Shown: in pieces, positions 1-64,000 of the stretch
Numbering within the stretch: position 1 is the first letter of the stretch
How the letters are laid out: every line of letters begins with the position of its first letter
Made by a program: the position numbers and the translations under genes
DNA from: a virus
Taxonomy: Duplodnaviria; Caudoviricetes
IMG/VR virus record: IMGVR_UViG_3300031555_004524
Coordinates: 184,150 to 248,149 of that record
Reading direction: 5' to 3' (one strand)
DNA: 64,000 nucleotides
Notes under the pieces: generated by a model
Database searches by the model: none
Told to the model about the DNA's origin: nothing
The model's input: only the letters and a program-made list of their open reading frames with translations

Positions 1-1650
1 TACTGCTATAACTTTAAGCGTATTATCTACAATTTTACCTGCTTCATCTACTCTTACAATATTTTTATTCACAAGAATATTCTGAGTAAATGATATATTT
101 AATTTATAAGTATCAGGATCAGTTTGATATCCACGTCTCCATGTGATTCCTGTAGATATGAATTGAACTGGAGCATTTGCATTAATATATGAGAATTCCA
201 ATAATCCAGCATATCTCATTATTGTTTTATAATATGATACATATAAAGGATCATCTGTTACTACTGTAGTGAAAGGTACAGTATATACAAATTTATTTGG
301 ATCATTATCTCCAATATATGCAGATAATTCTTCATCATTTTTAATAATAAATCCTTCTTTACCATCAAATCCGATCATGCATCCTGGTTTTAATGCTCTT
401 TTTCTATTTTCTACTGTATCGAAACCATCTGATTTTGACACTCTAATATCAATTGTATTTGTTGGAACTACATTATCATATGAGTCTTTTAAAACTATAT
501 ATGAATAATAAGTTCTTTCAAATTGATTATCCACTTTTTTCTGCACCTGCATTCTCACTAAATCACTTCCAAATATATTGAAATAATTTAATAAGTCTTG
601 CATATTTGTAATACTACCTCTTGAAAGTGCTTCTTTAGGTAATATTCTTCTTAATTCATCTACTGATTTTCTATCTCTACCTCCAGTAGAATTTGTACTT
701 ATAATCATATAGATAGCCATATTTCTATAACCATAGTTTTCTGAATCTATAGCCATATATAAATTCTGATTATATTCAAATTCCCCAGCTTTACCTTGAG
801 TTGTTTTTATTAATACGTCTATCTGAGCATTCATTTCTGGCATATATGAAGAAGAATCAAATCTGACTCTTATTCTATTTGCTTCTATATAACTATAAAA
901 ACAATAATCTTCTAATGTTTGATCTATTGCTGATCCATCAAATACTGGAGTAAGATATACTGTTTTTCCCTTTTCTGTTATTCTAACTTCGAAATTAGCA
1001 AGCTGATTTGTAAATTCAAATTCAAATGTTTTATTTTCAATTGGATTGCTAGTTAATAACTTTCTAGAAATAGTAGAATGCTCAACTTGCATTAACACTG
1101 CTTCTATGAGCAAGTATCTTTCAGTATTATGTATTTGAATAAATGGTGGAGATATGTATGGGTTAGTAATTTCACTTAGAGGGTTATTTCTGCTAATATC
1201 ATATCTGGCGCTATACACTATCTCATTATTTTCTATAATATTTTGTATTATCCATAAATCATATTGTAAATGAAATTCCATATTACCTATGAAAAATGGA
1301 GTTTCCTTATCTAATATAATTCTACCATCTACTAGTATACTATTAATAGTTTTTTCTGGTATACCTATAAATACTCTCATAGTAGAAGGAACCGCATTTA
1401 TATCTGTAATATTTTGGATAATTGCATGTGCAATTACATTCTTTTCAAATTTTGCTTTTGATGGCCACATTTCATTTGCAGTTTCTGACGCTACAATAAC
1501 AGCATTCTGTAAATGAAGTGAATTAGCATCAGCAAAGTATCCATTGATACCAATAGCTCTAGTTCTATCAGATTCATCTGGCATAAATTGTTTCAACAAA
1601 TCCAATGATACTTGATGCATATCATAAATATCTGTACTTAATAACGGCAT
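1..1650 (-). CDS. Baseplate wedge subunit, T4 gp6-like (3' end runs off the window; not in ORF track)
   Basis: Open frame from ATG at 1650 (MPLLSTDIYDMHQ...) to the window edge. Contains STGGRDRKSVDELRRILPKEALSRGSITNMQDL, which matches the gp6/baseplate-J GGxDxESxEELR...R.VT..D pattern. Abuts the stop of the upstream gene. Confidence 0.7.
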   Translation of the reverse strand, partial: MPLLSTDIYDMHQVSLDLLKQFMPDESDRTRAIGINGYFADANSLHLQNAVIVASETANEMWPSKAKFEKNVIAHAIIQNITDINAVPSTMRVFIGIPEKTINSILVDGRIILDKETPFFIGNMEFHLQYDLWIIQNIIENNEIVYSARYDISRNNPLSEITNPYISPPFIQIHNTERYLLIEAVLMQVEHSTISRKLLTSNPIENKTFEFEFTNQLANFEVRITEKGKTVYLTPVFDGSAIDQTLEDYCFYSYIEANRIRVRFDSSSYMPEMNAQIDVLIKTTQGKAGEFEYNQNLYMAIDSENYGYRNMAIYMIISTNSTGGRDRKSVDELRRILPKEALSRGSITNMQDLLNYFNIFGSDLVRMQVQKKVDNQFERTYYSYIVLKDSYDNVVPTNTIDIRVSKSDGFDTVENRKRALKPGCMIGFDGKEGFIIKNDEELSAYIGDNDPNKFVYTVPFTTVVTDDPLYVSYYKTIMRYAGLLEFSYINANAPVQFISTGITWRRGYQTDPDTYKLNISFTQNILVNKNIVRVDEAGKIVDNTLKVIAV

Positions 1651-2736
1651 TTATTTCATCCTCCATTTTAATTTATAGTCATATTTCATTGAACTTGGAC
1701 CTAACCATTGAGAATACGAACTTTTATTTTTTCTAACTACCCAAGGTGTCAAAGCCCATGTTCCGTCTATACCTTTAATTTCATCATTGTATATATCTAA
1801 ATATTTAGGAGTACTATTAAGAGACATCGATTCGCTAATTAATTGATTGAAATATACTAAAATATATGGTTTCATATCATCGATAAATTGTATCTTAAAT
1901 GGAACCTGATATCTTAATCCACCTTCAACCTTTACATCAGAGAATGCTTCTCTAGGAACACTCTTCGGATAAACTCCAACGCCATATGCATAATATATTA
2001 TAGTTTCATAATCTTCATCAACTATAAATTTATATACTGCGAATTGATCGTGGAGTTCTTTATATTCTATATATCTATTAAAATTGTACCCTTCAGTGGA
2101 TTCAGGTGCACTATTAATATTTGGAGGCGATACAATACCATCTCGTTTTAATCTCTCATATTCATCGTATGCTTTAAAGAAATGGTACAATTCCAAATAT
2201 TTAGTATCTTCAAATTCTAATGTAGATTCTGCTCCTTCGTCTGATGAAAATCCGTTACCTCTATATGTAATCTGTGTTCCATATATTGTAGCGGAAGTAT
2301 CTATATCTTCAGTTGTGATTTCTGGCAAATCTAATGTATTTTTTACTGAATTCGATAGAATGTTTATAAATGGTGAAAAACTAGACGTTTTCGTAGTATG
2401 TGCACTTCGCTGCAATTGTGTTATGACCTCTGGATATCTTTGAGATAATTCTACAAAGAATGCATTATTACTAAGCTGAGGATTCAATGTATTAGTTCCA
2501 GGTTTGTAAATATGTAAATCTGGTTTAGTAAAGAACAAATACTCTCTGGTATTTGTTAATGAATTATAAGGGTCAATAACCCCAAATCTATTAAATTTTG
2601 TATACCACTCGATATCTTGTCTATTATATATATTAGACGACTGTAGTATCTTTCCCATATCTTTTATGGAAGAAATATCTGATGTAAAAATACCAGATTT
2701 AGTTCCAGTTGTTTTTTCTAAAGGCATATAAGTCAC
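1651..2736 (-). CDS. Virion tail/baseplate protein (possibly tail-tube-like)
   Basis: 361-aa ORF co-oriented with the baseplate wedge and preceded by an AACA-N6-TA late promoter at 2753-2764. The specific function is a guess. Confidence 0.45.
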   Translation of the reverse strand: MTYMPLEKTTGTKSGIFTSDISSIKDMGKILQSSNIYNRQDIEWYTKFNRFGVIDPYNSLTNTREYLFFTKPDLHIYKPGTNTLNPQLSNNAFFVELSQRYPEVITQLQRSAHTTKTSSFSPFINILSNSVKNTLDLPEITTEDIDTSATIYGTQITYRGNGFSSDEGAESTLEFEDTKYLELYHFFKAYDEYERLKRDGIVSPPNINSAPESTEGYNFNRYIEYKELHDQFAVYKFIVDEDYETIIYYAYGVGVYPKSVPREAFSDVKVEGGLRYQVPFKIQFIDDMKPYILVYFNQLISESMSLNSTPKYLDIYNDEIKGIDGTWALTPWVVRKNKSSYSQWLGPSSMKYDYKLKWRMK

Positions 2737-2752
2737 CGACCTTTCGTACGAT

Positions 2753-2764
2753 TATCGGTATGTT
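2753..2764 (-). promoter_or_regulatory. Late-type promoter AACA-N6-TA
   Basis: Minus strand AACA TACCGA TA just upstream of the 1651-2736 gene. Confidence 0.7.
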
Positions 2765-2789
2765 TTTATTATGACAAAATACGCTTCAA

Positions 2790-2808
2790 TTGCATATTAT
2801 ACTTATGA
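2790..2808 (+). promoter_or_regulatory. Early-type promoter TTR-YATATTAT-N5-TGA
   Basis: TTG CATATTAT ACTTA TGA; the same motif recurs upstream of other accessory genes. Confidence 0.6.
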
Positions 2809-2970
2809 CGTTTGAATGAGAAACGAGAAAATAACAACAAGGTATCATAATGGTTAATTATATCGAATATATAAAAATTATTAAATATTATAAATCTTAA
2901 CCTTCTCAACTTTATGTGACAATAATGCCAAATTGTAACAGATTAACAAGAAGAGAGGAGATTAAATAAT

Positions 2971-3252
2971 ATGACAATTGAAACAATATTAGGATTAGCA
3001 GTACCAATTATAGGAGGTATTGCTGAAATAGCAAAAAGTAATAAACCATCAGTAGTAGAAAAAGTTGAAGTAAAGGAAACTATGCCAGTAGTACAACCAC
3101 AGCAACAAGCTATGATTAAACCTATTAATCAGATTGATCATACCCAACCACCAATAAACGTTAATTTTAATTTAAATATTTTCATTAATGGTAAAAAGAT
3201 GGGTGAGAAAGAATCAGATCCAATAGGTAATAGAATTATTATAGATGCGTAG
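2971..3252 (+). CDS. Small hypothetical protein with hydrophobic N-terminus
   Basis: 93 aa; GAGAGGAG RBS; N-terminus ILGLAVPIIGGIAEIA. Confidence 0.7.
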   Translation: MTIETILGLAVPIIGGIAEIAKSNKPSVVEKVEVKETMPVVQPQQQAMIKPINQIDHTQPPINVNFNLNIFINGKKMGEKESDPIGNRIIIDA

Positions 3253-3289
3253 TTTGACCATGGATGATACCTTTATTTTTTTACCTTTT

Positions 3290-3301
3290 AACATTGAGTT
3301 A
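3290..3301 (+). promoter_or_regulatory. Late-type promoter AACA-N6-TA
   Basis: AACA TTGAGT TA upstream of the 3333 operon. Confidence 0.7.
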
Positions 3302-3332
3302 ATATTAAGAAAGGAAAGGAAGGTCTGCATAA

Positions 3333-4784
3333 ATGAAGTATGATACACTCCACGAAACAGTTATAAGAGACGTGTTAGATATACTTTCTGATACAAAACA
3401 GGCTGCTGATAAATCTATTACGCCGAGTTCACGTGTTGCTAGGTCAGGTTCAATAAGTAAGGCAACTTCTGGTCTTACTTTAGTATTTCCTGTCATTGGG
3501 TCTACTAATAATTCATTAGAGACTAACACTATGGTTGTAAAAGCTGTCGAAAGACAAGCAGTATCACTTTTACAGATTGCATTTTCTGCATTCAACCTTA
3601 CAAATGCAGCAGATGCTACAGAATTTATTAAACAATTTCATACCAATTTAAGTGGTGGAAAATTATCCTTAGATCAGTTTATTGAAATTATGGATGATTA
3701 TGTGCAAGAGAATGGTTTAGTGCCACGAGAAACCAGAGGAATGTACAACGCTGTTTTAGAAGACCTTAGAAATTTATCATACCATTTTGCGGATGATATT
3801 TCTGAATCTTCTATCAACCAGTTTAAAGTTCGTCAGATGGGATTTAATCGAGTAGTGATTAAAGAAGAATTATCTGAAGATGAAAAAGATGCTATGAAGA
3901 GAGATGAGCATGAATGGAAAGGCAACCAGCAGTATTATGATTATATGGGAAATGTCCGTTCAGATGCTAAAGATAAAAGAGATGCTGAAAAGCATAAATG
4001 GGATAAAGAAGATCGAGAGAGAAATATTGCTAGAGATAAAAGAATTGATAAAAGATTAGATATGAGAAATGATATTCAGAATCAGAAAGATATGACTGAT
4101 GTATTCAAGAATCAAATTTTATCTAGCGATGTTAAGAAGATCAATGAAATGGTTCCAACTATGATGATTGTAAATTTCATTACAGTTGATAAATCAATTG
4201 AACAGCCAATTTTAAGACAGGTTGTAATTGGAGTTAAAGCGAAATTCTATCCAGCTGATTCTCAGGATGTAGTAAATAAGATTATCACAAAACACGTTGA
4301 TGGTAATTTATTACTCAAACTTGTAAAAGCATCTACTAGAGAAATCAGTTTTGTTAAAGATTTCTTATTTGCAATTGATAATGCTAAATTATCTGCAGTT
4401 GCAAATTCTAAACATGGTTCTAGAACTAATAAGTTATTAAAAGTTTTAGAACGTAGAGCATTAGGTGGTAAGATTCGTAAAACATTTAAACTTGATAATG
4501 CATTCAAAGCTATTTCTACTTTAGTTATTTCTAAAGACGAAGCAGACTATATTATGCAGGAAAATAAGATTGATGTTACTAATCCTAGAATAATGCGACC
4601 TATTATGGAAAAATTAAACTTGATGATGTTTATCATTGCAGATGAATCTTCAGAGTCTATTCAGATGATTATGGATAGCGGAGACGATGTATATGAAACA
4701 TTATCTTTCTCTCAGTTAGAACGAGAAGCATCAGATTCAAGTTCTAAGAAAGCAATTAACCTCATGACTAAAATGGTTAGATAA
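3333..4784 (+). CDS. Virion (head) structural protein
   Basis: 483 aa; late promoter; several [ILV]-x-E motifs; codon usage typical of highly expressed genes. Confidence 0.6.
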   Translation: MKYDTLHETVIRDVLDILSDTKQAADKSITPSSRVARSGSISKATSGLTLVFPVIGSTNNSLETNTMVVKAVERQAVSLLQIAFSAFNLTNAADATEFIKQFHTNLSGGKLSLDQFIEIMDDYVQENGLVPRETRGMYNAVLEDLRNLSYHFADDISESSINQFKVRQMGFNRVVIKEELSEDEKDAMKRDEHEWKGNQQYYDYMGNVRSDAKDKRDAEKHKWDKEDRERNIARDKRIDKRLDMRNDIQNQKDMTDVFKNQILSSDVKKINEMVPTMMIVNFITVDKSIEQPILRQVVIGVKAKFYPADSQDVVNKIITKHVDGNLLLKLVKASTREISFVKDFLFAIDNAKLSAVANSKHGSRTNKLLKVLERRALGGKIRKTFKLDNAFKAISTLVISKDEADYIMQENKIDVTNPRIMRPIMEKLNLMMFIIADESSESIQMIMDSGDDVYETLSFSQLEREASDSSSKKAINLMTKMVR

Positions 4785-4810
4785 TTTTAAGGAAAGGAGG
4801 ATAATTAGAG

Positions 4811-5878
4811 ATGGATTATAAAACATATTCAAATTTTATTAATGAGTATTTTGATATTAAAGATTCAGTAACAAGAAAGAAACTTGTTAGTCTATCAGAA
4901 GCAAAAGATCAGAATGCTGCATTATTAAGCGCTTCTATTAAATTATATGAATTAATTGAAGCTAAAGTTACTGATATTGATTTTGGTGAAATTCCTAAAT
5001 CTAAAGGTGACATTACAAAGATTCCAAATTTTATGGAATTAGTTGAATGCACAAATACAATTCATACTATCTTAGTACAGAATAAACAGTCCACTGAAAG
5101 TACTGATACTATTCTCAACGCTATTGAAAATATGAAAGTATTAAAACCAGAATTTGAGAAAGCATTTGTTATCAATTGTGATATTGTTGTATTATTATAT
5201 AATACTATGGCATTATCTATTGTAAGTGCTGTATCTTATTTGATTTCAACTACAATTGATTTTGTGAGAGATCCAGCTGTAGGATCATATGAAATTTCTT
5301 TACAGAATACCTCAAAAACAAAATCTAAAGACCATATTTTATATAAAAATCTCAAAAAGTTTAACAAATCATGTGCAACAGGTCAGATGAAAAAATCACT
5401 TATAGATCTTCTTAGAGCTACAAGTGGTGTAAATGAATCTGGTGAAGTTGCTACATTGTTAAGTGAAGAAAAAACTGCTGTTACAGAAGAAGCATTCACT
5501 GCTATCGTTGCAGCTATTGCTGGTACAGCTACTATTATTGCATTAATAGGAATTTTATTACCTATTATTCAAGAAGTAGTTTGTTTCTTTTACTGTGCTA
5601 AACAGAGTATTTCTGATTACTTTAGCATTCAATCTGACGTAGTTAGATTAAATGCTGAAAATGTAAAACTGGATATGACAAAAACTCCAGCAGAAAGAGA
5701 AAAAATATATAAGAAACAGGTTAAAATTGCAGATAGTTTTAAGAAAATAAGTACAAAATTATCTGTAAAAATGAAAGGATCTAATAAATCTGCGGAAACA
5801 ATGATTGATAAAGAAAGATCTTCTAAAATGAAATTTACTAGTGCTGATGCTACAATTGCACCATCAAGCATTTTCTAG
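4811..5878 (+). CDS. Virion structural protein with hydrophobic segment
   Basis: 355 aa; AGGAGG RBS; hydrophobic stretch AIVAAIAGTATIIALIGILLPII preceded by VNE/LSEE/VTEE motifs. Confidence 0.6.
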   Translation: MDYKTYSNFINEYFDIKDSVTRKKLVSLSEAKDQNAALLSASIKLYELIEAKVTDIDFGEIPKSKGDITKIPNFMELVECTNTIHTILVQNKQSTESTDTILNAIENMKVLKPEFEKAFVINCDIVVLLYNTMALSIVSAVSYLISTTIDFVRDPAVGSYEISLQNTSKTKSKDHILYKNLKKFNKSCATGQMKKSLIDLLRATSGVNESGEVATLLSEEKTAVTEEAFTAIVAAIAGTATIIALIGILLPIIQEVVCFFYCAKQSISDYFSIQSDVVRLNAENVKLDMTKTPAEREKIYKKQVKIADSFKKISTKLSVKMKGSNKSAETMIDKERSSKMKFTSADATIAPSSIF

Positions 5879-5895
5879 TAAATATAAAGATATTA

Positions 5896-5907
5896 AACAT
5901 ATCTATA
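5896..5907 (+). promoter_or_regulatory. Late-type promoter AACA-N6-TA
   Basis: AACA TATCTA TA. Confidence 0.7.
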
Positions 5908-6008
5908 ATCGCATAGTTTGATCTTACAAGATGGCATACTATGTCAACAATTAAGTAAAATATTCAAAATTCAATTTTTAAGTGAAAAGAAAGAAGGAGG
6001 ACATTACT

Positions 6009-7102
6009 ATGGGAATGTTTGGATTAGACTTTGCACAGGAAAGTGCAATTAATTCTGGATTAGGATTCGAATATACAGCAGAAGACGATGCGATGATGGA
6101 AGCATTTGATGCTATTGAATGTTTCGAAGATCCTGAATTCGCATTTGGACGTTTAGCATTAGAAAATGCTACTAACTTCCACAACTTAACAATGGCTATC
6201 GCTATTGACGAAATGAACACACTTATCGCTACAAAAGAAGAAGTTGTTTACGAAGAAAGCAAATTCGCTAGCATCATGGATAAAGTTAAAAAAGCTATCC
6301 AGTCAGCTTGGCAGAAAGCTAAAGGCGTGTTTGAAAAAGTTATGAATATCATTTCTGGATGGGTTCAGAATGATAAAAAATTTGTAGAAACTCACAAGAA
6401 AGCTGTAAATAAGTTCAAAGGAACAGTTACAGTTAAAGGTTATAACTTTACACATCTTGAAGAGGATATTGAAGCAGGAGCAGCAGAAGCTTTTGATAAA
6501 TCTCTTAAAGCTGTAAACCTTGATACAGTTGCAGATCCAGAAAAAGCATTACTCGATGCAACAAAAGGTGATATGGGTGGATTTGGTGATAAGATGAGAG
6601 CTAACTGTGTTCCTGGATTCTCTGGAAAATCTCTTGAAGCAGGAAAATTCACAAAAGAACTCAACAAATACTTTAGAAATGGTGAAGAAGAAGCAAAAGA
6701 AATTAAATTTACAGCAGCTAATGGAGAAAAACTTCTTAACGAAGTATCTTCATGCAAAACAGCAAAAGCTTCTGCAAAAGCATCATATGAAGGTGTTAAG
6801 AAATACTTCAAATTCCTTATTGCAGCTGCAGATAAGGTCGAGCTCAGGCAAATAATGCAGTTAAAAATAAGAGGGATGCTAGCCATGCTGATAAAGTATC
6901 AAAAGCAGTTGGTAAATGGACATCATGCTGTAATCAGGCAATCAATATTGCTCATGCTATGATGAATGCTCACATTGCAAATATTAATGCTGCTCATAAC
7001 CAGGCTAAAAAAGTAGTTGTAGCTATGGCTAACGGTGGAGATAAAGAAGAAAAGAAAGAAAAAGTTGGTGATTCAGCTTTAGAATCAGTTGTATTTATCT
7101 AA
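6009..7102 (+). CDS. Internal head protein, frameshifted near 6836 (true end probably TAA 7100-7102)
   Basis: AAGGAGG RBS then ATG at 6009. The 0 frame becomes codon-atypical at 6836, where the -1 frame opens and reads RAQANNAVKNK...SALESVVFI* to 7102. A terminator follows. Confidence 0.7.
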
Positions 7103-7150
7103 TGCAAAACTTGTATCAGGCAAACTGATTAAAATGCATAAAACAAAAGA

Positions 7151-7183
7151 TTGGGGTTGCCAATTGGCAACTCCATTTTCTTT
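7151..7183 (+). terminator. Rho-independent terminator
   Basis: TGGGGTTGCC-AATT-GGCAACTCCA followed by a T-rich tract. Confidence 0.7.
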
Positions 7184-7213
7184 TATCTAAATAATTGAGG
7201 AGGATAAGTTCCA

Positions 7214-9577
7214 ATGAGCAATCTTTTGAATTTAGATCATATGTTTATAGAAAGCTCTTTTTTAAAAGCTTTAAATAATTCTGTTATTTCTGAATCATAC
7301 AGATCTTCAGTATTAGGTCCATTAAAAACTTTTAACGAATCTTTTAATATTAATACTGAAAAATTATATATGAGTATTTCAGAAGCAGAATCGAAAGAAA
7401 AAGAAAATGATATTTTTACTCATTATTTTAGTGAAATTGAAAAATCATTTTCTGAATTAATTAAACAGATATCTGAAGTTGAATCTAGATTTGTTATTAG
7501 AGTAGATAATATGGTAGATGCAAATATGGATATTCTTAAAAACACATCTGCACTTTCAGATTGTAAACCATTTCATTATCGAATGTATGAATTTAAAAAT
7601 ATTTCAGATGCAGATTTTCCTAAGATTAACCCATTATCAATTTATAATAAAGAATTTGATTTCATGGGACAGCTGTTACAGGATCTCGGTCCAGCTGCAA
7701 CAAATCAAATGAAATTGCAGGTTATTGCATCTGTATACAATATGCTCAATAAAGGAAATTCAGATCAGCTTACTAAGAAATGTGTAAAAGATATCTTAGA
7801 TATGGATGATGATGACGATTGTGATATCGCTAAATTTCCTAAAAAATTATATGAAAAATTTAGAAAAGATGAAGCAAAAGATCAAACTATTGATAAAGGA
7901 ATACTTTATTCAATTCAGTTGTCTTTAAAGAATTATAAGACAGCTGTTGCTGCTGCTACATCTACATCAGATAAATTGATTTCACAGTTTGAAGAAATAA
8001 AGAGAAGTCTTTTAAGTTTTATTTCTGGAACTCCAAAGAATACTCTTGAAATTAACACTCCAACTGATGGGGTTAAAAATACTACTTATAAAGTAGATAC
8101 ATATACAATGAATCAGTTAGATTTATTTATGAAAACTAAAATAAATCAGATTGTTCAGATGGCTAATATCTACGTTATTGCGTTATCTGTTAAACTTGAT
8201 GCTATTGTAGAATATTATAAACAATGTAAAGATATTTTAGTAATGGCTGAAATGAATTCTTCTGGTATTCCTGGAACTTCAGAGGATAATCAGGTTGATA
8301 CTGATACAAATATGGGAGATGAATATCCTGTAGAAGATGACGGTCCAACTGGAGAAGAAGATCCAGAGGATGATGACGATGACGATTCTGATGACGGAGA
8401 TGACGATTTATCTGAACCTACGGATGGCGATGATAACAATACAGATTTATCTACAGAACCAGTAAATGATGATAACGATACTGTTTCAGATAATAGTGAA
8501 CCGTCAAATGATAATTCTGATAAGGATGATTTATCAGATGAGTTAGATGAAGCTATGAAAGATTTCGAAGAAGCATGTATTTTAGCTGAATATCAGATAT
8601 TTGCTATTGAGCAGGAAAATGCTAGAAATGAAATGTATAATAGAGTATTATCATACTACAATGAAGATGGAGAAGGATCAGGCGATGGTCAGAGTAGAAG
8701 TGGTACTACTTCATCTACAACAACCACATCAACAACTACAAGCTCTAGTAGTGGAGGAACAAGTATTTCTAACGCTAAGAAAGCTGTTGATCAGTCTGGT
8801 AAGGAATCTATCATCAATGCTATTATTAGAAAATTAGATGAACTTTGGAGAAATTTCCAGGAAAAGATTTTTGTTCAATCTACTAGACGTTTAGAAGTTT
8901 TAAAGAAAAATGAGCGTTATATTAACACTGAACCTTTTGATATGTCTGGTGATAATATTATGCCACGAATCAAAACAGAAGCTATTTCTGATATCTCTAT
9001 ACCAGATTTCAACTATAACACTATGAAAGAAAGATTATCTAATGAAGATGAATTTTTCAAGAAATCATGGCCTAATATCGAAAAATCTGATGATCAGAAA
9101 GTCAGTGATGCAGTTATTAATCATATTATTGATTATAACGATCCATATAAGAATACAAAAGAAATTCTTCCAGCTAAAGCATACAATTGGTGTAAAACAT
9201 ATCCATCTATGAAAGATCAGTTAGCTAAAGATATGAGTATTCTTAAAAAAGGTCAGAATAATGCTAAAAGAGTAGCTAAACAGGCAGTAAATTCTGAAAG
9301 TGCAACTTTAGAAAATACTATGAAATCATATTTCTTAGAATTTGATAAACCAGAAGAACCAAAGAAAGATCCTTCTGATAATACACCATCAGATAATGCT
9401 CCAGCAAATGTGACAGTATATTTTAAAGTATGTAATCAGGTATGTAGAGCAAAACTTACAGCTATCCAGAGAACTTTCAATGAATATACTGCATATTTAT
9501 TATGGCATATTAACAAGAGACGTGAAAATGAAGGTTCGCCAAAAATTGGTTGGATAAATCAAAAGAATAATAAATAG
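7214..9577 (+). CDS. Large internal head protein with acidic and Ser/Thr linkers
   Basis: 787 aa; two apparent domains separated by a D/E-rich linker and an S/T run; many x-x-E motifs. Confidence 0.6.
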   Translation: MSNLLNLDHMFIESSFLKALNNSVISESYRSSVLGPLKTFNESFNINTEKLYMSISEAESKEKENDIFTHYFSEIEKSFSELIKQISEVESRFVIRVDNMVDANMDILKNTSALSDCKPFHYRMYEFKNISDADFPKINPLSIYNKEFDFMGQLLQDLGPAATNQMKLQVIASVYNMLNKGNSDQLTKKCVKDILDMDDDDDCDIAKFPKKLYEKFRKDEAKDQTIDKGILYSIQLSLKNYKTAVAAATSTSDKLISQFEEIKRSLLSFISGTPKNTLEINTPTDGVKNTTYKVDTYTMNQLDLFMKTKINQIVQMANIYVIALSVKLDAIVEYYKQCKDILVMAEMNSSGIPGTSEDNQVDTDTNMGDEYPVEDDGPTGEEDPEDDDDDDSDDGDDDLSEPTDGDDNNTDLSTEPVNDDNDTVSDNSEPSNDNSDKDDLSDELDEAMKDFEEACILAEYQIFAIEQENARNEMYNRVLSYYNEDGEGSGDGQSRSGTTSSTTTTSTTTSSSSGGTSISNAKKAVDQSGKESIINAIIRKLDELWRNFQEKIFVQSTRRLEVLKKNERYINTEPFDMSGDNIMPRIKTEAISDISIPDFNYNTMKERLSNEDEFFKKSWPNIEKSDDQKVSDAVINHIIDYNDPYKNTKEILPAKAYNWCKTYPSMKDQLAKDMSILKKGQNNAKRVAKQAVNSESATLENTMKSYFLEFDKPEEPKKDPSDNTPSDNAPANVTVYFKVCNQVCRAKLTAIQRTFNEYTAYLLWHINKRRENEGSPKIGWINQKNNK

Positions 9578-9592
9578 GAGGTAACTTGAGAA

Positions 9593-11278
9593 ATGGTTAA
9601 ATATCTATACAATGATTTATCTAAAGTTAATGATACTATTTATGAGAATCTTATTATGGCTATCGTTAATAATGTAAAAGAATCATTCTTAGAAAACCCA
9701 GATTATGATTTCCCTCAGGTCAGAACGGAAAGTTTATTGGAATCTGATATTGAGCGATTAACAAAACTTGCAAGTGTATTCGGTTCTTTTAAATTTGAAA
9801 GATTATTAGAAGCTGCAAAATCAGTTAATCCTATTGGATTAGTATATAATGATTTTATTACATGTAAAGAAAAAGTTGAATCTCATTATAATACTATTAT
9901 AGAAAATATGAAAGAATCTATCAAAGCTGCAGTTACAGAAGAATGTGATGGTATTCTTGGAAATTATGATCCATTTATCAAAACTTTAGTTGATCCTGCA
10001 TTTGCAAATACTATTGGAGCTTCAAAAAGTTCATCTGACAATATTTGTTTCATTAAAGAAAATACACATTCTGTAACAAGAGAAGACATTTCAAATGCAA
10101 TCTCAGTAATTGAGAATTGTGCTGATAGTGCTAGAGAACTTATTTCTATTGCTGAAAAGAAATGCTGTGAAACAAAAGAAAAGCTTACTATTATTAGTAA
10201 CGATATGGATAAATGTGTCAAAACAGTTCATGGTGTTGGTAAATCTACCGTAAAAGAAGCTATTGTGGCTGCTTGTTATCATGAAATGTATGATATGGTC
10301 AATCATGCACATATTGTGCAGTTAGAAAATCAGTTAATAGAATCAGTTAAACAGTCTTACAAAGTTTTAGCTATGGTAGCTAATCATAATCCAAGAGATT
10401 TGAAAGATTCTATTATCAGAACAGAATCTGTTTGCTTTATTGCTGAACAGGAATTTGATAGTGTTATTGAAGAGACTGTAGGAATGCATATAAGTGAATT
10501 TCTTATGGAAGGTGCCGTTAAAAATGCATTTGATCAATTTAAAGCTAAAATTACTTTAAGTAATGAAAGATTTCTTAAAAAGCATAAAGAAGCTGCATTG
10601 AAATCTAAATGTGATGGCATCACTATTGAAAAATGGTACATTCCTAAAGATATCAATGCTATTCATAACAAAGTTATTGCAGAAGTTAAAAAAGAAATGG
10701 ACCCTGAAACTAAAGATGTTAGAGAACTTAAAGCTAAATGGAAAGATATTTCTGGTACTTTTTTACTTGGAGGGGCTGACTCTAAAGGAGTTGCTATTTC
10801 AGCTAAAATGCTTGACGGAAAACAAGCTGCATTGATTAAAGATTTGGCACATAATGTTCAGAGAGATCATAAAGTTACACCATCCGATGTAAAAGAAGCT
10901 GTTAAGTTTTTAGAAAATTCAGATGCTGAAATTACAAAAGCATATAATGAATATATGAAACGTTCTATGGGAAGTTCATATGCTTTATGGAACCCTAAAG
11001 TTTTAGGAAGAACAAAAGGCGAAAGATATGTTAAGAAAATAAATACATTCATGCAAATGGTTCAGGATAATATTGACCTTAACTATCAGAAAATGCTTCT
11101 CAGTCAGCTTAAAGTTAAACAGCAGCAGAGTAGAGTAATTGTTTTGAAGGCTGCTAGAGTTTCATCTAATGAGGCTGCTTCTATTTTAGAAGCTGAAATG
11201 AATATATTAGATGAATATTTTACATATTACGAAAATTCAATTGATGATACATTTAATAAATATTCATATGATGAATAA
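9593..11278 (+). CDS. Internal head protein
   Basis: 561 aa; GGAGG RBS; repeated VKE/FLE/LLE/IIE/VTE motifs; related in style to the 6009 and 7214 proteins. Confidence 0.55.
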   Translation: MVKYLYNDLSKVNDTIYENLIMAIVNNVKESFLENPDYDFPQVRTESLLESDIERLTKLASVFGSFKFERLLEAAKSVNPIGLVYNDFITCKEKVESHYNTIIENMKESIKAAVTEECDGILGNYDPFIKTLVDPAFANTIGASKSSSDNICFIKENTHSVTREDISNAISVIENCADSARELISIAEKKCCETKEKLTIISNDMDKCVKTVHGVGKSTVKEAIVAACYHEMYDMVNHAHIVQLENQLIESVKQSYKVLAMVANHNPRDLKDSIIRTESVCFIAEQEFDSVIEETVGMHISEFLMEGAVKNAFDQFKAKITLSNERFLKKHKEAALKSKCDGITIEKWYIPKDINAIHNKVIAEVKKEMDPETKDVRELKAKWKDISGTFLLGGADSKGVAISAKMLDGKQAALIKDLAHNVQRDHKVTPSDVKEAVKFLENSDAEITKAYNEYMKRSMGSSYALWNPKVLGRTKGERYVKKINTFMQMVQDNIDLNYQKMLLSQLKVKQQQSRVIVLKAARVSSNEAASILEAEMNILDEYFTYYENSIDDTFNKYSYDE

Positions 11279-11282
11279 AATT

Positions 11283-11309
11283 TGGAGTAGAGGGTTTTCC
11301 TCTACTCCA
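11283..11309. terminator. Bidirectional terminator between convergent genes
   Basis: TGGAGTAGAGG-GTTTT-CCTCTACTCCA. Confidence 0.7.
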
Positions 11310-12489
11310 TTACTTTTCTGAAGGTTAACAATGTATTTGAAATGAATTCATTATCTTGCTGAATCATAATTTCTTTTTTAGCAGATAATATAAATCTACC
11401 ATTATATTCTTGGAACTCTTGATAGTTTCTAACAATATATTCTTTATTAGGTGTAAATAAAGTTCCGTCCAATTCAGTTCTTTGTATTTCTAATATTACT
11501 GATACACTATCTACCGTATGTTTAATTATATTTGTAGTATTAATATCTCTAACCCTTTCAATTTTAACTTTTTCAATAGATTGTTCATTTAATACAGATA
11601 AAGATAATTTTTTTGTAGCGCCATTATCATCTAATCCTATTATATGATTATAGTCTTTTTCCTGAACAAGGTTGAAAGCTAAATGTGTATCTAATGCATC
11701 TACATTCATAACATATGCTTTTTGTTCTCTATCAACGTCAATACCTACAGATTTAGATTCTATCGATGTGGTATTAACTATATTAATTACTATAGTATCA
11801 TAATCTGCATCTCCATCATCTACAGGATTACCTTCATTGCTTAAAAGGTAAGTTTTAGAAAAATCTCTGAAATATCTGTATCCTCGTTCATAGAAAACTT
11901 GATTTTTATTTAAAAATGATAATAGGTCTGTTATACTGCTCATAGGAGGAATGATTAGGACTGGTATTATTTCATTATTGATAAAAGGTTCTATAATCAT
12001 AGTCATATTTGTAGTATATTTGTTAACTACAGATATCATATTTGAATTCTTAATAATATCATTAAATAATCCTCTATTCTTATCTATAGATTTTGTACAT
12101 AATAATGCGATAGTACCTCTCTTGTATGAATCATTACTTTTATCCCTAGCAGTTTCCAATTTATTTAACGGTTTATGGTAATCAGCATCTGTTTGTATTA
12201 GATATGAAAATTCTTCTTGAATATATACTCTTTGCACTGCACTTGCTGCTTTATTATCATACTTCTTTAATGATAAAATTATCTTTGCTGTTTCTGCATA
12301 TTCTACCATTAAATCATATAGTGTAGAGTTTACATTGAAACTCATATATATAATTGGCATGTTATTATTATCGTAATCATAATTAGTTATTATCGCTAAT
12401 ATAGATTCCGATGGAATAATTACTGGATCTTCTTTGTCGTCATATGTAAACGTTGCACTTGCAGTGTAACGATATGATGTATTAAGCAT
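11302..12489 (-). CDS. Putative tail/baseplate hub-like structural protein
   Basis: 395 aa, beta-rich composition, GGAGG RBS, near-consensus late promoter (TACA-N6-TA, 12509-12520). Function is inferred. Confidence 0.4.
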   Translation of the reverse strand: MLNTSYRYTASATFTYDDKEDPVIIPSESILAIITNYDYDNNNMPIIYMSFNVNSTLYDLMVEYAETAKIILSLKKYDNKAASAVQRVYIQEEFSYLIQTDADYHKPLNKLETARDKSNDSYKRGTIALLCTKSIDKNRGLFNDIIKNSNMISVVNKYTTNMTMIIEPFINNEIIPVLIIPPMSSITDLLSFLNKNQVFYERGYRYFRDFSKTYLLSNEGNPVDDGDADYDTIVINIVNTTSIESKSVGIDVDREQKAYVMNVDALDTHLAFNLVQEKDYNHIIGLDDNGATKKLSLSVLNEQSIEKVKIERVRDINTTNIIKHTVDSVSVILEIQRTELDGTLFTPNKEYIVRNYQEFQEYNGRFILSAKKEIMIQQDNEFISNTLLTFRKVME

Positions 12490-12536
12490 AATAATACCTC
12501 CTTATAATTACTATAATGTAAAATTTGGCAAAAAAT

Positions 12537-12567
12537 AAAAGGTGTACTTCTATAAAGTACACCTTTA
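12537..12567 (-). terminator. Terminator
   Basis: TAAAGGTGTACTT-CTATA-AAGTACACCTTTA with an A-tract on the left. Confidence 0.7.
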
Positions 12568-12577
12568 ATATATATTA

Positions 12578-12949
12578 TTAATTCCCCATCATATCATATC
12601 CGAAATTGATAGCGTAAAGATTCTCTGCCAATAAAATATCAGCATTTATTATCGCAATCATTGATCGTACAATATTTACCCATAATTCTCTATTAATAGT
12701 TTCTTTTTCAATTTCCCACTCCAATATTATAAATCTATTGAGAATATATTCCATTGTGTGTGAATTTACAATACGACCAGTGTTAAATCCTTCTACAATA
12801 TCTTTACCTTGTTTAAGTATTTTTAATGCTGAATCTTTATCATGGTTAACCTGAACGCTAGCTTTTAATGTAGCAGTATTGATTGTATTTTTAATATACT
12901 TTAATATATCAATTCTATCTTCTGCTTTCATTTCCATTATTTCTGTCAT
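12578..12949 (-). CDS. Hypothetical helical protein (paralog-like to 13017-13394)
   Basis: 123 aa; GGAG RBS. Confidence 0.65.
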   Translation of the reverse strand: MTEIMEMKAEDRIDILKYIKNTINTATLKASVQVNHDKDSALKILKQGKDIVEGFNTGRIVNSHTMEYILNRFIILEWEIEKETINRELWVNIVRSMIAIINADILLAENLYAINFGYDMMGN

Positions 12950-13016
12950 ATTTAATTTTTCTCCTTTATTATGTATTTTTTATAAAAAAAGAAATGTGCT
13001 TGCGACTAGCACATTT

Positions 13017-13394
13017 CTATTCATTGTGTTGTATATATCTAATACCATGTTCGAGACAGCTGATGTCTGACTGTAAACACGAAATAATAGATAATAATGC
13101 AATTCTGCATATATTCCACCTAATTGGGAATGACAATTCAGTAGTTATATTTTCTACTTTCTTTAACTCACTTCCAATTAATTCTATTTTAAAGTCGATA
13201 TAATTTTTAGTAGCAGAATGAATTGGTAAGGAGTTTAATCTACTTGCATGATGGTTTAATGTTGATATAAATGATCGTATCTGTTCAATATCATCATCTA
13301 ATGATGATAATCTGATTTCATCATTTTCAAACGATTTCTTTATATATAATAAATCAAAATGCATTTCTTCTAATGTGATATCTAAGTTTACCAT
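13017..13394 (-). CDS. Hypothetical helical protein
   Basis: 125 aa; AAGGAG RBS; early-type promoter at 13431-13449. Confidence 0.65.
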   Translation of the reverse strand: MVNLDITLEEMHFDLLYIKKSFENDEIRLSSLDDDIEQIRSFISTLNHHASRLNSLPIHSATKNYIDFKIELIGSELKKVENITTELSFPIRWNICRIALLSIISCLQSDISCLEHGIRYIQHNE

Positions 13395-13430
13395 TTTATT
13401 TCTCCTTTTTTCTTATATGTATCGTATATC

Positions 13431-13449
13431 TCATTATTATAATATACAA
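13431..13449 (-). promoter_or_regulatory. Early-type promoter
   Basis: Minus strand TTG TATATTAT AATAA TGA. Confidence 0.6.
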
Positions 13450-13496
13450 TCTTCATATAAGATATTTTCAAATTAATATAACGCATTTTATATGCG

Positions 13497-14516
13497 TTAT
13501 ATTAATGACAAGAAATCAACTGGGTGTTTTTTATAATATTTATTTGATATCTCTTCTATACTTTGAGGATCGTATAAATTTGGATAGCCTGAATATTTTA
13601 TCATCTCGTTATATGAATACATTGCAAATTGATTACTTAATCCTATTGCATTTAATCTACAGCCAATTATAAATGCATCATTCCAAGTGGATCTATCTGT
13701 AGTTTCCAATAGCATTTTCACTGCAGTAGGAATCCCATATAATGATTTAATATTTCTTTCTGGTAATCTTGTCATAGCTAACAACAGGCTATAAGTATTA
13801 CCATCCTTAGGCAATTTTAATATATTTTCCGTTAATGCTACTTTTCTAGATTTACAGAAAGCTTCATAAATATTATCTCTAGTTATATAATATGATTGAT
13901 CATCACCTTGATACTTTACTGGTCTAATCATAATGAATTCATATATACCTTCAGCTCCACTAATAGTTACCAACTGTGAATTGTACATATCTTTTGACAA
14001 TACCAAATTTGGTATATTATTTGTAGAAGATGATGTATATGCATCTATATCCATCATAACCAAAGCAGCTTCATTCGAAGTTCTTATAAACTGAATTTTG
14101 TTTAAATATGGACATATCATATCTAGCATTGTACATGCATTGTTGATTTCTGGGTCAAAAATCTTCCCGTTTTTATGTGTATAATCTGGAGTATAGTTCT
14201 TATTAAAAGTATAATCTTCAGATGTATGAATCAAATAAATATTGCATTCTACACCATATCCCTTTTTAAAGAAATTCTTATAATGTGCACATAGATTGAA
14301 TATAGCTGCTGTAATAGGTATTTCGCTTTTACCTGAAGTTGCATCATTCAATGTATGAAATAATTCTGTTAGAGATATAAACAAATTTATTTCAGTTGCA
14401 GATGAATATTTATTATTGGAGAATAATTCTTGAATTATTTTACCAAGTTTTTCATATCTCACTGCATATCCCATTATACATTGTTCTACTGATTTGATAT
14501 AATTATATGCTGCCAT
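13497..14516 (-). CDS. Divergent 5'-3' exonuclease / RNase H (PIN/FEN fold)-like protein
   Basis: NEAALVMMD and LVLSKDMYNSQLV resemble EADD...S.DKDxxQL. LAMTRLPERNIKSLYGIPTAVKML resembles the H3TH motif. Several catalytic acids are missing. Confidence 0.5.
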   Translation of the reverse strand: MAAYNYIKSVEQCIMGYAVRYEKLGKIIQELFSNNKYSSATEINLFISLTELFHTLNDATSGKSEIPITAAIFNLCAHYKNFFKKGYGVECNIYLIHTSEDYTFNKNYTPDYTHKNGKIFDPEINNACTMLDMICPYLNKIQFIRTSNEAALVMMDIDAYTSSSTNNIPNLVLSKDMYNSQLVTISGAEGIYEFIMIRPVKYQGDDQSYYITRDNIYEAFCKSRKVALTENILKLPKDGNTYSLLLAMTRLPERNIKSLYGIPTAVKMLLETTDRSTWNDAFIIGCRLNAIGLSNQFAMYSYNEMIKYSGYPNLYDPQSIEEISNKYYKKHPVDFLSLI

Positions 14517-14905
14517 TACGCGATCAACTCCTTAGGATCATAGAATTCTGCTGGATCTACCCCATCAGGAATATCTACTGTAGTTTCTCCGTTAACAAGA
14601 GATACAATTCTATCACAGATATCTGGTCTATGCGTAAAAATACTATTTGCAATCTGCGTTGTATCTCCATAACCCTCTTCAATAAATACTGACATTAATT
14701 CAGAAGGTCCATCTTCTGTCATGAATGAATAACCTTTTAATGGGATTTCGCCACTTTCATCAGATTTATACTTTCTTAAATCCAATTTATATTCTGCTGA
14801 ATCTTTCCATCTAACCATGCGAAGCGCAGAAAAATAATTTCCCTTCTCCTCAATAATTCTATTTATTCCATCTTCTTGATATTCATATTTTAAATCAAAT
14901 ACCAT
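14516..14905 (-). CDS. PC4/YdbC-like ssDNA-binding protein
   Basis: ALRMVRW...KLDLRKY...GEIPLKGYSF matches the PC4/YdbC pattern (L..VSW...DIR.W...KGI.L). Confidence 0.6.
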   Translation of the reverse strand: MVFDLKYEYQEDGINRIIEEKGNYFSALRMVRWKDSAEYKLDLRKYKSDESGEIPLKGYSFMTEDGPSELMSVFIEEGYGDTTQIANSIFTHRPDICDRIVSLVNGETTVDIPDGVDPAEFYDPKELIA

Positions 14906-14931
14906 AATATAGTCCCCCTTTCAGTATAAAA

Positions 14932-14969
14932 AATATAGAGGATGGTTTAAGTACCATCCTCTATATTTT
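14932..14969 (-). terminator. Terminator
   Basis: AAATATAGAGGATGGT-TTAAGT-ACCATCCTCTATATTT. Confidence 0.7.
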
Positions 14970-15023
14970 GTGTGAATGAAAATATACATATAATATCCAG
15001 ATTGTATCCTGAATGATTATACC

Positions 15024-15860
15024 TTATTTATATTTTTCTGCTACAATTACATCAAGGCTACTTGGATTTACGTTTACTCCAAGTTCATTCATAATCTTAT
15101 GGTACTGATCCCATGTCATCTTTGTAATTGACAGAATCCAGTTACAGCCTGCCATGTTCTGCATTGGATATGCTGCTGTTCTAACTGGTGTAATTGGAGT
15201 TGCTGCATAGATAATTCCTGATTTTCCCTGTTTTTCACCATATACGAATTTGAGAACCTGAAGAATTTCTACTTTGATACACATATAAAGAGTTCCAGTT
15301 CCTCCAACCATTACGTTTGGTTTATCTTCGATAATGCTGATGAATTTATCGTAAGATGATGGATTATCCCATTTGATCTGTTTCTTAGCATCATCATGCA
15401 TGAAGTCATATAACAATTCAGATGCAATGCTTGTAAGTACAAATGTCTTTTCATTTCTACCTGCTAATGTAGCCTGGTGGATAAGATTTTTAATCTGTGG
15501 ACCACCTGTTTTAAACTGACTTGCTGCTGTTTCAAATGCTTTGAATGTTCCTTCTGTGGATTCATCTGTTGATGGGCGGAAATATAATTCAAGATCTAAT
15601 GTGTTTCCTCCATTTGGTGATGGAACTACACGAATTAAACTTCCATAGAAATCTGAGAATAATCCTTCGAATACAGTGTTGATATCTCTAGCTAATTCTC
15701 TTGATGATACATACTTAGTATCAAATGTTCCTTCGAAATAGAGAGGTTCTTTATTTTTTGCTCTTTTTCTCTCTTTCTCTTCTACTGCAGTTGCGCTACT
15801 GTTCTGGTTACCCACATAACCTCTGTTTTTGTTAAAAATACTCTGGGTTGCGTTAGCCAT
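15024..15860 (-). CDS. Conserved-looking hypothetical protein, likely highly expressed
   Basis: 278 aa; AAAGGAGG RBS; early-type promoter at 15930-15948. Confidence 0.7.
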   Translation of the reverse strand: MANATQSIFNKNRGYVGNQNSSATAVEEKERKRAKNKEPLYFEGTFDTKYVSSRELARDINTVFEGLFSDFYGSLIRVVPSPNGGNTLDLELYFRPSTDESTEGTFKAFETAASQFKTGGPQIKNLIHQATLAGRNEKTFVLTSIASELLYDFMHDDAKKQIKWDNPSSYDKFISIIEDKPNVMVGGTGTLYMCIKVEILQVLKFVYGEKQGKSGIIYAATPITPVRTAAYPMQNMAGCNWILSITKMTWDQYHKIMNELGVNVNPSSLDVIVAEKYK

Positions 15861-15929
15861 TTCATTTTCCTCCTTTGATTTGGTTTACATTGTTGTTTTA
15901 GTAATAATTAAATACTACATTTTTAACTA

Positions 15930-15948
15930 TCACAAGAATAATATATAA
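15930..15948 (-). promoter_or_regulatory. Early-type promoter
   Basis: Minus strand TTA TATATTAT TCTTG TGA. Confidence 0.6.
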
Positions 15949-15960
15949 TCATATTTAGAT

Positions 15961-16977
15961 TTAATATTTATCCCTATTTAATCTAATATGTTTATAAGCT
16001 TCAGTTGCAGAGCTTCCACCATGATATCCAATACTAGCAGCAATCTTCTGAATATTCTCTGCTGTTTCGATAGATTCTACAGGTATATGATATTTTCCAT
16101 GATGTCTATAAGCTACTAAATATAAGTTTTCGTGAATGTCGGAAACTAATACATAGTCTTTTTTAATTTTAGTTAAATCTATATCTTTCTTAAATTTAAC
16201 CACTAATGATTCTGTTATATTCTTACATAATAAAGATTCCAATACAGATTTATTTTCTGCTGATAGATTACTATCTTCATCTTTACCTAAATCTATATCT
16301 AACGGGAATATACCGAATCCTCTGTGTATATCATACATAAAATTATTACTTGCCAGTAGACCTTTTAAACTTTTACAATATCCGTCTACCATGTTTTCGT
16401 TTTTAGTGAAATTGAAATATATATCTCCCCCTCTGGATTTAGAGACATATCTTAAATGATCCATAAATAATGTATATAATACATTATCATATAATTTAGT
16501 TTTAATCAAAGATAAAATACTATCTAAAGTATCATCGATATAAATTGCAACTCTGTCTGCACTTTCTAACCCATCACATGCCATAACTTGCTGCAAGTTT
16601 ACACCTTCAGGTGCAGTATCTTTAGATATACTTATTCCACAATATTGCATTTGTGGAGAAATAGAGTTTGTAAAGAAATCTGTAATATTTTGTCTACAAA
16701 CTATATATGGGATTGGCTCTTTTGTATCTATTTCTTCTTTTTTTCTATATACTAATATAATTACATCTTCTAGATTTTTAATCTTTACTATATTAAACAT
16801 TACGAATGCATCTGCAGATAATAATGTATAATTTTCTTCTAATTCTTTATAAGTTAATATAATTTTTTCTCCATCTTCTTCTCGTATAGCTTTAATTTTA
16901 TCTGGATTCTTTTCGGATATGATTCTTATAATATTTATATCTTTATCGAAATACTTAGATCCTAATATGATATTCAT
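15961..16977 (-). CDS. Hypothetical protein
   Basis: 338 aa; AAGGAGG RBS; late promoter at 17006-17017. Confidence 0.7.
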   Translation of the reverse strand: MNIILGSKYFDKDINIIRIISEKNPDKIKAIREEDGEKIILTYKELEENYTLLSADAFVMFNIVKIKNLEDVIILVYRKKEEIDTKEPIPYIVCRQNITDFFTNSISPQMQYCGISISKDTAPEGVNLQQVMACDGLESADRVAIYIDDTLDSILSLIKTKLYDNVLYTLFMDHLRYVSKSRGGDIYFNFTKNENMVDGYCKSLKGLLASNNFMYDIHRGFGIFPLDIDLGKDEDSNLSAENKSVLESLLCKNITESLVVKFKKDIDLTKIKKDYVLVSDIHENLYLVAYRHHGKYHIPVESIETAENIQKIAASIGYHGGSSATEAYKHIRLNRDKY

Positions 16978-17005
16978 ATCACATTTCCTCCTTTTTTCTC
17001 TCTAA

Positions 17006-17017
17006 TATGTAGTTGTT
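17006..17017 (-). promoter_or_regulatory. Late-type promoter AACA-N6-TA
   Basis: Minus strand AACA ACTACA TA. Confidence 0.6.
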
Positions 17018-17039
17018 AGTGCTATTATAATCTACTATG

Positions 17040-17072
17040 AGCAGTATAGAGGATTATACCCCTATACTGCAC
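17040..17072 (-). terminator. Terminator hairpin
   Basis: GCAGTATAG...CTATACTGC stem downstream of the 17077 gene. Confidence 0.55.
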
Positions 17073-17076
17073 ATTA

Positions 17077-19386
17077 TTAACCATTTATACAACGATTATA
17101 AAATTCACTTAAACTTAGGCACTGAAGTTTTCCTTCTTCCATCTTCTCATTAATATAATCTACAATTGACTCAAATATTACCTTAGTAGCATTTACTTCA
17201 TCTCCATATTCAGTAACATCCCTTATTGTAAAAGCTACAGATAATCCATTTCTAATAATATAATCTATTCTAGTTTTTATATCATCAAATGTTACTAAAT
17301 TACTTATTAGCTGGCTAGGAATAACAAAATCCTTATCAGTGAAATTAGCAATGTATCCAGTTGAAGTTGCTTTAGCAATTTTAAATCCTAAATCTTTTAA
17401 GATAGGGATTGTTATAGGCATAACTATACCACGAGATCCACTATATGAAATAGGACTATAAATTACATTATCTTCGAGATGCATTTTAGTTTTCTTTAAT
17501 GCTTGATATTGATTTCTATAGTTATCATTTTCTAATAATAATTCTTTATTAGGATAGCAACTATTAGCTCCAATATCCCAACCATGAGCTACTCTTTGCC
17601 CTATAATGCTATCATATTCTTCATTTTCTAATACTCTAGACCCATTCATAAAAATAGTAGCAGGTATATTTGATTTTGTTAAATATGGATATAAATAGTC
17701 TGCTCCCACTTCTCTGAATTCTTCTATACTAAGAATAATAGTAGGTTTCATTCTCTGATTAAATGCAAATGCGCTTAGATAGAATGATAACCCAGACATA
17801 TAAGAATTTGCATGTACAATAATACTTGCAGTCTTCAGGTGATATAAATCTGGAGTTCCAATTACAATAAAATCATCTATACTTCTACATACAGTATTCC
17901 ATCCCTGTACCATTTCATCTTTCATGATTGTATATGAATAATAATTGCTATTAGGGTTTGATGGAATATCGCTACATAATACGAATTCTAATCCTTCATT
18001 TTCTCCGAATTGTTCATATGTAGGTTTATCTATATAGAAGCATACACTCGCAGTTTTAACTTCTTCTGGCGTAGAATCTAAAATCTGCTTAATATGTAAT
18101 TCAGAATCGCCAATAGTTATTTTTTTACTATTAACTCCATTTCTGATAAATTCATACTCTCCATTTGTAATAGTACCAGAACTTTCAGAGGTTACTATTT
18201 CACATGTATCACATAATTGTATCATTCCGTAATCTTCCATTAAGCCGCATCTATCCACTACAGTACCTAAAGATATTTCTATATCTTCTATTCTTTTAAT
18301 AATAGCTTCTGTCGTAGTTTTATTATCCAGATATGTAATTGCCATATTGATATTGGAATCCACACAATAAAAAATATAATCTTCAGAATGTAAAATAAAT
18401 GTATCTCCAATATTAGGAGAATAATATTCTCTATAAAATGGTCTATATTCACTAATTTCATATGGGCACAGCATTAAATTAGAAAATGAAACAGATGTGT
18501 TATGAATAAGATTAGCAGTTTTATATACGAATCCAATATGAGTAAATGGTTTAACTGCATCAAATTCAAATACTGATTGATGAGAATAATTAATTTCAGA
18601 TATAGATCCATCGGTATTATGTAATCTTAATACTATATGTCTATCAGCAAATATATCATCATATCTAACGATAGATTTCAGCCAATAATGGCCATTTCTT
18701 GCAGATGCTACTTCGAATATTATTTCTATAGACTCTTCAGATGTAAGATTTAAAGTCTGTGTATATTTGAAACCATTATCTACAATTTGAATTTTTTCTA
18801 AACTATTGCCAGTGTGATGCAAAGTTTTACAGTTTAATAAGTTTTTATCTTGAACTATTATTGCTTTTTCTAATATTTTATTAACGCTAAGATCTACAGG
18901 ACTTATGAATAACTCCACATTCCCTCTAAATCCATCCAACTGTATTTCATTTGCAACTATAGTTTTCTTCAATGTAGATAAATATGATATATCGGATATT
19001 CTTCTCTCATCATTAAATCTTTCATTTAACGTTACATTGTCTCCTCTAGCCTCAACAATTTCAGGATCTTTACCTTCAATATCAGCCGACAATATGAGAT
19101 TATTAATTCTTTTTCTAAGCTCAATTACATCTTCAGCTGGTGCTCTTAATGAAATAGCTAGAAAAAGTTCATCCTGCAATTCTTTTATTTTAGCACTTGT
19201 ATAGAAATAATCTCTACTAGGATCGATAAAATCTCCAGCAAATGCTTTTTTAAATTCTTTAACCGTAGTCTTTTTTGTATCTTCAATGTCTTCTACAATA
19301 ATTAAATTATCGTTTTCTACATTGAGTTTTTCATATAACTCTTCGATATGTATATATCTATTAGATGGTGTTGATGATGCACTCAT
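17077..19386 (-). CDS. Tail-associated protein with C-terminal NodB/CE4 polysaccharide-deacetylase-like domain (degenerate active site)
   Basis: N-terminal tail-fibre-type module, EIVEARG...LNERF motif, and C-terminal PTIILSIEE / IPATIF / GWDIGANS / LKDLGFK CE4 pattern. Confidence 0.65.
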   Translation of the reverse strand: MSASSTPSNRYIHIEELYEKLNVENDNLIIVEDIEDTKKTTVKEFKKAFAGDFIDPSRDYFYTSAKIKELQDELFLAISLRAPAEDVIELRKRINNLILSADIEGKDPEIVEARGDNVTLNERFNDERRISDISYLSTLKKTIVANEIQLDGFRGNVELFISPVDLSVNKILEKAIIVQDKNLLNCKTLHHTGNSLEKIQIVDNGFKYTQTLNLTSEESIEIIFEVASARNGHYWLKSIVRYDDIFADRHIVLRLHNTDGSISEINYSHQSVFEFDAVKPFTHIGFVYKTANLIHNTSVSFSNLMLCPYEISEYRPFYREYYSPNIGDTFILHSEDYIFYCVDSNINMAITYLDNKTTTEAIIKRIEDIEISLGTVVDRCGLMEDYGMIQLCDTCEIVTSESSGTITNGEYEFIRNGVNSKKITIGDSELHIKQILDSTPEEVKTASVCFYIDKPTYEQFGENEGLEFVLCSDIPSNPNSNYYSYTIMKDEMVQGWNTVCRSIDDFIVIGTPDLYHLKTASIIVHANSYMSGLSFYLSAFAFNQRMKPTIILSIEEFREVGADYLYPYLTKSNIPATIFMNGSRVLENEEYDSIIGQRVAHGWDIGANSCYPNKELLLENDNYRNQYQALKKTKMHLEDNVIYSPISYSGSRGIVMPITIPILKDLGFKIAKATSTGYIANFTDKDFVIPSQLISNLVTFDDIKTRIDYIIRNGLSVAFTIRDVTEYGDEVNATKVIFESIVDYINEKMEEGKLQCLSLSEFYNRCING

Positions 19387-19423
19387 TTATATATCCATCC
19401 TTTCTTTCTAATATATTCGATTT

Positions 19424-19435
19424 TAACTTAATGTT
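19424..19435 (-). promoter_or_regulatory. Late-type promoter AACA-N6-TA
   Basis: Minus strand AACA TTAAGT TA. Confidence 0.7.
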
Positions 19436-19470
19436 TTCCTATTATCCATATAACGAGTTATTACCAAAAA

Positions 19471-19504
19471 AAAATAAAGTAGGAAATATTCCTACTTTAT
19501 TTTT
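19471..19504. terminator. Terminator
   Basis: AAAATAAAGTAGGAA-ATA-TTCCTACTTTATTTT. Confidence 0.7.
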
Positions 19505-19510
19505 ACTGAT

Positions 19511-20215
19511 TTAGACCATTGCTGGTCCGTGTGGAATTGGCTGCATTGGTTTGATAAATGGAACTCCTTCATGGATCAACTGTGGCTGCGCATTTGTTGC
19601 ATTCTGTTTAGCCTCAGCAGCTGCAATATTCTGTGCAATAGTTGATCCTGTAACAGGTATCTGTTTTTCACTCTCAATATTCTGAGAGCTCTGTAATCTA
19701 ATCATAAGATCATTTGCAGATGATACCATTGATGTCATCACAAGTGACATTGCTGAAATAGCATCCGGAATACTATTTAATTCTCCAATAAGCTGTGCTT
19801 TTTCTTCTGGTGTCATCGCTGCAATTTTTTCGTCAGTGTATTCATCGAATACACCTGAAAATACTTCTTTGATATTTTCTTCGAATTCATCTGGAGTTAA
19901 TTCTTTTGAACCATTTTTCTTTCTTTCTGCATCTCTTTTAGCTTTCTTTTCAGCAGCTTCAATCTCTTCAAAAAATGCATCACACTCTTCTACAGTGTTG
20001 AATCCCATTGCTTTTGCAAAACGTTCAGATGTTTTATTTTCAGAATCATCATCGTTGTTTGAATCATATCGTCGAGAATGTTCTGTTATTGAAGATTTTA
20101 AATCTCTACTTACAATTGCCGCTTTTCCTTTAGCTCCGTAGTATGCTGATACTACATTATTACTTATAAAACCTCCGATACCACCTACGTTATCTAATGC
20201 TTTTAAAATACCCAT
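19511..20215 (-). CDS. Hypothetical early protein
   Basis: 234 aa; AAGGAGG RBS; early-type promoter at 20272-20290. Confidence 0.7.
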   Translation of the reverse strand: MGILKALDNVGGIGGFISNNVVSAYYGAKGKAAIVSRDLKSSITEHSRRYDSNNDDDSENKTSERFAKAMGFNTVEECDAFFEEIEAAEKKAKRDAERKKNGSKELTPDEFEENIKEVFSGVFDEYTDEKIAAMTPEEKAQLIGELNSIPDAISAMSLVMTSMVSSANDLMIRLQSSQNIESEKQIPVTGSTIAQNIAAAEAKQNATNAQPQLIHEGVPFIKPMQPIPHGPAMV

Positions 20216-20271
20216 AATTATCCTCCTTCTAAATATATATTTTTTGTGTATTATGAATACTTTTTATTATT

Positions 20272-20290
20272 TCACTATTATAATATGCTA
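20272..20290 (-). promoter_or_regulatory. Early-type promoter
   Basis: Minus strand TAG CATATTAT AATAG TGA. Confidence 0.55.
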
Positions 20291-20351
20291 TTATTTTTTA
20301 TTACTTTTACATCAAATATACACTCTAAAAGCCTGTAAAATGACCCATGGA

Positions 20352-20363
20352 AACATTTTATTA
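20352..20363 (+). promoter_or_regulatory. Late-type promoter AACA-N6-TA
   Basis: AACA TTTTAT TA upstream of the tail-appendage operon. Confidence 0.7.
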
Positions 20364-20393
20364 ATATTTAGGATAGGAGGAGGATAGTATATC

Positions 20394-22202
20394 ATGGATA
20401 AGATTGATGGAATAAAAATTGGAGATCTTCTCCAAAAAAAATCTTTATTAGAAACTGATATCCTCATTATCGAAGACTCAGAAAATACTAAAAAAGTTAC
20501 GCTAAAGGACTTTGTTGTGAGTATTATTAAAGACAACGAAGCTCCTGCTAATTTTAGATTATATTCATCATTCAAAATAGATGAATTATTCAAAGAAATA
20601 TCAAATAAACTTGAAATTGAACTTGGTAGAGTTTCTGGCGGATATGAAGAAGTCATGGGAGTGTTAGCCAAGAGATCAGAGTTAGATGATTTGAAAAAAT
20701 ATGTAGATGATGCTTTAGGTAAAAAATTAAGCACAGACGTTGCTATGGAAGCATTAGAATCAAAACGTGATAAAAACGTTCTAATCAAGTCAGAAGATTT
20801 GGATACATCTTCTGATGCAGTCAAGATAAAAATCAAAAATTTATCTAAAGAAGTAATAGATTCAATGACAGGTGCAACTCCAATTCCTGTAAGTAAAGCT
20901 CCTGCTAGTGGATGGGCTACTGAAGATATTGCTAATAGAGCTATTATTGCGTCAAAATTAAGTGAAACTTATAGATTCGTTCAGCATTCTACGTCTGGTA
21001 ATATTAATGAATTCATCAAAGATGGATTATACACATTAGGCCCAAATGTAACAGGGTTACCTAAGATGGATGAAGATGATGAAGAAATTAGAATATTAGA
21101 TGTAATAGCTGCGAATAATTATATTATTCAGACAGTTTATTATTCTAATGATTATGAAGAAAGACCAATTTATAGAAGAAAATGTAATATAAATAGGATA
21201 CATGTTGCCGAATTTAAAGAAATTCACGAAGTATCTTCTGAATTTAAAATTGGTAGAAATATGCTCAAAGAAGAGTATAATAATAATGGAATAGTATCGA
21301 CTGGTAATATATATAAATATAGAGATGAAGGTAATTATTACATGGAATCTACAGTAGAAGGGTTACCATCAAATGACTCTGATTATTTAGTTGAAGTGAA
21401 AAAATATGGTGAAAGCTATATCTACACTGCAGAAAAAATATCATCCAGTGAATGCATAGTATATCACAGTATATTGTATTTCCAAGCTGGATATTTACCA
21501 ATAAATTCAGATTGGTACACAATAAGTACTACATCAAAATCTAAATTTGATGGAAAACGTGTATATTTATTCGGAGATGAAATATTATTTGGATCTGGAT
21601 CTAGTGATATGAATACTAAATCTATTGCTAGTATACTCACCAATAAGTATGGTATGATAGTCTATAATAGATCTATTGTTGGAGCTACTCTTGGTAATTA
21701 TGGAGATGAGCATATTTCCCAATCAAGTGTATTAAAACAGATTGAAACAACTCCAATAGATAATGCTGATTATGTTATAGTATTAGCAGGTACAGAAGAT
21801 TGGCGATTGGAAATTTCTGAATTAGGAATTAATGATAATAAATATGAAACTAATGATTCTTCTTTTAAAGGGTCAGTAGCATTAGCTATTAAATCTATAT
21901 TGGAAAAGAATCCTACTGTTAAGATTTTATTCTGTACTCCAATATTTAGAAGTCGTATAAATTATGGAGATGGAAAAAATTCAGATACAACTGCTGTTAA
22001 TGATGTATATTTGCACGAATATGCAGATGCTATGATAGACATATGCAATGCTCATCATGTTCCAGTATTAAATATATATACTAATAGTATGATAAATCAA
22101 TATACCGCTGATACGTATTTGAGAGATGGTTTGAATCTTAACGATGCTGGGAACGCATTAATTGCAGATAAGATCGTTAGCGGATTATCATTTTATTATT
22201 AG
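20394..22202 (+). CDS. Tail-associated protein with C-terminal SGNH/GDSL-fold domain (catalytic S and H replaced)
   Basis: KRVYLFGDEI (normally GDS), NRSIVGAT, IVLAGTED (normally GxND), DGLNLNDAG (normally DGxHxN). Confidence 0.7.
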   Translation: MDKIDGIKIGDLLQKKSLLETDILIIEDSENTKKVTLKDFVVSIIKDNEAPANFRLYSSFKIDELFKEISNKLEIELGRVSGGYEEVMGVLAKRSELDDLKKYVDDALGKKLSTDVAMEALESKRDKNVLIKSEDLDTSSDAVKIKIKNLSKEVIDSMTGATPIPVSKAPASGWATEDIANRAIIASKLSETYRFVQHSTSGNINEFIKDGLYTLGPNVTGLPKMDEDDEEIRILDVIAANNYIIQTVYYSNDYEERPIYRRKCNINRIHVAEFKEIHEVSSEFKIGRNMLKEEYNNNGIVSTGNIYKYRDEGNYYMESTVEGLPSNDSDYLVEVKKYGESYIYTAEKISSSECIVYHSILYFQAGYLPINSDWYTISTTSKSKFDGKRVYLFGDEILFGSGSSDMNTKSIASILTNKYGMIVYNRSIVGATLGNYGDEHISQSSVLKQIETTPIDNADYVIVLAGTEDWRLEISELGINDNKYETNDSSFKGSVALAIKSILEKNPTVKILFCTPIFRSRINYGDGKNSDTTAVNDVYLHEYADAMIDICNAHHVPVLNIYTNSMINQYTADTYLRDGLNLNDAGNALIADKIVSGLSFYY

Positions 22203-22226
22203 TAATTATGAAAGGAGAAAGTTACT

Positions 22227-23462
22227 ATGGATGACGTAAAAATCCGCGAACTTCCGCATAAATCGAAATTAAGTAGTTCTGATTTAGTTGTAATAGAAAC
22301 TAATGATGGAACACAAGTAGCAAACGTTAATACTTTTAAATCATTACTCGACACAGCAACAGTTTTTGAAACATTATATGATATGAGAGAGGCAGATTTA
22401 GAAGAGGGATTAACATGTATCACTCTTGGTTATAGGACAAGAGGTGATGGAGGGGCAGCTCAATATATAATTACATATAATCCTACATTGAAACCAAATG
22501 GGTACGATGTAATTAAACTTAACACATCTGATACATTACGAGCAGTATTTATATCACTCACAGGAACAGTAACTCCAGAACAGTTTGGCGCTAAAGGTGA
22601 TGGGTCTAAAGATGACAGTATTGCTATTCAAGCATGTATAGATTCTGGTCTCCATGTTTTATTTAAACCAAATGCAAAGTATTGCATACATACTCCATTA
22701 GAGTTAAAATCTAATACATATTTGGACTTAAATGGATGCACATTACTCCCAGTAGTTTGTGATGTATTTACTCTAAAATCCTCACAGTCAGAGGCTGCAC
22801 TAATATCTAATTTATCAGAATCTGATATTATTGGTAATATTCATATTACAAACTTTACCGTAGATATTAGAGATGGATTAAGTGCAATAAAATTTTGCAA
22901 TAGAGTTTTATCAAATATTATTATCGATAATTTTAGAATACTAAATACTAATAGACATGCAATAGAAGTTAGTATAGTAAATCAACTCGCTGTTAAAAAT
23001 GGATATATTTCAGGTAATCCAGAATTTAATACATCTATTATTTATAGTGATATTTCATTCTTGGGAGATGAAGTTCCATCAGCAAATATGAGTATGACAT
23101 CTATAGTTATAGATAATATTCATGCTAAAAATATCGGAACCATTGTTCAATCTGAAAAGGCAAGTGACAGTGCAGATGTTATAGATAATATTAGAATCAG
23201 AGATATAAATTATTATTCCGATACATTACTTGCAAATTCTTGCATATTTAAGTCATTAGGTGGGAATAATACTAATGTGACAATATCTGATATATATGCT
23301 AAAAATATTTCATACATTGCAGATTCCATAGCACATGGAGTTTGTAATATATCTAATATTCAAGGAACTAATGTGTCATCAATATTATCACATATAGCAT
23401 CTTTGGAAACTAATGATATGGTATATAATATAGCTGACACTATAAATATAACTACATCATAG
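22227..23462 (+). CDS. Tailspike-like protein with pectate-lyase-3/beta-helix depolymerase-type domain
   Basis: LGYRTRGDGGAAQY and VTPEQFGAKGDGSKDDSIAIQACID followed by I-x-I-x-N beta-helix repeats. Confidence 0.7.
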   Translation: MDDVKIRELPHKSKLSSSDLVVIETNDGTQVANVNTFKSLLDTATVFETLYDMREADLEEGLTCITLGYRTRGDGGAAQYIITYNPTLKPNGYDVIKLNTSDTLRAVFISLTGTVTPEQFGAKGDGSKDDSIAIQACIDSGLHVLFKPNAKYCIHTPLELKSNTYLDLNGCTLLPVVCDVFTLKSSQSEAALISNLSESDIIGNIHITNFTVDIRDGLSAIKFCNRVLSNIIIDNFRILNTNRHAIEVSIVNQLAVKNGYISGNPEFNTSIIYSDISFLGDEVPSANMSMTSIVIDNIHAKNIGTIVQSEKASDSADVIDNIRIRDINYYSDTLLANSCIFKSLGGNNTNVTISDIYAKNISYIADSIAHGVCNISNIQGTNVSSILSHIASLETNDMVYNIADTINITTS

Positions 23463-23496
23463 CACAATGTAGAATAAGGGAAGGTGAATAATAGTT

Positions 23497-23931
23497 ATGG
23501 CTGATAATGTTGGTCTCATTAGAGACGAGAAACGAATACATGAATTGGAAGGACTTACTAGACTTAGAGATGATGCGTATTTTGTAGTAAGTCAAGATAA
23601 TTTAACTAGAAAAGTTACACTTCTTAGTTTAAGATTAGCATTTATAGCAGAAGAGGCTCATGAATCTAAATTTTATACATCTGAAATGATAGATCAAAAA
23701 ATTACTATACTTAATAAGAAGATATTAGATTTATCTAACTTATTACATGATCAATCTAGCATTTTAAGTGATATAAAAAATGATATCAATATCAATAAGC
23801 AGGATATTATTGATATACGAAAAGCTATTGAAGATATCCATAAAAGAATTGATACGCTATATTCATGGGGAACAGCTATTCCTACTACATTGGAAACTGG
23901 AAAATTATACTTCCAATATTTTATAAACTAA
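23497..23931 (+). CDS. Small tail-fibre-associated coiled-coil protein
   Basis: Shared N-terminal module, coiled coil, and C-terminal GTAIPTTLETGKLYFQY fibre-type motif. Confidence 0.55.
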   Translation: MADNVGLIRDEKRIHELEGLTRLRDDAYFVVSQDNLTRKVTLLSLRLAFIAEEAHESKFYTSEMIDQKITILNKKILDLSNLLHDQSSILSDIKNDININKQDIIDIRKAIEDIHKRIDTLYSWGTAIPTTLETGKLYFQYFIN

Positions 23932-23956
23932 TTAAAACATTGGAGGTGAATAGGAT

Positions 23957-25456
23957 ATGGGAGCTTATCAATATACCAGTAGAAAATCCACTCCATCAGA
24001 TGCGTCCTGGATGTGGGTTCATGGAGAAAGATCTACTGTTCAATTAAATGAAGCTGGAAATGCGTGGAAATTTACAATCACCATTTCAGTAAATAACTCA
24101 TATAGATTAAACGTTCGTAATTGGAATAACTCTGCAACTAAAGCTAAACATTCTAAAATGATAGTTACCCTTAGAGAAGAATCGTCAACAGGTAAAATTA
24201 TAGGTACCGCATCAGTAAATTTTAGAAATACACCGATGACCGGTGTTGATTTGACCAAAACAATGGCTACTGTTACCATTGATAATATAAAAGGTGTTGC
24301 ACAAAGAGTATATGTTGAGATACATGCAAATCTAAGAGGTGTATATGGTACTAATGGAAAACCTGGTGTTTACTATGTATCTAAAAATAAAAATATCACA
24401 GATTTATATGAGTATGGATATTTTGATGTATCCGATATTCAATTAGATAGTAAACCAGTTTTATATAATCTTCAGAATGATAATAAATATAATGGTCAAG
24501 ATGGGGTATCTGCTTCAGCTAACAGTATTAGTATAAAATGGGCATTGTTGGATGGGGATGCACCTACGAGTTCTCAGTATAGATTAAATGGCGGAGCTTG
24601 GCAAAGCGCAGACAATTTATATGATACTGATATAACTGGGTTAGTAGCGTATACTACCTATAATATAGACGTAAGAGGGTCCAATGATGCAGGTACTAGT
24701 GATATCATAAGTATAACAATACGAACTCTAGCAAACCCACCTACGGTAACATTGAAATTGATAGATGAACTGTTAGAAGAGTTGAAATATACATGGACAG
24801 CTAATGTGGAATGTTCCAATATGGAATATAAATATATTGTAACTGGGAATACAACTGAAAAGAGTAGTACTGTTAATAATGCTAAAACTGGTGATATTTC
24901 GATACAAGATCTAGAACCAAATATGACTGTAATAGTAGCAGTTAGAGTTAAATCAACTGATAAGTATGACGGTTTATGGAGTTCTTATACTGATTATGTA
25001 GAAGGAACTACAGATAAGATAGCAGAATTAACATCAGATCCAAATATTATATTTGGGGATACTTTTGTTTTAACTAAAATAAATCCATCTGGAAATTTGA
25101 ATAGAATTGAAGTAGAAGCTGGAGATGATTATGTGCATATATTTACTATAGATCCAGCTTTAAATTCAATAAATCATGTTCCTACAGATTCTGAGTTAGA
25201 TAAAATGTATAGACAATATAAAAATACAAATACAATTCCAATTAGATATAAAGTAATAACACTTGGTAAGGTGAAAGAATATTCTCATGTAAGTGATGGA
25301 ACTGTGACACTAACTGGAAATATGAAAACTTCACATGTTGGCGTAACAAATATTCCTAGAAGATGCAAAATTTGGATAGGAGATGAGGATAAAATACCTA
25401 GACGGTGTGTTGCTTGGATAGGTGATGAAAATGGAATTGCTAGAAGATGTATATAA
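23957..25456 (+). CDS. Fibronectin type III domain-containing virion protein
   Basis: SISIKW...QYRLNGGAW...ITGLVAYTTYNIDVRGSN and DLEPNMTVIVAVRV are FN3-like repeats. Confidence 0.65.
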   Translation: MGAYQYTSRKSTPSDASWMWVHGERSTVQLNEAGNAWKFTITISVNNSYRLNVRNWNNSATKAKHSKMIVTLREESSTGKIIGTASVNFRNTPMTGVDLTKTMATVTIDNIKGVAQRVYVEIHANLRGVYGTNGKPGVYYVSKNKNITDLYEYGYFDVSDIQLDSKPVLYNLQNDNKYNGQDGVSASANSISIKWALLDGDAPTSSQYRLNGGAWQSADNLYDTDITGLVAYTTYNIDVRGSNDAGTSDIISITIRTLANPPTVTLKLIDELLEELKYTWTANVECSNMEYKYIVTGNTTEKSSTVNNAKTGDISIQDLEPNMTVIVAVRVKSTDKYDGLWSSYTDYVEGTTDKIAELTSDPNIIFGDTFVLTKINPSGNLNRIEVEAGDDYVHIFTIDPALNSINHVPTDSELDKMYRQYKNTNTIPIRYKVITLGKVKEYSHVSDGTVTLTGNMKTSHVGVTNIPRRCKIWIGDEDKIPRRCVAWIGDENGIARRCI

Positions 25457-25464
25457 AAATAAAA

Positions 25465-25497
25465 ATAGAGAATACCCATAGTTGGGTATTCTCTTTT
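25465..25497. terminator. Bidirectional terminator
   Basis: AGAGAATACCCA-TAGT-TGGGTATTCTCT between convergent genes. Confidence 0.7.
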
Positions 25498-25504
25498 ATC
25501 TGTT

Positions 25505-27250
25505 TTAAAATATAGGAGCTGTTAAATGTTTTTCAGTTTCACCTAAAGTCAATGTTAAATTATATAAAACTTGCATAGCTTCATTTGAAGGTTTTCTCAT
25601 ATTTTTCCCATCAAGACCAATATAATTTTTTTTAGATTTAATATATTTATCTAATTCTTCATTAGCTTCTACTGTATATACACCTTTAATAGATACAGTA
25701 TCTCCATCATAGTCCCCTCCAATACCATTAAGCAATAAGTTGCAAATATTAAGCGTATCTATGAAATCCTGACTTGTATTTCTACCTACATCTTCTTGTC
25801 TAATTTTAGGATAATGTCGATACAATGTATTATTTACATATACAGGTTCAGTTTCCCTGATAGTATTTATTCTAAATTTAGATGGGAATTGATTATAGCT
25901 GGTATCTATAGGGAAACGAGTAATCAATATATGTTTATCTACTGCACATTCGCATGCAGCCATATAAAAAACGTCGCACCAAGTTAATTTTCTAGAAATC
26001 AATGGAGATGCATCAGTTACTCTTCCACTAGCCAGTTCCTCTGCAGTTACAGAATGACCTTTAAATGCAAGATATCCAACTTTTCCATCTAATAATGGAA
26101 CTTCAATAGGGGAAAATCTATTAGAGTATCCGTGAATAAATCTTTTTATTTCACCTTTTATTACATCTTCCGAATAAGAGATTAATGGGTCTTTTACTTC
26201 TGCATACATAATATCTCCTTTAGTGGTCATAACTTTATGCCTTATACCTCCACTAAATTCATTTTCAAAGAACCTCTTCACCCAATATATAATAAACGGT
26301 CTGAAGTTTACTATTGCAGATGCTAATGGTAAAGCGCAATGTTCTATATCTACCATCATATCGTTCATAGTTTCAACTTTCAATTCAGGAGCAGATAATA
26401 CTAATCTAGTTCCATCATTTGCAGTTTTACTCATAACTGCATTTCGAATTAAACCTTTCTTTTTAGATAATCCTACACCATCACTCTCTCCACTTCCAGT
26501 TCCACATAATACATCATAAATTTGTACCAATGTGTCCTGTATACGCCCCTTTACAGAATTAGACATAGATAATCCGTAATCCTGAGTTTCTATTAAAGCT
26601 CTTACAGAAATGATTAAAGATGAATAATACTTATTCAATACTCCAACTCCAATGTTTCCTCCTCTATTTTGAACGTCTCTATAATATGGTGGAATTACTA
26701 TGAATTTATTCATAAATATAACTTTTTTATATTTTTCTATGAATTGAATTTTCTTATCACGTTTTCTAGAATCTGTTGATTTTATTTTTATTTTATCTAT
26801 ATTATCTTTTAAGAATTTTACTCCGTTTGATCCATTTGGATCTTCTACGAAATCACCATCTGGTCCAATAGAATAAGTTTTAGTGCCATGAACTATTTCT
26901 TTTATTCTACTATCCATTCTTCCCCATAATTTATATACTAGCGGATGCAAAAACCAATCATGCAGATCTATATATCCAAATATATTAGATCTTTCTTCTT
27001 TAGTGATTCCGAATATTTCATTAGATAACAATCCTTCTGGAGTAGGAACTCCATCTCTAATAAAGAATACTGGATCTGTTATTTCTTTTACATTATTTGC
27101 TTTAATAAATGCGTCTACATTAAGAGGTTGCATCTGAAAATGCTTATCAGCAACTGCTTCATACAATGCAAAATTTTCATTAATTTTTAATAATTCCGAA
27201 AGGGAATGTGTATCTATCCCTCTTTCATATGAATATGAAATCATAGTCAT
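25505..27250 (-). CDS. rpoC: Phage multisubunit RNA polymerase beta'-like subunit (N-terminal part, catalytic DxDGD)
   Basis: GLLSNEIFG, FGYIDL, VIPPYYRD, KKGLIR, LITRFP and GGDYDGD occur in beta' order. At 581 aa it is a split subunit, as in AR9/phiKZ-like phages. Confidence 0.9.
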   Translation of the reverse strand: MTMISYSYERGIDTHSLSELLKINENFALYEAVADKHFQMQPLNVDAFIKANNVKEITDPVFFIRDGVPTPEGLLSNEIFGITKEERSNIFGYIDLHDWFLHPLVYKLWGRMDSRIKEIVHGTKTYSIGPDGDFVEDPNGSNGVKFLKDNIDKIKIKSTDSRKRDKKIQFIEKYKKVIFMNKFIVIPPYYRDVQNRGGNIGVGVLNKYYSSLIISVRALIETQDYGLSMSNSVKGRIQDTLVQIYDVLCGTGSGESDGVGLSKKKGLIRNAVMSKTANDGTRLVLSAPELKVETMNDMMVDIEHCALPLASAIVNFRPFIIYWVKRFFENEFSGGIRHKVMTTKGDIMYAEVKDPLISYSEDVIKGEIKRFIHGYSNRFSPIEVPLLDGKVGYLAFKGHSVTAEELASGRVTDASPLISRKLTWCDVFYMAACECAVDKHILITRFPIDTSYNQFPSKFRINTIRETEPVYVNNTLYRHYPKIRQEDVGRNTSQDFIDTLNICNLLLNGIGGDYDGDTVSIKGVYTVEANEELDKYIKSKKNYIGLDGKNMRKPSNEAMQVLYNLTLTLGETEKHLTAPIF

Positions 27251-27270
27251 ATTCTCCTCTCTATATTTAT

Positions 27271-27282
27271 TATCATAATGTT
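27271..27282 (-). promoter_or_regulatory. Late-type promoter AACA-N6-TA
   Basis: Minus strand AACA TTATGA TA directly upstream of the RNAP subunit. Confidence 0.7.
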
Positions 27283-27291
27283 TCGGATATG

Positions 27292-27328
27292 AAATTTCCC
27301 TGATACCATTACAGTATCAGGGATATTT
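27292..27328 (-). terminator. Terminator
   Basis: TCCCTGATAC-CATTACA-GTATCAGGGA. Confidence 0.6.
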
Positions 27329-27622
27329 TTATAATAATTGAATAATTACTGCATTACCTTCAACTACTCCAGTAACAGTATAAAGAGTTCCGTATATCAT
27401 TAACTCTTTATTTGCAGCAATTCTATTCATTTCTTCAGCATCTGTTTTTGAATCAAATGTAATCCGAAATGAAATTGGTTGATCATTTGCCATAGAACTT
27501 TCAATAGATGTGCCATCATATGATCCAAATAGATCATACATAGCCATCAATTCATCAAAATGATCTTTAACCAATGTCACTGGATCATTACTTATTGATT
27601 CCGAGAAAGCCACTCTATCCAT
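27329..27622 (-). CDS. Small hypothetical protein in the baseplate operon
   Basis: 97 aa; AAGGAGG RBS. Confidence 0.7.
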   Translation of the reverse strand: MDRVAFSESISNDPVTLVKDHFDELMAMYDLFGSYDGTSIESSMANDQPISFRITFDSKTDAEEMNRIAANKELMIYGTLYTVTGVVEGNAVIIQLL

Positions 27623-27651
27623 GTCTATAATTTCCTCCTTATCAATAATAT

Positions 27652-27864
27652 CTATGATCCTTCCATTTGGTCTTGTAATTCTTCTGCCGCTTTATTTTTC
27701 TTGCCTTCTTCCGATCTTGATTCATTGAGGACTAAGGCATGTAGATAATGGAACATTCCAATTTCCATATCATATAACTCCATAAACGAGACTCGTCCTT
27801 TTAACCATCCAGCTACTAAACTGCAGTGATCTAGCCATTGGCCAGAGCAGCCAGATGATGACGT
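27652..27864 (-). CDS. 70-aa -1 frameshift extension of the gp26-like protein (gp51-like segment; not in ORF track)
   Basis: Open -1 frame beginning at the TTTTTTA slippery site: TSSSGCSGQWLDHCSLVAGWLKGRVSFMELYDMEIGMFHYLHALVLNESRSEEGKKNKAAEELQDQMEGS*. Confidence 0.7.
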   Translation of the reverse strand, partial: TSSSGCSGQWLDHCSLVAGWLKGRVSFMELYDMEIGMFHYLHALVLNESRSEEGKKNKAAEELQDQMEGS

Positions 27865-27870
27865 AAAAAA
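27806..27870 (-). promoter_or_regulatory. Programmed -1 ribosomal frameshift signal
   Basis: T TTT TTA heptamer (27870-27864), 6-nt spacer, and a 12-bp stem CATCTGGCTGCT/AGTAGCTGGATG (3 G-U pairs) enclosing an inner hairpin. Confidence 0.7.
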
Positions 27871-29705
27871 AGCAACTGTGCTGCTGAATATGTACTTTCT
27901 TCAATCTCTTTACCACATTTTGGACATGTAGTTTTAGGGAGAACAAATGTGATATCCTGTTCAGCTCCAGTTAATTTTTCTACATATAATCTGATAATCT
28001 GATACTGGTCAGATGTAAGTTCTTTCATTACTTTAGATAATACAATGATCTTAGCTTTTAATGATTTAGCTGGATCATTTGGATACTGTTTTACATTTAA
28101 TGGTCTAAGTGCTTCTAACTGAGGATCAATAAAGAATACTTTATCGATACAGGTAGCAAATGTAATTGTATCTGCATACTTAGCAATAAATTCATCATCT
28201 AAATATGCTGGTGTAAATACTGCATCATAAATTGTTGGCTCTTTAAATGCAAAAGCATAACTATCAGATACAGGAATTACATCAAGTTTCATTTTTCTAT
28301 TTGATGGTGTACTTGGCTGATTATAAGCTTTATCGAATCTAGCTTTAACATTATCATCTTTAAACTTAACCATGTCCATGAAAGGTACACTGTTAGTTAA
28401 GAATGAATTAGCACACTTATCGTCAGGGCAGTCATATGGTAAGAAGTTTTCTCCTTCAAATGATGCTCTATAAATAGCAGCATATAAATGATCTACATCT
28501 GCAACTGATACAGTTTTAGCCCAAGCATCTACAGTCTCAGGTTTATATTCATCGATAATATGACTATGGATTAAACCATACTGTTCTTTTGCTGCTCTTA
28601 ATTTATTTCTTCCTGGATCTTTTAACAGATTAGCAACTTCAGATCCTTTGAATGCTTTCATAGTAATACTTCTTCCTGTAGCTGGTAATGCCCAATCTGC
28701 AGTTTTAACATTGAAAGCTGTCGCTGCTCTATTAACACTTTCTGTTACATTAATAGGTTTATCAATGATTTTAAAAGATGCTAAATTTAAACCTTTTGTG
28801 ATAGGTTTGATTTTTGACTGTACTTCTCGTTTAAGATTCTCTAAACGTCTTTTCTGCACAGAGTCTCCTTTTTCAACAATATTGTCATCATCTAATGCTT
28901 TTAAATCTGCATCTTCATCTCTATCCATTAGTTCAGATACATCATCTGGAATAGGAGTCATTACATCGGATTTATTTACAACTTCTTCTTCTTTTGTGAT
29001 TGTAAAAGATGGAGTGACTGGTTCATTGTCAATTTCATCTTCTTCAATGTAATCATATTCTTCCTCTTCAGGAATTGCATCCTGAATCATCTGATCTAAT
29101 TCTTCTTCTGGGTCTATATCATCATTTTCATATTCAATATCGTCAGATTCATACTCTCCATATTCTTCTTCTTCAGAATCTGAATAATGTAATTCTGTTG
29201 TATCATAAGAATCAGCATATTCTTCTTCGATATCTTCTTCTACTGGATCATATTCATATTGTGTTTTCATTTCTTGTTCCCTTTCGTATGCTGCTCTATT
29301 TGCAGCTTCTTGATCTCTAATTGCTTTAGATTTTCCAGGTTTAGGAGGATTTTCCATCATTGCTAATGGATCAAATCCAATAGCATCTACATAATCCTCA
29401 TACTCAACCTTTCCATCTAATTGTTCTTCTAATTCATGCATTGCGATAGCCTCTCCCATTTTCTGCTGGATAATACCATCTGCTTCAGTAAGCACTTTTG
29501 TTTCCAGAGTCTGTTTAGCTGGATCTACTTTATCTAATTCTCTCTGAGAAGGAATATTGAATTCTTTTGCAGGATCAATACTTCTTTTTGTTCCCCCGCT
29601 AGGATGTTTTACCTGTTTTGCACCATTTGGTCGTCTAGGTGGTAAATTTGGATTTGGTAAAGTTTCGCTAGGGATATCTCTCAAATCGTCAAGTGTGATA
29701 CTCAT
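27831..29705 (-). CDS. Baseplate hub assembly / tail chaperone, T4 gp26-like C-terminal domain with long acidic N-terminal extension
   Basis: CPDDKC...CPKCG Zn-ribbon pair ending ...LLFL; adjacent to a gp25-like gene. Confidence 0.6.
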   Translation of the reverse strand: MSITLDDLRDIPSETLPNPNLPPRRPNGAKQVKHPSGGTKRSIDPAKEFNIPSQRELDKVDPAKQTLETKVLTEADGIIQQKMGEAIAMHELEEQLDGKVEYEDYVDAIGFDPLAMMENPPKPGKSKAIRDQEAANRAAYEREQEMKTQYEYDPVEEDIEEEYADSYDTTELHYSDSEEEEYGEYESDDIEYENDDIDPEEELDQMIQDAIPEEEEYDYIEEDEIDNEPVTPSFTITKEEEVVNKSDVMTPIPDDVSELMDRDEDADLKALDDDNIVEKGDSVQKRRLENLKREVQSKIKPITKGLNLASFKIIDKPINVTESVNRAATAFNVKTADWALPATGRSITMKAFKGSEVANLLKDPGRNKLRAAKEQYGLIHSHIIDEYKPETVDAWAKTVSVADVDHLYAAIYRASFEGENFLPYDCPDDKCANSFLTNSVPFMDMVKFKDDNVKARFDKAYNQPSTPSNRKMKLDVIPVSDSYAFAFKEPTIYDAVFTPAYLDDEFIAKYADTITFATCIDKVFFIDPQLEALRPLNVKQYPNDPAKSLKAKIIVLSKVMKELTSDQYQIIRLYVEKLTGAEQDITFVLPKTTCPKCGKEIEESTYSAAQLLFLRHHLAALANG

Positions 29706-29725
29706 AATTTATATTTCCTCCTTGT

Positions 29726-30109
29726 TTATGATAGACTTATCAAATCTACAAAATTATTTTCTTGTTTTTCTGTTTCATATTTATATAATGTACCGTTGAT
29801 TGTGATGTTTAATGATAATTTTTTATCATCTCCCAATGCCACTTCAACTCTACAACCAGCGAATTCTGGTAGATATTGTTCTATTTGATTTTTGATATCA
29901 TTTCTCAGTTTATCTAAATCATCTTCACTCATAGCTCTATATCTAGATACTAAACCTATACCCATTTGAGGTCTAGCCGCATAAGTTCCAGGTTCTAATA
30001 ATATAAGATGTACTAATAGTTGAGAAATAGCATCTTTTCCAGTTAATACTTTAGGATTATTAAATTCATCTGTTGTTAGTAAATATTCTTTAGGTGTTTC
30101 GGTAGCCAA
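29726..30109 (-). CDS. Baseplate wedge / sheath initiator, gp25-like
   Basis: AISQLLVHLILLEPGTYAARPQMGIGL...IKNQIEQYLPE matches GPW/gp25 (LL.T.PGER...P.FG..L...I..YEP). Confidence 0.7.
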   Translation of the reverse strand: MATETPKEYLLTTDEFNNPKVLTGKDAISQLLVHLILLEPGTYAARPQMGIGLVSRYRAMSEDDLDKLRNDIKNQIEQYLPEFAGCRVEVALGDDKKLSLNITINGTLYKYETEKQENNFVDLISLS

Positions 30110-30222
30110 AAAATCACCTCCATTTTATAATAATTTTACTATTTAGTTAAGCTAGTTAAATCTTAACAGGTAGATTTACAAATATATAATATGCATTACA
30201 TAAAAAGGAGAGAAAAAAAGTT

Positions 30223-30582
30223 ATGGGAGTTAGAGAAACTATTGAGGATTTATTTATTACTATAAAATATGCCATTAGAGATTGTATACCTGAAGAAAGA
30301 CCATATATTGTAATGTATGATAAAGATAATGTCTGTTATGGTCCTACATGGGATATAAAATATTTTTATCCATTAATAAAAAAATTATTTGACAATCCAG
30401 ATACAAAAGATACAAAATTATTTCAACTTATTATAGATCGAGAAGATATACAATTATATGATAGTATATATGAGTACGTGCAAGGAAAACTTAAAGATGG
30501 TATTAAAACAAGAAATAAATATTCTGTAAGAAAACATAAACACAAATGTTATATTGAAATTAAAAAGAGATCGTTAATTTAA
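30223..30582 (+). CDS. Hypothetical protein
   Basis: 119 aa; AAGGAG RBS. Confidence 0.65.
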   Translation: MGVRETIEDLFITIKYAIRDCIPEERPYIVMYDKDNVCYGPTWDIKYFYPLIKKLFDNPDTKDTKLFQLIIDREDIQLYDSIYEYVQGKLKDGIKTRNKYSVRKHKHKCYIEIKKRSLI

Positions 30583-30603
30583 TATTTTTATTGGAGGTAA
30601 ACT

Positions 30604-31209
30604 ATGATAATACGATATGATAACAAAGAACACATTCCAGAATTAGGTTTTGGATACTTTATTAATATTTATAACCAGTTTGTTATTCAAAATATATTAA
30701 GATCTAAAACAGATGAAAAATCTTATTTTATATTGGTATCTAATAAACAATTTGATGATGAGGGATTTATAGAAGCCATTAAAGATTTAGCTAAAAGAAT
30801 TTTTTCCTCAGATTACGAGAACGCAGATAAAATTAGCGAAAATACAACTATGCTTACATTTAATATTACAGAAATTGTAATATCATACGATTTATTCTTA
30901 TCGATGTCAACTGATGTATATATGAATATCATTAGTATTTATATGAAAAATATTCTTTCATATATCTCAAAATACTACTATGAAGAAGGGGTTTCTTGTA
31001 CAAAATTTACTTTTGATGATATACTAAATGATGATGATCAAATCTCAGAACTTAATGTCATATTAAATGAATATGTTGAGGAAAACAAGTATATTACCGA
31101 TATCAAATTAGAATCTTATATTGATGAGGAAAATGGTTATAAGAAAACACTGACAGTCGTATGCAATATTGGATATTGTGGTGATAATAAAGATGGGGTG
31201 ACAAAATAA
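30604..31209 (+). CDS. Hypothetical protein
   Basis: 201 aa; GGAGG RBS. Confidence 0.65.
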   Translation: MIIRYDNKEHIPELGFGYFINIYNQFVIQNILRSKTDEKSYFILVSNKQFDDEGFIEAIKDLAKRIFSSDYENADKISENTTMLTFNITEIVISYDLFLSMSTDVYMNIISIYMKNILSYISKYYYEEGVSCTKFTFDDILNDDDQISELNVILNEYVEENKYITDIKLESYIDEENGYKKTLTVVCNIGYCGDNKDGVTK

Positions 31210-31210
31210 T

Positions 31211-32323
31211 ATGAATAGTGATATTAATAGTTATGCCAATAATATTGATATGGTAAGTGATGAATATATGGAAATATTAGATAAAATGATAAATCTAATA
31301 GAGAATGATATTAGTGAAGATATTTTAGCTGACTTCGCTATGTTTAATTTATTAATTTATATTAAAACACTTTTCCTGCAAATGATGGCAAATCCACTAA
31401 AATATGATATAATTGCAATACCAATTCCTATATATTCTATTAAATATGGAATACATGATATATCTATTTTACATACTGTCCAGGCTTTTATGACAGCGTA
31501 TGGCTATCAAGCTATACACCCTTCTTTAGACGAATATGATAGTTTTTGTTTATATAAAGATATGAAATGCTACATATTTAAAAAGCAGTATTGTGTACAT
31601 AATTTAGCTATCGTAGATTTATTAATACAACATTCGATGTATCTATATTATGGTAAATATTTTACTGATTATATAGTAAGCAAATTTAATCATATTCACT
31701 CTGATGGAAAAATTGAAGTTTATCTAGGCACTTCAGTTTCAATAATTAATAACTATTGTGCATCGATAGGTATAGATACAAGGATATCAAACGATGAACT
31801 AGTGAATATAATGTCTAAATCCATAGAATCCATATACAAATTAACTTATGGTAAATATAATATTGATTTTTCATACAGTGATGTAGGGGATAAATTTAGA
31901 ATAATAATAATAGATGTGGAAGCTCAAGCTAAAAAAGAAATGAAAGCTATAGGAGAAATGAATAAAAGAAATATATTATATGATACTGATAGTTTTATGC
32001 TTAGAACTAGAAGTGAAATGTTAAAAGATATTATATCTGCATCTGAATCATTATACAATAGATCTTTACATTATATTTATGGTGACGCATCTAAAGATAA
32101 TATGAATGAATTAGTTGAATACAGGGTATTTACAGGAATAGTAGAAAGCTATCCAGAAGATTATCTATTTGCTATTTATACAAAATTAAATAATTCTGGA
32201 GAACTTGCTAAGATTTGTAGTGCATATGGTGTAGAAATATTCGCTAATTTAGATAAAAATATATCTGATAAATTATGTATTCTACGAGTAAAAATTTCTG
32301 CAAATCCATCTATGGAGTTATAA
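31211..32323 (+). CDS. Hypothetical protein
   Basis: 370 aa; operonic spacing. Confidence 0.65.
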   Translation: MNSDINSYANNIDMVSDEYMEILDKMINLIENDISEDILADFAMFNLLIYIKTLFLQMMANPLKYDIIAIPIPIYSIKYGIHDISILHTVQAFMTAYGYQAIHPSLDEYDSFCLYKDMKCYIFKKQYCVHNLAIVDLLIQHSMYLYYGKYFTDYIVSKFNHIHSDGKIEVYLGTSVSIINNYCASIGIDTRISNDELVNIMSKSIESIYKLTYGKYNIDFSYSDVGDKFRIIIIDVEAQAKKEMKAIGEMNKRNILYDTDSFMLRTRSEMLKDIISASESLYNRSLHYIYGDASKDNMNELVEYRVFTGIVESYPEDYLFAIYTKLNNSGELAKICSAYGVEIFANLDKNISDKLCILRVKISANPSMEL

Positions 32324-32353
32324 ATATATTAATGACAAAGAGGTAAAACTGAA

Positions 32354-32650
32354 ATGGAAATTTTAATATGTTGTGGTGCCGGTAAGTCTATCACTAGAAT
32401 AATTGAAACTATATGTTACGATGAATCATATTCATATGGAGTATATTCTATACATATTACAGATAATCAAGATATTTTAGAGATAGCGAAAATAGCCAAA
32501 ACTAATATAGAATACTTTAATGAACAGCAAGAAGACTGTGAATTAATGGGATTTATCACTTTATGTGAAGATATTTTATATATAGTTAAAATAAATAAAA
32601 CAGATAAAACAAAATGGCAACTGATACTGTGTCCTTTTGAAGATGGTTAA
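32354..32650 (+). CDS. Hypothetical protein (small paralog family)
   Basis: 98 aa; GAGG RBS. Confidence 0.6.
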   Translation: MEILICCGAGKSITRIIETICYDESYSYGVYSIHITDNQDILEIAKIAKTNIEYFNEQQEDCELMGFITLCEDILYIVKINKTDKTKWQLILCPFEDG

Positions 32651-32667
32651 TGACGAGGTGATTATAT

Positions 32668-32991
32668 ATGCCTAGATTTATGAAAGTAACAAATATGCAT
32701 GTTGGTTTAAAATATGAACTTATAGAATATGCTTCTGCTATAATAAATACCATAGCTCAACATGCACCTAATAATTCTAAAAATAAAATAATTCCAAAAA
32801 AAGATATATCTTTAGCCAAACTTATAGATATTGTCAAAGAATGTCAGGAAGCTGCAAATGAAATAAATTCATCTCAGGCTGAATATATGATATTAGTATC
32901 TGCTCAATTATGGGATAATACTATTAATATATTAAAGGTTAAAACTGGATATACAGCATCAGATGCTGTATATGTAATAGAAGAGGAGTAA
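32668..32991 (+). CDS. Hypothetical protein (small paralog family)
   Basis: 107 aa; GAGGTG RBS. Confidence 0.6.
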   Translation: MPRFMKVTNMHVGLKYELIEYASAIINTIAQHAPNNSKNKIIPKKDISLAKLIDIVKECQEAANEINSSQAEYMILVSAQLWDNTINILKVKTGYTASDAVYVIEEE

Positions 32992-32992
32992 T

Positions 32993-33289
32993 ATGAAATT
33001 TGAATTTAAAGGAAAAACTACAGATTCTTTATTTGATATCATAAAAGATATAGCTGAATCAAATAAAGATTTTGTGGCTGAGCGAATTAAAGTTGATAAG
33101 TTTATTGATGGTAATACGATTAATGAACTTGATGGTTATGTAGAACTTGCAAAAGAATTCGATACAGAAACGCATCTAATGAAACTTATAATAGAAGCAA
33201 GTAGTAACAGTGTGTGTATTATTAAGAAAAAGAAACCTAGAAATGAAATAAAGTCTGATACTGATGTAGAAGTAATCAAATATCAATGA
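32993..33289 (+). CDS. Hypothetical protein (small paralog family)
   Basis: 98 aa; GAGGAG RBS. Confidence 0.6.
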   Translation: MKFEFKGKTTDSLFDIIKDIAESNKDFVAERIKVDKFIDGNTINELDGYVELAKEFDTETHLMKLIIEASSNSVCIIKKKKPRNEIKSDTDVEVIKYQ

Positions 33290-33311
33290 TATTAATTTTT
33301 TATATAAGGAG

Positions 33312-33662
33312 TTGATCTATTTGGCTAATTACTATAAAATGAATAATACTGGCGGATATGGTACAATTGTCAGCTGTGATAATATTAGAAGTAAAGTGAA
33401 AGATAGATTATCATATGACGATGCTTTTCAAACCGGTATAATTGCAGAAAATGATATCCTGTTGGACGATTTTTTAGAAGATGTGAAACAGTTTCAAAAT
33501 ATAATAGATGAATTAAATTCTTCATGTGATAAATATAATATCAGGATGACTGTCCAGATAAATGAACGAAGTATAATATTTTGTAAGTTTAAAAAAGAAT
33601 ATGCTGATCAGATAATTGTGAGATTTAATTATAATATGGGGATATCCGAAACATCTTCGTAA
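33312..33662 (+). CDS. Hypothetical protein (small paralog family)
   Basis: 116 aa; start codon uncertain. Confidence 0.55.
   Translation: MIYLANYYKMNNTGGYGTIVSCDNIRSKVKDRLSYDDAFQTGIIAENDILLDDFLEDVKQFQNIIDELNSSCDKYNIRMTVQINERSIIFCKFKKEYADQIIVRFNYNMGISETSS
33650..33661 (+). promoter_or_regulatory. Late-type promoter AACA-N6-TA
   Basis: AACA TCTTCG TA. Confidence 0.7.
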
Positions 33663-33692
33663 AAAGTTTATAATGGGAAGGAGTTATTCATT

Positions 33693-35120
33693 ATGAATAA
33701 AAAATCTTCTGTATATAAAATATTTTCTAAAGATATGGAAGCGAAAATGAAAGGTACTTATCGAAAAAAATATAAATGCCCATATTGCGAGTTAAGAGCA
33801 ACTGTTAGCGATTTGGCATTACATATTGGAGATGAACACCAGGATATGATTCCTAAAGATATGACACCATTTCAGTTAGCAGTAAATGCTAGGGATAAAA
33901 AAGATAGTAGACCTTGTCTAGTTTGTGGGAAACCAGTAACAAAATGGAATCAGGATACTGGAAGATATGAAAGCTTCTGTAGTGATGACTGTAGAAAGAA
34001 ATATGCTAAAAGCAGAAAAGCTCAACGTGATAAATTAGGTGATACTGTATATCAACGAGAAGTTATGCTTAAAAATAAATCTAAAACTTATACTTTTAGA
34101 GATGGCACAAAGATGGATTATATTGGCACATATGAATTAGAATTTCTTAAATATATGGATACTGAATTAAAGATAGATCCTATGGATTTACAACAAGCAT
34201 ATCCAGTCATTCCGTATCAATATAAAGGTAAAACGCATCATTGGTTTATGGATTTTTACTATAAACCATACAATCTTGCTATAGAGATTAAAGATGGTGG
34301 AGATAATCCAAACACTAGACCAATGGAAGAATATAGAGAAAAACAATTTGCTAAAGAAGAAGCAATTACCAAACTTGGTCAATATAATTATATAAGATGT
34401 ACAAATAAAGACTTTAATCAGATAGTAGAAATATTAGAAGATTTGAGAGAAGAAGGAAATGATCCTAGAGATGTAAAAATTATTAGAGTGCATGAAAGCA
34501 CTGTACCTCTAGCATCAGTTCCTCCTGTTAAAAAAGATGACGTATATATCATAAATTATATGCAAAATAATGTTTTCTCAGAACCAACTCAAAAATTTGC
34601 TTTATGTAAAAGCTATATGAGCGATATTGTTGAGTTTGATAAAGGTTCATTTTCTCATATAAGTCTTGAAGATTTCAAACAGAAAGCTATAAATCCTACA
34701 TTATTTAAATATATTGGTGAGAATGGTATATCTTATATGAATATTGTAGATTTAGCTGAAACTGATAAAGATTTTTATGAGATACTGACAGGTAAAAAAT
34801 TATATAGTTATGATCAAATTCATTTTGATAAAACATTTGAAAAGACTATGCCTTTCACTAGAGTATTAGATTTATTAGAAGAATGCACATTAGCTACAAT
34901 CACTGCAGTGTATGCTAATACCGTAAAAGGTATAACTCTTCCTAAAATGGCATTATATGAATCTACTCAATTATACGATTCTATAAAATATTATAGAGAT
35001 TTGGGTGGAGTATATGCTATCAATGAAGAAACCGGTATAAGAACTGCATCTTATGAGAATAAAGAAGAAATACCATCAGATGCAATAGAATTTATAAAAA
35101 ATAAAACAGGGTTATTTTAG
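33693..35120 (+). CDS. Zn-finger plus PD-(D/E)xK nuclease (TnsA/T4 gp4 head-completion-like) protein
   Basis: CPYC...HIGDEH and CLVC...CSDDC fingers; IPYQYKGKTHHWFMDFY...IEIKDG nuclease motif; late promoter. Confidence 0.6.
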   Translation: MNKKSSVYKIFSKDMEAKMKGTYRKKYKCPYCELRATVSDLALHIGDEHQDMIPKDMTPFQLAVNARDKKDSRPCLVCGKPVTKWNQDTGRYESFCSDDCRKKYAKSRKAQRDKLGDTVYQREVMLKNKSKTYTFRDGTKMDYIGTYELEFLKYMDTELKIDPMDLQQAYPVIPYQYKGKTHHWFMDFYYKPYNLAIEIKDGGDNPNTRPMEEYREKQFAKEEAITKLGQYNYIRCTNKDFNQIVEILEDLREEGNDPRDVKIIRVHESTVPLASVPPVKKDDVYIINYMQNNVFSEPTQKFALCKSYMSDIVEFDKGSFSHISLEDFKQKAINPTLFKYIGENGISYMNIVDLAETDKDFYEILTGKKLYSYDQIHFDKTFEKTMPFTRVLDLLEECTLATITAVYANTVKGITLPKMALYESTQLYDSIKYYRDLGGVYAINEETGIRTASYENKEEIPSDAIEFIKNKTGLF

Positions 35121-35134
35121 AATAACCCTGTTTA
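35104..35134. terminator. Bidirectional terminator
   Basis: AAAACAGGGTTATT-TTAG-AATAACCCTGTTTT. Confidence 0.7.
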
Positions 35135-35143
35135 TTATTTGTC

Positions 35144-35665
35144 TTATAATATACATCGTTCGATGAAGCCATGATTAGCTCCAACTACAGTCGATGTCAT
35201 ATTATCTACAGACATTATTTTTGAATTACTTATTACCTGGATGGTAACTTCTTCATTCCATGTGGTAGTAAATGAAATCCAAATGTTACCATATGTATCC
35301 ATAATAAGTTTATCTATATTATATAATTGATATACCGCTTTAATATCTGATTCCTTAATATCAGATAAGTTTTTATTGCGAGTATATTTGATTAAAGCTT
35401 GCGCTGATCTTTTATCTATTTCTTTTCTATTACTTAAGAAATATTTTAAAAGATTAACATGCTTTAATTCAACTTCATAAGTTCTATTCATTTGGATAGG
35501 ACAATTTTCATATACCTTTCCAAAGAATTTAGGCACATATGCTTCGGCATATGTGCATCCTATTTCGTCTTTATACTTTACGTTTTTGAATATTACAAAA
35601 GGTGATGATTCTGTAACAATACCTCCTTGAGTATTATTCTTGTCTAATGAATTTGTAAATAACAT
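35144..35665 (-). CDS. Hypothetical protein
   Basis: 173 aa; AAAGGAG RBS; early-type promoter at 35772-35790. Confidence 0.65.
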   Translation of the reverse strand: MLFTNSLDKNNTQGGIVTESSPFVIFKNVKYKDEIGCTYAEAYVPKFFGKVYENCPIQMNRTYEVELKHVNLLKYFLSNRKEIDKRSAQALIKYTRNKNLSDIKESDIKAVYQLYNIDKLIMDTYGNIWISFTTTWNEEVTIQVISNSKIMSVDNMTSTVVGANHGFIERCIL

Positions 35666-35771
35666 ATCGTTCGTCTCCTTTCTGTTTTCTTATTTTTTCG
35701 ATATGTCATTACATTTCATTATATCTTTCTTTTTTTGTTTAATTTGAATACTAGAGAATATTCTCTAGTAT

Positions 35772-35790
35772 TCATTTTTATAATATATAA
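35772..35790 (-). promoter_or_regulatory. Early-type promoter
   Basis: Minus strand TTA TATATTAT AAAAA TGA. Confidence 0.6.
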
Positions 35791-35819
35791 TTCAAAATGT
35801 ATGAATATTCACCAACCGA

Positions 35820-35831
35820 AACATTCAGGTA
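35820..35831 (+). promoter_or_regulatory. Late-type promoter AACA-N6-TA
   Basis: AACA TTCAGG TA. Confidence 0.7.
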
Positions 35832-35856
35832 AAGCATATAGCGAAAAACAGAAAGG

Positions 35857-37488
35857 ATGGTTATAATTATGGCACATTGGAATATACCACAGGGAAAATT
35901 ATCAATAGATGAAATAATTAGAGACGGTGGATATTATGATATAGATGGAATATGGAATTCCATAGTTAAAGTTGGAGATAAAATATATAGAGGGAGAGTA
36001 GAAACTTTTGTATTTGATGGGGATAAAGTTTATTTAAGAAAATCAAAGAGTGGATATCACTATTCAATACCAGGTGGATCTTGGGATAAATATTTATCTC
36101 ATCAAGATCAAGCACAAGCTGAAGTTAAAGAAGAAGCTAGAATATTATGTGAAAATATTCAGTATACAGGTATTACATATATAGATGAGCATGACAGACC
36201 AGAAAAACAGCAAGATGGTTATATATATTGGGATGGGAATTATAATGAAGTATATGTAGCAGAGTATGCAGGTCCATATGTAGGAGAAATTCATCCATTA
36301 AACAAAGACAATAGATTTACAAAATATGGAGATTTTTATCCTATTAAAGATATTATTCCTATTCTAAATCCTCATCATAGAAAGATTTTTAAAGAATATG
36401 AAGAGTCAGAATGTGGGACGTCAATCAAAGAACAAGAAGAAATATCCTCACAATCACAAGAATACATTGCACCGAACGATCAGAAAGAAAAATCCATACC
36501 AGTAGATTGGTTCATGCACTTGCAGCAATTATATAGAATATATAAGAATACTAATTCTGCTGATATTAGACAGAAAATCATAAATTTAGGATGGAATCCA
36601 GAAATTGAACCTACAGAAGATGCTGTCAGACATTTTATGAATTCGGAAGAAAATCCTATCCCTGTATTGAATGATAATGAAATTAAAAAAGAATATCCTT
36701 TTGATGAAAGTGTAATACCATCTGAATGGTATGATTCTATATTAGAGGTATGGGATACATATAAAAAGGATGATTCTATTGAAAATTTGGAATCATTATT
36801 AGAATTAGGATGGAATCCTGAAATAGAACCTAGCGTTGAGAATATAACTAAACTACTAAGTCTTCAGGAAGCTAGAAAAAATCCAAAATATATTCATATT
36901 AATGAAAATATTATTATTGATAGTCCTAATTATATGGCTAATATAGATAAGTGGGAGAATGGTAAATCTAATATACTGCTTATTACTGGTTTAAGTGGAT
37001 CTGGTAAATCGACTGCTGCATGGGCACTTGCGGAAGAGTATAAAGCTACAGCTATTCATTTAGATATGTTTCAGTGTTACTATAGATTTAAAGAAGAGGG
37101 GATCTCTAATAAATCTATGGAATATGTAGAAAAATATCTGAAACTTCATCCAGAAGCTAACAATATCGATTTTTCTGATATTAGATATAAAGAATTCGGT
37201 GCAATATTTAATAAATTTTTCTCATGGTTATTAAGTGAATTGAAGAAGGATAAAAAGAATAAATATGTTGTAGAAGGTGCACATATAATGCTCTTTACAA
37301 GCTATAAATCTTTAGATAAATTACCTATAATATGTCTTGGAACTTCATTAACTAAATCTACTATAAGAAGATGGGTTAGGGATAAATATAGTGCTTGGGA
37401 AATATTAAAATATGGTCCAGATGAGATAGTTTTATTTAATGATTGGGAAAAAGAATATAATACTTTTAAAGATAGCATAATATACTAA
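35857..37488 (+). CDS. Multidomain protein: NUDIX hydrolase + 2x LGWNPEIEP repeat + P-loop kinase-like domain
   Basis: IPGGSWD...AQAEVKEEARI (Nudix box), two W...LGWNPEIEP units, and LLITGLSGSGKST (Walker A) with YVVEG. Confidence 0.75.
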   Translation: MVIIMAHWNIPQGKLSIDEIIRDGGYYDIDGIWNSIVKVGDKIYRGRVETFVFDGDKVYLRKSKSGYHYSIPGGSWDKYLSHQDQAQAEVKEEARILCENIQYTGITYIDEHDRPEKQQDGYIYWDGNYNEVYVAEYAGPYVGEIHPLNKDNRFTKYGDFYPIKDIIPILNPHHRKIFKEYEESECGTSIKEQEEISSQSQEYIAPNDQKEKSIPVDWFMHLQQLYRIYKNTNSADIRQKIINLGWNPEIEPTEDAVRHFMNSEENPIPVLNDNEIKKEYPFDESVIPSEWYDSILEVWDTYKKDDSIENLESLLELGWNPEIEPSVENITKLLSLQEARKNPKYIHINENIIIDSPNYMANIDKWENGKSNILLITGLSGSGKSTAAWALAEEYKATAIHLDMFQCYYRFKEEGISNKSMEYVEKYLKLHPEANNIDFSDIRYKEFGAIFNKFFSWLLSELKKDKKNKYVVEGAHIMLFTSYKSLDKLPIICLGTSLTKSTIRRWVRDKYSAWEILKYGPDEIVLFNDWEKEYNTFKDSIIY

Positions 37489-37526
37489 TATATTATATAT
37501 CTAATATACACTTGAAAGGAGATATT

Positions 37527-39773
37527 ATGAGTAATATTATTTTAGAGCAACTAGCTTCAGATGAAGATTTAATTTTAACTGCAGAGCAATTAAAAAAATC
37601 TTTGAGATTATTGAGAGATGATGGATTTTGTAAAAATATACTGCCAAGAGACATTGAATCTGATAATGGAGGATGGTCTTTTGCAGAATATATTATAAAT
37701 TCAGAAGATGATAAAATTGAAGTAGAAAAATATATTGAATACTGTAGAAGATTAATAGAATCTACAATATATAGAGGAGAATTATCACATAACGTGATTA
37801 ATAATAGATCTGGAATACTATATTTATTTCCAGAAAATACAAGATATTCTAATAATGATATGGAATATTATAAAAGTGTATTTGGTGTTAGAGAAAATGC
37901 TGAATATATAGAAGAGGAAAATAAATCAGAATATAAATATAATGCGATAAAAAATAAAGATGATATAAATGATTTTTACAAATATTCTAAAGAAATTCTT
38001 AACGATGAAAATATTATGGATGAAAAAGATATCCGTAAATATATAAAGAAAATATATTTTAAAAATACATTTATAGGATATATAGGACTTACAAATTGTG
38101 ATGGAAAGAAAACTTCTAAAAAATATCTAGGTGTGCGTAGTTTTATGATACTACCAGAATATCAAAGAATGGGTCATGGTGCAAACATTATTAACGATAT
38201 AGTAGGAAGAAATAAAACAAAATATGATGAAATATTTTGTTGGGTAGAAAAAAATAATATAGGTGCTATCAATTTTTATCAGAAAATTGGAGATGTTTGG
38301 TTGGATAAGCTTTTTAAAAACAGATTATATTATGTAGTGCTATATAAAAAATCCAATACAAATGTTTCAGAGAATTCTAATTTAACTAAATTCGCCTGGT
38401 ATCATGCTGAAATTAAACGTGATGGATTTAATCCGAAGAAAGCTGGCGGATGGGATGAAGAATTGTATAGTAAAGATATTGAATCTTGTATTCATAATGA
38501 TATAGAATATAACTATCATTTTAAAGGTAAAGATAAAACTGAAGCATATTTATATACAGCTGGAGAAGAATTATCCTCTGTATATCTTGGAAAAATTACT
38601 GTATATAGAACTGATAAAGGTGTTGATTGGGAATGGTCCGAACAAGAACCTATTGATAGTAAGACTGTAGATTATCTAAAAAATGAAGTACAGAAACAAT
38701 TATTAGAGAATGGTGATATTGAAGATGTAGAGGAATATGCTCCATCTAGTTTTATAAAACGTAGTTCAAAACCAGCTAAAAATCAGAAAGCCCATAAAAA
38801 CTATTTAAAAAGAAAATCTAGAGGAAAAACAAATAATGCTACCGATCAAAAAGTTATGCCTAAATTTAATCAAATTGGTGAAGAAGCATTAACCTCTAAA
38901 CAGAGAAATGGGTTAGATGATAATGATTTTGGAATTCCAGAATTGAGAAAATATCCTATTCATGATAAGAAACATGTAGAACAGGCAGTAAAAATGTTTA
39001 ATCATGTGGATAAAGAGTATGAGAAAATATTAGCAAAAAGATTATTAAAAGCTATGAGAAAATTTGGTGTATCTACTGATAGTATTGGAGAAAAGAATAG
39101 ATTGAGATCATATATTTCTGAAACTTTTATATATGAGGCTGGCAAATCAAAGAAACCTATTAAACCAATATTTATTGTGAACTCCTTTACCAATACACCG
39201 TTTGGTAAAGTTATTAGTACATATACGCATAATAAATATAGTCATAGTGCTATTTCATTCGATACCAGTTTAGAAACATTATATTCATTCAATGCAGATA
39301 ATCAATCGAATATATTTGGTGGAATTTCAGTAGAATCTATTTCTGGATATATTGATAAATACGAAAATTCATCTATACAAGTTAATTGTTTATTCGTAAA
39401 GGAATCTGATTACGAGATTATACGAGATGCTGTTAATACTATGATAGAAAATAAAACGTCTACAGCGTATGGCTATAATAATCTTATAAATATTCTTTTA
39501 AATAAGTCTAAAGAGATGGGTCAAAATGCAATGAGTATGGTTTGTTCACAATTTGTAAGTTATGTCTTAAGTAAAGCTGATATACACCTTACAGATAAAA
39601 CTTCAAATTTAGTTACACCTAAAGATTTATCTACTATAGTTAATCCTAAAGTATACAAAGTATATGAAGGATATGCTAGATTATATAATAAATCAGCAAT
39701 AGATAGAATGATGCGAAAAGTATCTAAAAATGCTACTGTTATAAAAGAATATTCAATTAGACTAGATGATTAA
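37527..39773 (+). CDS. Multidomain polyprotein: GNAT acetyltransferase + DUF6582-like + permuted papain-like (YiiX/NlpC-P60) amidase
   Basis: MILPEYQRMGHG...NIGAINFYQKIG (GNAT); LDDNDFGIPELRKYPIHDKKHV; YSHSAISFD...MVCSQFVSYVL (His-before-Cys permuted papain). The start is set at the ATG after GAAAGGAG. Confidence 0.75.
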   Translation: MSNIILEQLASDEDLILTAEQLKKSLRLLRDDGFCKNILPRDIESDNGGWSFAEYIINSEDDKIEVEKYIEYCRRLIESTIYRGELSHNVINNRSGILYLFPENTRYSNNDMEYYKSVFGVRENAEYIEEENKSEYKYNAIKNKDDINDFYKYSKEILNDENIMDEKDIRKYIKKIYFKNTFIGYIGLTNCDGKKTSKKYLGVRSFMILPEYQRMGHGANIINDIVGRNKTKYDEIFCWVEKNNIGAINFYQKIGDVWLDKLFKNRLYYVVLYKKSNTNVSENSNLTKFAWYHAEIKRDGFNPKKAGGWDEELYSKDIESCIHNDIEYNYHFKGKDKTEAYLYTAGEELSSVYLGKITVYRTDKGVDWEWSEQEPIDSKTVDYLKNEVQKQLLENGDIEDVEEYAPSSFIKRSSKPAKNQKAHKNYLKRKSRGKTNNATDQKVMPKFNQIGEEALTSKQRNGLDDNDFGIPELRKYPIHDKKHVEQAVKMFNHVDKEYEKILAKRLLKAMRKFGVSTDSIGEKNRLRSYISETFIYEAGKSKKPIKPIFIVNSFTNTPFGKVISTYTHNKYSHSAISFDTSLETLYSFNADNQSNIFGGISVESISGYIDKYENSSIQVNCLFVKESDYEIIRDAVNTMIENKTSTAYGYNNLINILLNKSKEMGQNAMSMVCSQFVSYVLSKADIHLTDKTSNLVTPKDLSTIVNPKVYKVYEGYARLYNKSAIDRMMRKVSKNATVIKEYSIRLDD

Positions 39774-39790
39774 TTTCATCTAGTCTTTTA
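39758..39790 (+). terminator. Terminator
   Basis: AGACTAGATGA-TTAATT-TCATCTAGTCT followed by a T tract. Confidence 0.7.
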
Positions 39791-39816
39791 TTTTTTGTCA
39801 TATAGCTATATAGGTA

Positions 39817-39828
39817 AACATTAAAATA
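39817..39828 (+). promoter_or_regulatory. Late-type promoter AACA-N6-TA
   Basis: AACA TTAAAA TA. Confidence 0.65.
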
Positions 39829-39852
39829 AGACATCAAATATAAACAGAAAGG

Positions 39853-40173
39853 ATGACCAACATGACAAATCCTAATAATTTAGTGCAAGTTCAAGGCGTT
39901 AAACGCATTACTGAAATGGGCACTTATCCATCAAGTTTATCTGGAAATGAAGAAATTCTTATTGATAGTGGAGATTTTACATATAAAATTACAGTAGATT
40001 CTTTGTTAGGTTATATTGTAGATAAAATTGCAGGACCTGCTCCTAATATACTTTCAAATACATTGCCGCGAAAAGGAATTATTTTAGAAGGTACTGTAGA
40101 TGGAGCCTCTAGGTTATTTAGATTATTTATTAATAATGAAGGAAATTTATCATTTGAAAGTATTGATGAATAA
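39853..40173 (+). CDS. Small virion protein with tail-fibre-type N-terminal module
   Basis: KRITEM...LSGNEEILIDSGDFTYKITVDSLL resembles the N-termini of the 17077/20394/22227/23497 proteins. Confidence 0.55.
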   Translation: MTNMTNPNNLVQVQGVKRITEMGTYPSSLSGNEEILIDSGDFTYKITVDSLLGYIVDKIAGPAPNILSNTLPRKGIILEGTVDGASRLFRLFINNEGNLSFESIDE

Positions 40174-40219
40174 TACAAATGCTGAAAATGCATAAAAAAT
40201 AATCTGAAAAGGGTGATCA

Positions 40220-40489
40220 TTGTTGCGAACTGTATATTCTAAGAAACACTACAAAATATATAGAGTCGTTGGAAATGATTATATAGTATATAATACTCGA
40301 AAAGAATTCAAAACTGGGCATACGCATATTCATAATTATAACACTGCTAAATATATATTGCATTTATCTCTCCACTCGTCAATACCAAAGAAACATATAA
40401 ATTTATATCTATTGCAGAGTATAATTAGAATAAGTACAAACAAAACATATGTGCAATCAATACAAAAACTAATAGACCAGTACCAATAA
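40220..40489 (+). CDS. Small basic hypothetical protein
   Basis: 89 aa; TTG start after AAGGGTG; YIVYNTRKEFKTGHTHI motif. Confidence 0.6.
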   Translation: MLRTVYSKKHYKIYRVVGNDYIVYNTRKEFKTGHTHIHNYNTAKYILHLSLHSSIPKKHINLYLLQSIIRISTNKTYVQSIQKLIDQYQ

Positions 40490-40503
40490 TATGGTACTGG
40501 TCT
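40474..40503 (+). terminator. Terminator hairpin
   Basis: AGACCAGTACCA-ATAATA-TGGTACTGGTCT. Confidence 0.6.
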
Positions 40504-40528
40504 AAGTTGTAATTTCATAAAATACTAA

Positions 40529-40547
40529 TTGTATATTATTATAGTGT
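40529..40547 (+). promoter_or_regulatory. Early-type promoter
   Basis: TTG TATATTAT TATAG TGT. Confidence 0.55.
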
Positions 40548-40651
40548 AGTAAGTACAATTGATATCGGCTAATATCGATTATACTTGTTATCCATTATCA
40601 TATTCTAAGCTGGCTACTAATGAATATGAAATATAATGGAAAGGAGGTCTG

Positions 40652-40723
40652 ATGGTTATGCCTACTGTGATTACAATGGGTCCATTTGATGAAGATAATA
40701 CTGTTATTATTGTAGAGGATTAG
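40652..40723 (+). CDS. Micro-ORF (21-23 aa) MVMPTVITMGPFDEDNTVIIVED
   Basis: Perfect AAGGAGG RBS at 40641-40647, inside a hairpin-rich early transcript. Confidence 0.45.
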   Translation: MVMPTVITMGPFDEDNTVIIVED

Positions 40724-40920
40724 AGTATTATCTCACACTTAACCAAAAGATCTTAATGATCTTACACTTAACCCTTGAATGAAGACTATTATATACGAAA
40801 GGAAAAAGAATGATGCGAAAAATTATTGAAAATTTTAACACTCATAACTTATGCACTTTAAGCAAAAGACGTATTCTACTTTCAAAAAATAATGGTATAA
40901 AAAATTCAACAACAAAAAGG

Positions 40921-40978
40921 GGAGCTAGAAGGGTTACTTCTAGCTCCTAACTTGTGGGGTGATCCCCCGTTATTTTTT
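40921..40978 (+). terminator. Tandem hairpins / terminator
   Basis: GGAGCTAGAAG-GGTTA-CTTCTAGCTCC, then GGGG-TGAT-CCCC and a T tract. Confidence 0.6.
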
Positions 40979-41477
40979 CCTCTTTTCGATATTAAGTTTT
41001 TGATTGTTTTTGTGTAAAATTGATTTGTATATATAATAGCTACTGTCCAAATTGCTATATTTGAGTGGGATTACTTCGAAAAATCGTTTAAACGTGACAA
41101 TATATTATATATAGCACTAACAATATTACATATTAACCAGTGGGCTTGTTATTTTTTATTTATATACGTTGATTCATTTACATATTTTAAATCGCACATA
41201 ATAAAATATACACTATAATTGAAGAATGAACGTATTGTATTATTTTTTTTATTTTATGCGATTTGACGGAAAAAATATGTATAATGCTACCTGAATCCAA
41301 ACTACATATAATACATAACTTATTAAATGTAAGAAACTAATATATCATTGATTGCTGTATATTATCTATGCAAAGTAACAGTTGATAAAAGAATATAAAT
41401 AATAATGATAAAAATACAATATATAGTTTTATTTATTTTTTTCATAAATAATAGACAATCAATTCGGGGTTAATATA

Positions 41478-42140
41478 TTATTTCTTTTTATGGTTGGAAT
41501 AATTTGATTGTGTGTTTTGATTCTTACCATAATGTTTGCCATGATGTTTATTATTACTATTATATGGTTTAGCTATGGCAGGCGTTGCCTGTGACTGTAC
41601 AGATACTGTAACATGCTCAACCTCGGGTAATTTTTCATCAGCCTCTAATGATACATATCCAGAAGTTACTATATCACTTTCAGTTTCTTCTTCAGATCCG
41701 TCTAATATTATAGTATCATCATGATCATCTTCTACTAATTCATCATCTGTATTGTTTTCTACTACATGGTTTGTTTCTGTTTCTACTGGAATATTACTAT
41801 CTTCAGTAGATAAAATATCATCTTTTATTGTATTATTTTCATCACTTACTGGAATCTGAATATCTTCTTTGTCTGGAATAATTGTTAGTGTTGGAGCTTC
41901 ATATGATTTTTTACTAACCTTCTTATCAAACATAGCTTCAGCTTCTTCATAATTATGAGAATAAATAGGAATCTCTACACCATCAACAATAGCATGAACT
42001 TCTCCTGAGGCCATACACCTCAGGAATTCACGTCGGTTAAGATTTTTAACCACAGTAGGTTCAATAATTTGTTTTCGGTTAGGGAGGATTCCGCTTATAT
42101 GTCTTTTATTTTTTGGATATATTTTGTAAATATGTTCCAT
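41478..42140 (-). CDS. Hypothetical protein with acidic middle and basic tail
   Basis: 220 aa; AAGGAGG RBS; part of a late operon. Confidence 0.65.
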   Translation of the reverse strand: MEHIYKIYPKNKRHISGILPNRKQIIEPTVVKNLNRREFLRCMASGEVHAIVDGVEIPIYSHNYEEAEAMFDKKVSKKSYEAPTLTIIPDKEDIQIPVSDENNTIKDDILSTEDSNIPVETETNHVVENNTDDELVEDDHDDTIILDGSEEETESDIVTSGYVSLEADEKLPEVEHVTVSVQSQATPAIAKPYNSNNKHHGKHYGKNQNTQSNYSNHKKK

Positions 42141-42164
42141 TATAGGTTCCTCCTTAAATATAAT

Positions 42165-42569
42165 TTATAATTCTTCGTAAAAATCATCATCGTCCATTAA
42201 TGCTTCGATATCTGGATCGATTTCCATATCATATTCTTCGATATCACTTTCATCGATTAATTCGTCTTCTTCCTCATCATCTATAAATATATCCATAACC
42301 TGATCTTCAACATCAATAAATTCACTACTCTCCATAGCAGCTTTTAAAAGCATTGAAGGTTCACCAGCAGGATTTGTAACGTCATCATTTGAAAGAATAT
42401 CCTCATATTCATCTTCAGTAATATCATCATCGATTTCTACTGGCACTCCAGCTCTTTCATCAGATTCATTAACTGAAACTTCCCATTCACTGACATTTTC
42501 ATCATCATATTCTTCATCTACAAGCATAACGATATCGCCAGCATCCATTCCATTATTAATCAAACTCAT
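42165..42569 (-). CDS. Extremely acidic protein
   Basis: 134 aa, dominated by D/E. Confidence 0.65.
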   Translation of the reverse strand: MSLINNGMDAGDIVMLVDEEYDDENVSEWEVSVNESDERAGVPVEIDDDITEDEYEDILSNDDVTNPAGEPSMLLKAAMESSEFIDVEDQVMDIFIDDEEEDELIDESDIEEYDMEIDPDIEALMDDDDFYEEL

Positions 42570-42762
42570 ATTCCATATCCTCCTCTGTTATTTTATCTGT
42601 ATCGTCATCTAATTCTTCATCTTCATCATGAAGAACAATTTGTTGTCCATCGAGTCTATCATCGATAGTTCCAATAATCATATCTTCATTCGTATCTGTG
42701 AATACACCATCCTCAGATATCATAATCATATCTTCAACCATTGCCTGATATAAAGGGTTCAT
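42556..42762 (-). CDS. Small acidic protein
   Basis: 68 aa; AAAGGAG RBS; late promoter at 42787-42798. Confidence 0.6.
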   Translation of the reverse strand: MNPLYQAMVEDMIMISEDGVFTDTNEDMIIGTIDDRLDGQQIVLHDEDEELDDDTDKITEEDMEYEFD

Positions 42763-42786
42763 GATATACTCTCCTTTCCAAAAATT

Positions 42787-42798
42787 TACCTATATGTT
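42787..42798 (-). promoter_or_regulatory. Late-type promoter AACA-N6-TA
   Basis: Minus strand AACA TATAGG TA. Confidence 0.7.
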
Positions 42799-42821
42799 CC
42801 GCTTATGATAAGTTATGCATT

Positions 42822-44042
42822 TTATTTTCTAACCATTAGTCCTTTGATTATGATATCAATGCAATAAATAATAAGAGGTAATGAGTAAAATAATGTTGTA
42901 TTGTTTTGATATTCTAAAAATTTAAGATTATCTATATCTTCATCTGAAATAGGAATTCCGTTTACATGTTTGATGATAATATTATATATAGAATTCTTAT
43001 CTCTTGAATCATAGATAATTTTATCCTCCATTCCAGTAAATAATTCTTCATTAAAACACGGTAATACTCCACTTAATTCGCCTTCTATTGGAAGGAAGTT
43101 AAAGTCTATTCTCCAATAATCTTCTGGACGATTATCAAATATTGTAACTGTATCATGAGAGATATATCTACCAATAGCATTGTGTTTATATTTTCTAATG
43201 TTTTTAAAATCTCCAATTTCAAAACATCTGAAAATTGATCTGTTATAATCTATAGAAAACGTGCTATCTACAGGATATTGGTGAGATAAATATATATAAT
43301 TATCTGAATCTTCTAATACTTTATTTTTCTTTAAGAATTCAATCATATATGGATCATAGAATCTTCTTGTATTAAACAAAAAAGAAAAAGATTGTATCCT
43401 ATCAGAATAAAATAATGAAATATAATGCTCTCTTAGATAACTATTTACATAATCTAATCTTTTTAACAATTCAAATTTTTCAGATCTTATTATTGGATTA
43501 TATGAAGTTCCAGTATTATCTATGAGCATTTGATATTCATCATTAATATTGGCTTTTAATGATTCTATTTCTATATTATCCAATTCATATGTGAGTTTAT
43601 ATAAGTTGGCACCATTTTCTAAAGTATCATGAGATACTCCAGTTACTCTAAATACCATATTATCTTTGAGATAATTTATAATAAAGTAATCTCCTTGATA
43701 TGGTATAATTGTATTAGGCAATACGATAGCCTCTCCAGTTATCTGTGATCCTTCAGCACCATATTCGCCATTTTCTACTTGAATTTGAATCTGTTCTATT
43801 CCATATACATAAAAATCTTTTATAAGATTATATTTAGTTGGACTATTACAACCATATGGCATTTGTTCTAATTTAGCTGCTTCATCTAAAGTAGATTTAT
43901 GAATATCTTTATTCAGATAAGTTACTATAGTAGCAGACTTAGTATTAAATAAATAATGAGGATTTTTTAATAAATCTTTCATACCTGCAACCAAACTGTT
44001 TACCGTATCAGTATGCTTCGTATTGACAAATTTTCCTGCCAT
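42822..44042 (-). CDS. Putative neck/head-closure virion protein
   Basis: 406 aa; late promoter; AIVLPNTIIPYQGDYF...FRVTGV resembles the gp14-type P..GD.. motif. Tentative. Confidence 0.45.
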   Translation of the reverse strand: MAGKFVNTKHTDTVNSLVAGMKDLLKNPHYLFNTKSATIVTYLNKDIHKSTLDEAAKLEQMPYGCNSPTKYNLIKDFYVYGIEQIQIQVENGEYGAEGSQITGEAIVLPNTIIPYQGDYFIINYLKDNMVFRVTGVSHDTLENGANLYKLTYELDNIEIESLKANINDEYQMLIDNTGTSYNPIIRSEKFELLKRLDYVNSYLREHYISLFYSDRIQSFSFLFNTRRFYDPYMIEFLKKNKVLEDSDNYIYLSHQYPVDSTFSIDYNRSIFRCFEIGDFKNIRKYKHNAIGRYISHDTVTIFDNRPEDYWRIDFNFLPIEGELSGVLPCFNEELFTGMEDKIIYDSRDKNSIYNIIIKHVNGIPISDEDIDNLKFLEYQNNTTLFYSLPLIIYCIDIIIKGLMVRK

Positions 44043-44069
44043 TTATTTATTCCTCCTAACTTCGATCTT

Positions 44070-44081
44070 TAATCTAATGTT
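44070..44081 (-). promoter_or_regulatory. Late-type promoter AACA-N6-TA
   Basis: Minus strand AACA TTAGAT TA. Confidence 0.7.
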
Positions 44082-44107
44082 TTCCTATTATCACTATATG
44101 AAAAAAT

Positions 44108-44139
44108 AGAGGGGTAGGATTTATCCTGCCCCCTCTTTT
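44108..44139 (-). terminator. Terminator
   Basis: AGAGGGGTAGGA-TTTA-TCCTGCCCCTCT with a flanking A-tract. Confidence 0.65.
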
Positions 44140-44140
44140 A

Positions 44141-44497
44141 TTATTTGCTATTTCTCCTTTCAATCATTTCTTTACATAATAAATGAATATCTAAAAGTTC
44201 ATCGCCTTCGATATCTTTAATAACGAATTTCCCATCATCTGTTATAGTTACTACATGAGTTAATTTATTTTCATCGTTATAATAAAAATAATCTGATTGA
44301 TATAATATTTCTATGTCATTTGTTTTTGAATAATATGTACGTTTATGAATCTTTTGTTGTGTATCATATACCTCTTCTACAAATAACTGCTTGTAATCAT
44401 ATCCAGACATTTTAACTCTATCTACTGGTTCATTAATAGAATAAGGTTCAGTTTTAACCCATTTCGCAATTACGCTATCTTCAATTTGTGTTATCAT
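44141..44497 (-). CDS. Hypothetical protein
   Basis: 118 aa; AGGAGG RBS; early-type promoter at 44537-44555. Confidence 0.65.
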   Translation of the reverse strand: MITQIEDSVIAKWVKTEPYSINEPVDRVKMSGYDYKQLFVEEVYDTQQKIHKRTYYSKTNDIEILYQSDYFYYNDENKLTHVVTITDDGKFVIKDIEGDELLDIHLLCKEMIERRNSK

Positions 44498-44536
44498 AGT
44501 TTTTTCCTCCTATTGTTGAAAATTGTATATTATATT

Positions 44537-44555
44537 TCACTATAATAATATACAA
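44537..44555 (-). promoter_or_regulatory. Early-type promoter
   Basis: Minus strand TTG TATATTAT TATAG TGA. Confidence 0.6.
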
Positions 44556-44605
44556 ACTATATATATGGAAATAACTTCTATTTGACAAAAAATAAAGAGA
44601 TAGCA

Positions 44606-45196
44606 TTAATCTGCTATCTCTTTATATTTATGGTATAATTGTACTATCTCAATGACCAGATTTTCTAAATCCTCCATATCCAATACAGCTGTGTATATAG
44701 AATCTTCGGATGGATCATACTCATCTTTGATAATGTCTAATTCAACTCTATGGGGAGTTCTTCTGCTTAACATTATTTGATAAAAGTTTTCATATGCTTT
44801 ATTATTGCATACTAATCTAGATACATCATCAAATATTTTAATCCATCCTCCTTTAAGTAATTCTACTTTAAGAGTATATAATTTACACTTTAACTTTAAT
44901 ATTTTTTCTATACTTATAAGAAAAGATACACTAGGTCCATAGTCTGGATATATTGAAATATCCACACTATCAGGAATCATCCTACAACCAGGCATATCTT
45001 TAGTCAAAATTTCAGCATAAGCATTGAAAAGCTTTCCAGCATACGCCATTTTTGTTGAAGATTTATCATGTTTTTTCATATTACATATACCCATTCTAAG
45101 ATTCGTTTTGTGCTCTTTGATCATATTTGTCACATCATCTCCATATACTGGACGTGTAGTAATTTTTTCATTCATATTATTAAGTGTTTCATTCAT
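44606..45196 (-). CDS. Hypothetical protein (paralog of 45215-45763)
   Basis: 196 aa; shares MNEKITT and IFD.V..L.CN with its neighbour. Confidence 0.65.
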   Translation of the reverse strand: MNETLNNMNEKITTRPVYGDDVTNMIKEHKTNLRMGICNMKKHDKSSTKMAYAGKLFNAYAEILTKDMPGCRMIPDSVDISIYPDYGPSVSFLISIEKILKLKCKLYTLKVELLKGGWIKIFDDVSRLVCNNKAYENFYQIMLSRRTPHRVELDIIKDEYDPSEDSIYTAVLDMEDLENLVIEIVQLYHKYKEIAD

Positions 45197-45214
45197 ATTA
45201 TTATTCTCCTGAAA

Positions 45215-45763
45215 TTAGTTTGATAATTCTTTATAATTATAATATTGATCTTTTGTTTTATTTATAAAAATCTTAAGATCATCAATATCTATAATAAAAT
45301 CTATTATTGGTGTTTCATCATAATCTTCATATCGTATACTGATTAAGCATGTTATAGGTGATCTAGCAAAACATTTAATTGTGTATTTGGAACAATCAGT
45401 TTGAATCAATCCATTACATAATACATTAGTAATATTATCAAATATTGTCACTGGCTTGCAATGATGTATATCAAATAATATTCTATTAAAATTCAAACTG
45501 CATATATCTTCTGGCAATATTATAAAATTTATATTCTCTATACTATCTATTTTTAAAGATATATCAATACAGTCGCTAGAATACCCATACAATTTTTCAG
45601 ATATATCCCTATCAATAATTACTGATTCGAAATTCATTTTCTTACCCGTAACTGAAATTCTAGTATATGGATTATATAATATATCGCATTCATAAAACAT
45701 ACTTCTTACATCTGTATCATTTATCGAATTTTTTGAATTATGTGTAGTAATTTTTTCATTCAT
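45215..45763 (-). CDS. Hypothetical protein (paralog of 44606-45196)
   Basis: 182 aa. Confidence 0.65.
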   Translation of the reverse strand: MNEKITTHNSKNSINDTDVRSMFYECDILYNPYTRISVTGKKMNFESVIIDRDISEKLYGYSSDCIDISLKIDSIENINFIILPEDICSLNFNRILFDIHHCKPVTIFDNITNVLCNGLIQTDCSKYTIKCFARSPITCLISIRYEDYDETPIIDFIIDIDDLKIFINKTKDQYYNYKELSN

Positions 45764-45775
45764 ATTAACACCCCT

Positions 45776-46840
45776 CTACATTAATCTATCTACAGATTCT
45801 TTTATTCTATTTAGAGATACACCAAAATCTTTTTCTCCAGTAAAACGATTATGATGTATATATAATGGATATCCAAATGGTGTTATATAATCAACAATAT
45901 CCCTCATAATATGATGACCAGAGGCATCATTATCTAAATATAAATGGATTTCCATATTTATTATTTTTAATTGAGATATAAAATATCGTATTGCTCCTTT
46001 ATACTGATTACCTTGAACAGCAATAAATATATTCTGAAACATATCTTTTCTAAGATTATACTTTATACTCAATATATCAAATGGTCCTTCTGCTATGTGT
46101 AATTTAACTGGCTGTGGTATAGACAAATCAACCATATTAGGTATAGCATAAAAACCTGTAGTATTATCCAAATCTTCAAATATATTATAATTTATATATC
46201 TTTTATTTATAGATTTAAATAATTCTTGATTTGGTAATTCTATATTTCTCATATTCAATCTTGAATTATCATATGATAAGAAACCTACAAAATTTGTGTC
46301 TAATTGTTCAACTACATTTGGATATCTTGTTAATTTCTCTATCATATTTTCTGATAATAAATCAATTAAATTCAATACAATTTTTGAATCTAAACAATCT
46401 TGATATGATAGATTAAGTCCTAATCTATCATTTATATATTTCAATTTATATTTAGTCAACTTATCGTCTCTTATCGCAGTATGCTTTAGAGAATATCTGA
46501 GATGACCATTTTTTGAATATGGGTTAATATGACTTCCGAATATAGTTTTATTATGCTGAGTTAATTCTATTGCTATTTCTGGTTCATATATATTCCATTC
46601 TTGTAATTTTGTATGTGTTACCATACCATGCGCACCACATTTCTTACAATGAAACATCGATACAGTTTGCGTGTCTTGTGGTACACTTATATAAAAATGT
46701 CCAGATTTTTGATCTTTGGAATCAGGACAATAAAAACAACGGCACTGAATCTCAGTGCCGCCACTAACAGATTTAGCCCAAGGTCGTATAGATCTTAGTA
46801 AATAATTTTTATAATTATTTCCATCCATAAGGATTACCAT
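45776..46840 (-). CDS. DNA primase (Zn-binding + TOPRIM, T4 gp61/DnaG-like)
   Basis: RCFYCPDS...FHCKKCG zinc domain; IAEGPFDILS and YLDND TOPRIM motifs; KDFG. Confidence 0.85.
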   Translation of the reverse strand: MVILMDGNNYKNYLLRSIRPWAKSVSGGTEIQCRCFYCPDSKDQKSGHFYISVPQDTQTVSMFHCKKCGAHGMVTHTKLQEWNIYEPEIAIELTQHNKTIFGSHINPYSKNGHLRYSLKHTAIRDDKLTKYKLKYINDRLGLNLSYQDCLDSKIVLNLIDLLSENMIEKLTRYPNVVEQLDTNFVGFLSYDNSRLNMRNIELPNQELFKSINKRYINYNIFEDLDNTTGFYAIPNMVDLSIPQPVKLHIAEGPFDILSIKYNLRKDMFQNIFIAVQGNQYKGAIRYFISQLKIINMEIHLYLDNDASGHHIMRDIVDYITPFGYPLYIHHNRFTGEKDFGVSLNRIKESVDRLM

Positions 46841-46977
46841 CTCTTTCCGTTAATATATTCATGATTGAAATATGTTCCACGTAGCTTATCAACGTATTCA
46901 ACTGTTTTAATTTTAATTATAGGTCCTTTTAGGAATTTATTTTTATTTTTTATAGTTTTATTTTTATGCATATAATT

Positions 46978-47304
46978 TTAAATTTCCTTATATTCATCAT
47001 CTTCATCTTGTAATTCTTCAGTTTCAATATTGTCTTTTTTCGGTTTATAAAATATTGCGAATAATCCTATAAATATTGCAATTATAGCTATAAATAATAT
47101 AGTGATAGGTATTATACTGATGAAGAAATATAATGCTCTTTTAAGAATTATTTCTATAAAGGTATAATTATTTTTAATATTAATTTCTAATATACGGGAA
47201 TATAAATTGCTTATCCAAACTATAATTCCACCACCCATGATTGAATTTGTAATTATTAAAAATATTCCTGCTATAACCTTTCCAATTTTTTCTGATGTCG
47301 ACAT
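46978..47304 (-). CDS. Two-TM membrane protein
   Basis: 108 aa with two hydrophobic helices and an acidic tail. Confidence 0.65.
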   Translation of the reverse strand: MSTSEKIGKVIAGIFLIITNSIMGGGIIVWISNLYSRILEINIKNNYTFIEIILKRALYFFISIIPITILFIAIIAIFIGLFAIFYKPKKDNIETEELQDEDDEYKEI

Positions 47305-47468
47305 ATTTTTATTCTCCTTTTCTTCATATCATATTATGTATATTATATAAATAATATATGATTATTACATTGTTTATTTTTTAGTATAGTACTACCTTTA
47401 TAGCATTTTCAATAGTATTATAATTTTTTCACATACTTATAATTGATAAATTATAAAGGAGACTAGTT

Positions 47469-47972
47469 ATGGATAATATGAATATGATAAAACAAAAAGA
47501 AAATGAATATGGAAAGTATATATCTGAGCATATTAAAAATGTGAAAAAAGCATGGAACGAATTCAAAGAAAAATGCTCAGATATATTAGAATATCCAGCT
47601 CAAGTTGAACTAATAGATTCTCTAATAGAAAATCATGATATGTCTAAATACTCATCATATGAATTTGATGCATATAGAAGATATTTTTATCCTATAAATG
47701 ATAAAGAAAAAGCCGAATCTGAGGAGGATTTTAATATAGCATGGAAACATCATTATGAAAATAATCCTCATCATTGGAATCACTGGGCGGTAACTGATAA
47801 AGATAGTATGCCATTTGTATATGTAGTAGAAATGATATGTGATTGGCAAGCTATGGGATATAAATTTGGTAACACTGCAAAGGAATATTATGAGTCTAAA
47901 AAAGATGAAATTATTTTAGGCGATAAACAACGAAAATGGGTTGAAACTATATTAAATTTATTATCTAATTAA
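47469..47972 (+). CDS. HD-superfamily (DUF5662-like) protein
   Basis: HIKNV...HDMSKYS.YEF...AWKHHYENNPHHW...EMICDWQAM. Confidence 0.7.
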   Translation: MDNMNMIKQKENEYGKYISEHIKNVKKAWNEFKEKCSDILEYPAQVELIDSLIENHDMSKYSSYEFDAYRRYFYPINDKEKAESEEDFNIAWKHHYENNPHHWNHWAVTDKDSMPFVYVVEMICDWQAMGYKFGNTAKEYYESKKDEIILGDKQRKWVETILNLLSN

Positions 47973-48064
47973 ATGAAAAATAATGGTGCTAGACTGAAAT
48001 GTTTAGCACTTTTTTTCACATAATAATAAAGTTTTAATATAAAATGAAAGGAGAATTTTAATTT

Positions 48065-50446
48065 ATGATAAATTTTAGGAGTCATTCCAAAATTACCAAA
48101 GTAGTAATACCAGCGTCTATCAAAGTAAGTAATACTAATTTTTATAATGTTTTTCGTAATATGATAAATATGACAGAAAATGAATTAGGTATATACGAAC
48201 AACTAACAAATATGGGTAATACATATATTGGTTGCTCTAACCTCACAGGTAGTCCAGTATGTGGAGATAATGTAATAAATATGGCTAGTGCATACGATGG
48301 ATGTTCTAATCTTACAGGTAATCCAGTATGTGGACCTAATGTAACAAATATGAGCAGTGTGTATCAAAATTGTAGTAACCTTACAGGTAGTCCAGTATGT
48401 AGTGATAAAGTAAAAGATATGCGTGGCGCGTATCGTATATGTCACAATATTACAGGTAATCCAGTATGTGGACCTAATGTAACAAATATGGCTAACGCAT
48501 ATGATAGTTGTAGAAATCTTACAGGTAGTCCAGTATGCGGTAATAATGTAACAAGTATGTATCAGACATATCAGAATTGCTATAATCTTACAGGTAGTCC
48601 AGTATGCGGTAATAATGTAACAAGTATGAGTGGAGCATATGGCAATTGTCGTAATCTTACAGGTAGTCCAGTATGTGGACCTAATGTAACAAGTATGAGT
48701 GGCGCATATGTTGGTTGCAGAAATCTTACAGGTAGTCCAGTGTGTGTAGATAAAGTAACAAATATGAGCAATACATATTATGGTTGTTCTAACCTTACAG
48801 GTAGTCCAGTGTGCGGTAATAATGTAACAAGTATGTATCAGACATATCGTAATTGCTCCAATATTACAGGTAGTCCAGTATGTGGAAATAATGTGACAAA
48901 TATGCATATGACATATGCATATTGTAATAATATTACAGGTAGTCCAGTATGCGGTAATAATGTAACAGATATGGGTAGTGCATATGTATATTGCTATAAT
49001 CTTACAGGAAACCCAGTATGTGGGGACAATGTAACAAGTATGGCGAGTTCATATTACGGATGCTACAACCTTACAGGTAGTCCAGTGTGTGGAGATAAAG
49101 TAACAGATATGGATGGCGCATATCAAAGCTGCTCCAATCTTACAGGTAGTCCAGTGTGTGGAGATAAAGTAACAGATATGCAGAGAGCATATCAAAGCTG
49201 CTCCAGTCTTACAGGTAGTCCAGTGTGTGGGCCTAATGTAATAAATATGGGTAGCGCATATTGGCAATGTTCTGGAATTACAGGTAATCCTATATGTAGT
49301 GATAAAGTAATAAATATAAGTAATACATATTTTTGCTGCTACAACCTTACAGGCAGTCCAGTATGTGGTAAGAATGTAACAAATATGAGCTATGTATATG
49401 CATATTGTCGTAATCTTACGGGTAATCCAGTGTGTGGGGCCAATGTAACAAATATGGCGAGTTCATATTACGAATGCTACAACCTTACAGGTAGTCCAGT
49501 ATGCGGTAATAATGTAACAAATATGAGTGAAGCATATGGCAATTGTCGTAATCTTACAGGTAGTCCAGTATGTGGAAATAATGTAACAAATATGAGTAGT
49601 GCATATTCTTATTGCTCTAACCTTACAGGTAATCCAGTATGCGGTAATAATGTAACAAGTATGGCGAGTTCATATTACGGATGCTACAACCTTACAGGTA
49701 GTCCAGTGTGTGTAGATAAAGTAACAAATATGAGCAATACATATTATGGTTGTTCTAACCTTACAGGTAGTCCAGTGTGTGTAGATAAAGTAACAAATAT
49801 GAGCAATACATATTATGGTTGCTCTAACCTTACAGGTAGTCCAGTATGCGGTAATAATGTAACAAGTATGTATCAGACATATCAGAATTGCTACAACCTT
49901 ACAGGTAGTCCAGTATGCGGTAATAATGTAACAAGTATGAGTGGAGCATATGGCAATTGTCGTAATCTTACAGGTAGTCCAGTATGTGGACCTAATGTAA
50001 CAAGTATGAGTGGCGCATATTTTAATTGCTATAATCTTACAGGTAGTCCAGTATGTGGAAATAATGTAACAAGTATGAGTTTTACATATCATAATTGCCG
50101 TAATCTTACAGGTAGCCCAGCATGTGGACCTAATGTAACAAATATGCAACATACATATCTATGGTGCCCTAATTTATATGGTAATATGTATATGTATTCA
50201 TCTAATGTATCAAATATACAAAGTTGTTTCGAAGATAGAAATACATCTAACATGTTAAATATATATGTATTAAAAGATAGTATTAGTATGAATACATGTT
50301 TGATTAATAATACCAGTAGTATGATAGGTAATACTATTACATGGACCAACGATACTGCTAATAATAGATACTACAATACAGTAGAAAATATCTACATATA
50401 TCCAGTATCTAATGTAGAACAAGCAAGAATAAATAATGGAGAATAA
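48065..50446 (+). CDS. BspA/LRR-like solenoid protein with 28 tandem 23-aa repeats
   Basis: Repeat consensus xNLTGSPVCGxxVTxMxxxYxxC; 57-aa N-cap and 92-aa C-cap; GAAAGGAG RBS. Confidence 0.8.
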   Translation: MINFRSHSKITKVVIPASIKVSNTNFYNVFRNMINMTENELGIYEQLTNMGNTYIGCSNLTGSPVCGDNVINMASAYDGCSNLTGNPVCGPNVTNMSSVYQNCSNLTGSPVCSDKVKDMRGAYRICHNITGNPVCGPNVTNMANAYDSCRNLTGSPVCGNNVTSMYQTYQNCYNLTGSPVCGNNVTSMSGAYGNCRNLTGSPVCGPNVTSMSGAYVGCRNLTGSPVCVDKVTNMSNTYYGCSNLTGSPVCGNNVTSMYQTYRNCSNITGSPVCGNNVTNMHMTYAYCNNITGSPVCGNNVTDMGSAYVYCYNLTGNPVCGDNVTSMASSYYGCYNLTGSPVCGDKVTDMDGAYQSCSNLTGSPVCGDKVTDMQRAYQSCSSLTGSPVCGPNVINMGSAYWQCSGITGNPICSDKVINISNTYFCCYNLTGSPVCGKNVTNMSYVYAYCRNLTGNPVCGANVTNMASSYYECYNLTGSPVCGNNVTNMSEAYGNCRNLTGSPVCGNNVTNMSSAYSYCSNLTGNPVCGNNVTSMASSYYGCYNLTGSPVCVDKVTNMSNTYYGCSNLTGSPVCVDKVTNMSNTYYGCSNLTGSPVCGNNVTSMYQTYQNCYNLTGSPVCGNNVTSMSGAYGNCRNLTGSPVCGPNVTSMSGAYFNCYNLTGSPVCGNNVTSMSFTYHNCRNLTGSPACGPNVTNMQHTYLWCPNLYGNMYMYSSNVSNIQSCFEDRNTSNMLNIYVLKDSISMNTCLINNTSSMIGNTITWTNDTANNRYYNTVENIYIYPVSNVEQARINNGE
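48236..50167 (+). repeat. 28 x 69-bp coding tandem repeat
   Basis: Near-invariant core TTACAGGTA(G/A)TCCAGT(A/G)TG recurring every 69 nt. Confidence 0.9.
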
Positions 50447-50459
50447 AATTATATATAGA

Positions 50460-50497
50460 AATAGAGTAGAGAACAATAAAAGTTCTCTACTCTATTT
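50460..50497. terminator. Bidirectional terminator
   Basis: AATAGAGTAGAGAAC-AATAAAA-GTTCTCTACTCTATT. Confidence 0.7.
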
Positions 50498-51337
50498 TAA
50501 TATTATTTGTCTCCTATTTACATATCCCATTATATAATTATTCATATTTAAAGTTTTAGCTATTGCATACTTATTATTTTCGCACACACCACTACATATA
50601 AAGAATTCTCCAGTTATTGACCTGACAGGAACATTAGAAACTGCCGATTCATATAAGTTAGCGCCTAATAAATAAATTCTAGTTCCAGCCATAATAGTTT
50701 TACTTTCCAGATTATCAGATATTTTTTTAGTTTTTATTGGTTTTAATTCAACTCGTTTTTTCTTCTTTACTATGTGAATAGGTTTAGCAGTTTCTTCTTT
50801 TTTATTTTCAATTATCCCCATAGATTCTTTAATTTCATCTACTATATTTATATGATCTGTATTCTCTAATTCAATCAGTGAATTTTCTGATTTAGATGAG
50901 AAGAATATATCCGAAGCCTGTTTATCTAAACTATATAATTCAAATTCTTCTATGATACTAATCAAATAATCTTTTTCTTCTCTAGTGTACGTTTCATTTT
51001 TTTTAAATGCATAATCATACTGGAGAATACCTTTCATATTTTCAAATATATCTTTATTTGAAGTAATATAATTAGCTAATCCTTCTTCTAAACTTCCATA
51101 TACTCTATATACTTTTTTAGTAATTTCATTTAATATAGTTTCTCCATCATATGAATAATCAGGTTCAATTGCCATTGGATTATTTCCCAACACTAAATCT
51201 TCTGCTATGTGAATTATATCTTCCTGCTCCAATATAGCAATAGATATTGCCATAATAATTGATGAAGGAATTTTTAACTCCCTCATAACCTTATACGCAG
51301 GTTCTTTTAAAATAGTTATCAATTCGCGTCTATCCAT
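50492..51337 (-). CDS. Divergent GH73 glucosaminidase-like cell-wall hydrolase with C-terminal cell-wall-binding-like domain
   Basis: PSSIIMA..IAILEQ, NNPMAI, YRVYGSLEEGLANY, LISIIEEFELYSLD follow the GH73 order; the YATD motif is not recognisable; late promoter. Confidence 0.55.
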   Translation of the reverse strand: MDRRELITILKEPAYKVMRELKIPSSIIMAISIAILEQEDIIHIAEDLVLGNNPMAIEPDYSYDGETILNEITKKVYRVYGSLEEGLANYITSNKDIFENMKGILQYDYAFKKNETYTREEKDYLISIIEEFELYSLDKQASDIFFSSKSENSLIELENTDHINIVDEIKESMGIIENKKEETAKPIHIVKKKKRVELKPIKTKKISDNLESKTIMAGTRIYLLGANLYESAVSNVPVRSITGEFFICSGVCENNKYAIAKTLNMNNYIMGYVNRRQIILK

Positions 51338-51361
51338 AGTCTAATTCCTCCTACCATGATT

Positions 51362-51373
51362 TATATGTATGTT
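51362..51373 (-). promoter_or_regulatory. Late-type promoter AACA-N6-TA
   Basis: Minus strand AACA TACATA TA. Confidence 0.65.
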
Positions 51374-51396
51374 TATGTAATCTAATTCGCCTGAAA

Positions 51397-51415
51397 TTAT
51401 ATATTATTACTATGA
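51397..51415 (+). promoter_or_regulatory. Early-type promoter
   Basis: TTA TATATTAT TACTA TGA heading the 51456-55455 operon. Confidence 0.6.
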
Positions 51416-51455
51416 AATCAATATAAAAATAAAAACACAAAGGAGAGAAAATAAT

Positions 51456-51971
51456 ATGAAAAAAGAATTTACCTATTTAACTTTAGAAATGTGTTATAAT
51501 GGTATACTTTCAACAGCAAAAGAAAGTGGTACTATTTTAGATGATCTGCTAGTCGGATTTACGTATCAATTGCCAGAAAGTGGAGGAGAAGCTATTGATA
51601 TTTCCAGTGTTATCATTAATGATATTTTATTACCTAGCGAAATAGATATGCCAGATAATGGGGAGATTTATTTCATAATTGATAGAGGAAATTATGCAAA
51701 AGAATTAAATGTTAGATATTATGCCACATTAAGATCATTGGGAGTGTATCTCAAAGATGGTATTAAAGACAGAGCAGTTAAAGTGGTAATTTTAGGAGCT
51801 TCAGCAGAAACTACACGTTTATACCATTTAATGCCAACTGAAGGAGGAGTGCAGATTACTCATGCTGTAAATAGTGAGGATGAAACCGATACAATGAATG
51901 TTGCGTTGATGTTTATTGAAACTTATAATGAAAACTATACTAATGATGAAGCTTCTACAATGACAAGTTAA
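51456..51971 (+). CDS. Hypothetical early protein
   Basis: 171 aa; AAGGAG RBS. Confidence 0.65.
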   Translation: MKKEFTYLTLEMCYNGILSTAKESGTILDDLLVGFTYQLPESGGEAIDISSVIINDILLPSEIDMPDNGEIYFIIDRGNYAKELNVRYYATLRSLGVYLKDGIKDRAVKVVILGASAETTRLYHLMPTEGGVQITHAVNSEDETDTMNVALMFIETYNENYTNDEASTMTS

Positions 51972-51994
51972 AAATAACAATAGGGGTAAATATA

Positions 51995-52498
51995 ATGAGT
52001 GAAAATAATATTGAAGCATTAGAGTTTTATAAATTATTAGAAATATTAGATGAAGTATATGGGAAATATATAACTGATTTTAGTGAAGAAAACATTATCA
52101 TAGGTGCAGAATATAATGAGAATGTTTACCTTTTCACCAAATTGGCATTTGTTACACATGATAAAGAAAACCTTAACCCTCAAATAAAATTAATATCCGA
52201 TATGCAGCAAGTTGCAAATAATATTGGTGATGACTATGTAGATATAGTTACATTACAAGATATATATAATCTTTGTGATAATATAATAAATTCGGAAAAA
52301 TCTGTATTTAAACCTGAATATAATCTTTCTTATGGTCAAAAAGAAGTTATAATATTTAATATACCAGTATCAATAAGATTAATAGATTTGGATGGAAATA
52401 TTTTTGATACAGATTTACACAATCCACTTATTATTGGCACTGGTATTATTTCTGTTTCAGACGAAACTGCGATTTTCTGTATATCCATAAACGAATAA
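51995..52498 (+). CDS. Hypothetical early protein
   Basis: 167 aa. Confidence 0.65.
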   Translation: MSENNIEALEFYKLLEILDEVYGKYITDFSEENIIIGAEYNENVYLFTKLAFVTHDKENLNPQIKLISDMQQVANNIGDDYVDIVTLQDIYNLCDNIINSEKSVFKPEYNLSYGQKEVIIFNIPVSIRLIDLDGNIFDTDLHNPLIIGTGIISVSDETAIFCISINE

Positions 52499-52510
52499 AG
52501 GAGATAATAT

Positions 52511-52684
52511 ATGGAAACTATGAAAGTTCAAGCAATATGGGAATTTGAGGTTGATACCTCAAATTTTGACCCTAAACATGTTAATATTAGAAAAATTGCA
52601 ATGGAATTAGCACAAAGGGAATTGAATGACTTATTAAATAAAAATGAGTTATCTACTGAAGATTTTGAATATACAATAGGGTGA
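52511..52684 (+). CDS. 57-aa hypothetical protein (not in ORF track)
   Basis: AAGGAG RBS; METMKVQAIWEFEVDTSNFDPKHV...FEYTIG*; fills an operon gap. Confidence 0.65.
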   Translation: METMKVQAIWEFEVDTSNFDPKHVNIRKIAMELAQRELNDLLNKNELSTEDFEYTIG

Positions 52685-52887
52685 TATGTATGATGAGTAT
52701 ATTTACGCAAAGTTATATTATGTATAACAATAAGAAAATATTTTTAAATACTAATTATAATGAGTTGAAACGTAAGATGAATGATAGTAAAAGTGTGATA
52801 GAAGTTGAAGTATCATCACTTATTATTGATAAGCGTGCAACTTTTAGAAAAGATAATATATCAAGATATGGGGAGGCTGGAATATAA
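52681..52887 (+). CDS. Small hypothetical protein
   Basis: About 65 aa; operonic; start codon uncertain. Confidence 0.55.
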   Translation: MICMMSIFTQSYIMYNNKKIFLNTNYNELKRKMNDSKSVIEVEVSSLIIDKRATFRKDNISRYGEAGI

Positions 52888-53363
52888 TGGGGTTGAAAAT
52901 AACAGTTGATTGTATTAATAGAGTAATACAAGCAATTAACGATGCATATTCTGATGATGAAGTAGCCCATTTACAGTATTTATTATACAAGAAAAATGAA
53001 TATAATATCAACAAAGATGAAGGATCTCGTATAATACAAAGATATGAAGAATTGCGAGATGATGATAGTATCATACTTATAGATAACGAATATCCAGTTA
53101 TAGCTGCAAATGTAAGATGTATTAGAGATATTTTATATTTCGATAACTGTGATTATAAGCATATGATTACATCTAAAATTAAACCACTTATTATATCAAA
53201 AAAAGTATATGATATGGAATATGGAGATATAGTTAATTATTATAAGAATATAATAATAGATGCTGCCAGAGAATATGTGGATATATTATTGTCATACGAT
53301 ATATTCAAAATATTAGCATATGAAATTATGAATAAATTTCCATATTTAAGGAAGGAGAAATAA
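52887..53363 (+). CDS. Hypothetical protein
   Basis: 158 aa; TAATG coupling. Confidence 0.65.
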   Translation: MGLKITVDCINRVIQAINDAYSDDEVAHLQYLLYKKNEYNINKDEGSRIIQRYEELRDDDSIILIDNEYPVIAANVRCIRDILYFDNCDYKHMITSKIKPLIISKKVYDMEYGDIVNYYKNIIIDAAREYVDILLSYDIFKILAYEIMNKFPYLRKEK

Positions 53364-53365
53364 TA

Positions 53366-53854
53366 ATGGAATATTTAACAGTTAAAGACTTTAAACAGTT
53401 TGTAGATAATCAAAGAAGACGAGGAAAAGTATTCACAGATTTTTTAAATGGAGCAGAAATCGAAGTAGACGATATGCCACTTGTTATTAGAACGATAACT
53501 AGAGATAAGTTTACGTTTTTTAATGAAACTAGATCTACTGTTAAAACTTTATTTATCGGAACGCCTATCAAAAAGGATATGGTATCTGAATTAGTAATAT
53601 TTAATATAGATTATTCTGCTGAAACATATTGTACTGTTGGGGATATATATGAAGCTTTTATATCTAATAATGTTGCTGATGATACAAAAATAGTTGCAGA
53701 GATGATTTGCTCTAATGATGAGAATTTTTTGGCTGATGCATATGTAATAACCTTTCCAAAATCATCAGTAGATATGATGATTGCAAATAATAAATTCTTA
53801 GTGATTGAGAAGATATATCCAACTATTAACGAAATGAAGATTGATGAGGATTAA
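53366..53854 (+). CDS. Hypothetical protein
   Basis: 162 aa; AAGGAG RBS. Confidence 0.65.
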   Translation: MEYLTVKDFKQFVDNQRRRGKVFTDFLNGAEIEVDDMPLVIRTITRDKFTFFNETRSTVKTLFIGTPIKKDMVSELVIFNIDYSAETYCTVGDIYEAFISNNVADDTKIVAEMICSNDENFLADAYVITFPKSSVDMMIANNKFLVIEKIYPTINEMKIDED

Positions 53855-54062
53855 ATACATGATAAAATTTAATAAAAATGCAGGTGCAATGGAAGAAATT
53901 CTTATTGGAAGATGGAAACAAAATGATACTGAATATTATATTTATGATGAAATATTTGATGAGATTATTACTGTAAATAAATTTACTGGTAAAGTCGAAG
54001 CTTATGGTTTTACTGGATTAATATCAGATTATTTAGCTGGCGGAGTATTCATAGTAGTTTAA
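53841..54062 (+). CDS. Small hypothetical protein
   Basis: About 67-73 aa; operonic. Confidence 0.55.
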   Translation: MMRIKYMIKFNKNAGAMEEILIGRWKQNDTEYYIYDEIFDEIITVNKFTGKVEAYGFTGLISDYLAGGVFIVV

Positions 54063-54083
54063 TTAAGGGAGAAGGACAGTTAG

Positions 54084-54788
54084 ATGCATACTATACAATA
54101 TATTAAATTCGTATATAGAAACGGCGCAATTGAGATATATAAAGATTGCGATGTTGATATAACAAAGAATTCGATAATAATATATGATGATGATAGGGTT
54201 ATTACTAAATATTATGAAGATTTAAAATCATATGAAGTTGGATTGGCTACTATTACTGATATTGGAGAAAGATGTAATATGTATCTTAATCTTGGAGGAA
54301 AGGCTACTATAATATCAGAATTAAAACGAATATGTGATACTATAAAAAATGCAAAAATTGATCTGTCTAAAGTATTGCCTATATTTAGAAACCCATTAGA
54401 TGATGGACAAAATTGGTATGTGCTGGATAATTATATAATAGATAATGATTCTAAAATGATTAAAATTGAATATAGATTATTAGAATCTTCTCAAAAATAT
54501 CCAAATGGTGATTTGAAAAGATTGGAAATTGATTGTGAACGTATATATGAAATACCAGATGAATATAATAATTATTCAATTTCAATATCATTTTCAGATG
54601 CATTTATAGATATGGTAGGTAATACCTTTATATTATCGCGTGTAACAAATTATACAGATTTTGAAGAAAAAATGAATAAACAAAATAGACTATTATTTGA
54701 AAAGTCTATATTCAATGAATATGATGCTATAGTTGAATTTTACATTGTACACCGCTGGAAAGGAGAACTGGCATATGCATGTAGATAA
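54084..54788 (+). CDS. Hypothetical protein
   Basis: 234 aa; N-terminus similar to that of the next gene. Confidence 0.65.
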   Translation: MHTIQYIKFVYRNGAIEIYKDCDVDITKNSIIIYDDDRVITKYYEDLKSYEVGLATITDIGERCNMYLNLGGKATIISELKRICDTIKNAKIDLSKVLPIFRNPLDDGQNWYVLDNYIIDNDSKMIKIEYRLLESSQKYPNGDLKRLEIDCERIYEIPDEYNNYSISISFSDAFIDMVGNTFILSRVTNYTDFEEKMNKQNRLLFEKSIFNEYDAIVEFYIVHRWKGELAYACR

Positions 54789-55455
54789 AATAGAAATTAT
54801 ATCAAATACAGGTATTAAACAGATGCACACTGACTGTGATATAACTTATTGGAATAATAATACAATATTATCAGTTGACTATTATAGGAATGGGAAAGAT
54901 ATAATCAACTATCCAATTTCATCCTTATTTAGTTGGCGTATATCAAAAACACCAGAAAAAGATACAGAATTGGTATCTAATCAATTTGAAGCTAATAATG
55001 CTGATACTGAAAAATTAATACTTAGACCAGATAATACGTATAAAGTTTCTACTATTAAACAATTTATAGCAGCTATATCTAATATTTTAGATAATCATAG
55101 AATAGAAAATGATCTAGACCCTACAACAATTGCAATTGTAATAGGGCATGATAATTATTTTATAACTACTATCGATTGTCGTTTTATTGGTCATTTATAT
55201 GATATTGAAAAAGATCCAGAGAAATCTTATATTGACTTGATACTGTCAACTAATACTGATGAAGTATTAACCGCTGATTTTATTTTTAATGGAGAGTTAT
55301 TATCATTTGATGGAGAATTAGCTGTAAGATGTAAAATTGAGGATGATAGGTCAAAGTATAAGTATTGTGGTAATACATTATATATTCATAATAGAATATA
55401 TAATGTACCTATGTCAAAATATGCGGACTCATTCATATATTGCTATATACGATAA
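54775..55455 (+). CDS. Hypothetical protein
   Basis: ATG at 54775 after AAAGGAG; N-terminus paralogous to 54084. Confidence 0.65.
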   Translation: MHVDKIEIISNTGIKQMHTDCDITYWNNNTILSVDYYRNGKDIINYPISSLFSWRISKTPEKDTELVSNQFEANNADTEKLILRPDNTYKVSTIKQFIAAISNILDNHRIENDLDPTTIAIVIGHDNYFITTIDCRFIGHLYDIEKDPEKSYIDLILSTNTDEVLTADFIFNGELLSFDGELAVRCKIEDDRSKYKYCGNTLYIHNRIYNVPMSKYADSFIYCYIR

Positions 55456-55456
55456 T

Positions 55457-55491
55457 AAATAATGGGTTTCTATAACCCATTATTTTTTTTT
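55457..55491 (+). terminator. Terminator
   Basis: AAATAATGGGTT-TCTAT-AACCCATTATTT plus a T tract. Confidence 0.7.
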
Positions 55492-55538
55492 GCTAATATA
55501 TTATAAATATGGAAATAATTACAAAATATTTTTGATAT

Positions 55539-55550
55539 AACAGTAAGATA
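55539..55550 (+). promoter_or_regulatory. Late-type promoter AACA-N6-TA
   Basis: AACA GTAAGA TA upstream of the chaperonin operon. Confidence 0.65.
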
Positions 55551-55590
55551 AATCTATAAAAACCAAAATGTATTAGGAGGAAATTTTAAA

Positions 55591-56397
55591 ATGGCACTTG
55601 GAGATCAGTATAATAATAACAAACCACAGTACAAAGAGATCGAAGTATATTCAGCTTATGGAATGACTAATGCGGAAGGAGTAGTAGATCCTTCTGCCCT
55701 ATCTATCAGCTTTTTCAGACAGTTGATGAAAATTGCAATTGCCCCTAAGCAGCAGACAACAGATGGAAGCATTAAATGGGATAATGAAAATGCAGCAATT
55801 GTTTATCTTACACATATTAAAGCTAGAATTTTATATGAAGGAATTAAGAATGTTCTTGATCCAAATAAACCAGAAATTCACAATGCTGGTGTAAACAGTG
55901 GTAGTGGAGAAACAGTAGGTTTAATTACATTCTCTGATGGAAAATCAGAAGGATTAAGTGGTCCATGCTTAATCATTAGAAAGATTGATCAGGCAGGAAG
56001 ACCAGTGAGCACATACATGTATGAATTTAAACAGAATTATCACAGTGCAATTATCAATTTTGATGGTAACACCTCCAAATTTGATCATATGTATTTTGAT
56101 AATCTTGAGATTAAACAGTTCATGGATGCGTTAAAAGAATATTATACAGCAATGACACATGCTAATGCATATTCTGTAATGTATCAGCAGAGATTTGATA
56201 TGAGCAGAATCCATACAAAATTAAATGCTATTGCTGATAAAGTTGGAGCTTCTCCAGAAAATACTAAAGGAAGTTATAATGGTGGAGGAAACTCATTCTT
56301 TAACAATAATAGATCAGCAAATTCAACTAGTCATTCAACAACTTCATCTGCAACAAGACAGGCTACATTAGATGATTTGGAGAGTGAATTAGAATAA
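55591..56397 (+). CDS. Conserved-looking protein, possible ssDNA-binding protein
   Basis: 268 aa; G/N/S-rich linker and acidic C-terminal tail (LDDLESELE) as seen in SSBs. Function is inferred. Confidence 0.4.
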   Translation: MALGDQYNNNKPQYKEIEVYSAYGMTNAEGVVDPSALSISFFRQLMKIAIAPKQQTTDGSIKWDNENAAIVYLTHIKARILYEGIKNVLDPNKPEIHNAGVNSGSGETVGLITFSDGKSEGLSGPCLIIRKIDQAGRPVSTYMYEFKQNYHSAIINFDGNTSKFDHMYFDNLEIKQFMDALKEYYTAMTHANAYSVMYQQRFDMSRIHTKLNAIADKVGASPENTKGSYNGGGNSFFNNNRSANSTSHSTTSSATRQATLDDLESELE

Positions 56398-57065
56398 TGT
56401 ATACTGTAGTCGGATGCGTTACATTCGATATGGTAATAGATACGGATATAGGATTATTGAAGTTTATACAAAAGAATTTCAATAATCCTAAAATCTTTTA
56501 TAAATCCATTTTGGATGAACGTGATATTATTTTCATGAAGCATATCATGACGGAACGAGAAAATAAGAATCCACTATTAGCAGTTATGATAGATAATACT
56601 AAATACATAAGCGATGCAGATAGCTTATATAATCAGTTTATGACTCAGCATTATGAAGAAATATTGGAATTATCCGTTACAACAGGTATGTTTGATATAA
56701 TAAGAAGATCATATGGTGTAAATGATGTAGTTAGATTTGATATTATTTGTAAATCTGAATGTGAAAAAGATTTAATTATCAAAAGATTTAATAAATATCA
56801 TATTAGACCATCAGTAAAAGTTGTAGAATCATATGATAAAATTGATATACTTCCATATGGAAGTATATACGTAAAAGATATTAGAGATATATTATTATTT
56901 CCTAAAATAGAATGCAAAAATGTTCTAATAGGAAATTATAAATTTAACTTTGAATTAGGTAAACAAAATTTACCTTTAGCAGAAGTAGCAGAAAAAATAA
57001 TTATTGATAATCCAATTCAGATTATTGATATGCATGCTATAGACAAATCACAATATGTAGGATAA
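56397..57065 (+). CDS. Hypothetical protein
   Basis: 222 aa; translationally coupled to the upstream gene. Confidence 0.65.
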   Translation: MYTVVGCVTFDMVIDTDIGLLKFIQKNFNNPKIFYKSILDERDIIFMKHIMTERENKNPLLAVMIDNTKYISDADSLYNQFMTQHYEEILELSVTTGMFDIIRRSYGVNDVVRFDIICKSECEKDLIIKRFNKYHIRPSVKVVESYDKIDILPYGSIYVKDIRDILLFPKIECKNVLIGNYKFNFELGKQNLPLAEVAEKIIIDNPIQIIDMHAIDKSQYVG

Positions 57066-57082
57066 TTAGGAGGAACTAAATT

Positions 57083-58822
57083 ATGGATGAAAGACTATTA
57101 TCAAACATTGTACCTAAGGAAAACCTTAGAATTATGCAGAGCAATGTATTGAAAAATGTGTCAGATGCAGTTATGAAAACTGCTGGACCTTATGGTTCAA
57201 ATACTATGATTCTTAATCCAAATGGAGCTGCACCATCATATTCTAAAGATGGTAAAAAAGTGTTAGGGCATATTAAATACTATGGTCCACTTGAAAGCAG
57301 TATTACTGAAGAATTGCATGAGATTGTAACTCATGTGGTTGCAGAAGTTGGAGATGGAACTACATCTGCAACAAGAATGGCTTATTATATTTTCAAAGGT
57401 TTAATTGAAAATGAAAGTAAGAGATGGGAAAATATCCCTACACACGATATCATTGATACTTTTAAGAAAGTAACAAAGAAGCTTCAGAATTCTATTCTTG
57501 AAAATGGTAGAGAAGCTACATTAGATGATATTTATAATATCTGCATGATCTCTACAAATGGTGATGAAGTAGTATCTAAAAATATTTCTGATATCTATCA
57601 GAAGTATGGTAAAGATGTACATATTACATTAAATACTGCAACTGGAACTGACCATGTTATTAAAGAATATGATGGACTTACGCTTAATCAGGGTTATCCA
57701 TCTCCAGCATATATTAACTTCGAAGATAAATGTGAAATTCCTAATCCTCACATTTATTACTTTGAAGACCCTGTAGATACCCCAGAAATGATTAATTTAT
57801 TTACAAGAATCATATATGATAATATTTTACTTCCAGCTTCTACAGAACAAAAACTTACACCTACTGTAGTTTTTGTGCCATCTATTTCTAGAGATGTAAA
57901 GGATCTTCTTGCACAGGTTGAAACTACTATGTATAATGGAACGAAATATCCACTATTAATAGTAAGCAATCTTACTAAATATACTGGAGAATTGGATGAT
58001 ATTTGTAAATTATGTGGTTGCCCGCCAATTCACAAATATATTGATCCTTCAGTTTATATCAAAGATGTAGAAACAGGTAAAGCTCCAACGCCAGATACGG
58101 TATGTAAATTCTATGGATCTGCAGAGCGTGTTATTGCATCAGCTACAAAAACAAAGATTGACAATCCTAAAGAAATGTTTAATTATGAAACTGGAGATTA
58201 TACTCCATTATACTACGGAATGATTGATTTCTTAAAGAAATCCATTGCTGAACAGGAAGAAACAGCAGATGATAAAATTCAGTTAGGATTAATGAAACGT
58301 CGACTTCATACTTTAACTGCTAATAGTGTAGACTATTATATTGGTGGAGTATCTATTATTGACAGAGATGCAATTAAAGACTTAGCAGAAGATGCTATTT
58401 ATAGTTGTAGATCTGCAATAATGAATGGTGTAGGGTATGGCTGTAACTTCGAAGGATTCAATGCAGCTACTAAATTAGTAGATTATTTCAATGATTGCGA
58501 AGTATCTGATATTAAAGATTCTTTGGAAGATGATATAGCTGCAATTATCAGAATTGCATATGAGAATATGATCATTGAGTTATATGAAACTGCAATGGCT
58601 AAAGACAAAGCAGTTATAGAAGTGAACAATTCAGTAGATGTTAGAGAAATGCCTATAAACTTACGCACTCTTGAATATGATGGCACTGTATTGTCTAGTA
58701 TTAGAACTGATGTGGAAATTTTGGAAGCAATTTCTAAAATCGTGACTATTATGTTTACTGCAAATCAGGCATTGGTTGCTGAACCTATGATGAATAAATA
58801 TGCAGACCATAACAAAAAATAA
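57083..58822 (+). CDS. groEL: Phage chaperonin, GroEL-like
   Basis: KTAGPYGSNTMI, SKDG, EVGDGTTSA, EDAI...A...GV..G motifs. Confidence 0.9.
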   Translation: MDERLLSNIVPKENLRIMQSNVLKNVSDAVMKTAGPYGSNTMILNPNGAAPSYSKDGKKVLGHIKYYGPLESSITEELHEIVTHVVAEVGDGTTSATRMAYYIFKGLIENESKRWENIPTHDIIDTFKKVTKKLQNSILENGREATLDDIYNICMISTNGDEVVSKNISDIYQKYGKDVHITLNTATGTDHVIKEYDGLTLNQGYPSPAYINFEDKCEIPNPHIYYFEDPVDTPEMINLFTRIIYDNILLPASTEQKLTPTVVFVPSISRDVKDLLAQVETTMYNGTKYPLLIVSNLTKYTGELDDICKLCGCPPIHKYIDPSVYIKDVETGKAPTPDTVCKFYGSAERVIASATKTKIDNPKEMFNYETGDYTPLYYGMIDFLKKSIAEQEETADDKIQLGLMKRRLHTLTANSVDYYIGGVSIIDRDAIKDLAEDAIYSCRSAIMNGVGYGCNFEGFNAATKLVDYFNDCEVSDIKDSLEDDIAAIIRIAYENMIIELYETAMAKDKAVIEVNNSVDVREMPINLRTLEYDGTVLSSIRTDVEILEAISKIVTIMFTANQALVAEPMMNKYADHNKK

Positions 58823-58829
58823 ATAAATC

Positions 58830-58865
58830 TAAGAGATGTGATTTATTTCACATCTCTTATTTTTT
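58830..58865 (+). terminator. Terminator
   Basis: TAAGAGATGTGA-TTTATT-TCACATCTCTTA plus a T tract. Confidence 0.7.
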
Positions 58866-58891
58866 AATTATGTAAACAATTTTCCTTTAGA

Positions 58892-58910
58892 TTACATATT
58901 ATAGTATTGA
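58892..58910 (+). promoter_or_regulatory. Early-type promoter
   Basis: TTA CATATTAT AGTAT TGA. Confidence 0.6.
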
Positions 58911-58944
58911 TACAATATTATGATAATTAGGGAGGTATATTACC

Positions 58945-59676
58945 ATGTCAAAAGGGAAAGAAAAGAAAGCTCTTAGAGAAATTATTAGAGATAAGGCGTA
59001 TTATATTATTAAAGACGCGTCTAATTTATCTGGAAAGGAAGTTGTTACCAAACTTCCATTTTTATCATACGATGAAAATGATAAATTCTTTGAAAGTGTT
59101 AGCAGAGAATCGTATTATTCATTTTTAGATAGTATGTATTATTTAGAAAAATTTGTAAAGATATCCGCAAAAGGGGAATATTCAAATAAACATGATAAAA
59201 CTATATTATCATTATTTGCATTGCATGTAAATAAAGAAATTAAGCAGTTAATATATGATAATATGCATAAAATTAGATATGTAACTAATGGAGAAATTTG
59301 GCCATTCTTTTCAGTTAAAGTATTTATCAGTGAACGCACAGAAAGTATCAGTGTTATTGTTCCTAATAGAAAAGATGATCCATTTTTTAGCGACAAAACA
59401 GATTATGAGATATTAGAGTGGGCATTTGAAAATATTCAGTTTGTACCTATAATGGTTAGAGATGAAGAATTTGAACCTAATAAAGTTTCTCATAAATGGT
59501 CTCATCTCAGAAAAAATAAAGATATTCTCTTAAAACTTAAAAAATATTTAGAAATCGCTGATTACAAACCAAATTATAATGTATACTATTATATTAAACA
59601 TATAGAAAGAAAAGGGCAGCATATTTGGTATCTTAAACGAGATGTTAATATGAGTCCAAATACTATAGAATATTAA
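58945..59676 (+). CDS. Hypothetical protein (paralog of 59697-60671)
   Basis: Shared C-terminal W.F.N...VP...F.PN..SH.W.H...VYYYI...YL.RD..MSP. Confidence 0.7.
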   Translation: MSKGKEKKALREIIRDKAYYIIKDASNLSGKEVVTKLPFLSYDENDKFFESVSRESYYSFLDSMYYLEKFVKISAKGEYSNKHDKTILSLFALHVNKEIKQLIYDNMHKIRYVTNGEIWPFFSVKVFISERTESISVIVPNRKDDPFFSDKTDYEILEWAFENIQFVPIMVRDEEFEPNKVSHKWSHLRKNKDILLKLKKYLEIADYKPNYNVYYYIKHIERKGQHIWYLKRDVNMSPNTIEY

Positions 59677-59696
59677 TTATATACAAGGAGAGGCAT

Positions 59697-60671
59697 ATGA
59701 CTGTTAATGATAAACTTACAGATATTATACACATAAAAATGGAAAATCGATTTTATTCTTTTCATGGAAAAGATGAAAATGATAATTCATATTATGTATA
59801 TACTGATACCATAGGATTTACCAATAAAGCCTATCTATATAATATATATACTGAAGAATTTACTGAAATTTCTATTGTAAAGATGAAGAGAATCAAAACA
59901 TTTTTGATATTCGAATCAAAAATGGAAAATATTGATTGTGATATTAAAATGAAAGTTTTAGGTGTACTTTCTGGAAATCCATATTATATTTATATAAAGA
60001 AGTTACCTAAATCAGATATTACTGTATTACCACCATATAAACCATTTGGATATGATATGTTTTCATCATACGATCTAATTCCATCTGTATATGCAGAAAT
60101 TTTAGATCAAATTGCTAATAAGGAAAAAGGACTTAAAATAGTAGATGATGTTAAACATGATCCATTTTGGGTTGAATCTCCATTTACATTGGTTGAAAAT
60201 GTAAATATATTATCTCTTATAATAGATAATAAAGATAAAATAAGAGTAACAGATAATTCATCTATAATTTCCAGATACTTATTATTTAGAGTTATAGTTG
60301 ACAAGAGAACTGAAACCTTTACAATTGAACATCCAAAAAATTATAAAGGGAAAGATCTATCAAAATTGTCTAAATTTGAGCTAATGGTATGGATGTTCAA
60401 AAATTGTAGTATTGTTCCTTTTACTATAAAAAAGGAAAAATTTAAACCAAATAGTACGTCGCATAGATGGGATCATATCAAAACTGATAGCTATATTATG
60501 GATAAGCTTGAATCTTATTTAAACGAAACCAAAAATGAACCTACAGATCATGTATATTACTATATAAGAAAAAATAAAGGTAGATATTATCTTGAACGTG
60601 ATATTGTTATGAGTCCTAGACGCACAAGACATCGCAGAAAAAAGAAAAATAAACAAACAAAAGGGGTATAA
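59697..60671 (+). CDS. Hypothetical protein (paralog of 58945-59676)
   Basis: 324 aa with a basic tail. Confidence 0.7.
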   Translation: MTVNDKLTDIIHIKMENRFYSFHGKDENDNSYYVYTDTIGFTNKAYLYNIYTEEFTEISIVKMKRIKTFLIFESKMENIDCDIKMKVLGVLSGNPYYIYIKKLPKSDITVLPPYKPFGYDMFSSYDLIPSVYAEILDQIANKEKGLKIVDDVKHDPFWVESPFTLVENVNILSLIIDNKDKIRVTDNSSIISRYLLFRVIVDKRTETFTIEHPKNYKGKDLSKLSKFELMVWMFKNCSIVPFTIKKEKFKPNSTSHRWDHIKTDSYIMDKLESYLNETKNEPTDHVYYYIRKNKGRYYLERDIVMSPRRTRHRRKKKNKQTKGV

Positions 60672-60672
60672 T

Positions 60673-61170
60673 ATGATAAATTGTATAAATATGGTATTAG
60701 TGAATAGGGATGATTTGATTTATTCCTATGAGCAAATGAGCAAATCTAATATGAAAGCGTTGGATCAAGAAATTTCTCAAAAATCAAACGAAGGATATAG
60801 TTTAGTTGATATTGGATATTTCTCTAATACTTTATTTTGGGTAAAAGATGACAGATATGGTGAAGATGAATTATATATGAAAAATATTGCATATCTTTTG
60901 CATAGTCTATATCTTAGAGGGAAAATCTTAGAACCAGCAATGATTCAGTATAAAGTTGATATTAATAATTCACAGGATGCATATGATTGGGTTGTTTCTG
61001 TAACGCATAAACTCATAAACAAATATGTTATTACAGATATCGGTCTGGATACAAATATTGTTACATTAGAATTAATGTGTTCTGATGAAGATGATTATAT
61101 TACTTTATTTAAAATAAAAGATAAGTTTGAAGAATTTATGAAAATGATTCATAATTATTTATATAAATAA
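60673..61170 (+). CDS. Hypothetical protein (paralog trio)
   Basis: MINC...LY.KN.AY.L...YVITD...EL.CSD...DKFEEFM. Confidence 0.7.
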   Translation: MINCINMVLVNRDDLIYSYEQMSKSNMKALDQEISQKSNEGYSLVDIGYFSNTLFWVKDDRYGEDELYMKNIAYLLHSLYLRGKILEPAMIQYKVDINNSQDAYDWVVSVTHKLINKYVITDIGLDTNIVTLELMCSDEDDYITLFKIKDKFEEFMKMIHNYLYK

Positions 61171-61179
61171 ATATATAAT

Positions 61180-61208
61180 AACGGTAGGAATTAATTCCTA
61201 CCGTTTTA
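61180..61208 (+). terminator. Terminator
   Basis: AACGGTAGGAATTAATTCCTACCGTT plus T residues. Confidence 0.65.
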
Positions 61209-61245
61209 TTTATATTTAAATAATTAATAGAAAGAAGGGTTAAAA

Positions 61246-61806
61246 ATGATAAATTGTAAAAATATTTTATTAGATACTGAATATTCATATATTGATGAGG
61301 TTACGTATGATCCGTGCAATATAGATAATGAAATAAAAGAATATGTTAAAGAAATTTCCAATAATCATTTTAGAATAATATATGGCACAAGATCAACTGG
61401 ATCTTGTACTACCTGTGTTTATAAAAAGATTATCGAAAATGCTGATGTTGATGTTTTGTATATAAAAAATATGGCATATATATTATATTTAAATCATAGT
61501 TTAAATGTAATACGACGAGCATCTGCTAGAAAATGGAATGTTACCATAAATAGTAAAAACGATACGTGTGACTATTTACTAGAAACAGCACATCTTATAA
61601 AAATGGGATATGTTATAACAGATGTAAATTTTGTAACTGCATCTTCACCTGTGGGCACTGTCACATTCGAATTATTATGTAGTGATGATGAAGAATATGT
61701 GAATTTATTTAAACTTGAGGATAAATTTGAAGAATTTATGGAAGTTCTTCATCAACATTTTTATGCAAATAATATTATACTAAATACTAAAGAAAAAGGA
61801 GAATAA
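61246..61806 (+). CDS. Hypothetical protein (paralog trio)
   Basis: Same motifs as 60673. Confidence 0.7.
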   Translation: MINCKNILLDTEYSYIDEVTYDPCNIDNEIKEYVKEISNNHFRIIYGTRSTGSCTTCVYKKIIENADVDVLYIKNMAYILYLNHSLNVIRRASARKWNVTINSKNDTCDYLLETAHLIKMGYVITDVNFVTASSPVGTVTFELLCSDDEEYVNLFKLEDKFEEFMEVLHQHFYANNIILNTKEKGE

Positions 61807-61809
61807 AAA

Positions 61810-62310
61810 ATGATATTAGTTGAGTTTAATGAACATGAAGAAAACACTATAATGAAACTTATAGAGGATGGGTATATGATTATTGGGATACGACATATAT
61901 CTTATAAATATTATATTTCATTTGAAATATCTGATGGTACTATCGATAAACATATTATAATTGTTAAAAATCATGACTATCTCAAGTATTTATCAAAATT
62001 ATATAATGGTGGTAGCTTGTATACAGATAATCTATCTGATTCAAGAATAATTACAGAGGTTGATTTAAGTACAAAAGAATCTGTACTAAATGAAAGTAGA
62101 AATTTTATAACCATGATAAGTAATGATTATATATGCACTGGTATTAATTTAAAAGATACCGATTGGACTAAAGTGGATTTATTATTTGAATATAATTGTA
62201 TTCCTGGTGGTGAAAGAGAAAAAATACTATTACAATCTAACAAATTTGATGATTTTATGAAAATTGTATCCAATAAGTTATATCCAATACCTAATGAAAA
62301 TAATGACTAG
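61810..62310 (+). CDS. Hypothetical protein (distant member of the paralog trio)
   Basis: KN..YL...YICT.I...KFDDFMK. Confidence 0.65.
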   Translation: MILVEFNEHEENTIMKLIEDGYMIIGIRHISYKYYISFEISDGTIDKHIIIVKNHDYLKYLSKLYNGGSLYTDNLSDSRIITEVDLSTKESVLNESRNFITMISNDYICTGINLKDTDWTKVDLLFEYNCIPGGEREKILLQSNKFDDFMKIVSNKLYPIPNENND

Positions 62311-62644
62311 AATACGGAGGTTTATTAAAAGTATGAAAATGGAAAACAGACCTAACGGTATACTTCGCGATGATTATTATTGTGATTTAACTAGAGAACT
62401 TGATACCTTAGCAAAATTAGATGGATCTGAATTTTTTAAGCATTATATATTTATCGATGCCATGGATAAATCATCTGAATGGCTCGCTATAAGAGTTCCA
62501 GGGGGAACAGTTGGTTCTATTAGAGTAGATGCTAATAATACTATTCTGAAAATAGAAATAGATACAAATTATGTGATTAAAACATATCCTGATAATGTAA
62601 ATGAAATTATTCAGAAATATATAGGAGAGGTTTTAGAAGTATAA
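62264..62644 (+). CDS. Hypothetical protein
   Basis: The true start is probably downstream of 62264; followed by a terminator. Confidence 0.6.
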   Translation: MYPISYIQYLMKIMTRIRRFIKSMKMENRPNGILRDDYYCDLTRELDTLAKLDGSEFFKHYIFIDAMDKSSEWLAIRVPGGTVGSIRVDANNTILKIEIDTNYVIKTYPDNVNEIIQKYIGEVLEV

Positions 62645-62649
62645 TTGAT

Positions 62650-62688
62650 AAAAGGTATAGTTTTAATAGCTATACCTTTTATTTTTTA
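62650..62688 (+). terminator. Terminator
   Basis: AAAAGGTATAG-TTTTAATAG-CTATACCTTTT plus a T tract. Confidence 0.65.
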
Positions 62689-62732
62689 TCTTTTTGACAT
62701 CTGTGTAATATTTATAAGGAGGATATATTTAT

Positions 62733-63506
62733 ATGACTTTTGATCAATACATACAGAATCCAATGGGAAACAAAAATGCTGTAATGTCTAACAGAGAAAT
62801 GTATAGAACTATGTATACTGATAAATTAAATAAGATTCTTGTTAGGGAATCTGGTAAGGTAGAGTATTATCTATATAAATCTAAATCTAAATACTATGCA
62901 CTTATCAAGGTTCCATCGGAAGTAGTACCTAAATTTACATACGATGTGTTGATTGAATTTTCAGAACCAGAAAATGCTAAACCATTAGATAGAACCTTAT
63001 CAAAATATGATGTGAGATTTTATTCTAATGATCCATCATTTGTATTCACATTTGCACATGCTTTCATTGAAAATGGATTGTTTATAGATGAATATAAAGA
63101 TAAAATGTCACCTGAAGCTGTCAAACAAGTAGCTACAGAAAAGAATCCTAGTAATCAAGTTGGTTATGTAAAAAGTCTATATTTTGCATATTTAATTATG
63201 GCTCAAAGAGGGCTATTCAGTAAAGCATTATATGTAGAAAAATATAATAAAACTACTGTTAAAACTTTGATTACACATGCTACTACAAAAATAGAACAGA
63301 GACAAAAAGAAGCAGAAGAATTATCGAAAAAAAAGAGAAAAGATAAGAAAGCTTTAAAAAAGAAAGAAGATAAAAAGAATACTCTTTCCCCAGATATACC
63401 AATCAAACAAGGAGTGAATAGAGTAGTTCATACTCACACAGTGAATAAAATATCTAATACAAAGACAAGTACAAGGATAAAAAGAACAACTTCATCTAAA
63501 AAGTAA
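62733..63506 (+). CDS. Conserved-looking hypothetical protein with basic tail
   Basis: 257 aa; AAGGAGG RBS; near-consensus late promoter GACA-N6-TA at 62696-62707. Confidence 0.7.
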   Translation: MTFDQYIQNPMGNKNAVMSNREMYRTMYTDKLNKILVRESGKVEYYLYKSKSKYYALIKVPSEVVPKFTYDVLIEFSEPENAKPLDRTLSKYDVRFYSNDPSFVFTFAHAFIENGLFIDEYKDKMSPEAVKQVATEKNPSNQVGYVKSLYFAYLIMAQRGLFSKALYVEKYNKTTVKTLITHATTKIEQRQKEAEELSKKKRKDKKALKKKEDKKNTLSPDIPIKQGVNRVVHTHTVNKISNTKTSTRIKRTTSSKK

Positions 63507-63637
63507 AAAATTAATATACTAATTACATTCGAATAATGTATTCGTACAGCAAAATAGGAAAGATGAGGTAACAAAAATGATTAGAAAGTACATATTTGGG
63601 ATATTTAATTCCTCCTAAAAGTCAAAGCTGTTATTAA

Positions 63638-63656
63638 TTGTATATTATAGTTTTGA
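63638..63656 (+). promoter_or_regulatory. Early-type promoter
   Basis: TTG TATATTAT AGTTT TGA. Confidence 0.6.
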
Positions 63657-63679
63657 GCACTTAAAGGAGGAGTAAAAAT

Positions 63680-64000
63680 ATGATACCACTTATACGAAAA
63701 ATCGAACCTCAGAAATTCATACCTGTTGATAGTTGGAAACCTTCTGAAGCTGATCGTATTTTCAAAGCAACAAAAGGGTCCATACAATTACCGGTATCTG
63801 AATTTTACGGGGTTAAAAATGACGCTCTAAACATATTTGTTCTATCTCCAAAGAAATGTTATAATGGAGATTCAATGTTAGAGCATTTACCACATTACTT
63901 AAATTATTTTGAAAAGTTCTATGACCAAGACCATGAACTTTTAGTGATAATCTATAGAATAAAATATATGATAGATTATCAGAAAGAGTATACTCCTGAA
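63680..64000 (+). CDS. Partial CDS (runs off window), candidate nvRNAP-associated / promoter-specificity subunit
   Basis: AAAGGAGG RBS; ATG at 63680; open to the edge (MIPLIRKIEPQKFIPVDSWKPSEAD...HYLNYFEKFYDQDHELL). The ORF is solid but the function is tentative. Confidence 0.4.
   Translation, partial: MIPLIRKIEPQKFIPVDSWKPSEADRIFKATKGSIQLPVSEFYGVKNDALNIFVLSPKKCYNGDSMLEHLPHYLNYFEKFYDQDHELLVIIYRIKYMIDYQKEYTPE

What the first reader, a model, noticed from the sequence alone, without database searches (positions are those of the whole stretch)
27652..27870. Hidden programmed -1 frameshift fusing a gp26-like baseplate chaperone to an unannotated gp51-like tail
Seen in sequence (minus strand): near its end the 624-aa gene reads CTT TTT TTA CGT, containing the slippery heptamer U UUU UUA. 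After a 6-nt spacer comes a locally GC-rich, fully pairable 12-bp stem (CAUCUGGCUGCU 27857-27846 with AGUAGCUGGAUG 27817-27806, 3 G-U pairs). That stem encloses an inner hairpin containing the 0-frame UAG stop. The -1 frame is open for exactly 70 codons (...VSFMELYDMEIGMFHYLHALVLNESRSEE...) and fills the apparent intergenic gap without an RBS of its own. Established: UUUUUUA plus a downstream stem is a canonical -1 signal, and lambda G/GT-type tail chaperones use such frameshifts. Inference: the extension resembles the short gp51-type S..EL..M...L...EE peptides of T4-like phages. This jumbo phage would then make short and long forms of a baseplate/tail chaperone, next to a gp25-like gene.
Basis: partly seen in the sequence, partly recalled or inferred. 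Interest (0 to 1): 0.82.

Follow-up and report, generated by a model that had tools for sequence, protein, structure and literature searches.

The report
Conserved -1 frameshift in baseplate-hub gene
A run of T's near the end of a phage baseplate-hub assembly gene (a relative of T4 gene 26) very probably makes some ribosomes slip back one base and add a small helical domain, and the same unannotated signal is present in phiKZ, AR9 and every other cultured giant phage examined.

Summary
The in-phase heptamer T TTT TTA (27870-27864, minus strand), a stable hairpin after it (z -3.3) and a -1 frame open for 70 codons are all present. Of 30 such heptamers in this 248-kb phage genome, only this one is followed by a long open -1 frame.

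The frameshift reading is strongly supported by comparison.
- In 34 related metagenomic loci (23 lineages, 27-55% protein identity) the -1 frame stays open from the same Phe codon for 70-114 codons.
- It encodes a conserved domain, including the stretch before any start codon. Nine lineages have no start codon at all.
- Synonymous sites in the overlap are constrained as dual coding predicts.
- The T-run (T5-T8) is kept in 22 of 23 lineages.
- The one lineage that lost the T-run has a TAATG restart instead.
- The same arrangement is in 15 of 15 cultured jumbo phages checked, including phiKZ gp77/076.4, AR9 g231/g230, SPN3US and 201phi2-1. There the small ORF is annotated separately.

The gene is a T4 gp26-family hub protein (Pfam PF12322). 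The "gp51-like" label for the extension is not supported, and the stem is not conserved.

No paper describing this was found. No experiment has been done.

The parts
29726..30109 (-). gp25-like baseplate wedge gene, immediately upstream of the hub gene
   Evidence: Pfam GPW_gp25 1.8e-6, phrog_43. The same order is found in AR9: g232 'base plate wedge subunit' then g231.
27831..29705 (-). 624-aa gene, 0-frame product (short form). It has an acidic low-complexity N-terminal half and a conserved C-terminal domain with two Cys pairs.
   Evidence: The 0-frame tail after the slip site is conserved in 22 homologues, with F613, R615 and L618 invariant.
27882..28691 (-). T4 gp26-family (Pfam PF12322 T4_baseplate) domain, residues 339-608
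   Evidence: 30.9-33 bits against a cut-off of 24.5, E 1.8e-8 / 6.2e-8. AF2 model pLDDT 89. BFVD hits to 'baseplate hub assembly protein, T4-like'. hhalign to the phiKZ gp77 family: probability 96%, E 3.9e-9.
27864..27870 (-). Slippery heptamer T TTT TTA, part of a T7 run at the invariant Phe613 codon. This is the proposed -1 shift site.
   Evidence: The T-run is kept in 22 of 23 lineages and in 15 of 15 cultured phages.
27831..27870 (-). Dual-coding overlap: the last 13 codons of the 0 frame and the first codons of the -1 frame (a Ser/Gly-rich linker)
   Evidence: Synonymous-site constraints. The upstream -1 stop lies only 1-21 codons before the site in relatives.
27794..27863 (-). Hairpin after the heptamer, enclosing the 0-frame UAG. 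A possible lineage-specific stimulator.
   Evidence: z -3.29. No conserved counterpart in relatives.
27652..27864 (-). -1 frame extension: 70 codons plus TAG. It encodes a small four-helix domain and the long form would be about 684 aa.
   Evidence: AF2 pLDDT 83.8. Conserved in 23 lineages. Matches the AR9 -1 ORF at E 7.5e-6 and the -1 ORFs of cultured phiKZ-like phages at E 2e-4.
27781..27783 (-). Internal ATG of the 43-aa ORF a gene caller would pick. It lies inside the conserved domain and is not conserved (Thr in L011).

Best explanation
The 624-aa gene encodes a T4 gp26-family baseplate-hub assembly protein. At the T-run covering the invariant Phe613 codon, a fraction of ribosomes slip back one base. 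In this window that is tandem slippage on U UUU UUA. In relatives with only U UUU it would be slippage of tRNA-Phe alone.

Slipped ribosomes skip the last 10-11 residues of the C-terminal helix. They read instead a Ser/Gly-rich linker and a small helical domain of about 55 aa, giving a long form of about 684 aa beside the 624-aa short form.

Shown: the sequence features, and their conservation and dual-coding constraints across very distant phages.

Inferred: that the shift is ribosomal, its efficiency, and the role of the added domain. The likely role is a docking or partner-binding module supplied in a fixed ratio to the hub-assembly protein, by analogy with lambda G/GT. In a few lineages the domain is apparently supplied as a separate small protein by stop-start coupling.
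For: (1). In all 34 related loci that include the gene's 3' end, the -1 frame is open from the equivalent Phe codon for 70-114 codons. One locus is cut by its contig end while still open. The +1 frame closes after 3-45 codons.

(2). The -1 peptide aligns without gaps for 47 residues from the shift site in 23 lineages. It is conserved between the 0-frame stop and the first ATG.

(3). 9 of 23 lineages have no ATG/GTG/TTG between the site and the conserved motif, and L008 has no near-cognate codon either. A -1 stop lies 1-3 codons upstream of the site in L002, L031 and L035, so entry must occur within the last ~14-17 codons.

(4). Substitutions in the 24 codons after the 0-frame stop fall 118/68/153 on -1-frame codon positions 1/2/3.

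(5). Resampling synonymous codons gives P(open overlap) of 0.11-0.74 per lineage (product about 1e-12, not corrected for phylogeny). The site Phe is TTT 22:1, while other conserved Phe columns are about 1:1. The next Arg is CGN in 22 of 23 against 24% usage. The next conserved Leu is YTG in 20 of 23 against about 18% usage.

(6). The only lineage without the T-run (L003/L004) has a TAATG stop-start. T>=6 lineages rarely have a start near the stop (1 of 6) and T<6 lineages often do (13 of 17; Fisher p = 0.018).

(7). Only 1 of 30 heptamers in the genome has a long open -1 frame.

(8). 15 of 15 cultured jumbo phages (locus GC measured at 46-53% in six of them) have an in-phase T-run at the same motif: U_UUU_UUN in 12 read directly, T5 in AR9, and in PCH45 and Ea277G the run lies farther upstream and was not printed. 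The -1 frame is open 74-158 codons past the stop and the -1 products are homologous. A genome-wide scan returns exactly this gene in phiKZ and in Special G.
Against: - There is no experimental evidence: no junction peptide, reporter assay or ribosome profile.
- No downstream stimulatory structure is conserved. The window's hairpin may be incidental.
- In most of the window's own clade the run is only T5 (for example GTT TTT ACA). That is not a canonical heptamer and would be expected to shift weakly.
- 14 of 23 lineages have an ATG/GTG close to the 0-frame stop that could restart translation. There the domain may be made mainly as a separate protein.
- No homologue with the extension fused in frame was found (weak evidence).
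- The phiKZ homologue gp77 does not appear in the main text of the phiKZ virion atlas, which identifies 40 virion proteins (PMC13250141; supplementary tables not checked). The long form cannot be checked against solved structures.
Confidence: 0.72

Rival explanations
1. Transcriptional slippage. The phage or host RNA polymerase adds one extra U while copying the T-run. A fraction of mRNAs then carry the two frames fused, and ribosomes translate them normally.
For: The runs are T7-T8 in the window and in 10 of the cultured phages read. That is a length at which polymerase stuttering is known in other systems (own knowledge). No conserved RNA stimulator was found. These phages encode their own unusual RNA polymerases.
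Against: Many lineages with an equally well kept open -1 frame and no start codon have only T5 or T6 (L005, L006, L008, L019, L024, L035, AR9). That is too short for known stuttering. The run is always in the X XXY YYZ phase, although the Phe-Phe/Leu motif partly forces this.
Confidence: 0.13
2. There is no fusion. The downstream frame is a separate small gene, translated by termination-reinitiation or from a non-canonical start. The -1 phase would be a relic of an ancestral TAATG/ATGA stop-start overlap.
For: L003/L004, L028 and L033 have TAATG and L032 has ATGA at the 0-frame stop. 14 of 23 lineages have ATG/GTG within a few codons of it. 201phi2-1 gp135 is annotated with a 4-nt overlap. Annotators of the phiKZ, AR9 and Special G records all called separate small ORFs.
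Against: 9 of 23 lineages, and most cultured phages, have no start codon for tens of codons after the stop, yet that stretch is conserved as protein. The -1 frame is also kept open and constrained upstream of the stop, back to the T-run. The T-run itself is conserved against codon preference. In PCH45 and Ea277G the -1 ORF starts 48-58 codons before the stop.
Confidence: 0.08
3. Chance or artefact. The T-run is only codon usage for a conserved Leu-Phe-Leu in an AT-rich genome, or a homopolymer sequencing error, and the open frame is accidental.
For: The heptamer by itself is common: 30 in this genome. The 0-frame Leu-Phe motif is conserved as protein.
Against: The same phase and open frame are seen in 34 independent metagenomic assemblies and 15 cultured genomes (locus GC 46-53% in the six measured). 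Both frames are conserved as protein.
Confidence: 0.02

Closest known systems
Lambda G/GT-type tail assembly chaperone frameshift (and its many phage analogues)
   Same: A -1 shift at a slippery heptamer near the 3' end of a morphogenesis gene gives a short and a C-terminally extended form in a fixed ratio. The arrangement is conserved by position rather than by sequence.
   Different: This is a different gene family (gp26-like hub protein, not the chaperone placed before the tape-measure gene) and a different genomic position (after the gp25-like wedge gene). The added domain is unrelated. No experimental proof exists here.
T7 gene 10A/10B capsid frameshift (own knowledge: -1 shift at G GUU UUC)
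   Same: tRNA-Phe slips on a U-run preceded by a GUU codon, close to the end of the gene. The T5 relatives read G GTT TTT, almost the same site.
   Different: T7 10B adds a short tail to the capsid protein. Here a folded domain is added to a hub-assembly protein.
T4 gene 26 / 26' (baseplate hub subunit with a second product)
   Same: Same protein family (PF12322). T4 also makes two products from the gene, gp26 and gp26', as annotated in AF158101. In T4 the next gene also starts at a TAATG in the -1 phase.
   Different: T4's second product comes from internal in-frame initiation, not from a frameshift. T4 gp26 is 208 aa with no N-terminal acidic half. The gene after it is gene 25, not a small helical domain. 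T4 has no T-run at the equivalent place.
phiKZ gp77 + PHIKZ076.4, AR9 g231 + g230, Special G gp271 + gp270, 201phi2-1 gp136 + gp135, SPN3US gp39 + gp40
   Same: Homologous genes (hhalign 96%, E 3.9e-9; AR9 profile hit E 6e-18). They share the same T-run at the same motif, the same open -1 frame and a homologous C-terminal module.
   Different: In the phiKZ-like phages the -1 extension is 150-180 aa and the run is T6-T8. In the window's clade and in AR9 it is 70-85 aa. All are annotated as two separate hypothetical proteins.

Membership tests
Programmed -1 ribosomal frameshift site | Slippery heptamer X XXY YYZ in the 0-frame phase | tested here: met
   T TTT TTA at 27870-27864. U_UUU_UUN was read directly in 12 of 15 cultured phages. 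It is not met in most relatives of the window's own clade or in AR9, which have only U UUU N.
Programmed -1 ribosomal frameshift site | Downstream stimulatory RNA structure (or upstream SD-like element) at the right spacing | tested here: inconclusive
   The window has a stable hairpin after a 0-6 nt spacer (z -3.29). RNAalifold finds no shared structure in 22 relatives. Eight cultured phages have z between +0.7 and -2.1.
Programmed -1 ribosomal frameshift site | -1 ORF that continues from the site, lacks its own start and is conserved as protein in relatives | tested here: met
Programmed -1 ribosomal frameshift site | Trans-frame protein demonstrated (mass spectrometry, Western blot, reporter, ribosome profiling) | not testable with these tools
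   No experiment was possible. No paper reporting it was found.
T4 gp26 baseplate hub family (Pfam PF12322 T4_baseplate) | Match to the family profile above the curated cut-off over most of its length | tested here: met
   33.0 bits against 24.5, E 6.2e-8, profile positions 8-213 of 219. The six-frame search gave 30.9 bits. T4 gp26 itself scores 215.6 bits. The scan of the full-length protein missed it.
T4 gp26 baseplate hub family (Pfam PF12322 T4_baseplate) | Baseplate gene neighbourhood | tested here: met
   A gp25-like gene lies directly upstream and tail-fibre-like genes are nearby.
T4 gp26 baseplate hub family (Pfam PF12322 T4_baseplate) | Required for hub assembly | not testable with these tools
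   Function was not assayed.
T4 gp51 (baseplate hub assembly catalyst), for the extension | Sequence or profile similarity to gp51 | tested here: not met
   hhalign of the extension profile against T4 gp51: probability 0.17%. No Pfam hit. No BFVD fold hit with E below 0.1 and none to gp51.
Lambda G/GT-type tail assembly chaperone | Homology to chaperone families and a position just upstream of the tape-measure gene | tested here: not met
   No PHROG or Pfam chaperone hit. The neighbours are a gp25-like gene and an RNA polymerase subunit, not a tape measure. The resemblance is in mechanism only.
phiKZ gp77 / AR9 g231 family of jumbo phages | Profile-level homology, colinear Cys pairs and shared gene order | tested here: met
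   hhalign probability 96%, E 3.9e-9. AR9 hit E 6.3e-18. Foldseek to the Special G protein E 2.7e-8. Gene order.

The most novel reading that the evidence does not exclude
An ancient recoding signal is conserved in the gp26-like hub-assembly gene of essentially all jumbo phages that encode their own RNA polymerase (phiKZ-like/Chimalliviridae, AR9/PBS1-like and uncultured gut and rumen clades). It has been missed in more than 200 GenBank genomes. The frameshift-made long form, not the annotated small ORF, would be the functional product needed for baseplate hub assembly.
Probability: 0.55. Interest if true: 0.8.

Novelty: new member of a known kind. Interest (0 to 1): 0.72.

Why it matters
Programmed frameshifts in phage tail-chaperone genes are textbook. 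None is known, as far as the searchable literature shows, in the baseplate-hub gene.

If real, it would have four consequences.
- It corrects the annotation of model phages (phiKZ gp77/076.4, AR9 g231/g230, SPN3US gp39/gp40, 201phi2-1 gp136/gp135) and of about 200 other genomes.
- It links phiKZ gp77 to T4 gp26, whose role in hub assembly is still unclear.
- It gives a second, very old example of ratio-setting by recoding in tail morphogenesis.
- It offers a natural series (T8 to T5 to none plus TAATG) showing how a frameshift fusion can turn into a separate gene.

It can be tested directly in tractable phage-host pairs.

Tried and rejected
Homologue DNA came from the search for related loci instead.
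- Megablast and tblastn of the window gene against GenBank phages found nothing, and neither did a single-sequence scan of viral contigs.
- The Pfam/PHROG scan of the full-length protein gave no family. Only the C-terminal domain alone hit PF12322.
- A profile search of PDB sequences and a Foldseek search of PDB gave no meaningful match.
- A conserved stimulatory stem was looked for and not found.
- gp51 similarity was rejected.
- HMM searches of phiKZ and Special G with A3, PF12322 and PF04965 found nothing. The link needed fold search and profile-profile comparison. phiKZ gp78 has no gp25 Pfam hit, so I do not call it gp25-like.
- No in-frame fused long homologue of the extension was found.
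- The rare CGN Arg codon as a 'hungry codon' stimulator was considered. It is better explained by the -1 frame needing a small residue (NCG) there.

Full report
OBSERVATION. On the minus strand a 624-aa ORF runs from 29705 to the TAG at 27833-27831. Its 0-frame codons CTT TTT TTA (27872-27864) contain the in-phase heptamer T TTT TTA, 12 codons before the stop. From the A of that heptamer the -1 frame is open for 70 codons, ending at TAG 27654-27652. The RNA 27872-27790 folds at -27.8 kcal/mol, z = -3.29, and none of 200 shuffles folds as well. In the phage's whole 248-kb genome there are 30 in-phase T_TTT_TTN heptamers in 181 ORFs of at least 150 codons. The -1 frame behind them is open for a median of 5 codons, and only this one exceeds 40. 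The heptamer alone means nothing here, but the combination is unique in the genome.

RELATIVES OF THE WINDOW'S OWN CLADE. The window lies in an IMG/VR phage record of about 29% GC. It has no close relative in GenBank phages. A protein search found 35 homologues at 34-51% identity, all from metagenomes. 34 of them include the 3' end and they form 23 lineages.
- In every one the -1 frame is open from the equivalent Phe codon for 70-114 codons. One locus is cut by the contig end while still open. The +1 frame closes after 3-45 codons.
- The -1 translations align without a gap for 47 residues from the shift site. They are conserved in the stretch between the 0-frame stop and the first ATG.
- The previous -1 stop lies only 1-21 codons upstream, and 1-3 codons in L002, L031 and L035. 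Entry into the -1 frame must therefore happen within the last ~14-17 codons of the gene.
- 9 of 23 lineages, the window among them, have no ATG, GTG or TTG between the site and the conserved Lys-Gly-Arg motif. One (L008) has no near-cognate codon either.
- Among close pairs, differences in the 24 codons after the 0-frame stop fall 118/68/153 on -1-frame positions 1/2/3, the pattern of a coding frame.

DUAL CODING AND THE T-RUN.
- Resampling synonymous codons of each lineage's 0-frame tail gives a probability of 0.11-0.74 that the overlap stays open in -1. The product is about 1e-12, which overstates significance because lineages are related.
- A phylogeny-robust control is the behaviour of other conserved columns of the same gene. 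Conserved Phe columns elsewhere are TTT:TTC 12:9, 14:8, 8:11 and 6:13. At the site the ratio is 22:1.
- The invariant Arg two codons later is CGN in 22 of 23 lineages, although AGA makes up 70% of Arg codons.
- The invariant Leu is CTG or TTG in 20 of 23, against about 18% usage. These choices are what the -1 frame needs: a small residue, then Ser, then Gly.
- The codon before Phe always ends in TT, so the run is at least T5 in 22 of 23 lineages: T7 in four, T6 in two, T5 in sixteen.
- The single lineage that lost the run (L003/L004, TTG TTC AGC) has an ATG overlapping the stop as TAATG.
- Lineages with T>=6 rarely have a start codon near the stop (1 of 6). Those with T<6 usually do (13 of 17; Fisher p = 0.018, not corrected for phylogeny).

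WHAT THE GENE IS. The C-terminal domain alone matches Pfam PF12322 (T4_baseplate) at 33 bits, above the cut-off of 24.5, with E 6.2e-8 over profile positions 8-213 of 219. T4 gp26 itself scores 215.6 bits on the same model. The scan of the full-length protein missed this. The AF2 model of residues 291-624 is confident (pLDDT 89.3). Its best BFVD matches are gut-phage proteins, then 'baseplate hub assembly protein, T4-like' entries and proteins of about 500 aa from jumbo phages. No solved structure matches. The last helix of the model spans residues 608-623, so the shift at Phe613 exchanges most of that helix. Directly upstream lies a gp25-like wedge gene. Tail-fibre-like genes and a phage RNA polymerase beta subunit are nearby.

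WHAT THE EXTENSION IS. An AF2 model built from the 22 -1-frame peptides is confident (pLDDT 83.8) and has four helices. It has no Pfam family, no significant BFVD match and no similarity to T4 gp51 (hhalign probability 0.17%). gp51 is in any case a 249-aa protein. The 'gp51-like' idea is therefore rejected. The weak BFVD hits were nevertheless small proteins from the same phages whose ~500-aa proteins matched the hub domain. That led to the next step.

CULTURED JUMBO PHAGES. In Erwinia phage Special G the 539-aa fold homologue (gp271) reads GTT TTT TTT at a Val-Phe-Phe motif 18 codons before its stop. The -1 frame is open for 136 further codons. That frame contains a 152-nt 'gap' and the annotated 86-aa gp270, which was called from a GTG. 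A scan was run for ORFs of at least 300 codons with a run of at least T5 in the last 25 codons and a -1 frame open at least 30 codons past the stop. It returns exactly one gene in Special G and one in phiKZ. The phiKZ gene is gp77, with ACT TTT TTT ACT and 152 open codons that cover PHIKZ076.4.

tblastn with gp77 finds 226 phage records. In 201phi2-1, Xoo-sp14, RSF1, Bacillus AgentSmith, SPN3US, Halocynthia JM-2012, Eowyn, Vibrio Yong XC32, Aeromonas D3, Phobos, PCH45 and Ea277G the -1 frame is open 112-158 codons past the stop. Its product begins Phe-Phe at the shift site, and the +1 frame is closed. An in-phase U_UUU_UUN heptamer was read directly in ten of these twelve. In PCH45 and Ea277G the shift site lies 48-58 codons before the stop, outside the stretch whose T-runs were listed. 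The -1 products are mutually homologous along their length, including parts upstream of the annotated starts.

Profile-profile comparison links the window's family to this gp77 family (probability 96%, E 3.9e-9, 257 columns, both Cys pairs colinear). It also links the window's extension to the C-terminal module of theirs (E 2e-4). AR9 is closer still. The window-family profile hits g231 at E 6.3e-18. The gene order is the same: wedge gene, g231, then the small ORF g230 called from a TTG. The site is CTT TTT CAT, and a -1 frame open 74 codons past the stop begins with a Ser/Gly-rich linker. That frame matches the window's extension profile at E 7.5e-6. In total, 15 of 15 cultured phages show the arrangement.

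MECHANISM AND RIVALS. The best reading is -1 ribosomal slippage of tRNA-Phe on the U-run: tandem slippage where the heptamer is canonical, as in the window, and single-tRNA slippage where only U UUU remains. The G GTT TTT sites resemble the T7 gene 10 site (own knowledge).
- No downstream structure is conserved, so the window's hairpin is at most a lineage-specific enhancer.
- Transcriptional slippage is a real alternative for T7-T8 runs. It does not explain the T5 and T6 lineages that lack any start codon.
- Separate initiation or reinitiation is plausible as an additional or replacing route where an ATG sits at the stop. It cannot explain the conservation upstream of any start, nor the constraints inside the overlap.
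- The function of the added domain is unknown. By analogy with G/GT I infer a partner-binding module delivered in a fixed ratio.
- gp77 does not occur in the main text of the phiKZ virion atlas, which identifies 40 virion proteins (PMC13250141; supplementary tables not checked). That would fit an assembly factor, as is thought for T4 gp26 (own knowledge).

LITERATURE. Seven full-text searches and five papers read by term turned up no description of a frameshift in gp77, g231 or their relatives. The library lacks most subscription journals, so prior description cannot be excluded.

LIMITS. Everything here is comparative and computational. Efficiency, the exact junction residue (Leu or Phe), and whether the shift is ribosomal or transcriptional are all untested. 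The probability products are inflated by shared ancestry. The column controls, the genome-wide scans and the 15 of 15 cultured phages are the more robust arguments.

Noticed in passing
L075:3404-5005 (phiKZ gp77) and window 27882-28691: phiKZ gp77 and its ~200 relatives have no Pfam hit of their own. They are linked through the window's family to T4 gp26 (PF12322). This suggests the unannotated gp77 family is the jumbo-phage counterpart of the T4 hub protein gp26.
   Followed up: partly
L003:4027-4247, L004, also L028, L032, L033: Some lineages have a TAATG or ATGA stop-start overlap at the end of the hub gene. L003/L004 have also lost the T-run. This looks like a natural transition from a frameshift fusion to a separately translated small protein.
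   Followed up: partly
window 28800-29400 (residues ~100-300 of the 624-aa protein): The N-terminal half is acidic, of low complexity and poorly conserved in length. It appears to have masked the PF12322 match in the full-length Pfam scan.
   Followed up: no
window 27329-27622 (-) and L090:1997-2329 (AR9 g229): An ORF of about 100 aa with no family hit follows the extension, both here (97 aa) and in AR9 (110 aa). The conserved order suggests it belongs to the same module. Homology was not tested.
   Followed up: no
window 25505-27250 (-): A 581-aa phage RNA polymerase beta-subunit piece (phrog_2986, 1e-79) lies just downstream. An RNA polymerase beta gene also sits near the gp77-type gene in Special G, SPN3US and Phobos.
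   Followed up: no
L039:5803-5810 (T4 genes 26/25): In T4, gene 25 starts at a TAATG overlapping the gene 26 stop, which is the same -1 phase relation as in this family. The downstream gene is the wedge protein, not a small helical domain, and there is no T-run.
   Followed up: partly

Follow-up and report, generated by a model that had tools for sequence, protein, structure and literature searches.

In phage T4, the head-maturation protease gp21 cuts after L/I-x-E, the packaged proteins bear propeptides of 7-65 amino acids, and both Alt (an enzyme) and IPI (an anti-restriction protein) are ejected together with the DNA (PMC9026906). In SPN3US, the protease gp245 cleaves behind A-x-E, favours Ser at P1' and trims a propeptide from its own C-terminus (PMC10052503). 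Several conflict-type catalytic domains (GNAT, kinase-like, NUDIX-type, peptidase) share one chain in the polyvalent proteins of phages and conjugative elements (Iyer, Burroughs, Anand, de Souza, Aravind 2017, PMC5512222; for an overview of jumbo phages see PMC7824862). These proteins are predicted to enter the particle and to reach the recipient cell together with the DNA, and their processing has been proposed to occur via resident peptidase domains (MPTase and others).

The DNA analysed here is a stretch of 64,000 nucleotides (the window), and its source is an uncultured phage of 248 kb related to Bacillus phage AR9. The genome encodes a terminase large subunit, a major head protein and a head-maturation protease (all in G000).

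We found in the window a late multi-enzyme array system of an AR9-related jumbo phage, composed of two co-transcribed genes, p1 and p2, together with the upstream gene 33693-35120. Both p1 and p2 ORFs are present, with likely true starts slightly downstream of the listed ones, at ATG 35869 for p1 (539 aa) and at ATG 37527 for p2 (748 aa, preceded by the SD sequence AAAGGAG), and each polypeptide bears at least two conflict-type domains (polyvalent proteins have 2-15). Judged by its sequence, an AR9-type late (non-virion RNAP) promoter appears to serve p1 and p2: the element AACA-N6-TA lies upstream of p1 at 35820..35831 on the plus strand (AACATTCAGGTA) and fits the experimentally defined AR9 consensus AACA-N6-TA/G (PMC5312081), while p2 lacks a separate promoter. 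The late motif also stands 31 nt upstream of gene 33693-35120, and genome-wide it precedes 59 genes in sense versus 8 in antisense (3.3 vs 0.43 per kb). Between the upstream gene and p1 lies a divergent gene of 173 aa (35144..35665, minus strand) with an early-type promoter, whose sequence at 35773-35792 (minus strand) matches the AR9-type early motif, AATTATATATTAT-N6-G, exactly. This gene is outside the array, and in relatives the Zn-finger gene directly adjoins the array without any such intervening gene. The claim of the sequence-only reading that adjacent late ORFs join unrelated enzymes was thus confirmed for the ORFs, the domains and the promoter motif alike.

The p1 product has the architecture NUDIX–repeat–P-loop (all positions on the plus strand), exactly the parts that had been recognised from the letters alone. 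Its NUDIX module (residues 1-180, 35869..36408; pLDDT 78-96) scored 25.2 bits in Pfam against a cut-off of 21.1 and matched NUDT4, NUDT15, RppH and NudC in Foldseek (E~1e-6); the Nudix box is divergent (…AEVKEEARI), with the acidic residues of E-x-x-E-E kept, and we assign the module to the NUDIX hydrolases. In the AlphaFold model the N-terminus of p1 sits within the NUDIX fold, with no leader. Glu188 of IKE|Q (36430..36432) lies inside a low-confidence linker (181-206), and it is followed by a helical region (36487..36888; sequence and AlphaFold) with two repeats of about 50 aa, each ending LGWNPEIEP, an ending that appears as LGWNPEVPV in relatives. Glu346 of INE|N (36904..36906), located 10 residues ahead of the P-loop core, is invariant in 25 aligned relatives, and a Glu at this fixed -10 offset from the P-loop was found in 36 instances. 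The P-loop kinase-like module itself (36907..37485; sequence, Pfam, AlphaFold) has the Walker A motif GLSGSGKS, and its Pfam matches are to kinase/NTPase families only, every one of them below cut-off.

The p2 product, likewise on the plus strand, is built as leader–module A–GNAT–module C–basic module D–DUF6582-like–permuted papain-like module F. It opens with a seven-residue leader, MSNIILE|Q (37527..37547; AlphaFold linker and start call). Module A (37548..37832) recurs in P0020, P0044, P0047 and P0106, and gave no Pfam match and no useful Atlas lead. A double junction, VRE|NAEYIEE|E (Glu123 and Glu130; 37893..37916, in linker 103-132), precedes the GNAT acetyltransferase module (37917..38357), which we assign by its Acetyltransf_1 score (39.5 bits vs a cut-off of 20.7), its Foldseek matches to Naa50 and NatD, with Naa50-type acetyltransferases the closest, and the retained CoA-binding motif QRMGHGA. 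Glu282 of VSE|N (38370..38372) marks the start of linker 278-318. Module C (38373..38708), delimited by the relatives' module map and AlphaFold, ends LLE|N (Glu394), and module D (38709..38882) is a short basic peptide, KNQKAH..YLKRK..NNAT..NQIGE, ending IGE|E (Glu452), conserved and mostly disordered, which is 61-68% identical in many relatives and usually found just ahead of module F. The next module (38883..39137; Pfam, AlphaFold) ends ISE|TFIYE|A (Glu532 and Glu537) and reaches 26.4 bits against a Pfam cut-off of 27.3, hence its name 'DUF6582-like'; several relatives bear the precomputed PF20223 label.

Module F (39138..39749) occurs more widely than any other module of the array family; it is a permuted papain-like (NlpC/P60-type) Cys peptidase/amidase, and at its end stands an invariant I-K-E (Glu741). 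Its profile match is PDB 3kw0 'cysteine peptidase' (E=1.5e-4), with fSHtGI aligned to THAAIS and CSEFV to CSQFV; the His and the Cys are invariant across relatives, and we call the module permuted because the His motif precedes the Cys motif. As no peptidase family was among its Pfam matches even at E<=5, it is a distant NlpC-P60 relative at best. Among the p2 domains proposed earlier, the GNAT and, by profile match, the permuted papain-like domain therefore held, and DUF6582, being just under its cut-off, stayed only "-like". By our reading, every array module (Zn-finger/nuclease, NUDIX, P-loop kinase-like, GNAT, DUF6582-like, papain-like peptidase and others) folds independently. Searches among cultured phages gave no protein similar in sequence to p1 or p2.

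The upstream gene (33693..35120, plus strand) also belongs to the array system. Its module is fused to arrays in relatives (L006, L008, L010, L011, L021 and L022) and its phiR1-37 homologue, g237, is annotated 'phage structural protein'; the AR9 record does not label g233 as a virion protein. Two Zn-fingers and a nuclease-like module make up residues 1-269 and end IIRVHE|S (Glu269, 34497-34499), after which an extension (270-475) follows. The product matches PHROG 15137 'endonuclease' (E=7.6e-28), its treble-clef Zn-finger matches are all under Pfam cut-offs, and residues ~25-257 are homologous to AR9 g233, PBS1 gp124 and phiR1-37 g237 at 30-33% identity. In relatives (21 loci mapped) the homologue is directly upstream of, or fused to, an F-containing array, and in the cultured Fusobacterium phages JD-Fnp1/4 the Zn-finger/nuclease gene and a module-F gene are neighbours. 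Fourteen relatives keep [IV]-x-[IV]-N-E at the end of this module, and the following sequence starts to diverge at precisely this point; in one example VNE|SVLNE|SILINE|K leads directly into a P-loop module.

The sequence-only reading had placed [ILV]-x-E motifs at the domain junctions and expected them to be richer there than within domains. All listed junction sites of p1 and p2 do lie in or beside low-confidence AlphaFold linkers, and this much of the claim survived its structural check. The enrichment did not, as the per-Glu motif rate is 17/42 in linkers vs 27/71 in domains (p=0.84), and the total counts are at chance (14 vs 11.2±2.8 expected in p1, 16 vs 12.2±3.0 in p2). With the motif at chance level within p1 and p2, the original argument was in itself no evidence. 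The same motif had been said to pepper the head proteins at 3333-11278, and this is true of the protein at 9593-11278 (17 strict sites vs 4.9 expected, p=1.4e-5) and of that at 7214-9577 (four sites within the first 58 residues), but not of those at 3333, 4811 and 5982, whose motif content is unremarkable.

It is only across relatives that the motif exceeds chance, and these comparative data appear to rescue the idea of a boundary site despite the chance-level counts in p1 and p2. The comparison of domain shuffling that had been proposed as a check gave a clear answer: a module map of 124 relatives and another of 21 loci show the modules of p1 and p2 freely recombined into many different arrangements, with p1+p2 fusions in P0044 and P0049 and two copies of module F in P0053. 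When distinct far-upstream contexts are the unit of counting, with a background of 0.24 and relatives' counts partly non-independent, hydrophobic-x-E-[S/N/A/G] stands at the N-terminal edge of module F in 30/37 contexts (p=4.5e-13), of the P-loop module in 19/22 (p=1.3e-9) and of GNAT in 10/10 (p=6.5e-7); with the strict motif, no significant signal was seen at the edges of DUF6582, NUDIX, A and C. Homology breakpoints point the same way, since 61% of 380 start peaks have a motif Glu within -8..+20, vs 28% of random positions, with a spike of alignments starting 1-5 aa ahead of the Glu. Short N-terminal leaders ending h-x-E (within 10 aa) likewise show enrichment in this family, 41% vs 23%. 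At the junction sites the residues at P3 and P2 differ from case to case, both GAA and GAG encode the Glu, and DNA identity among junctions is no higher than among random windows (5.42 vs 5.41), which argues for selection on the peptide rather than on the DNA.

The gp21-type prohead protease, which the sequence-only reading had drawn on from other phages, is indeed encoded in this genome, at G000:35049-35891 (Peptidase_S77 PF03420, 30.9 bits vs a cut-off of 27; PHROG 207/3014 'head maturation protease'). Sites in this protease and in the capsid protein served as positive controls for the boundary signature. Among 40 distinct clade capsid proteins, the N-terminal region has a motif Glu at G000 E62 (VQE|S) and E92 (FIE|G), both upstream of the shell domain (88% of 40), and this region has 3.9 sites per 207 aa, the remainder 1.35 per 414 aa. 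In the protease, two Glu residues are invariant, one where the catalytic domain ends, within [LV]-[SN]-E-[GNS], and one within [VI]-x-E-[TS] at residues 11-13. It seems, from these alignments, that module boundaries in about 90 relatives bear the same short Glu-ending signature as the capsid propeptide; as the signature is shared, the head-maturation protease probably cuts the arrays. As regards prohead-protease substrates, the phage encodes an S77-type protease, and h-x-E-[SNAG], as a candidate cleavage site, is conserved at the edges of modules and within linkers predicted by AlphaFold; the motif is not depleted in cores.

Starting from the observed architecture, shuffling, late motif, protease, positionally conserved site and its signature in canonical substrates, we propose that the arrays are cut by the gp21-type protease in the prohead and that the virion brings the freed single enzymes into the next host along with its DNA, a proposal to which we give an even chance of being right. 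In it we infer head incorporation, cleavage, ejection and enzyme action in the host, including any role against host defence. Each module would bring a flexible leader of ~8-20 residues starting at a hydrophobic-x-Glu|[Ser/Asn/Ala/Gly] site, the arrays would be assembled into the prohead before any cutting, and the head-maturation protease would then cut at the leader sites, so that the arrays would behave as polyproteins from which the enzymes are freed. More tentatively, the head-maturation protease may double as a general polyprotein processor, with plug-in modules that hitch-hike into the virion, are cut free and are injected with the DNA. In this scenario any module with a short hydrophobic-x-Glu|small leader could be plugged into an array, and the array might ride on the conserved Zn-finger/nuclease carrier or on a short leader. 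If true, this would be plug-and-play effector loading, evolving through cassette shuffling.

One may assume instead that the arrays stay uncleaved and act as multi-domain late enzymes in the infected cell, with h-x-E-small as a linker motif (docking, folding boundary), which we consider unlikely. On one hand, p1 begins without a leader, and folded cores are not depleted in the motif (91 vs 57±7 expected in F cores, P-loop and NUDIX cores at expectation, GNAT cores alone depleted with 2 vs 8.1); moreover, N4 virion RNAP, a polyvalent protein, is delivered unprocessed (PMC5512222). On the other hand, the element matches the P3/P1/P1' signature of gp21-type proteases exactly, is found again in the N-terminal part of the capsid protein and where the catalytic domain of the protease ends, and marks N-terminal leaders of just 5-9 residues, in which a linker role is implausible.

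Quite unlikely, in our view, is a location on the baseplate or tail, where the Zn-finger/nuclease module would be an anchor near the hub, F a cell-wall peptidase, the other modules would leave via the tail, and the prohead protease would process none of them. The conserved neighbourhood is that of a baseplate, on which a prohead protease would not act: a gene for a gp26-like hub and one for a gp25-like wedge (AR9 g232 'base plate wedge') are in conserved synteny. Strong Firmicutes-type SD sequences suggest a Gram-positive host. NlpC/P60-type domains are common virion-associated peptidoglycan hydrolases in phages of such hosts, and F is of this type. However, F is permuted and its known relatives are not established as cell-wall enzymes, and the junction signature is that of head-protease substrates. 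An RNAP beta-like gene with a late promoter lies in the same region (25505-27250). In phiR1-37, the RNAP beta gene close to g237 carries a structural-protein annotation, so genes for a virion RNAP may be interspersed with those for the baseplate, in which case synteny would not be decisive.

Very unlikely is the idea that module F itself processes the arrays, in cis or in trans, like the papain-like proteases of RNA-virus polyproteins. Its wide spread and conserved His and Cys would suit this role, and autoprocessing by a resident peptidase has been proposed for phage P1 DdrB (PMC5512222); however, many motif-bearing arrays lack F (e.g. the p1-like P0089-P0109), the capsid protein and the protease keep the motif too, and cutting after Glu with a hydrophobic P3 is documented for gp21-type serine proteases rather than for papain-like enzymes. 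Chance coincidence in an Ile/Glu-rich proteome, to which the p1/p2 counts at expectation and the equal per-Glu rates in linkers and domains would point, is extremely improbable and was rejected at the family level by the N-edge counts and the breakpoint test, as the position is conserved in three unrelated folds and behind dozens of upstream contexts that are not related to one another.

Processing in the prohead, the reading we prefer, can be set against the known systems. AR9 g233, PBS1 gp124 and phiR1-37 g237 ('endonuclease fused to N-terminal Zn finger domain') occupy the same place by the baseplate genes, but they are stand-alone proteins of ~237 aa that stop where the arrays of this clade begin. 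As in polyvalent proteins, which are extremely mosaic among relatives and are encoded by portal/terminase phages, we find several catalytic domains per chain, mosaic architectures and the portal/terminase setting, and delivery is likewise predicted. Unlike them, the arrays are spread over two or three adjacent genes joined to a conserved, putative Zn-finger/nuclease virion protein, and each well-sampled module has a gp21-type h-x-E site, while the available parts of PMC5512222 and PMC7824862 describe no common boundary signature. The phages phiKZ, 201phi2-1 and SPN3US are also jumbo phages of the same broad lineage, with tens of internal head proteins, and gp175/gp245 cut after x-x-Glu, with Ser preferred at P1', multiple cuts per propeptide and self-processing of the protease at its C-terminus (PMC10052503, PMC9026906); their motif, however, is A/S/G-x-E, whereas P3 is hydrophobic here, as in T4, and their cuts remove propeptides, not separate enzyme domains. 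The T4 internal proteins and Alt are similarly late, with short N-terminal leaders ending L/I-x-E and a protease of the same family (PMC9026906). In T4 each gene encodes one effector with its own leader, whereas here up to seven modules share a chain with internal sites, so that one targeting event could load many enzymes.

Transcription of the two array genes is predicted to be late. The 64 kb studied here form the end of a 248,149-bp viral record, with a GC content of about 29% and strong ribosome-binding sites of the Firmicutes type. As a head protein of the phage matches AR9 and PBS1 virion proteins at 23-28% identity, a multisubunit-RNAP beta-like subunit is encoded in the window, and both AR9-type promoter classes, late and early (defined experimentally in AR9; PMC5312081), are detectable in the genome, the phage is, judging by its sequence, distantly related to the Bacillus jumbo phages AR9 and PBS1. 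The late element, AACA-N6-TA/G, occurs in the sense orientation upstream of 59 of the 245 genes and in antisense upstream of only 8. One copy (35820-35831, plus strand) lies 25 nt upstream of the first ATG of p1, the first array gene. The second, p2, lacks its own promoter and lies 38 nt after p1, and thus the motif predicts late co-transcription of both. The starts preferred by Shine-Dalgarno spacing, on which our residue numbering is based, are 35869 for p1 (539 aa) and 37527 for p2 (748 aa). In the divergent region separating p1 from gene 35144-35665, a perfect early-type element (35773-35792, minus strand) is directed at the latter, and a perfect 30-bp palindrome (TGAATACTAGAGAATATTCTCTAGTATTCA; 35745-35792 region) adjoins it; the palindrome may function as an operator or as the early gene's leader hairpin. 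The RNAP beta-like subunit itself (25505-27250, minus strand; PHROG 2986, E=1e-79) has a late-type promoter, and thus it is probably one of the subunits of a virion RNAP, packaged for transcription early in infection.

The sequence-only reading had described p1 and p2 as two ORFs under a late promoter that string together unrelated enzymes, and Pfam, Foldseek, AlphaFold and the AR9-type late element bear this description out. The p1 protein consists of a NUDIX domain (Pfam score above the cut-off; Foldseek matches to NUDT4, NUDT15, RppH and NudC), two helical repeats of about 50 residues and a P-loop kinase-like domain. The repeats (36487-36888, residues 207-340; W..….Y.K…LGWNPEIEP…E) match no known family; they also accompany the P-loop module, to which they are N-terminal, in the related array proteins P0107-P0109. 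The order in p2 is a 7-residue leader, module A, GNAT (Pfam match; nearest solved folds Naa50-type), module C, the basic peptide D, a DUF6582-like module (26.4 bits against a cut-off of 27.3) and module F. A profile search of PDB sequences matched module F to the solved "cysteine peptidase" 3kw0 (E=1.5e-4), and since its His motif is N-terminal to its Cys motif, it reads as a permuted papain-like enzyme. Pfam returned only noise for modules A, C and F and the p1 repeats, and an Atlas search with A and C gave no usable lead. Module D (38709-38882, p2 residues 395-452; …PAKNQKAH..YLKKR..NKTNNAT.Q.ELP.YNQIGE) is short, strongly basic and mostly disordered, is 61-68% identical across many arrays in our narrower alignment, and usually stands directly before F or at the N-terminus; it might bind DNA or serve as a targeting peptide. 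At the p2 C-terminus (39741-39773), an invariant I-K-E followed by 3-8 residues is found in 7/7 aligned module-F sequences (e.g. VIKE|YSIRLDD, LIKE|CSL, the bar marking a presumed cut). This could be a putative C-terminal trimming site, resembling the C-terminal processing of T4 Alt.

Within p1 and p2 themselves, the junction motifs do not rise above chance. AlphaFold predicts confident domains joined by low-confidence linkers (residues 181-206, 261-280 and ~331-350 of p1; 1-17, 103-132, 278-318, 390-470 and 536-541 of p2), and every [ILV]-x-E site listed by the sequence-only reading does lie in or beside one of them. Its use of these sites as evidence did not hold in this single genome, where the motif is no more frequent at junctions than within domains: a hydrophobic P3 residue precedes 27/71 Glu in domains and 17/42 in linkers (p=0.84). 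The motif occurs 14 times in p1 (11.2±2.8 in shuffles) and 16 times in p2 (12.2±3.0), that is, once per 40-47 residues, so that some site will be close to any junction.

The relatives give a different answer. We found 87 clusters related to p2 and 40 related to p1, nearly all on 200-280 kb contigs, and the proposed comparison of domain order among them revealed free reshuffling: complete p1 is joined to parts of p2 in P0044 and P0049, P0047 consists of NUDIX, A and F, P0053 has two F copies, and DUF362, HAD, metallophosphatase and STAND NTPase modules are inserted elsewhere. Modules were aligned on their cores and the upstream sequence was inspected, with only distinct far-upstream contexts counted. 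Despite unrelated sequence farther upstream, hydrophobic-x-Glu-[Ser/Asn/Ala/Gly] recurs 8-20 residues ahead of the core, at the edge of F in 30/37 contexts (p = 5e-13), of the P-loop module in 19/22 (p = 1e-9; 36 instances place the Glu at a constant -10) and of GNAT in 10/10 (p = 7e-7), against a background of 0.24. The element is often doubled (NESYIEES, NESVIEEE, LLESAILEE; in p2, VRENAEYIEEE and ISETFIYEA). Edges of DUF6582, NUDIX, A and C were not significant, with too few contexts or different P1' residues. In an annotation-free test on 380 starts of architecture-breaking local alignments, a motif Glu fell within -8..+20 at 61%, versus 28% of random positions, with a sharp spike of alignments starting 1-5 residues ahead of it. 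The strict motif (hydrophobic-x-Glu-small) is in excess in a set of 91 non-redundant proteins, at 842 occurrences versus 504±23. At the DNA level, P3 and P2 are variable, Glu codons are mixed GAA/GAG, and junction identity is no higher than in random in-frame windows; the conserved signal is the peptide, not the DNA, and a DNA-level recombination linker is ruled out. The arrays' N-termini carry a motif-ending leader within 10 residues in 41% versus 23% (MSNIILE|Q in p2; MDSIYE|S, MDNIITE|T and MNNINE|S in relatives), and in stand-alone F proteins the leader is ~42 residues long and contains two sites.

The same signature is present in the likely substrates of the phage's own head protease. T4 gp21 cleaves after L/I-x-E and is itself processed, and packaged T4 proteins bear propeptides of 7-65 residues, among them a 10-residue capsid-targeting sequence (PMC9026906); SPN3US gp245 cleaves after A-x-E, with a preference for Ser at P1', excises propeptides through several cuts and also trims off its own C-terminal one (PMC10052503). 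The phage encodes a Peptidase_S77 "head maturation protease", which together with the capsid protein was taken as a positive-control substrate. The T4 Gp23 Pfam model detected no capsid gene; PHROGs located it (29400-31256 of the phage's genome record, G000). Its four strict sites (Glu 61, 92, 125 and 215, none beyond) all precede the major-head-protein profile match (residues 304-605), and among 40 distinct clade sequences a motif Glu is found in 88% at each of two columns, E62 (~61-62; VQE|S, ILNE|S or MLHE|A) and E92 (FIE|G or FVE|N). All six clade proteases have an invariant Glu186 in [LV]-[SN]-E-[GNS], at the very boundary between the catalytic domain and a gapped linker, and share a second Glu in [VI]-x-E-[TS] (residues 11-13), resembling LIE-9 of T4 gp21. 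Given these conserved sites, the clade protease probably prefers hydrophobic-x-Glu|small, identical to the junction signature. Autocleavage at VNE|S (212-214), which would leave 66 residues, near the 64 of SPN3US, was dropped, being unconserved in the clade, and Glu186 taken instead.

In the rest of the proteome the motif is mildly enriched (592 vs 520±22). The strongest enrichment of all 245-246 genes (p=1.4e-5) is in a 561-aa helical protein adjoining the head genes (9593-11278, plus strand), with 17 h-x-E-[SNAGT] sites versus 4.9 expected and no PHROG or Pfam match; it is a candidate scaffold/core protein, likened to T4 gp22, that would be cut into small pieces by the head protease. Its neighbour (7214-9577, plus strand; 787 aa), with a homologue in related locus L004, shows a propeptide-like pattern, with four strict sites (FIE|S, ISE|S, FNE|S, ISE|A) among residues 1-58 and none over the following ~390; it may be the portal or some other head protein that is processed. 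None of 50,697 cultured-phage records, searched at the nucleotide and protein levels, matched p1, p2 or 7214-9577.

The system, as far as sequence can tell, extends beyond p1 and p2 to the upstream gene 33693-35120, whose first ~270 residues comprise two Zn-fingers and a nuclease-like domain. A search with p2 alone recovered no related loci; the narrower array alignment recovered 21, and these keep one gene order: a baseplate-hub-like and a small wedge-like gene on the opposite strand, the 33693-35120 homologue diverging from them with a late motif, the F-containing array, and homologues of 15961, 15024, 14516, 13497 and 11302. Six of these loci have the Zn-finger/nuclease module as an N-terminal fusion to arrays 1,000-1,879 residues long. 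The module ends in [IV]-x-[IV]-N-E in 14/14 relatives examined (IIRVHE|S in our phage), exactly where downstream sequences diverge; in locus L011, VNE|SVLNE|SILINE|K leads directly into the P-loop module. Only this gene and, weakly, in Fusobacterium phages, module F have relatives in cultured phages. A stand-alone homologue of ~237 residues occurs in AR9 (g233, adjoining a "base plate wedge subunit" gene), PBS1, Staphylococcus/Listeria jumbo phages and phiR1-37 (g237, annotated "phage structural protein"); the PALS2 and phiR1-37 RNA-seq publications are silent on it. The cultured Fusobacterium phages JD-Fnp1/4 have a module-F "cysteine peptidase" gene immediately after it, with a product that begins MSILKEIAE|S…YGE|A. 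The pair in JD-Fnp4 (180 kb; 17682-19720, genes JDFnp4_17 and _18) represents the system in a small form of two genes and is suited to experiments. Its Zn-finger/nuclease homologue is labelled "DNA gyrase subunit A", apparently in error.

The most economical explanation, to which we give about an even chance, is that the arrays belong to the polyvalent proteins as Iyer et al. (PMC5512222) describe them, their modules being bounded by head-protease sites; they would be incorporated in the prohead, cleaved to single enzymes and delivered together with the DNA. Counted against it is, first, that the motif depletion in folded cores expected under strict cleavage was not found overall: F cores hold 91 motifs versus 57±7 expected, P-loop and NUDIX cores are at expectation and GNAT alone is depleted, so that accessibility, beyond sequence alone, would have to determine cutting. 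Moreover, p1 has no leader, and the conserved neighbourhood consists of baseplate genes, a site at which the prohead protease is not active. A distinctly less probable alternative is that these are late enzymes that stay uncleaved, the conserved linker peptides carrying a docking motif; the undepleted cores would suit it, the shared signature in capsid protein and protease argues for cleavage. It is somewhat less likely still that the arrays belong to the baseplate or tail, with F degrading the wall. Processing by F itself, papain-like as it appears, is improbable. Chance coincidence of motif and junction, for which the motif density in p1 and p2 would leave room, is rejected at the family level and deserves hardly any credence.

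We infer host roles (nucleotide-signal hydrolysis, acetylation, phosphorylation, amide cleavage) and a part in counter-defence purely from the domain families. If the prohead-delivery explanation is true, NUDIX, GNAT, kinase-like and peptidase enzymes would be at work within seconds of the start of infection, ahead of phage gene expression, at the point where counter-defence would bring the greatest benefit. Taken separately, polyvalent proteins and Glu-specific head proteases are already known; the portions of the literature consulted contain no account of a shuffled multi-enzyme family with a head-protease-type site for each module and a conserved virion-protein carrier. Such arrays, if cut and injected, would give tailed phages a counterpart of the polyprotein strategy used by RNA viruses: many enzymes could be loaded per targeting event, and newcomers could join as a module with its own cut site. 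This would explain the mosaicism of polyvalent proteins alongside retained function, and would supply a sequence rule to predict packaged effectors in uncultured jumbo phages. The capsid-targeting leader of T4 is already used for loading cargo into phage heads, and the hydrophobic-x-Glu rule would be a natural design principle for the same purpose.
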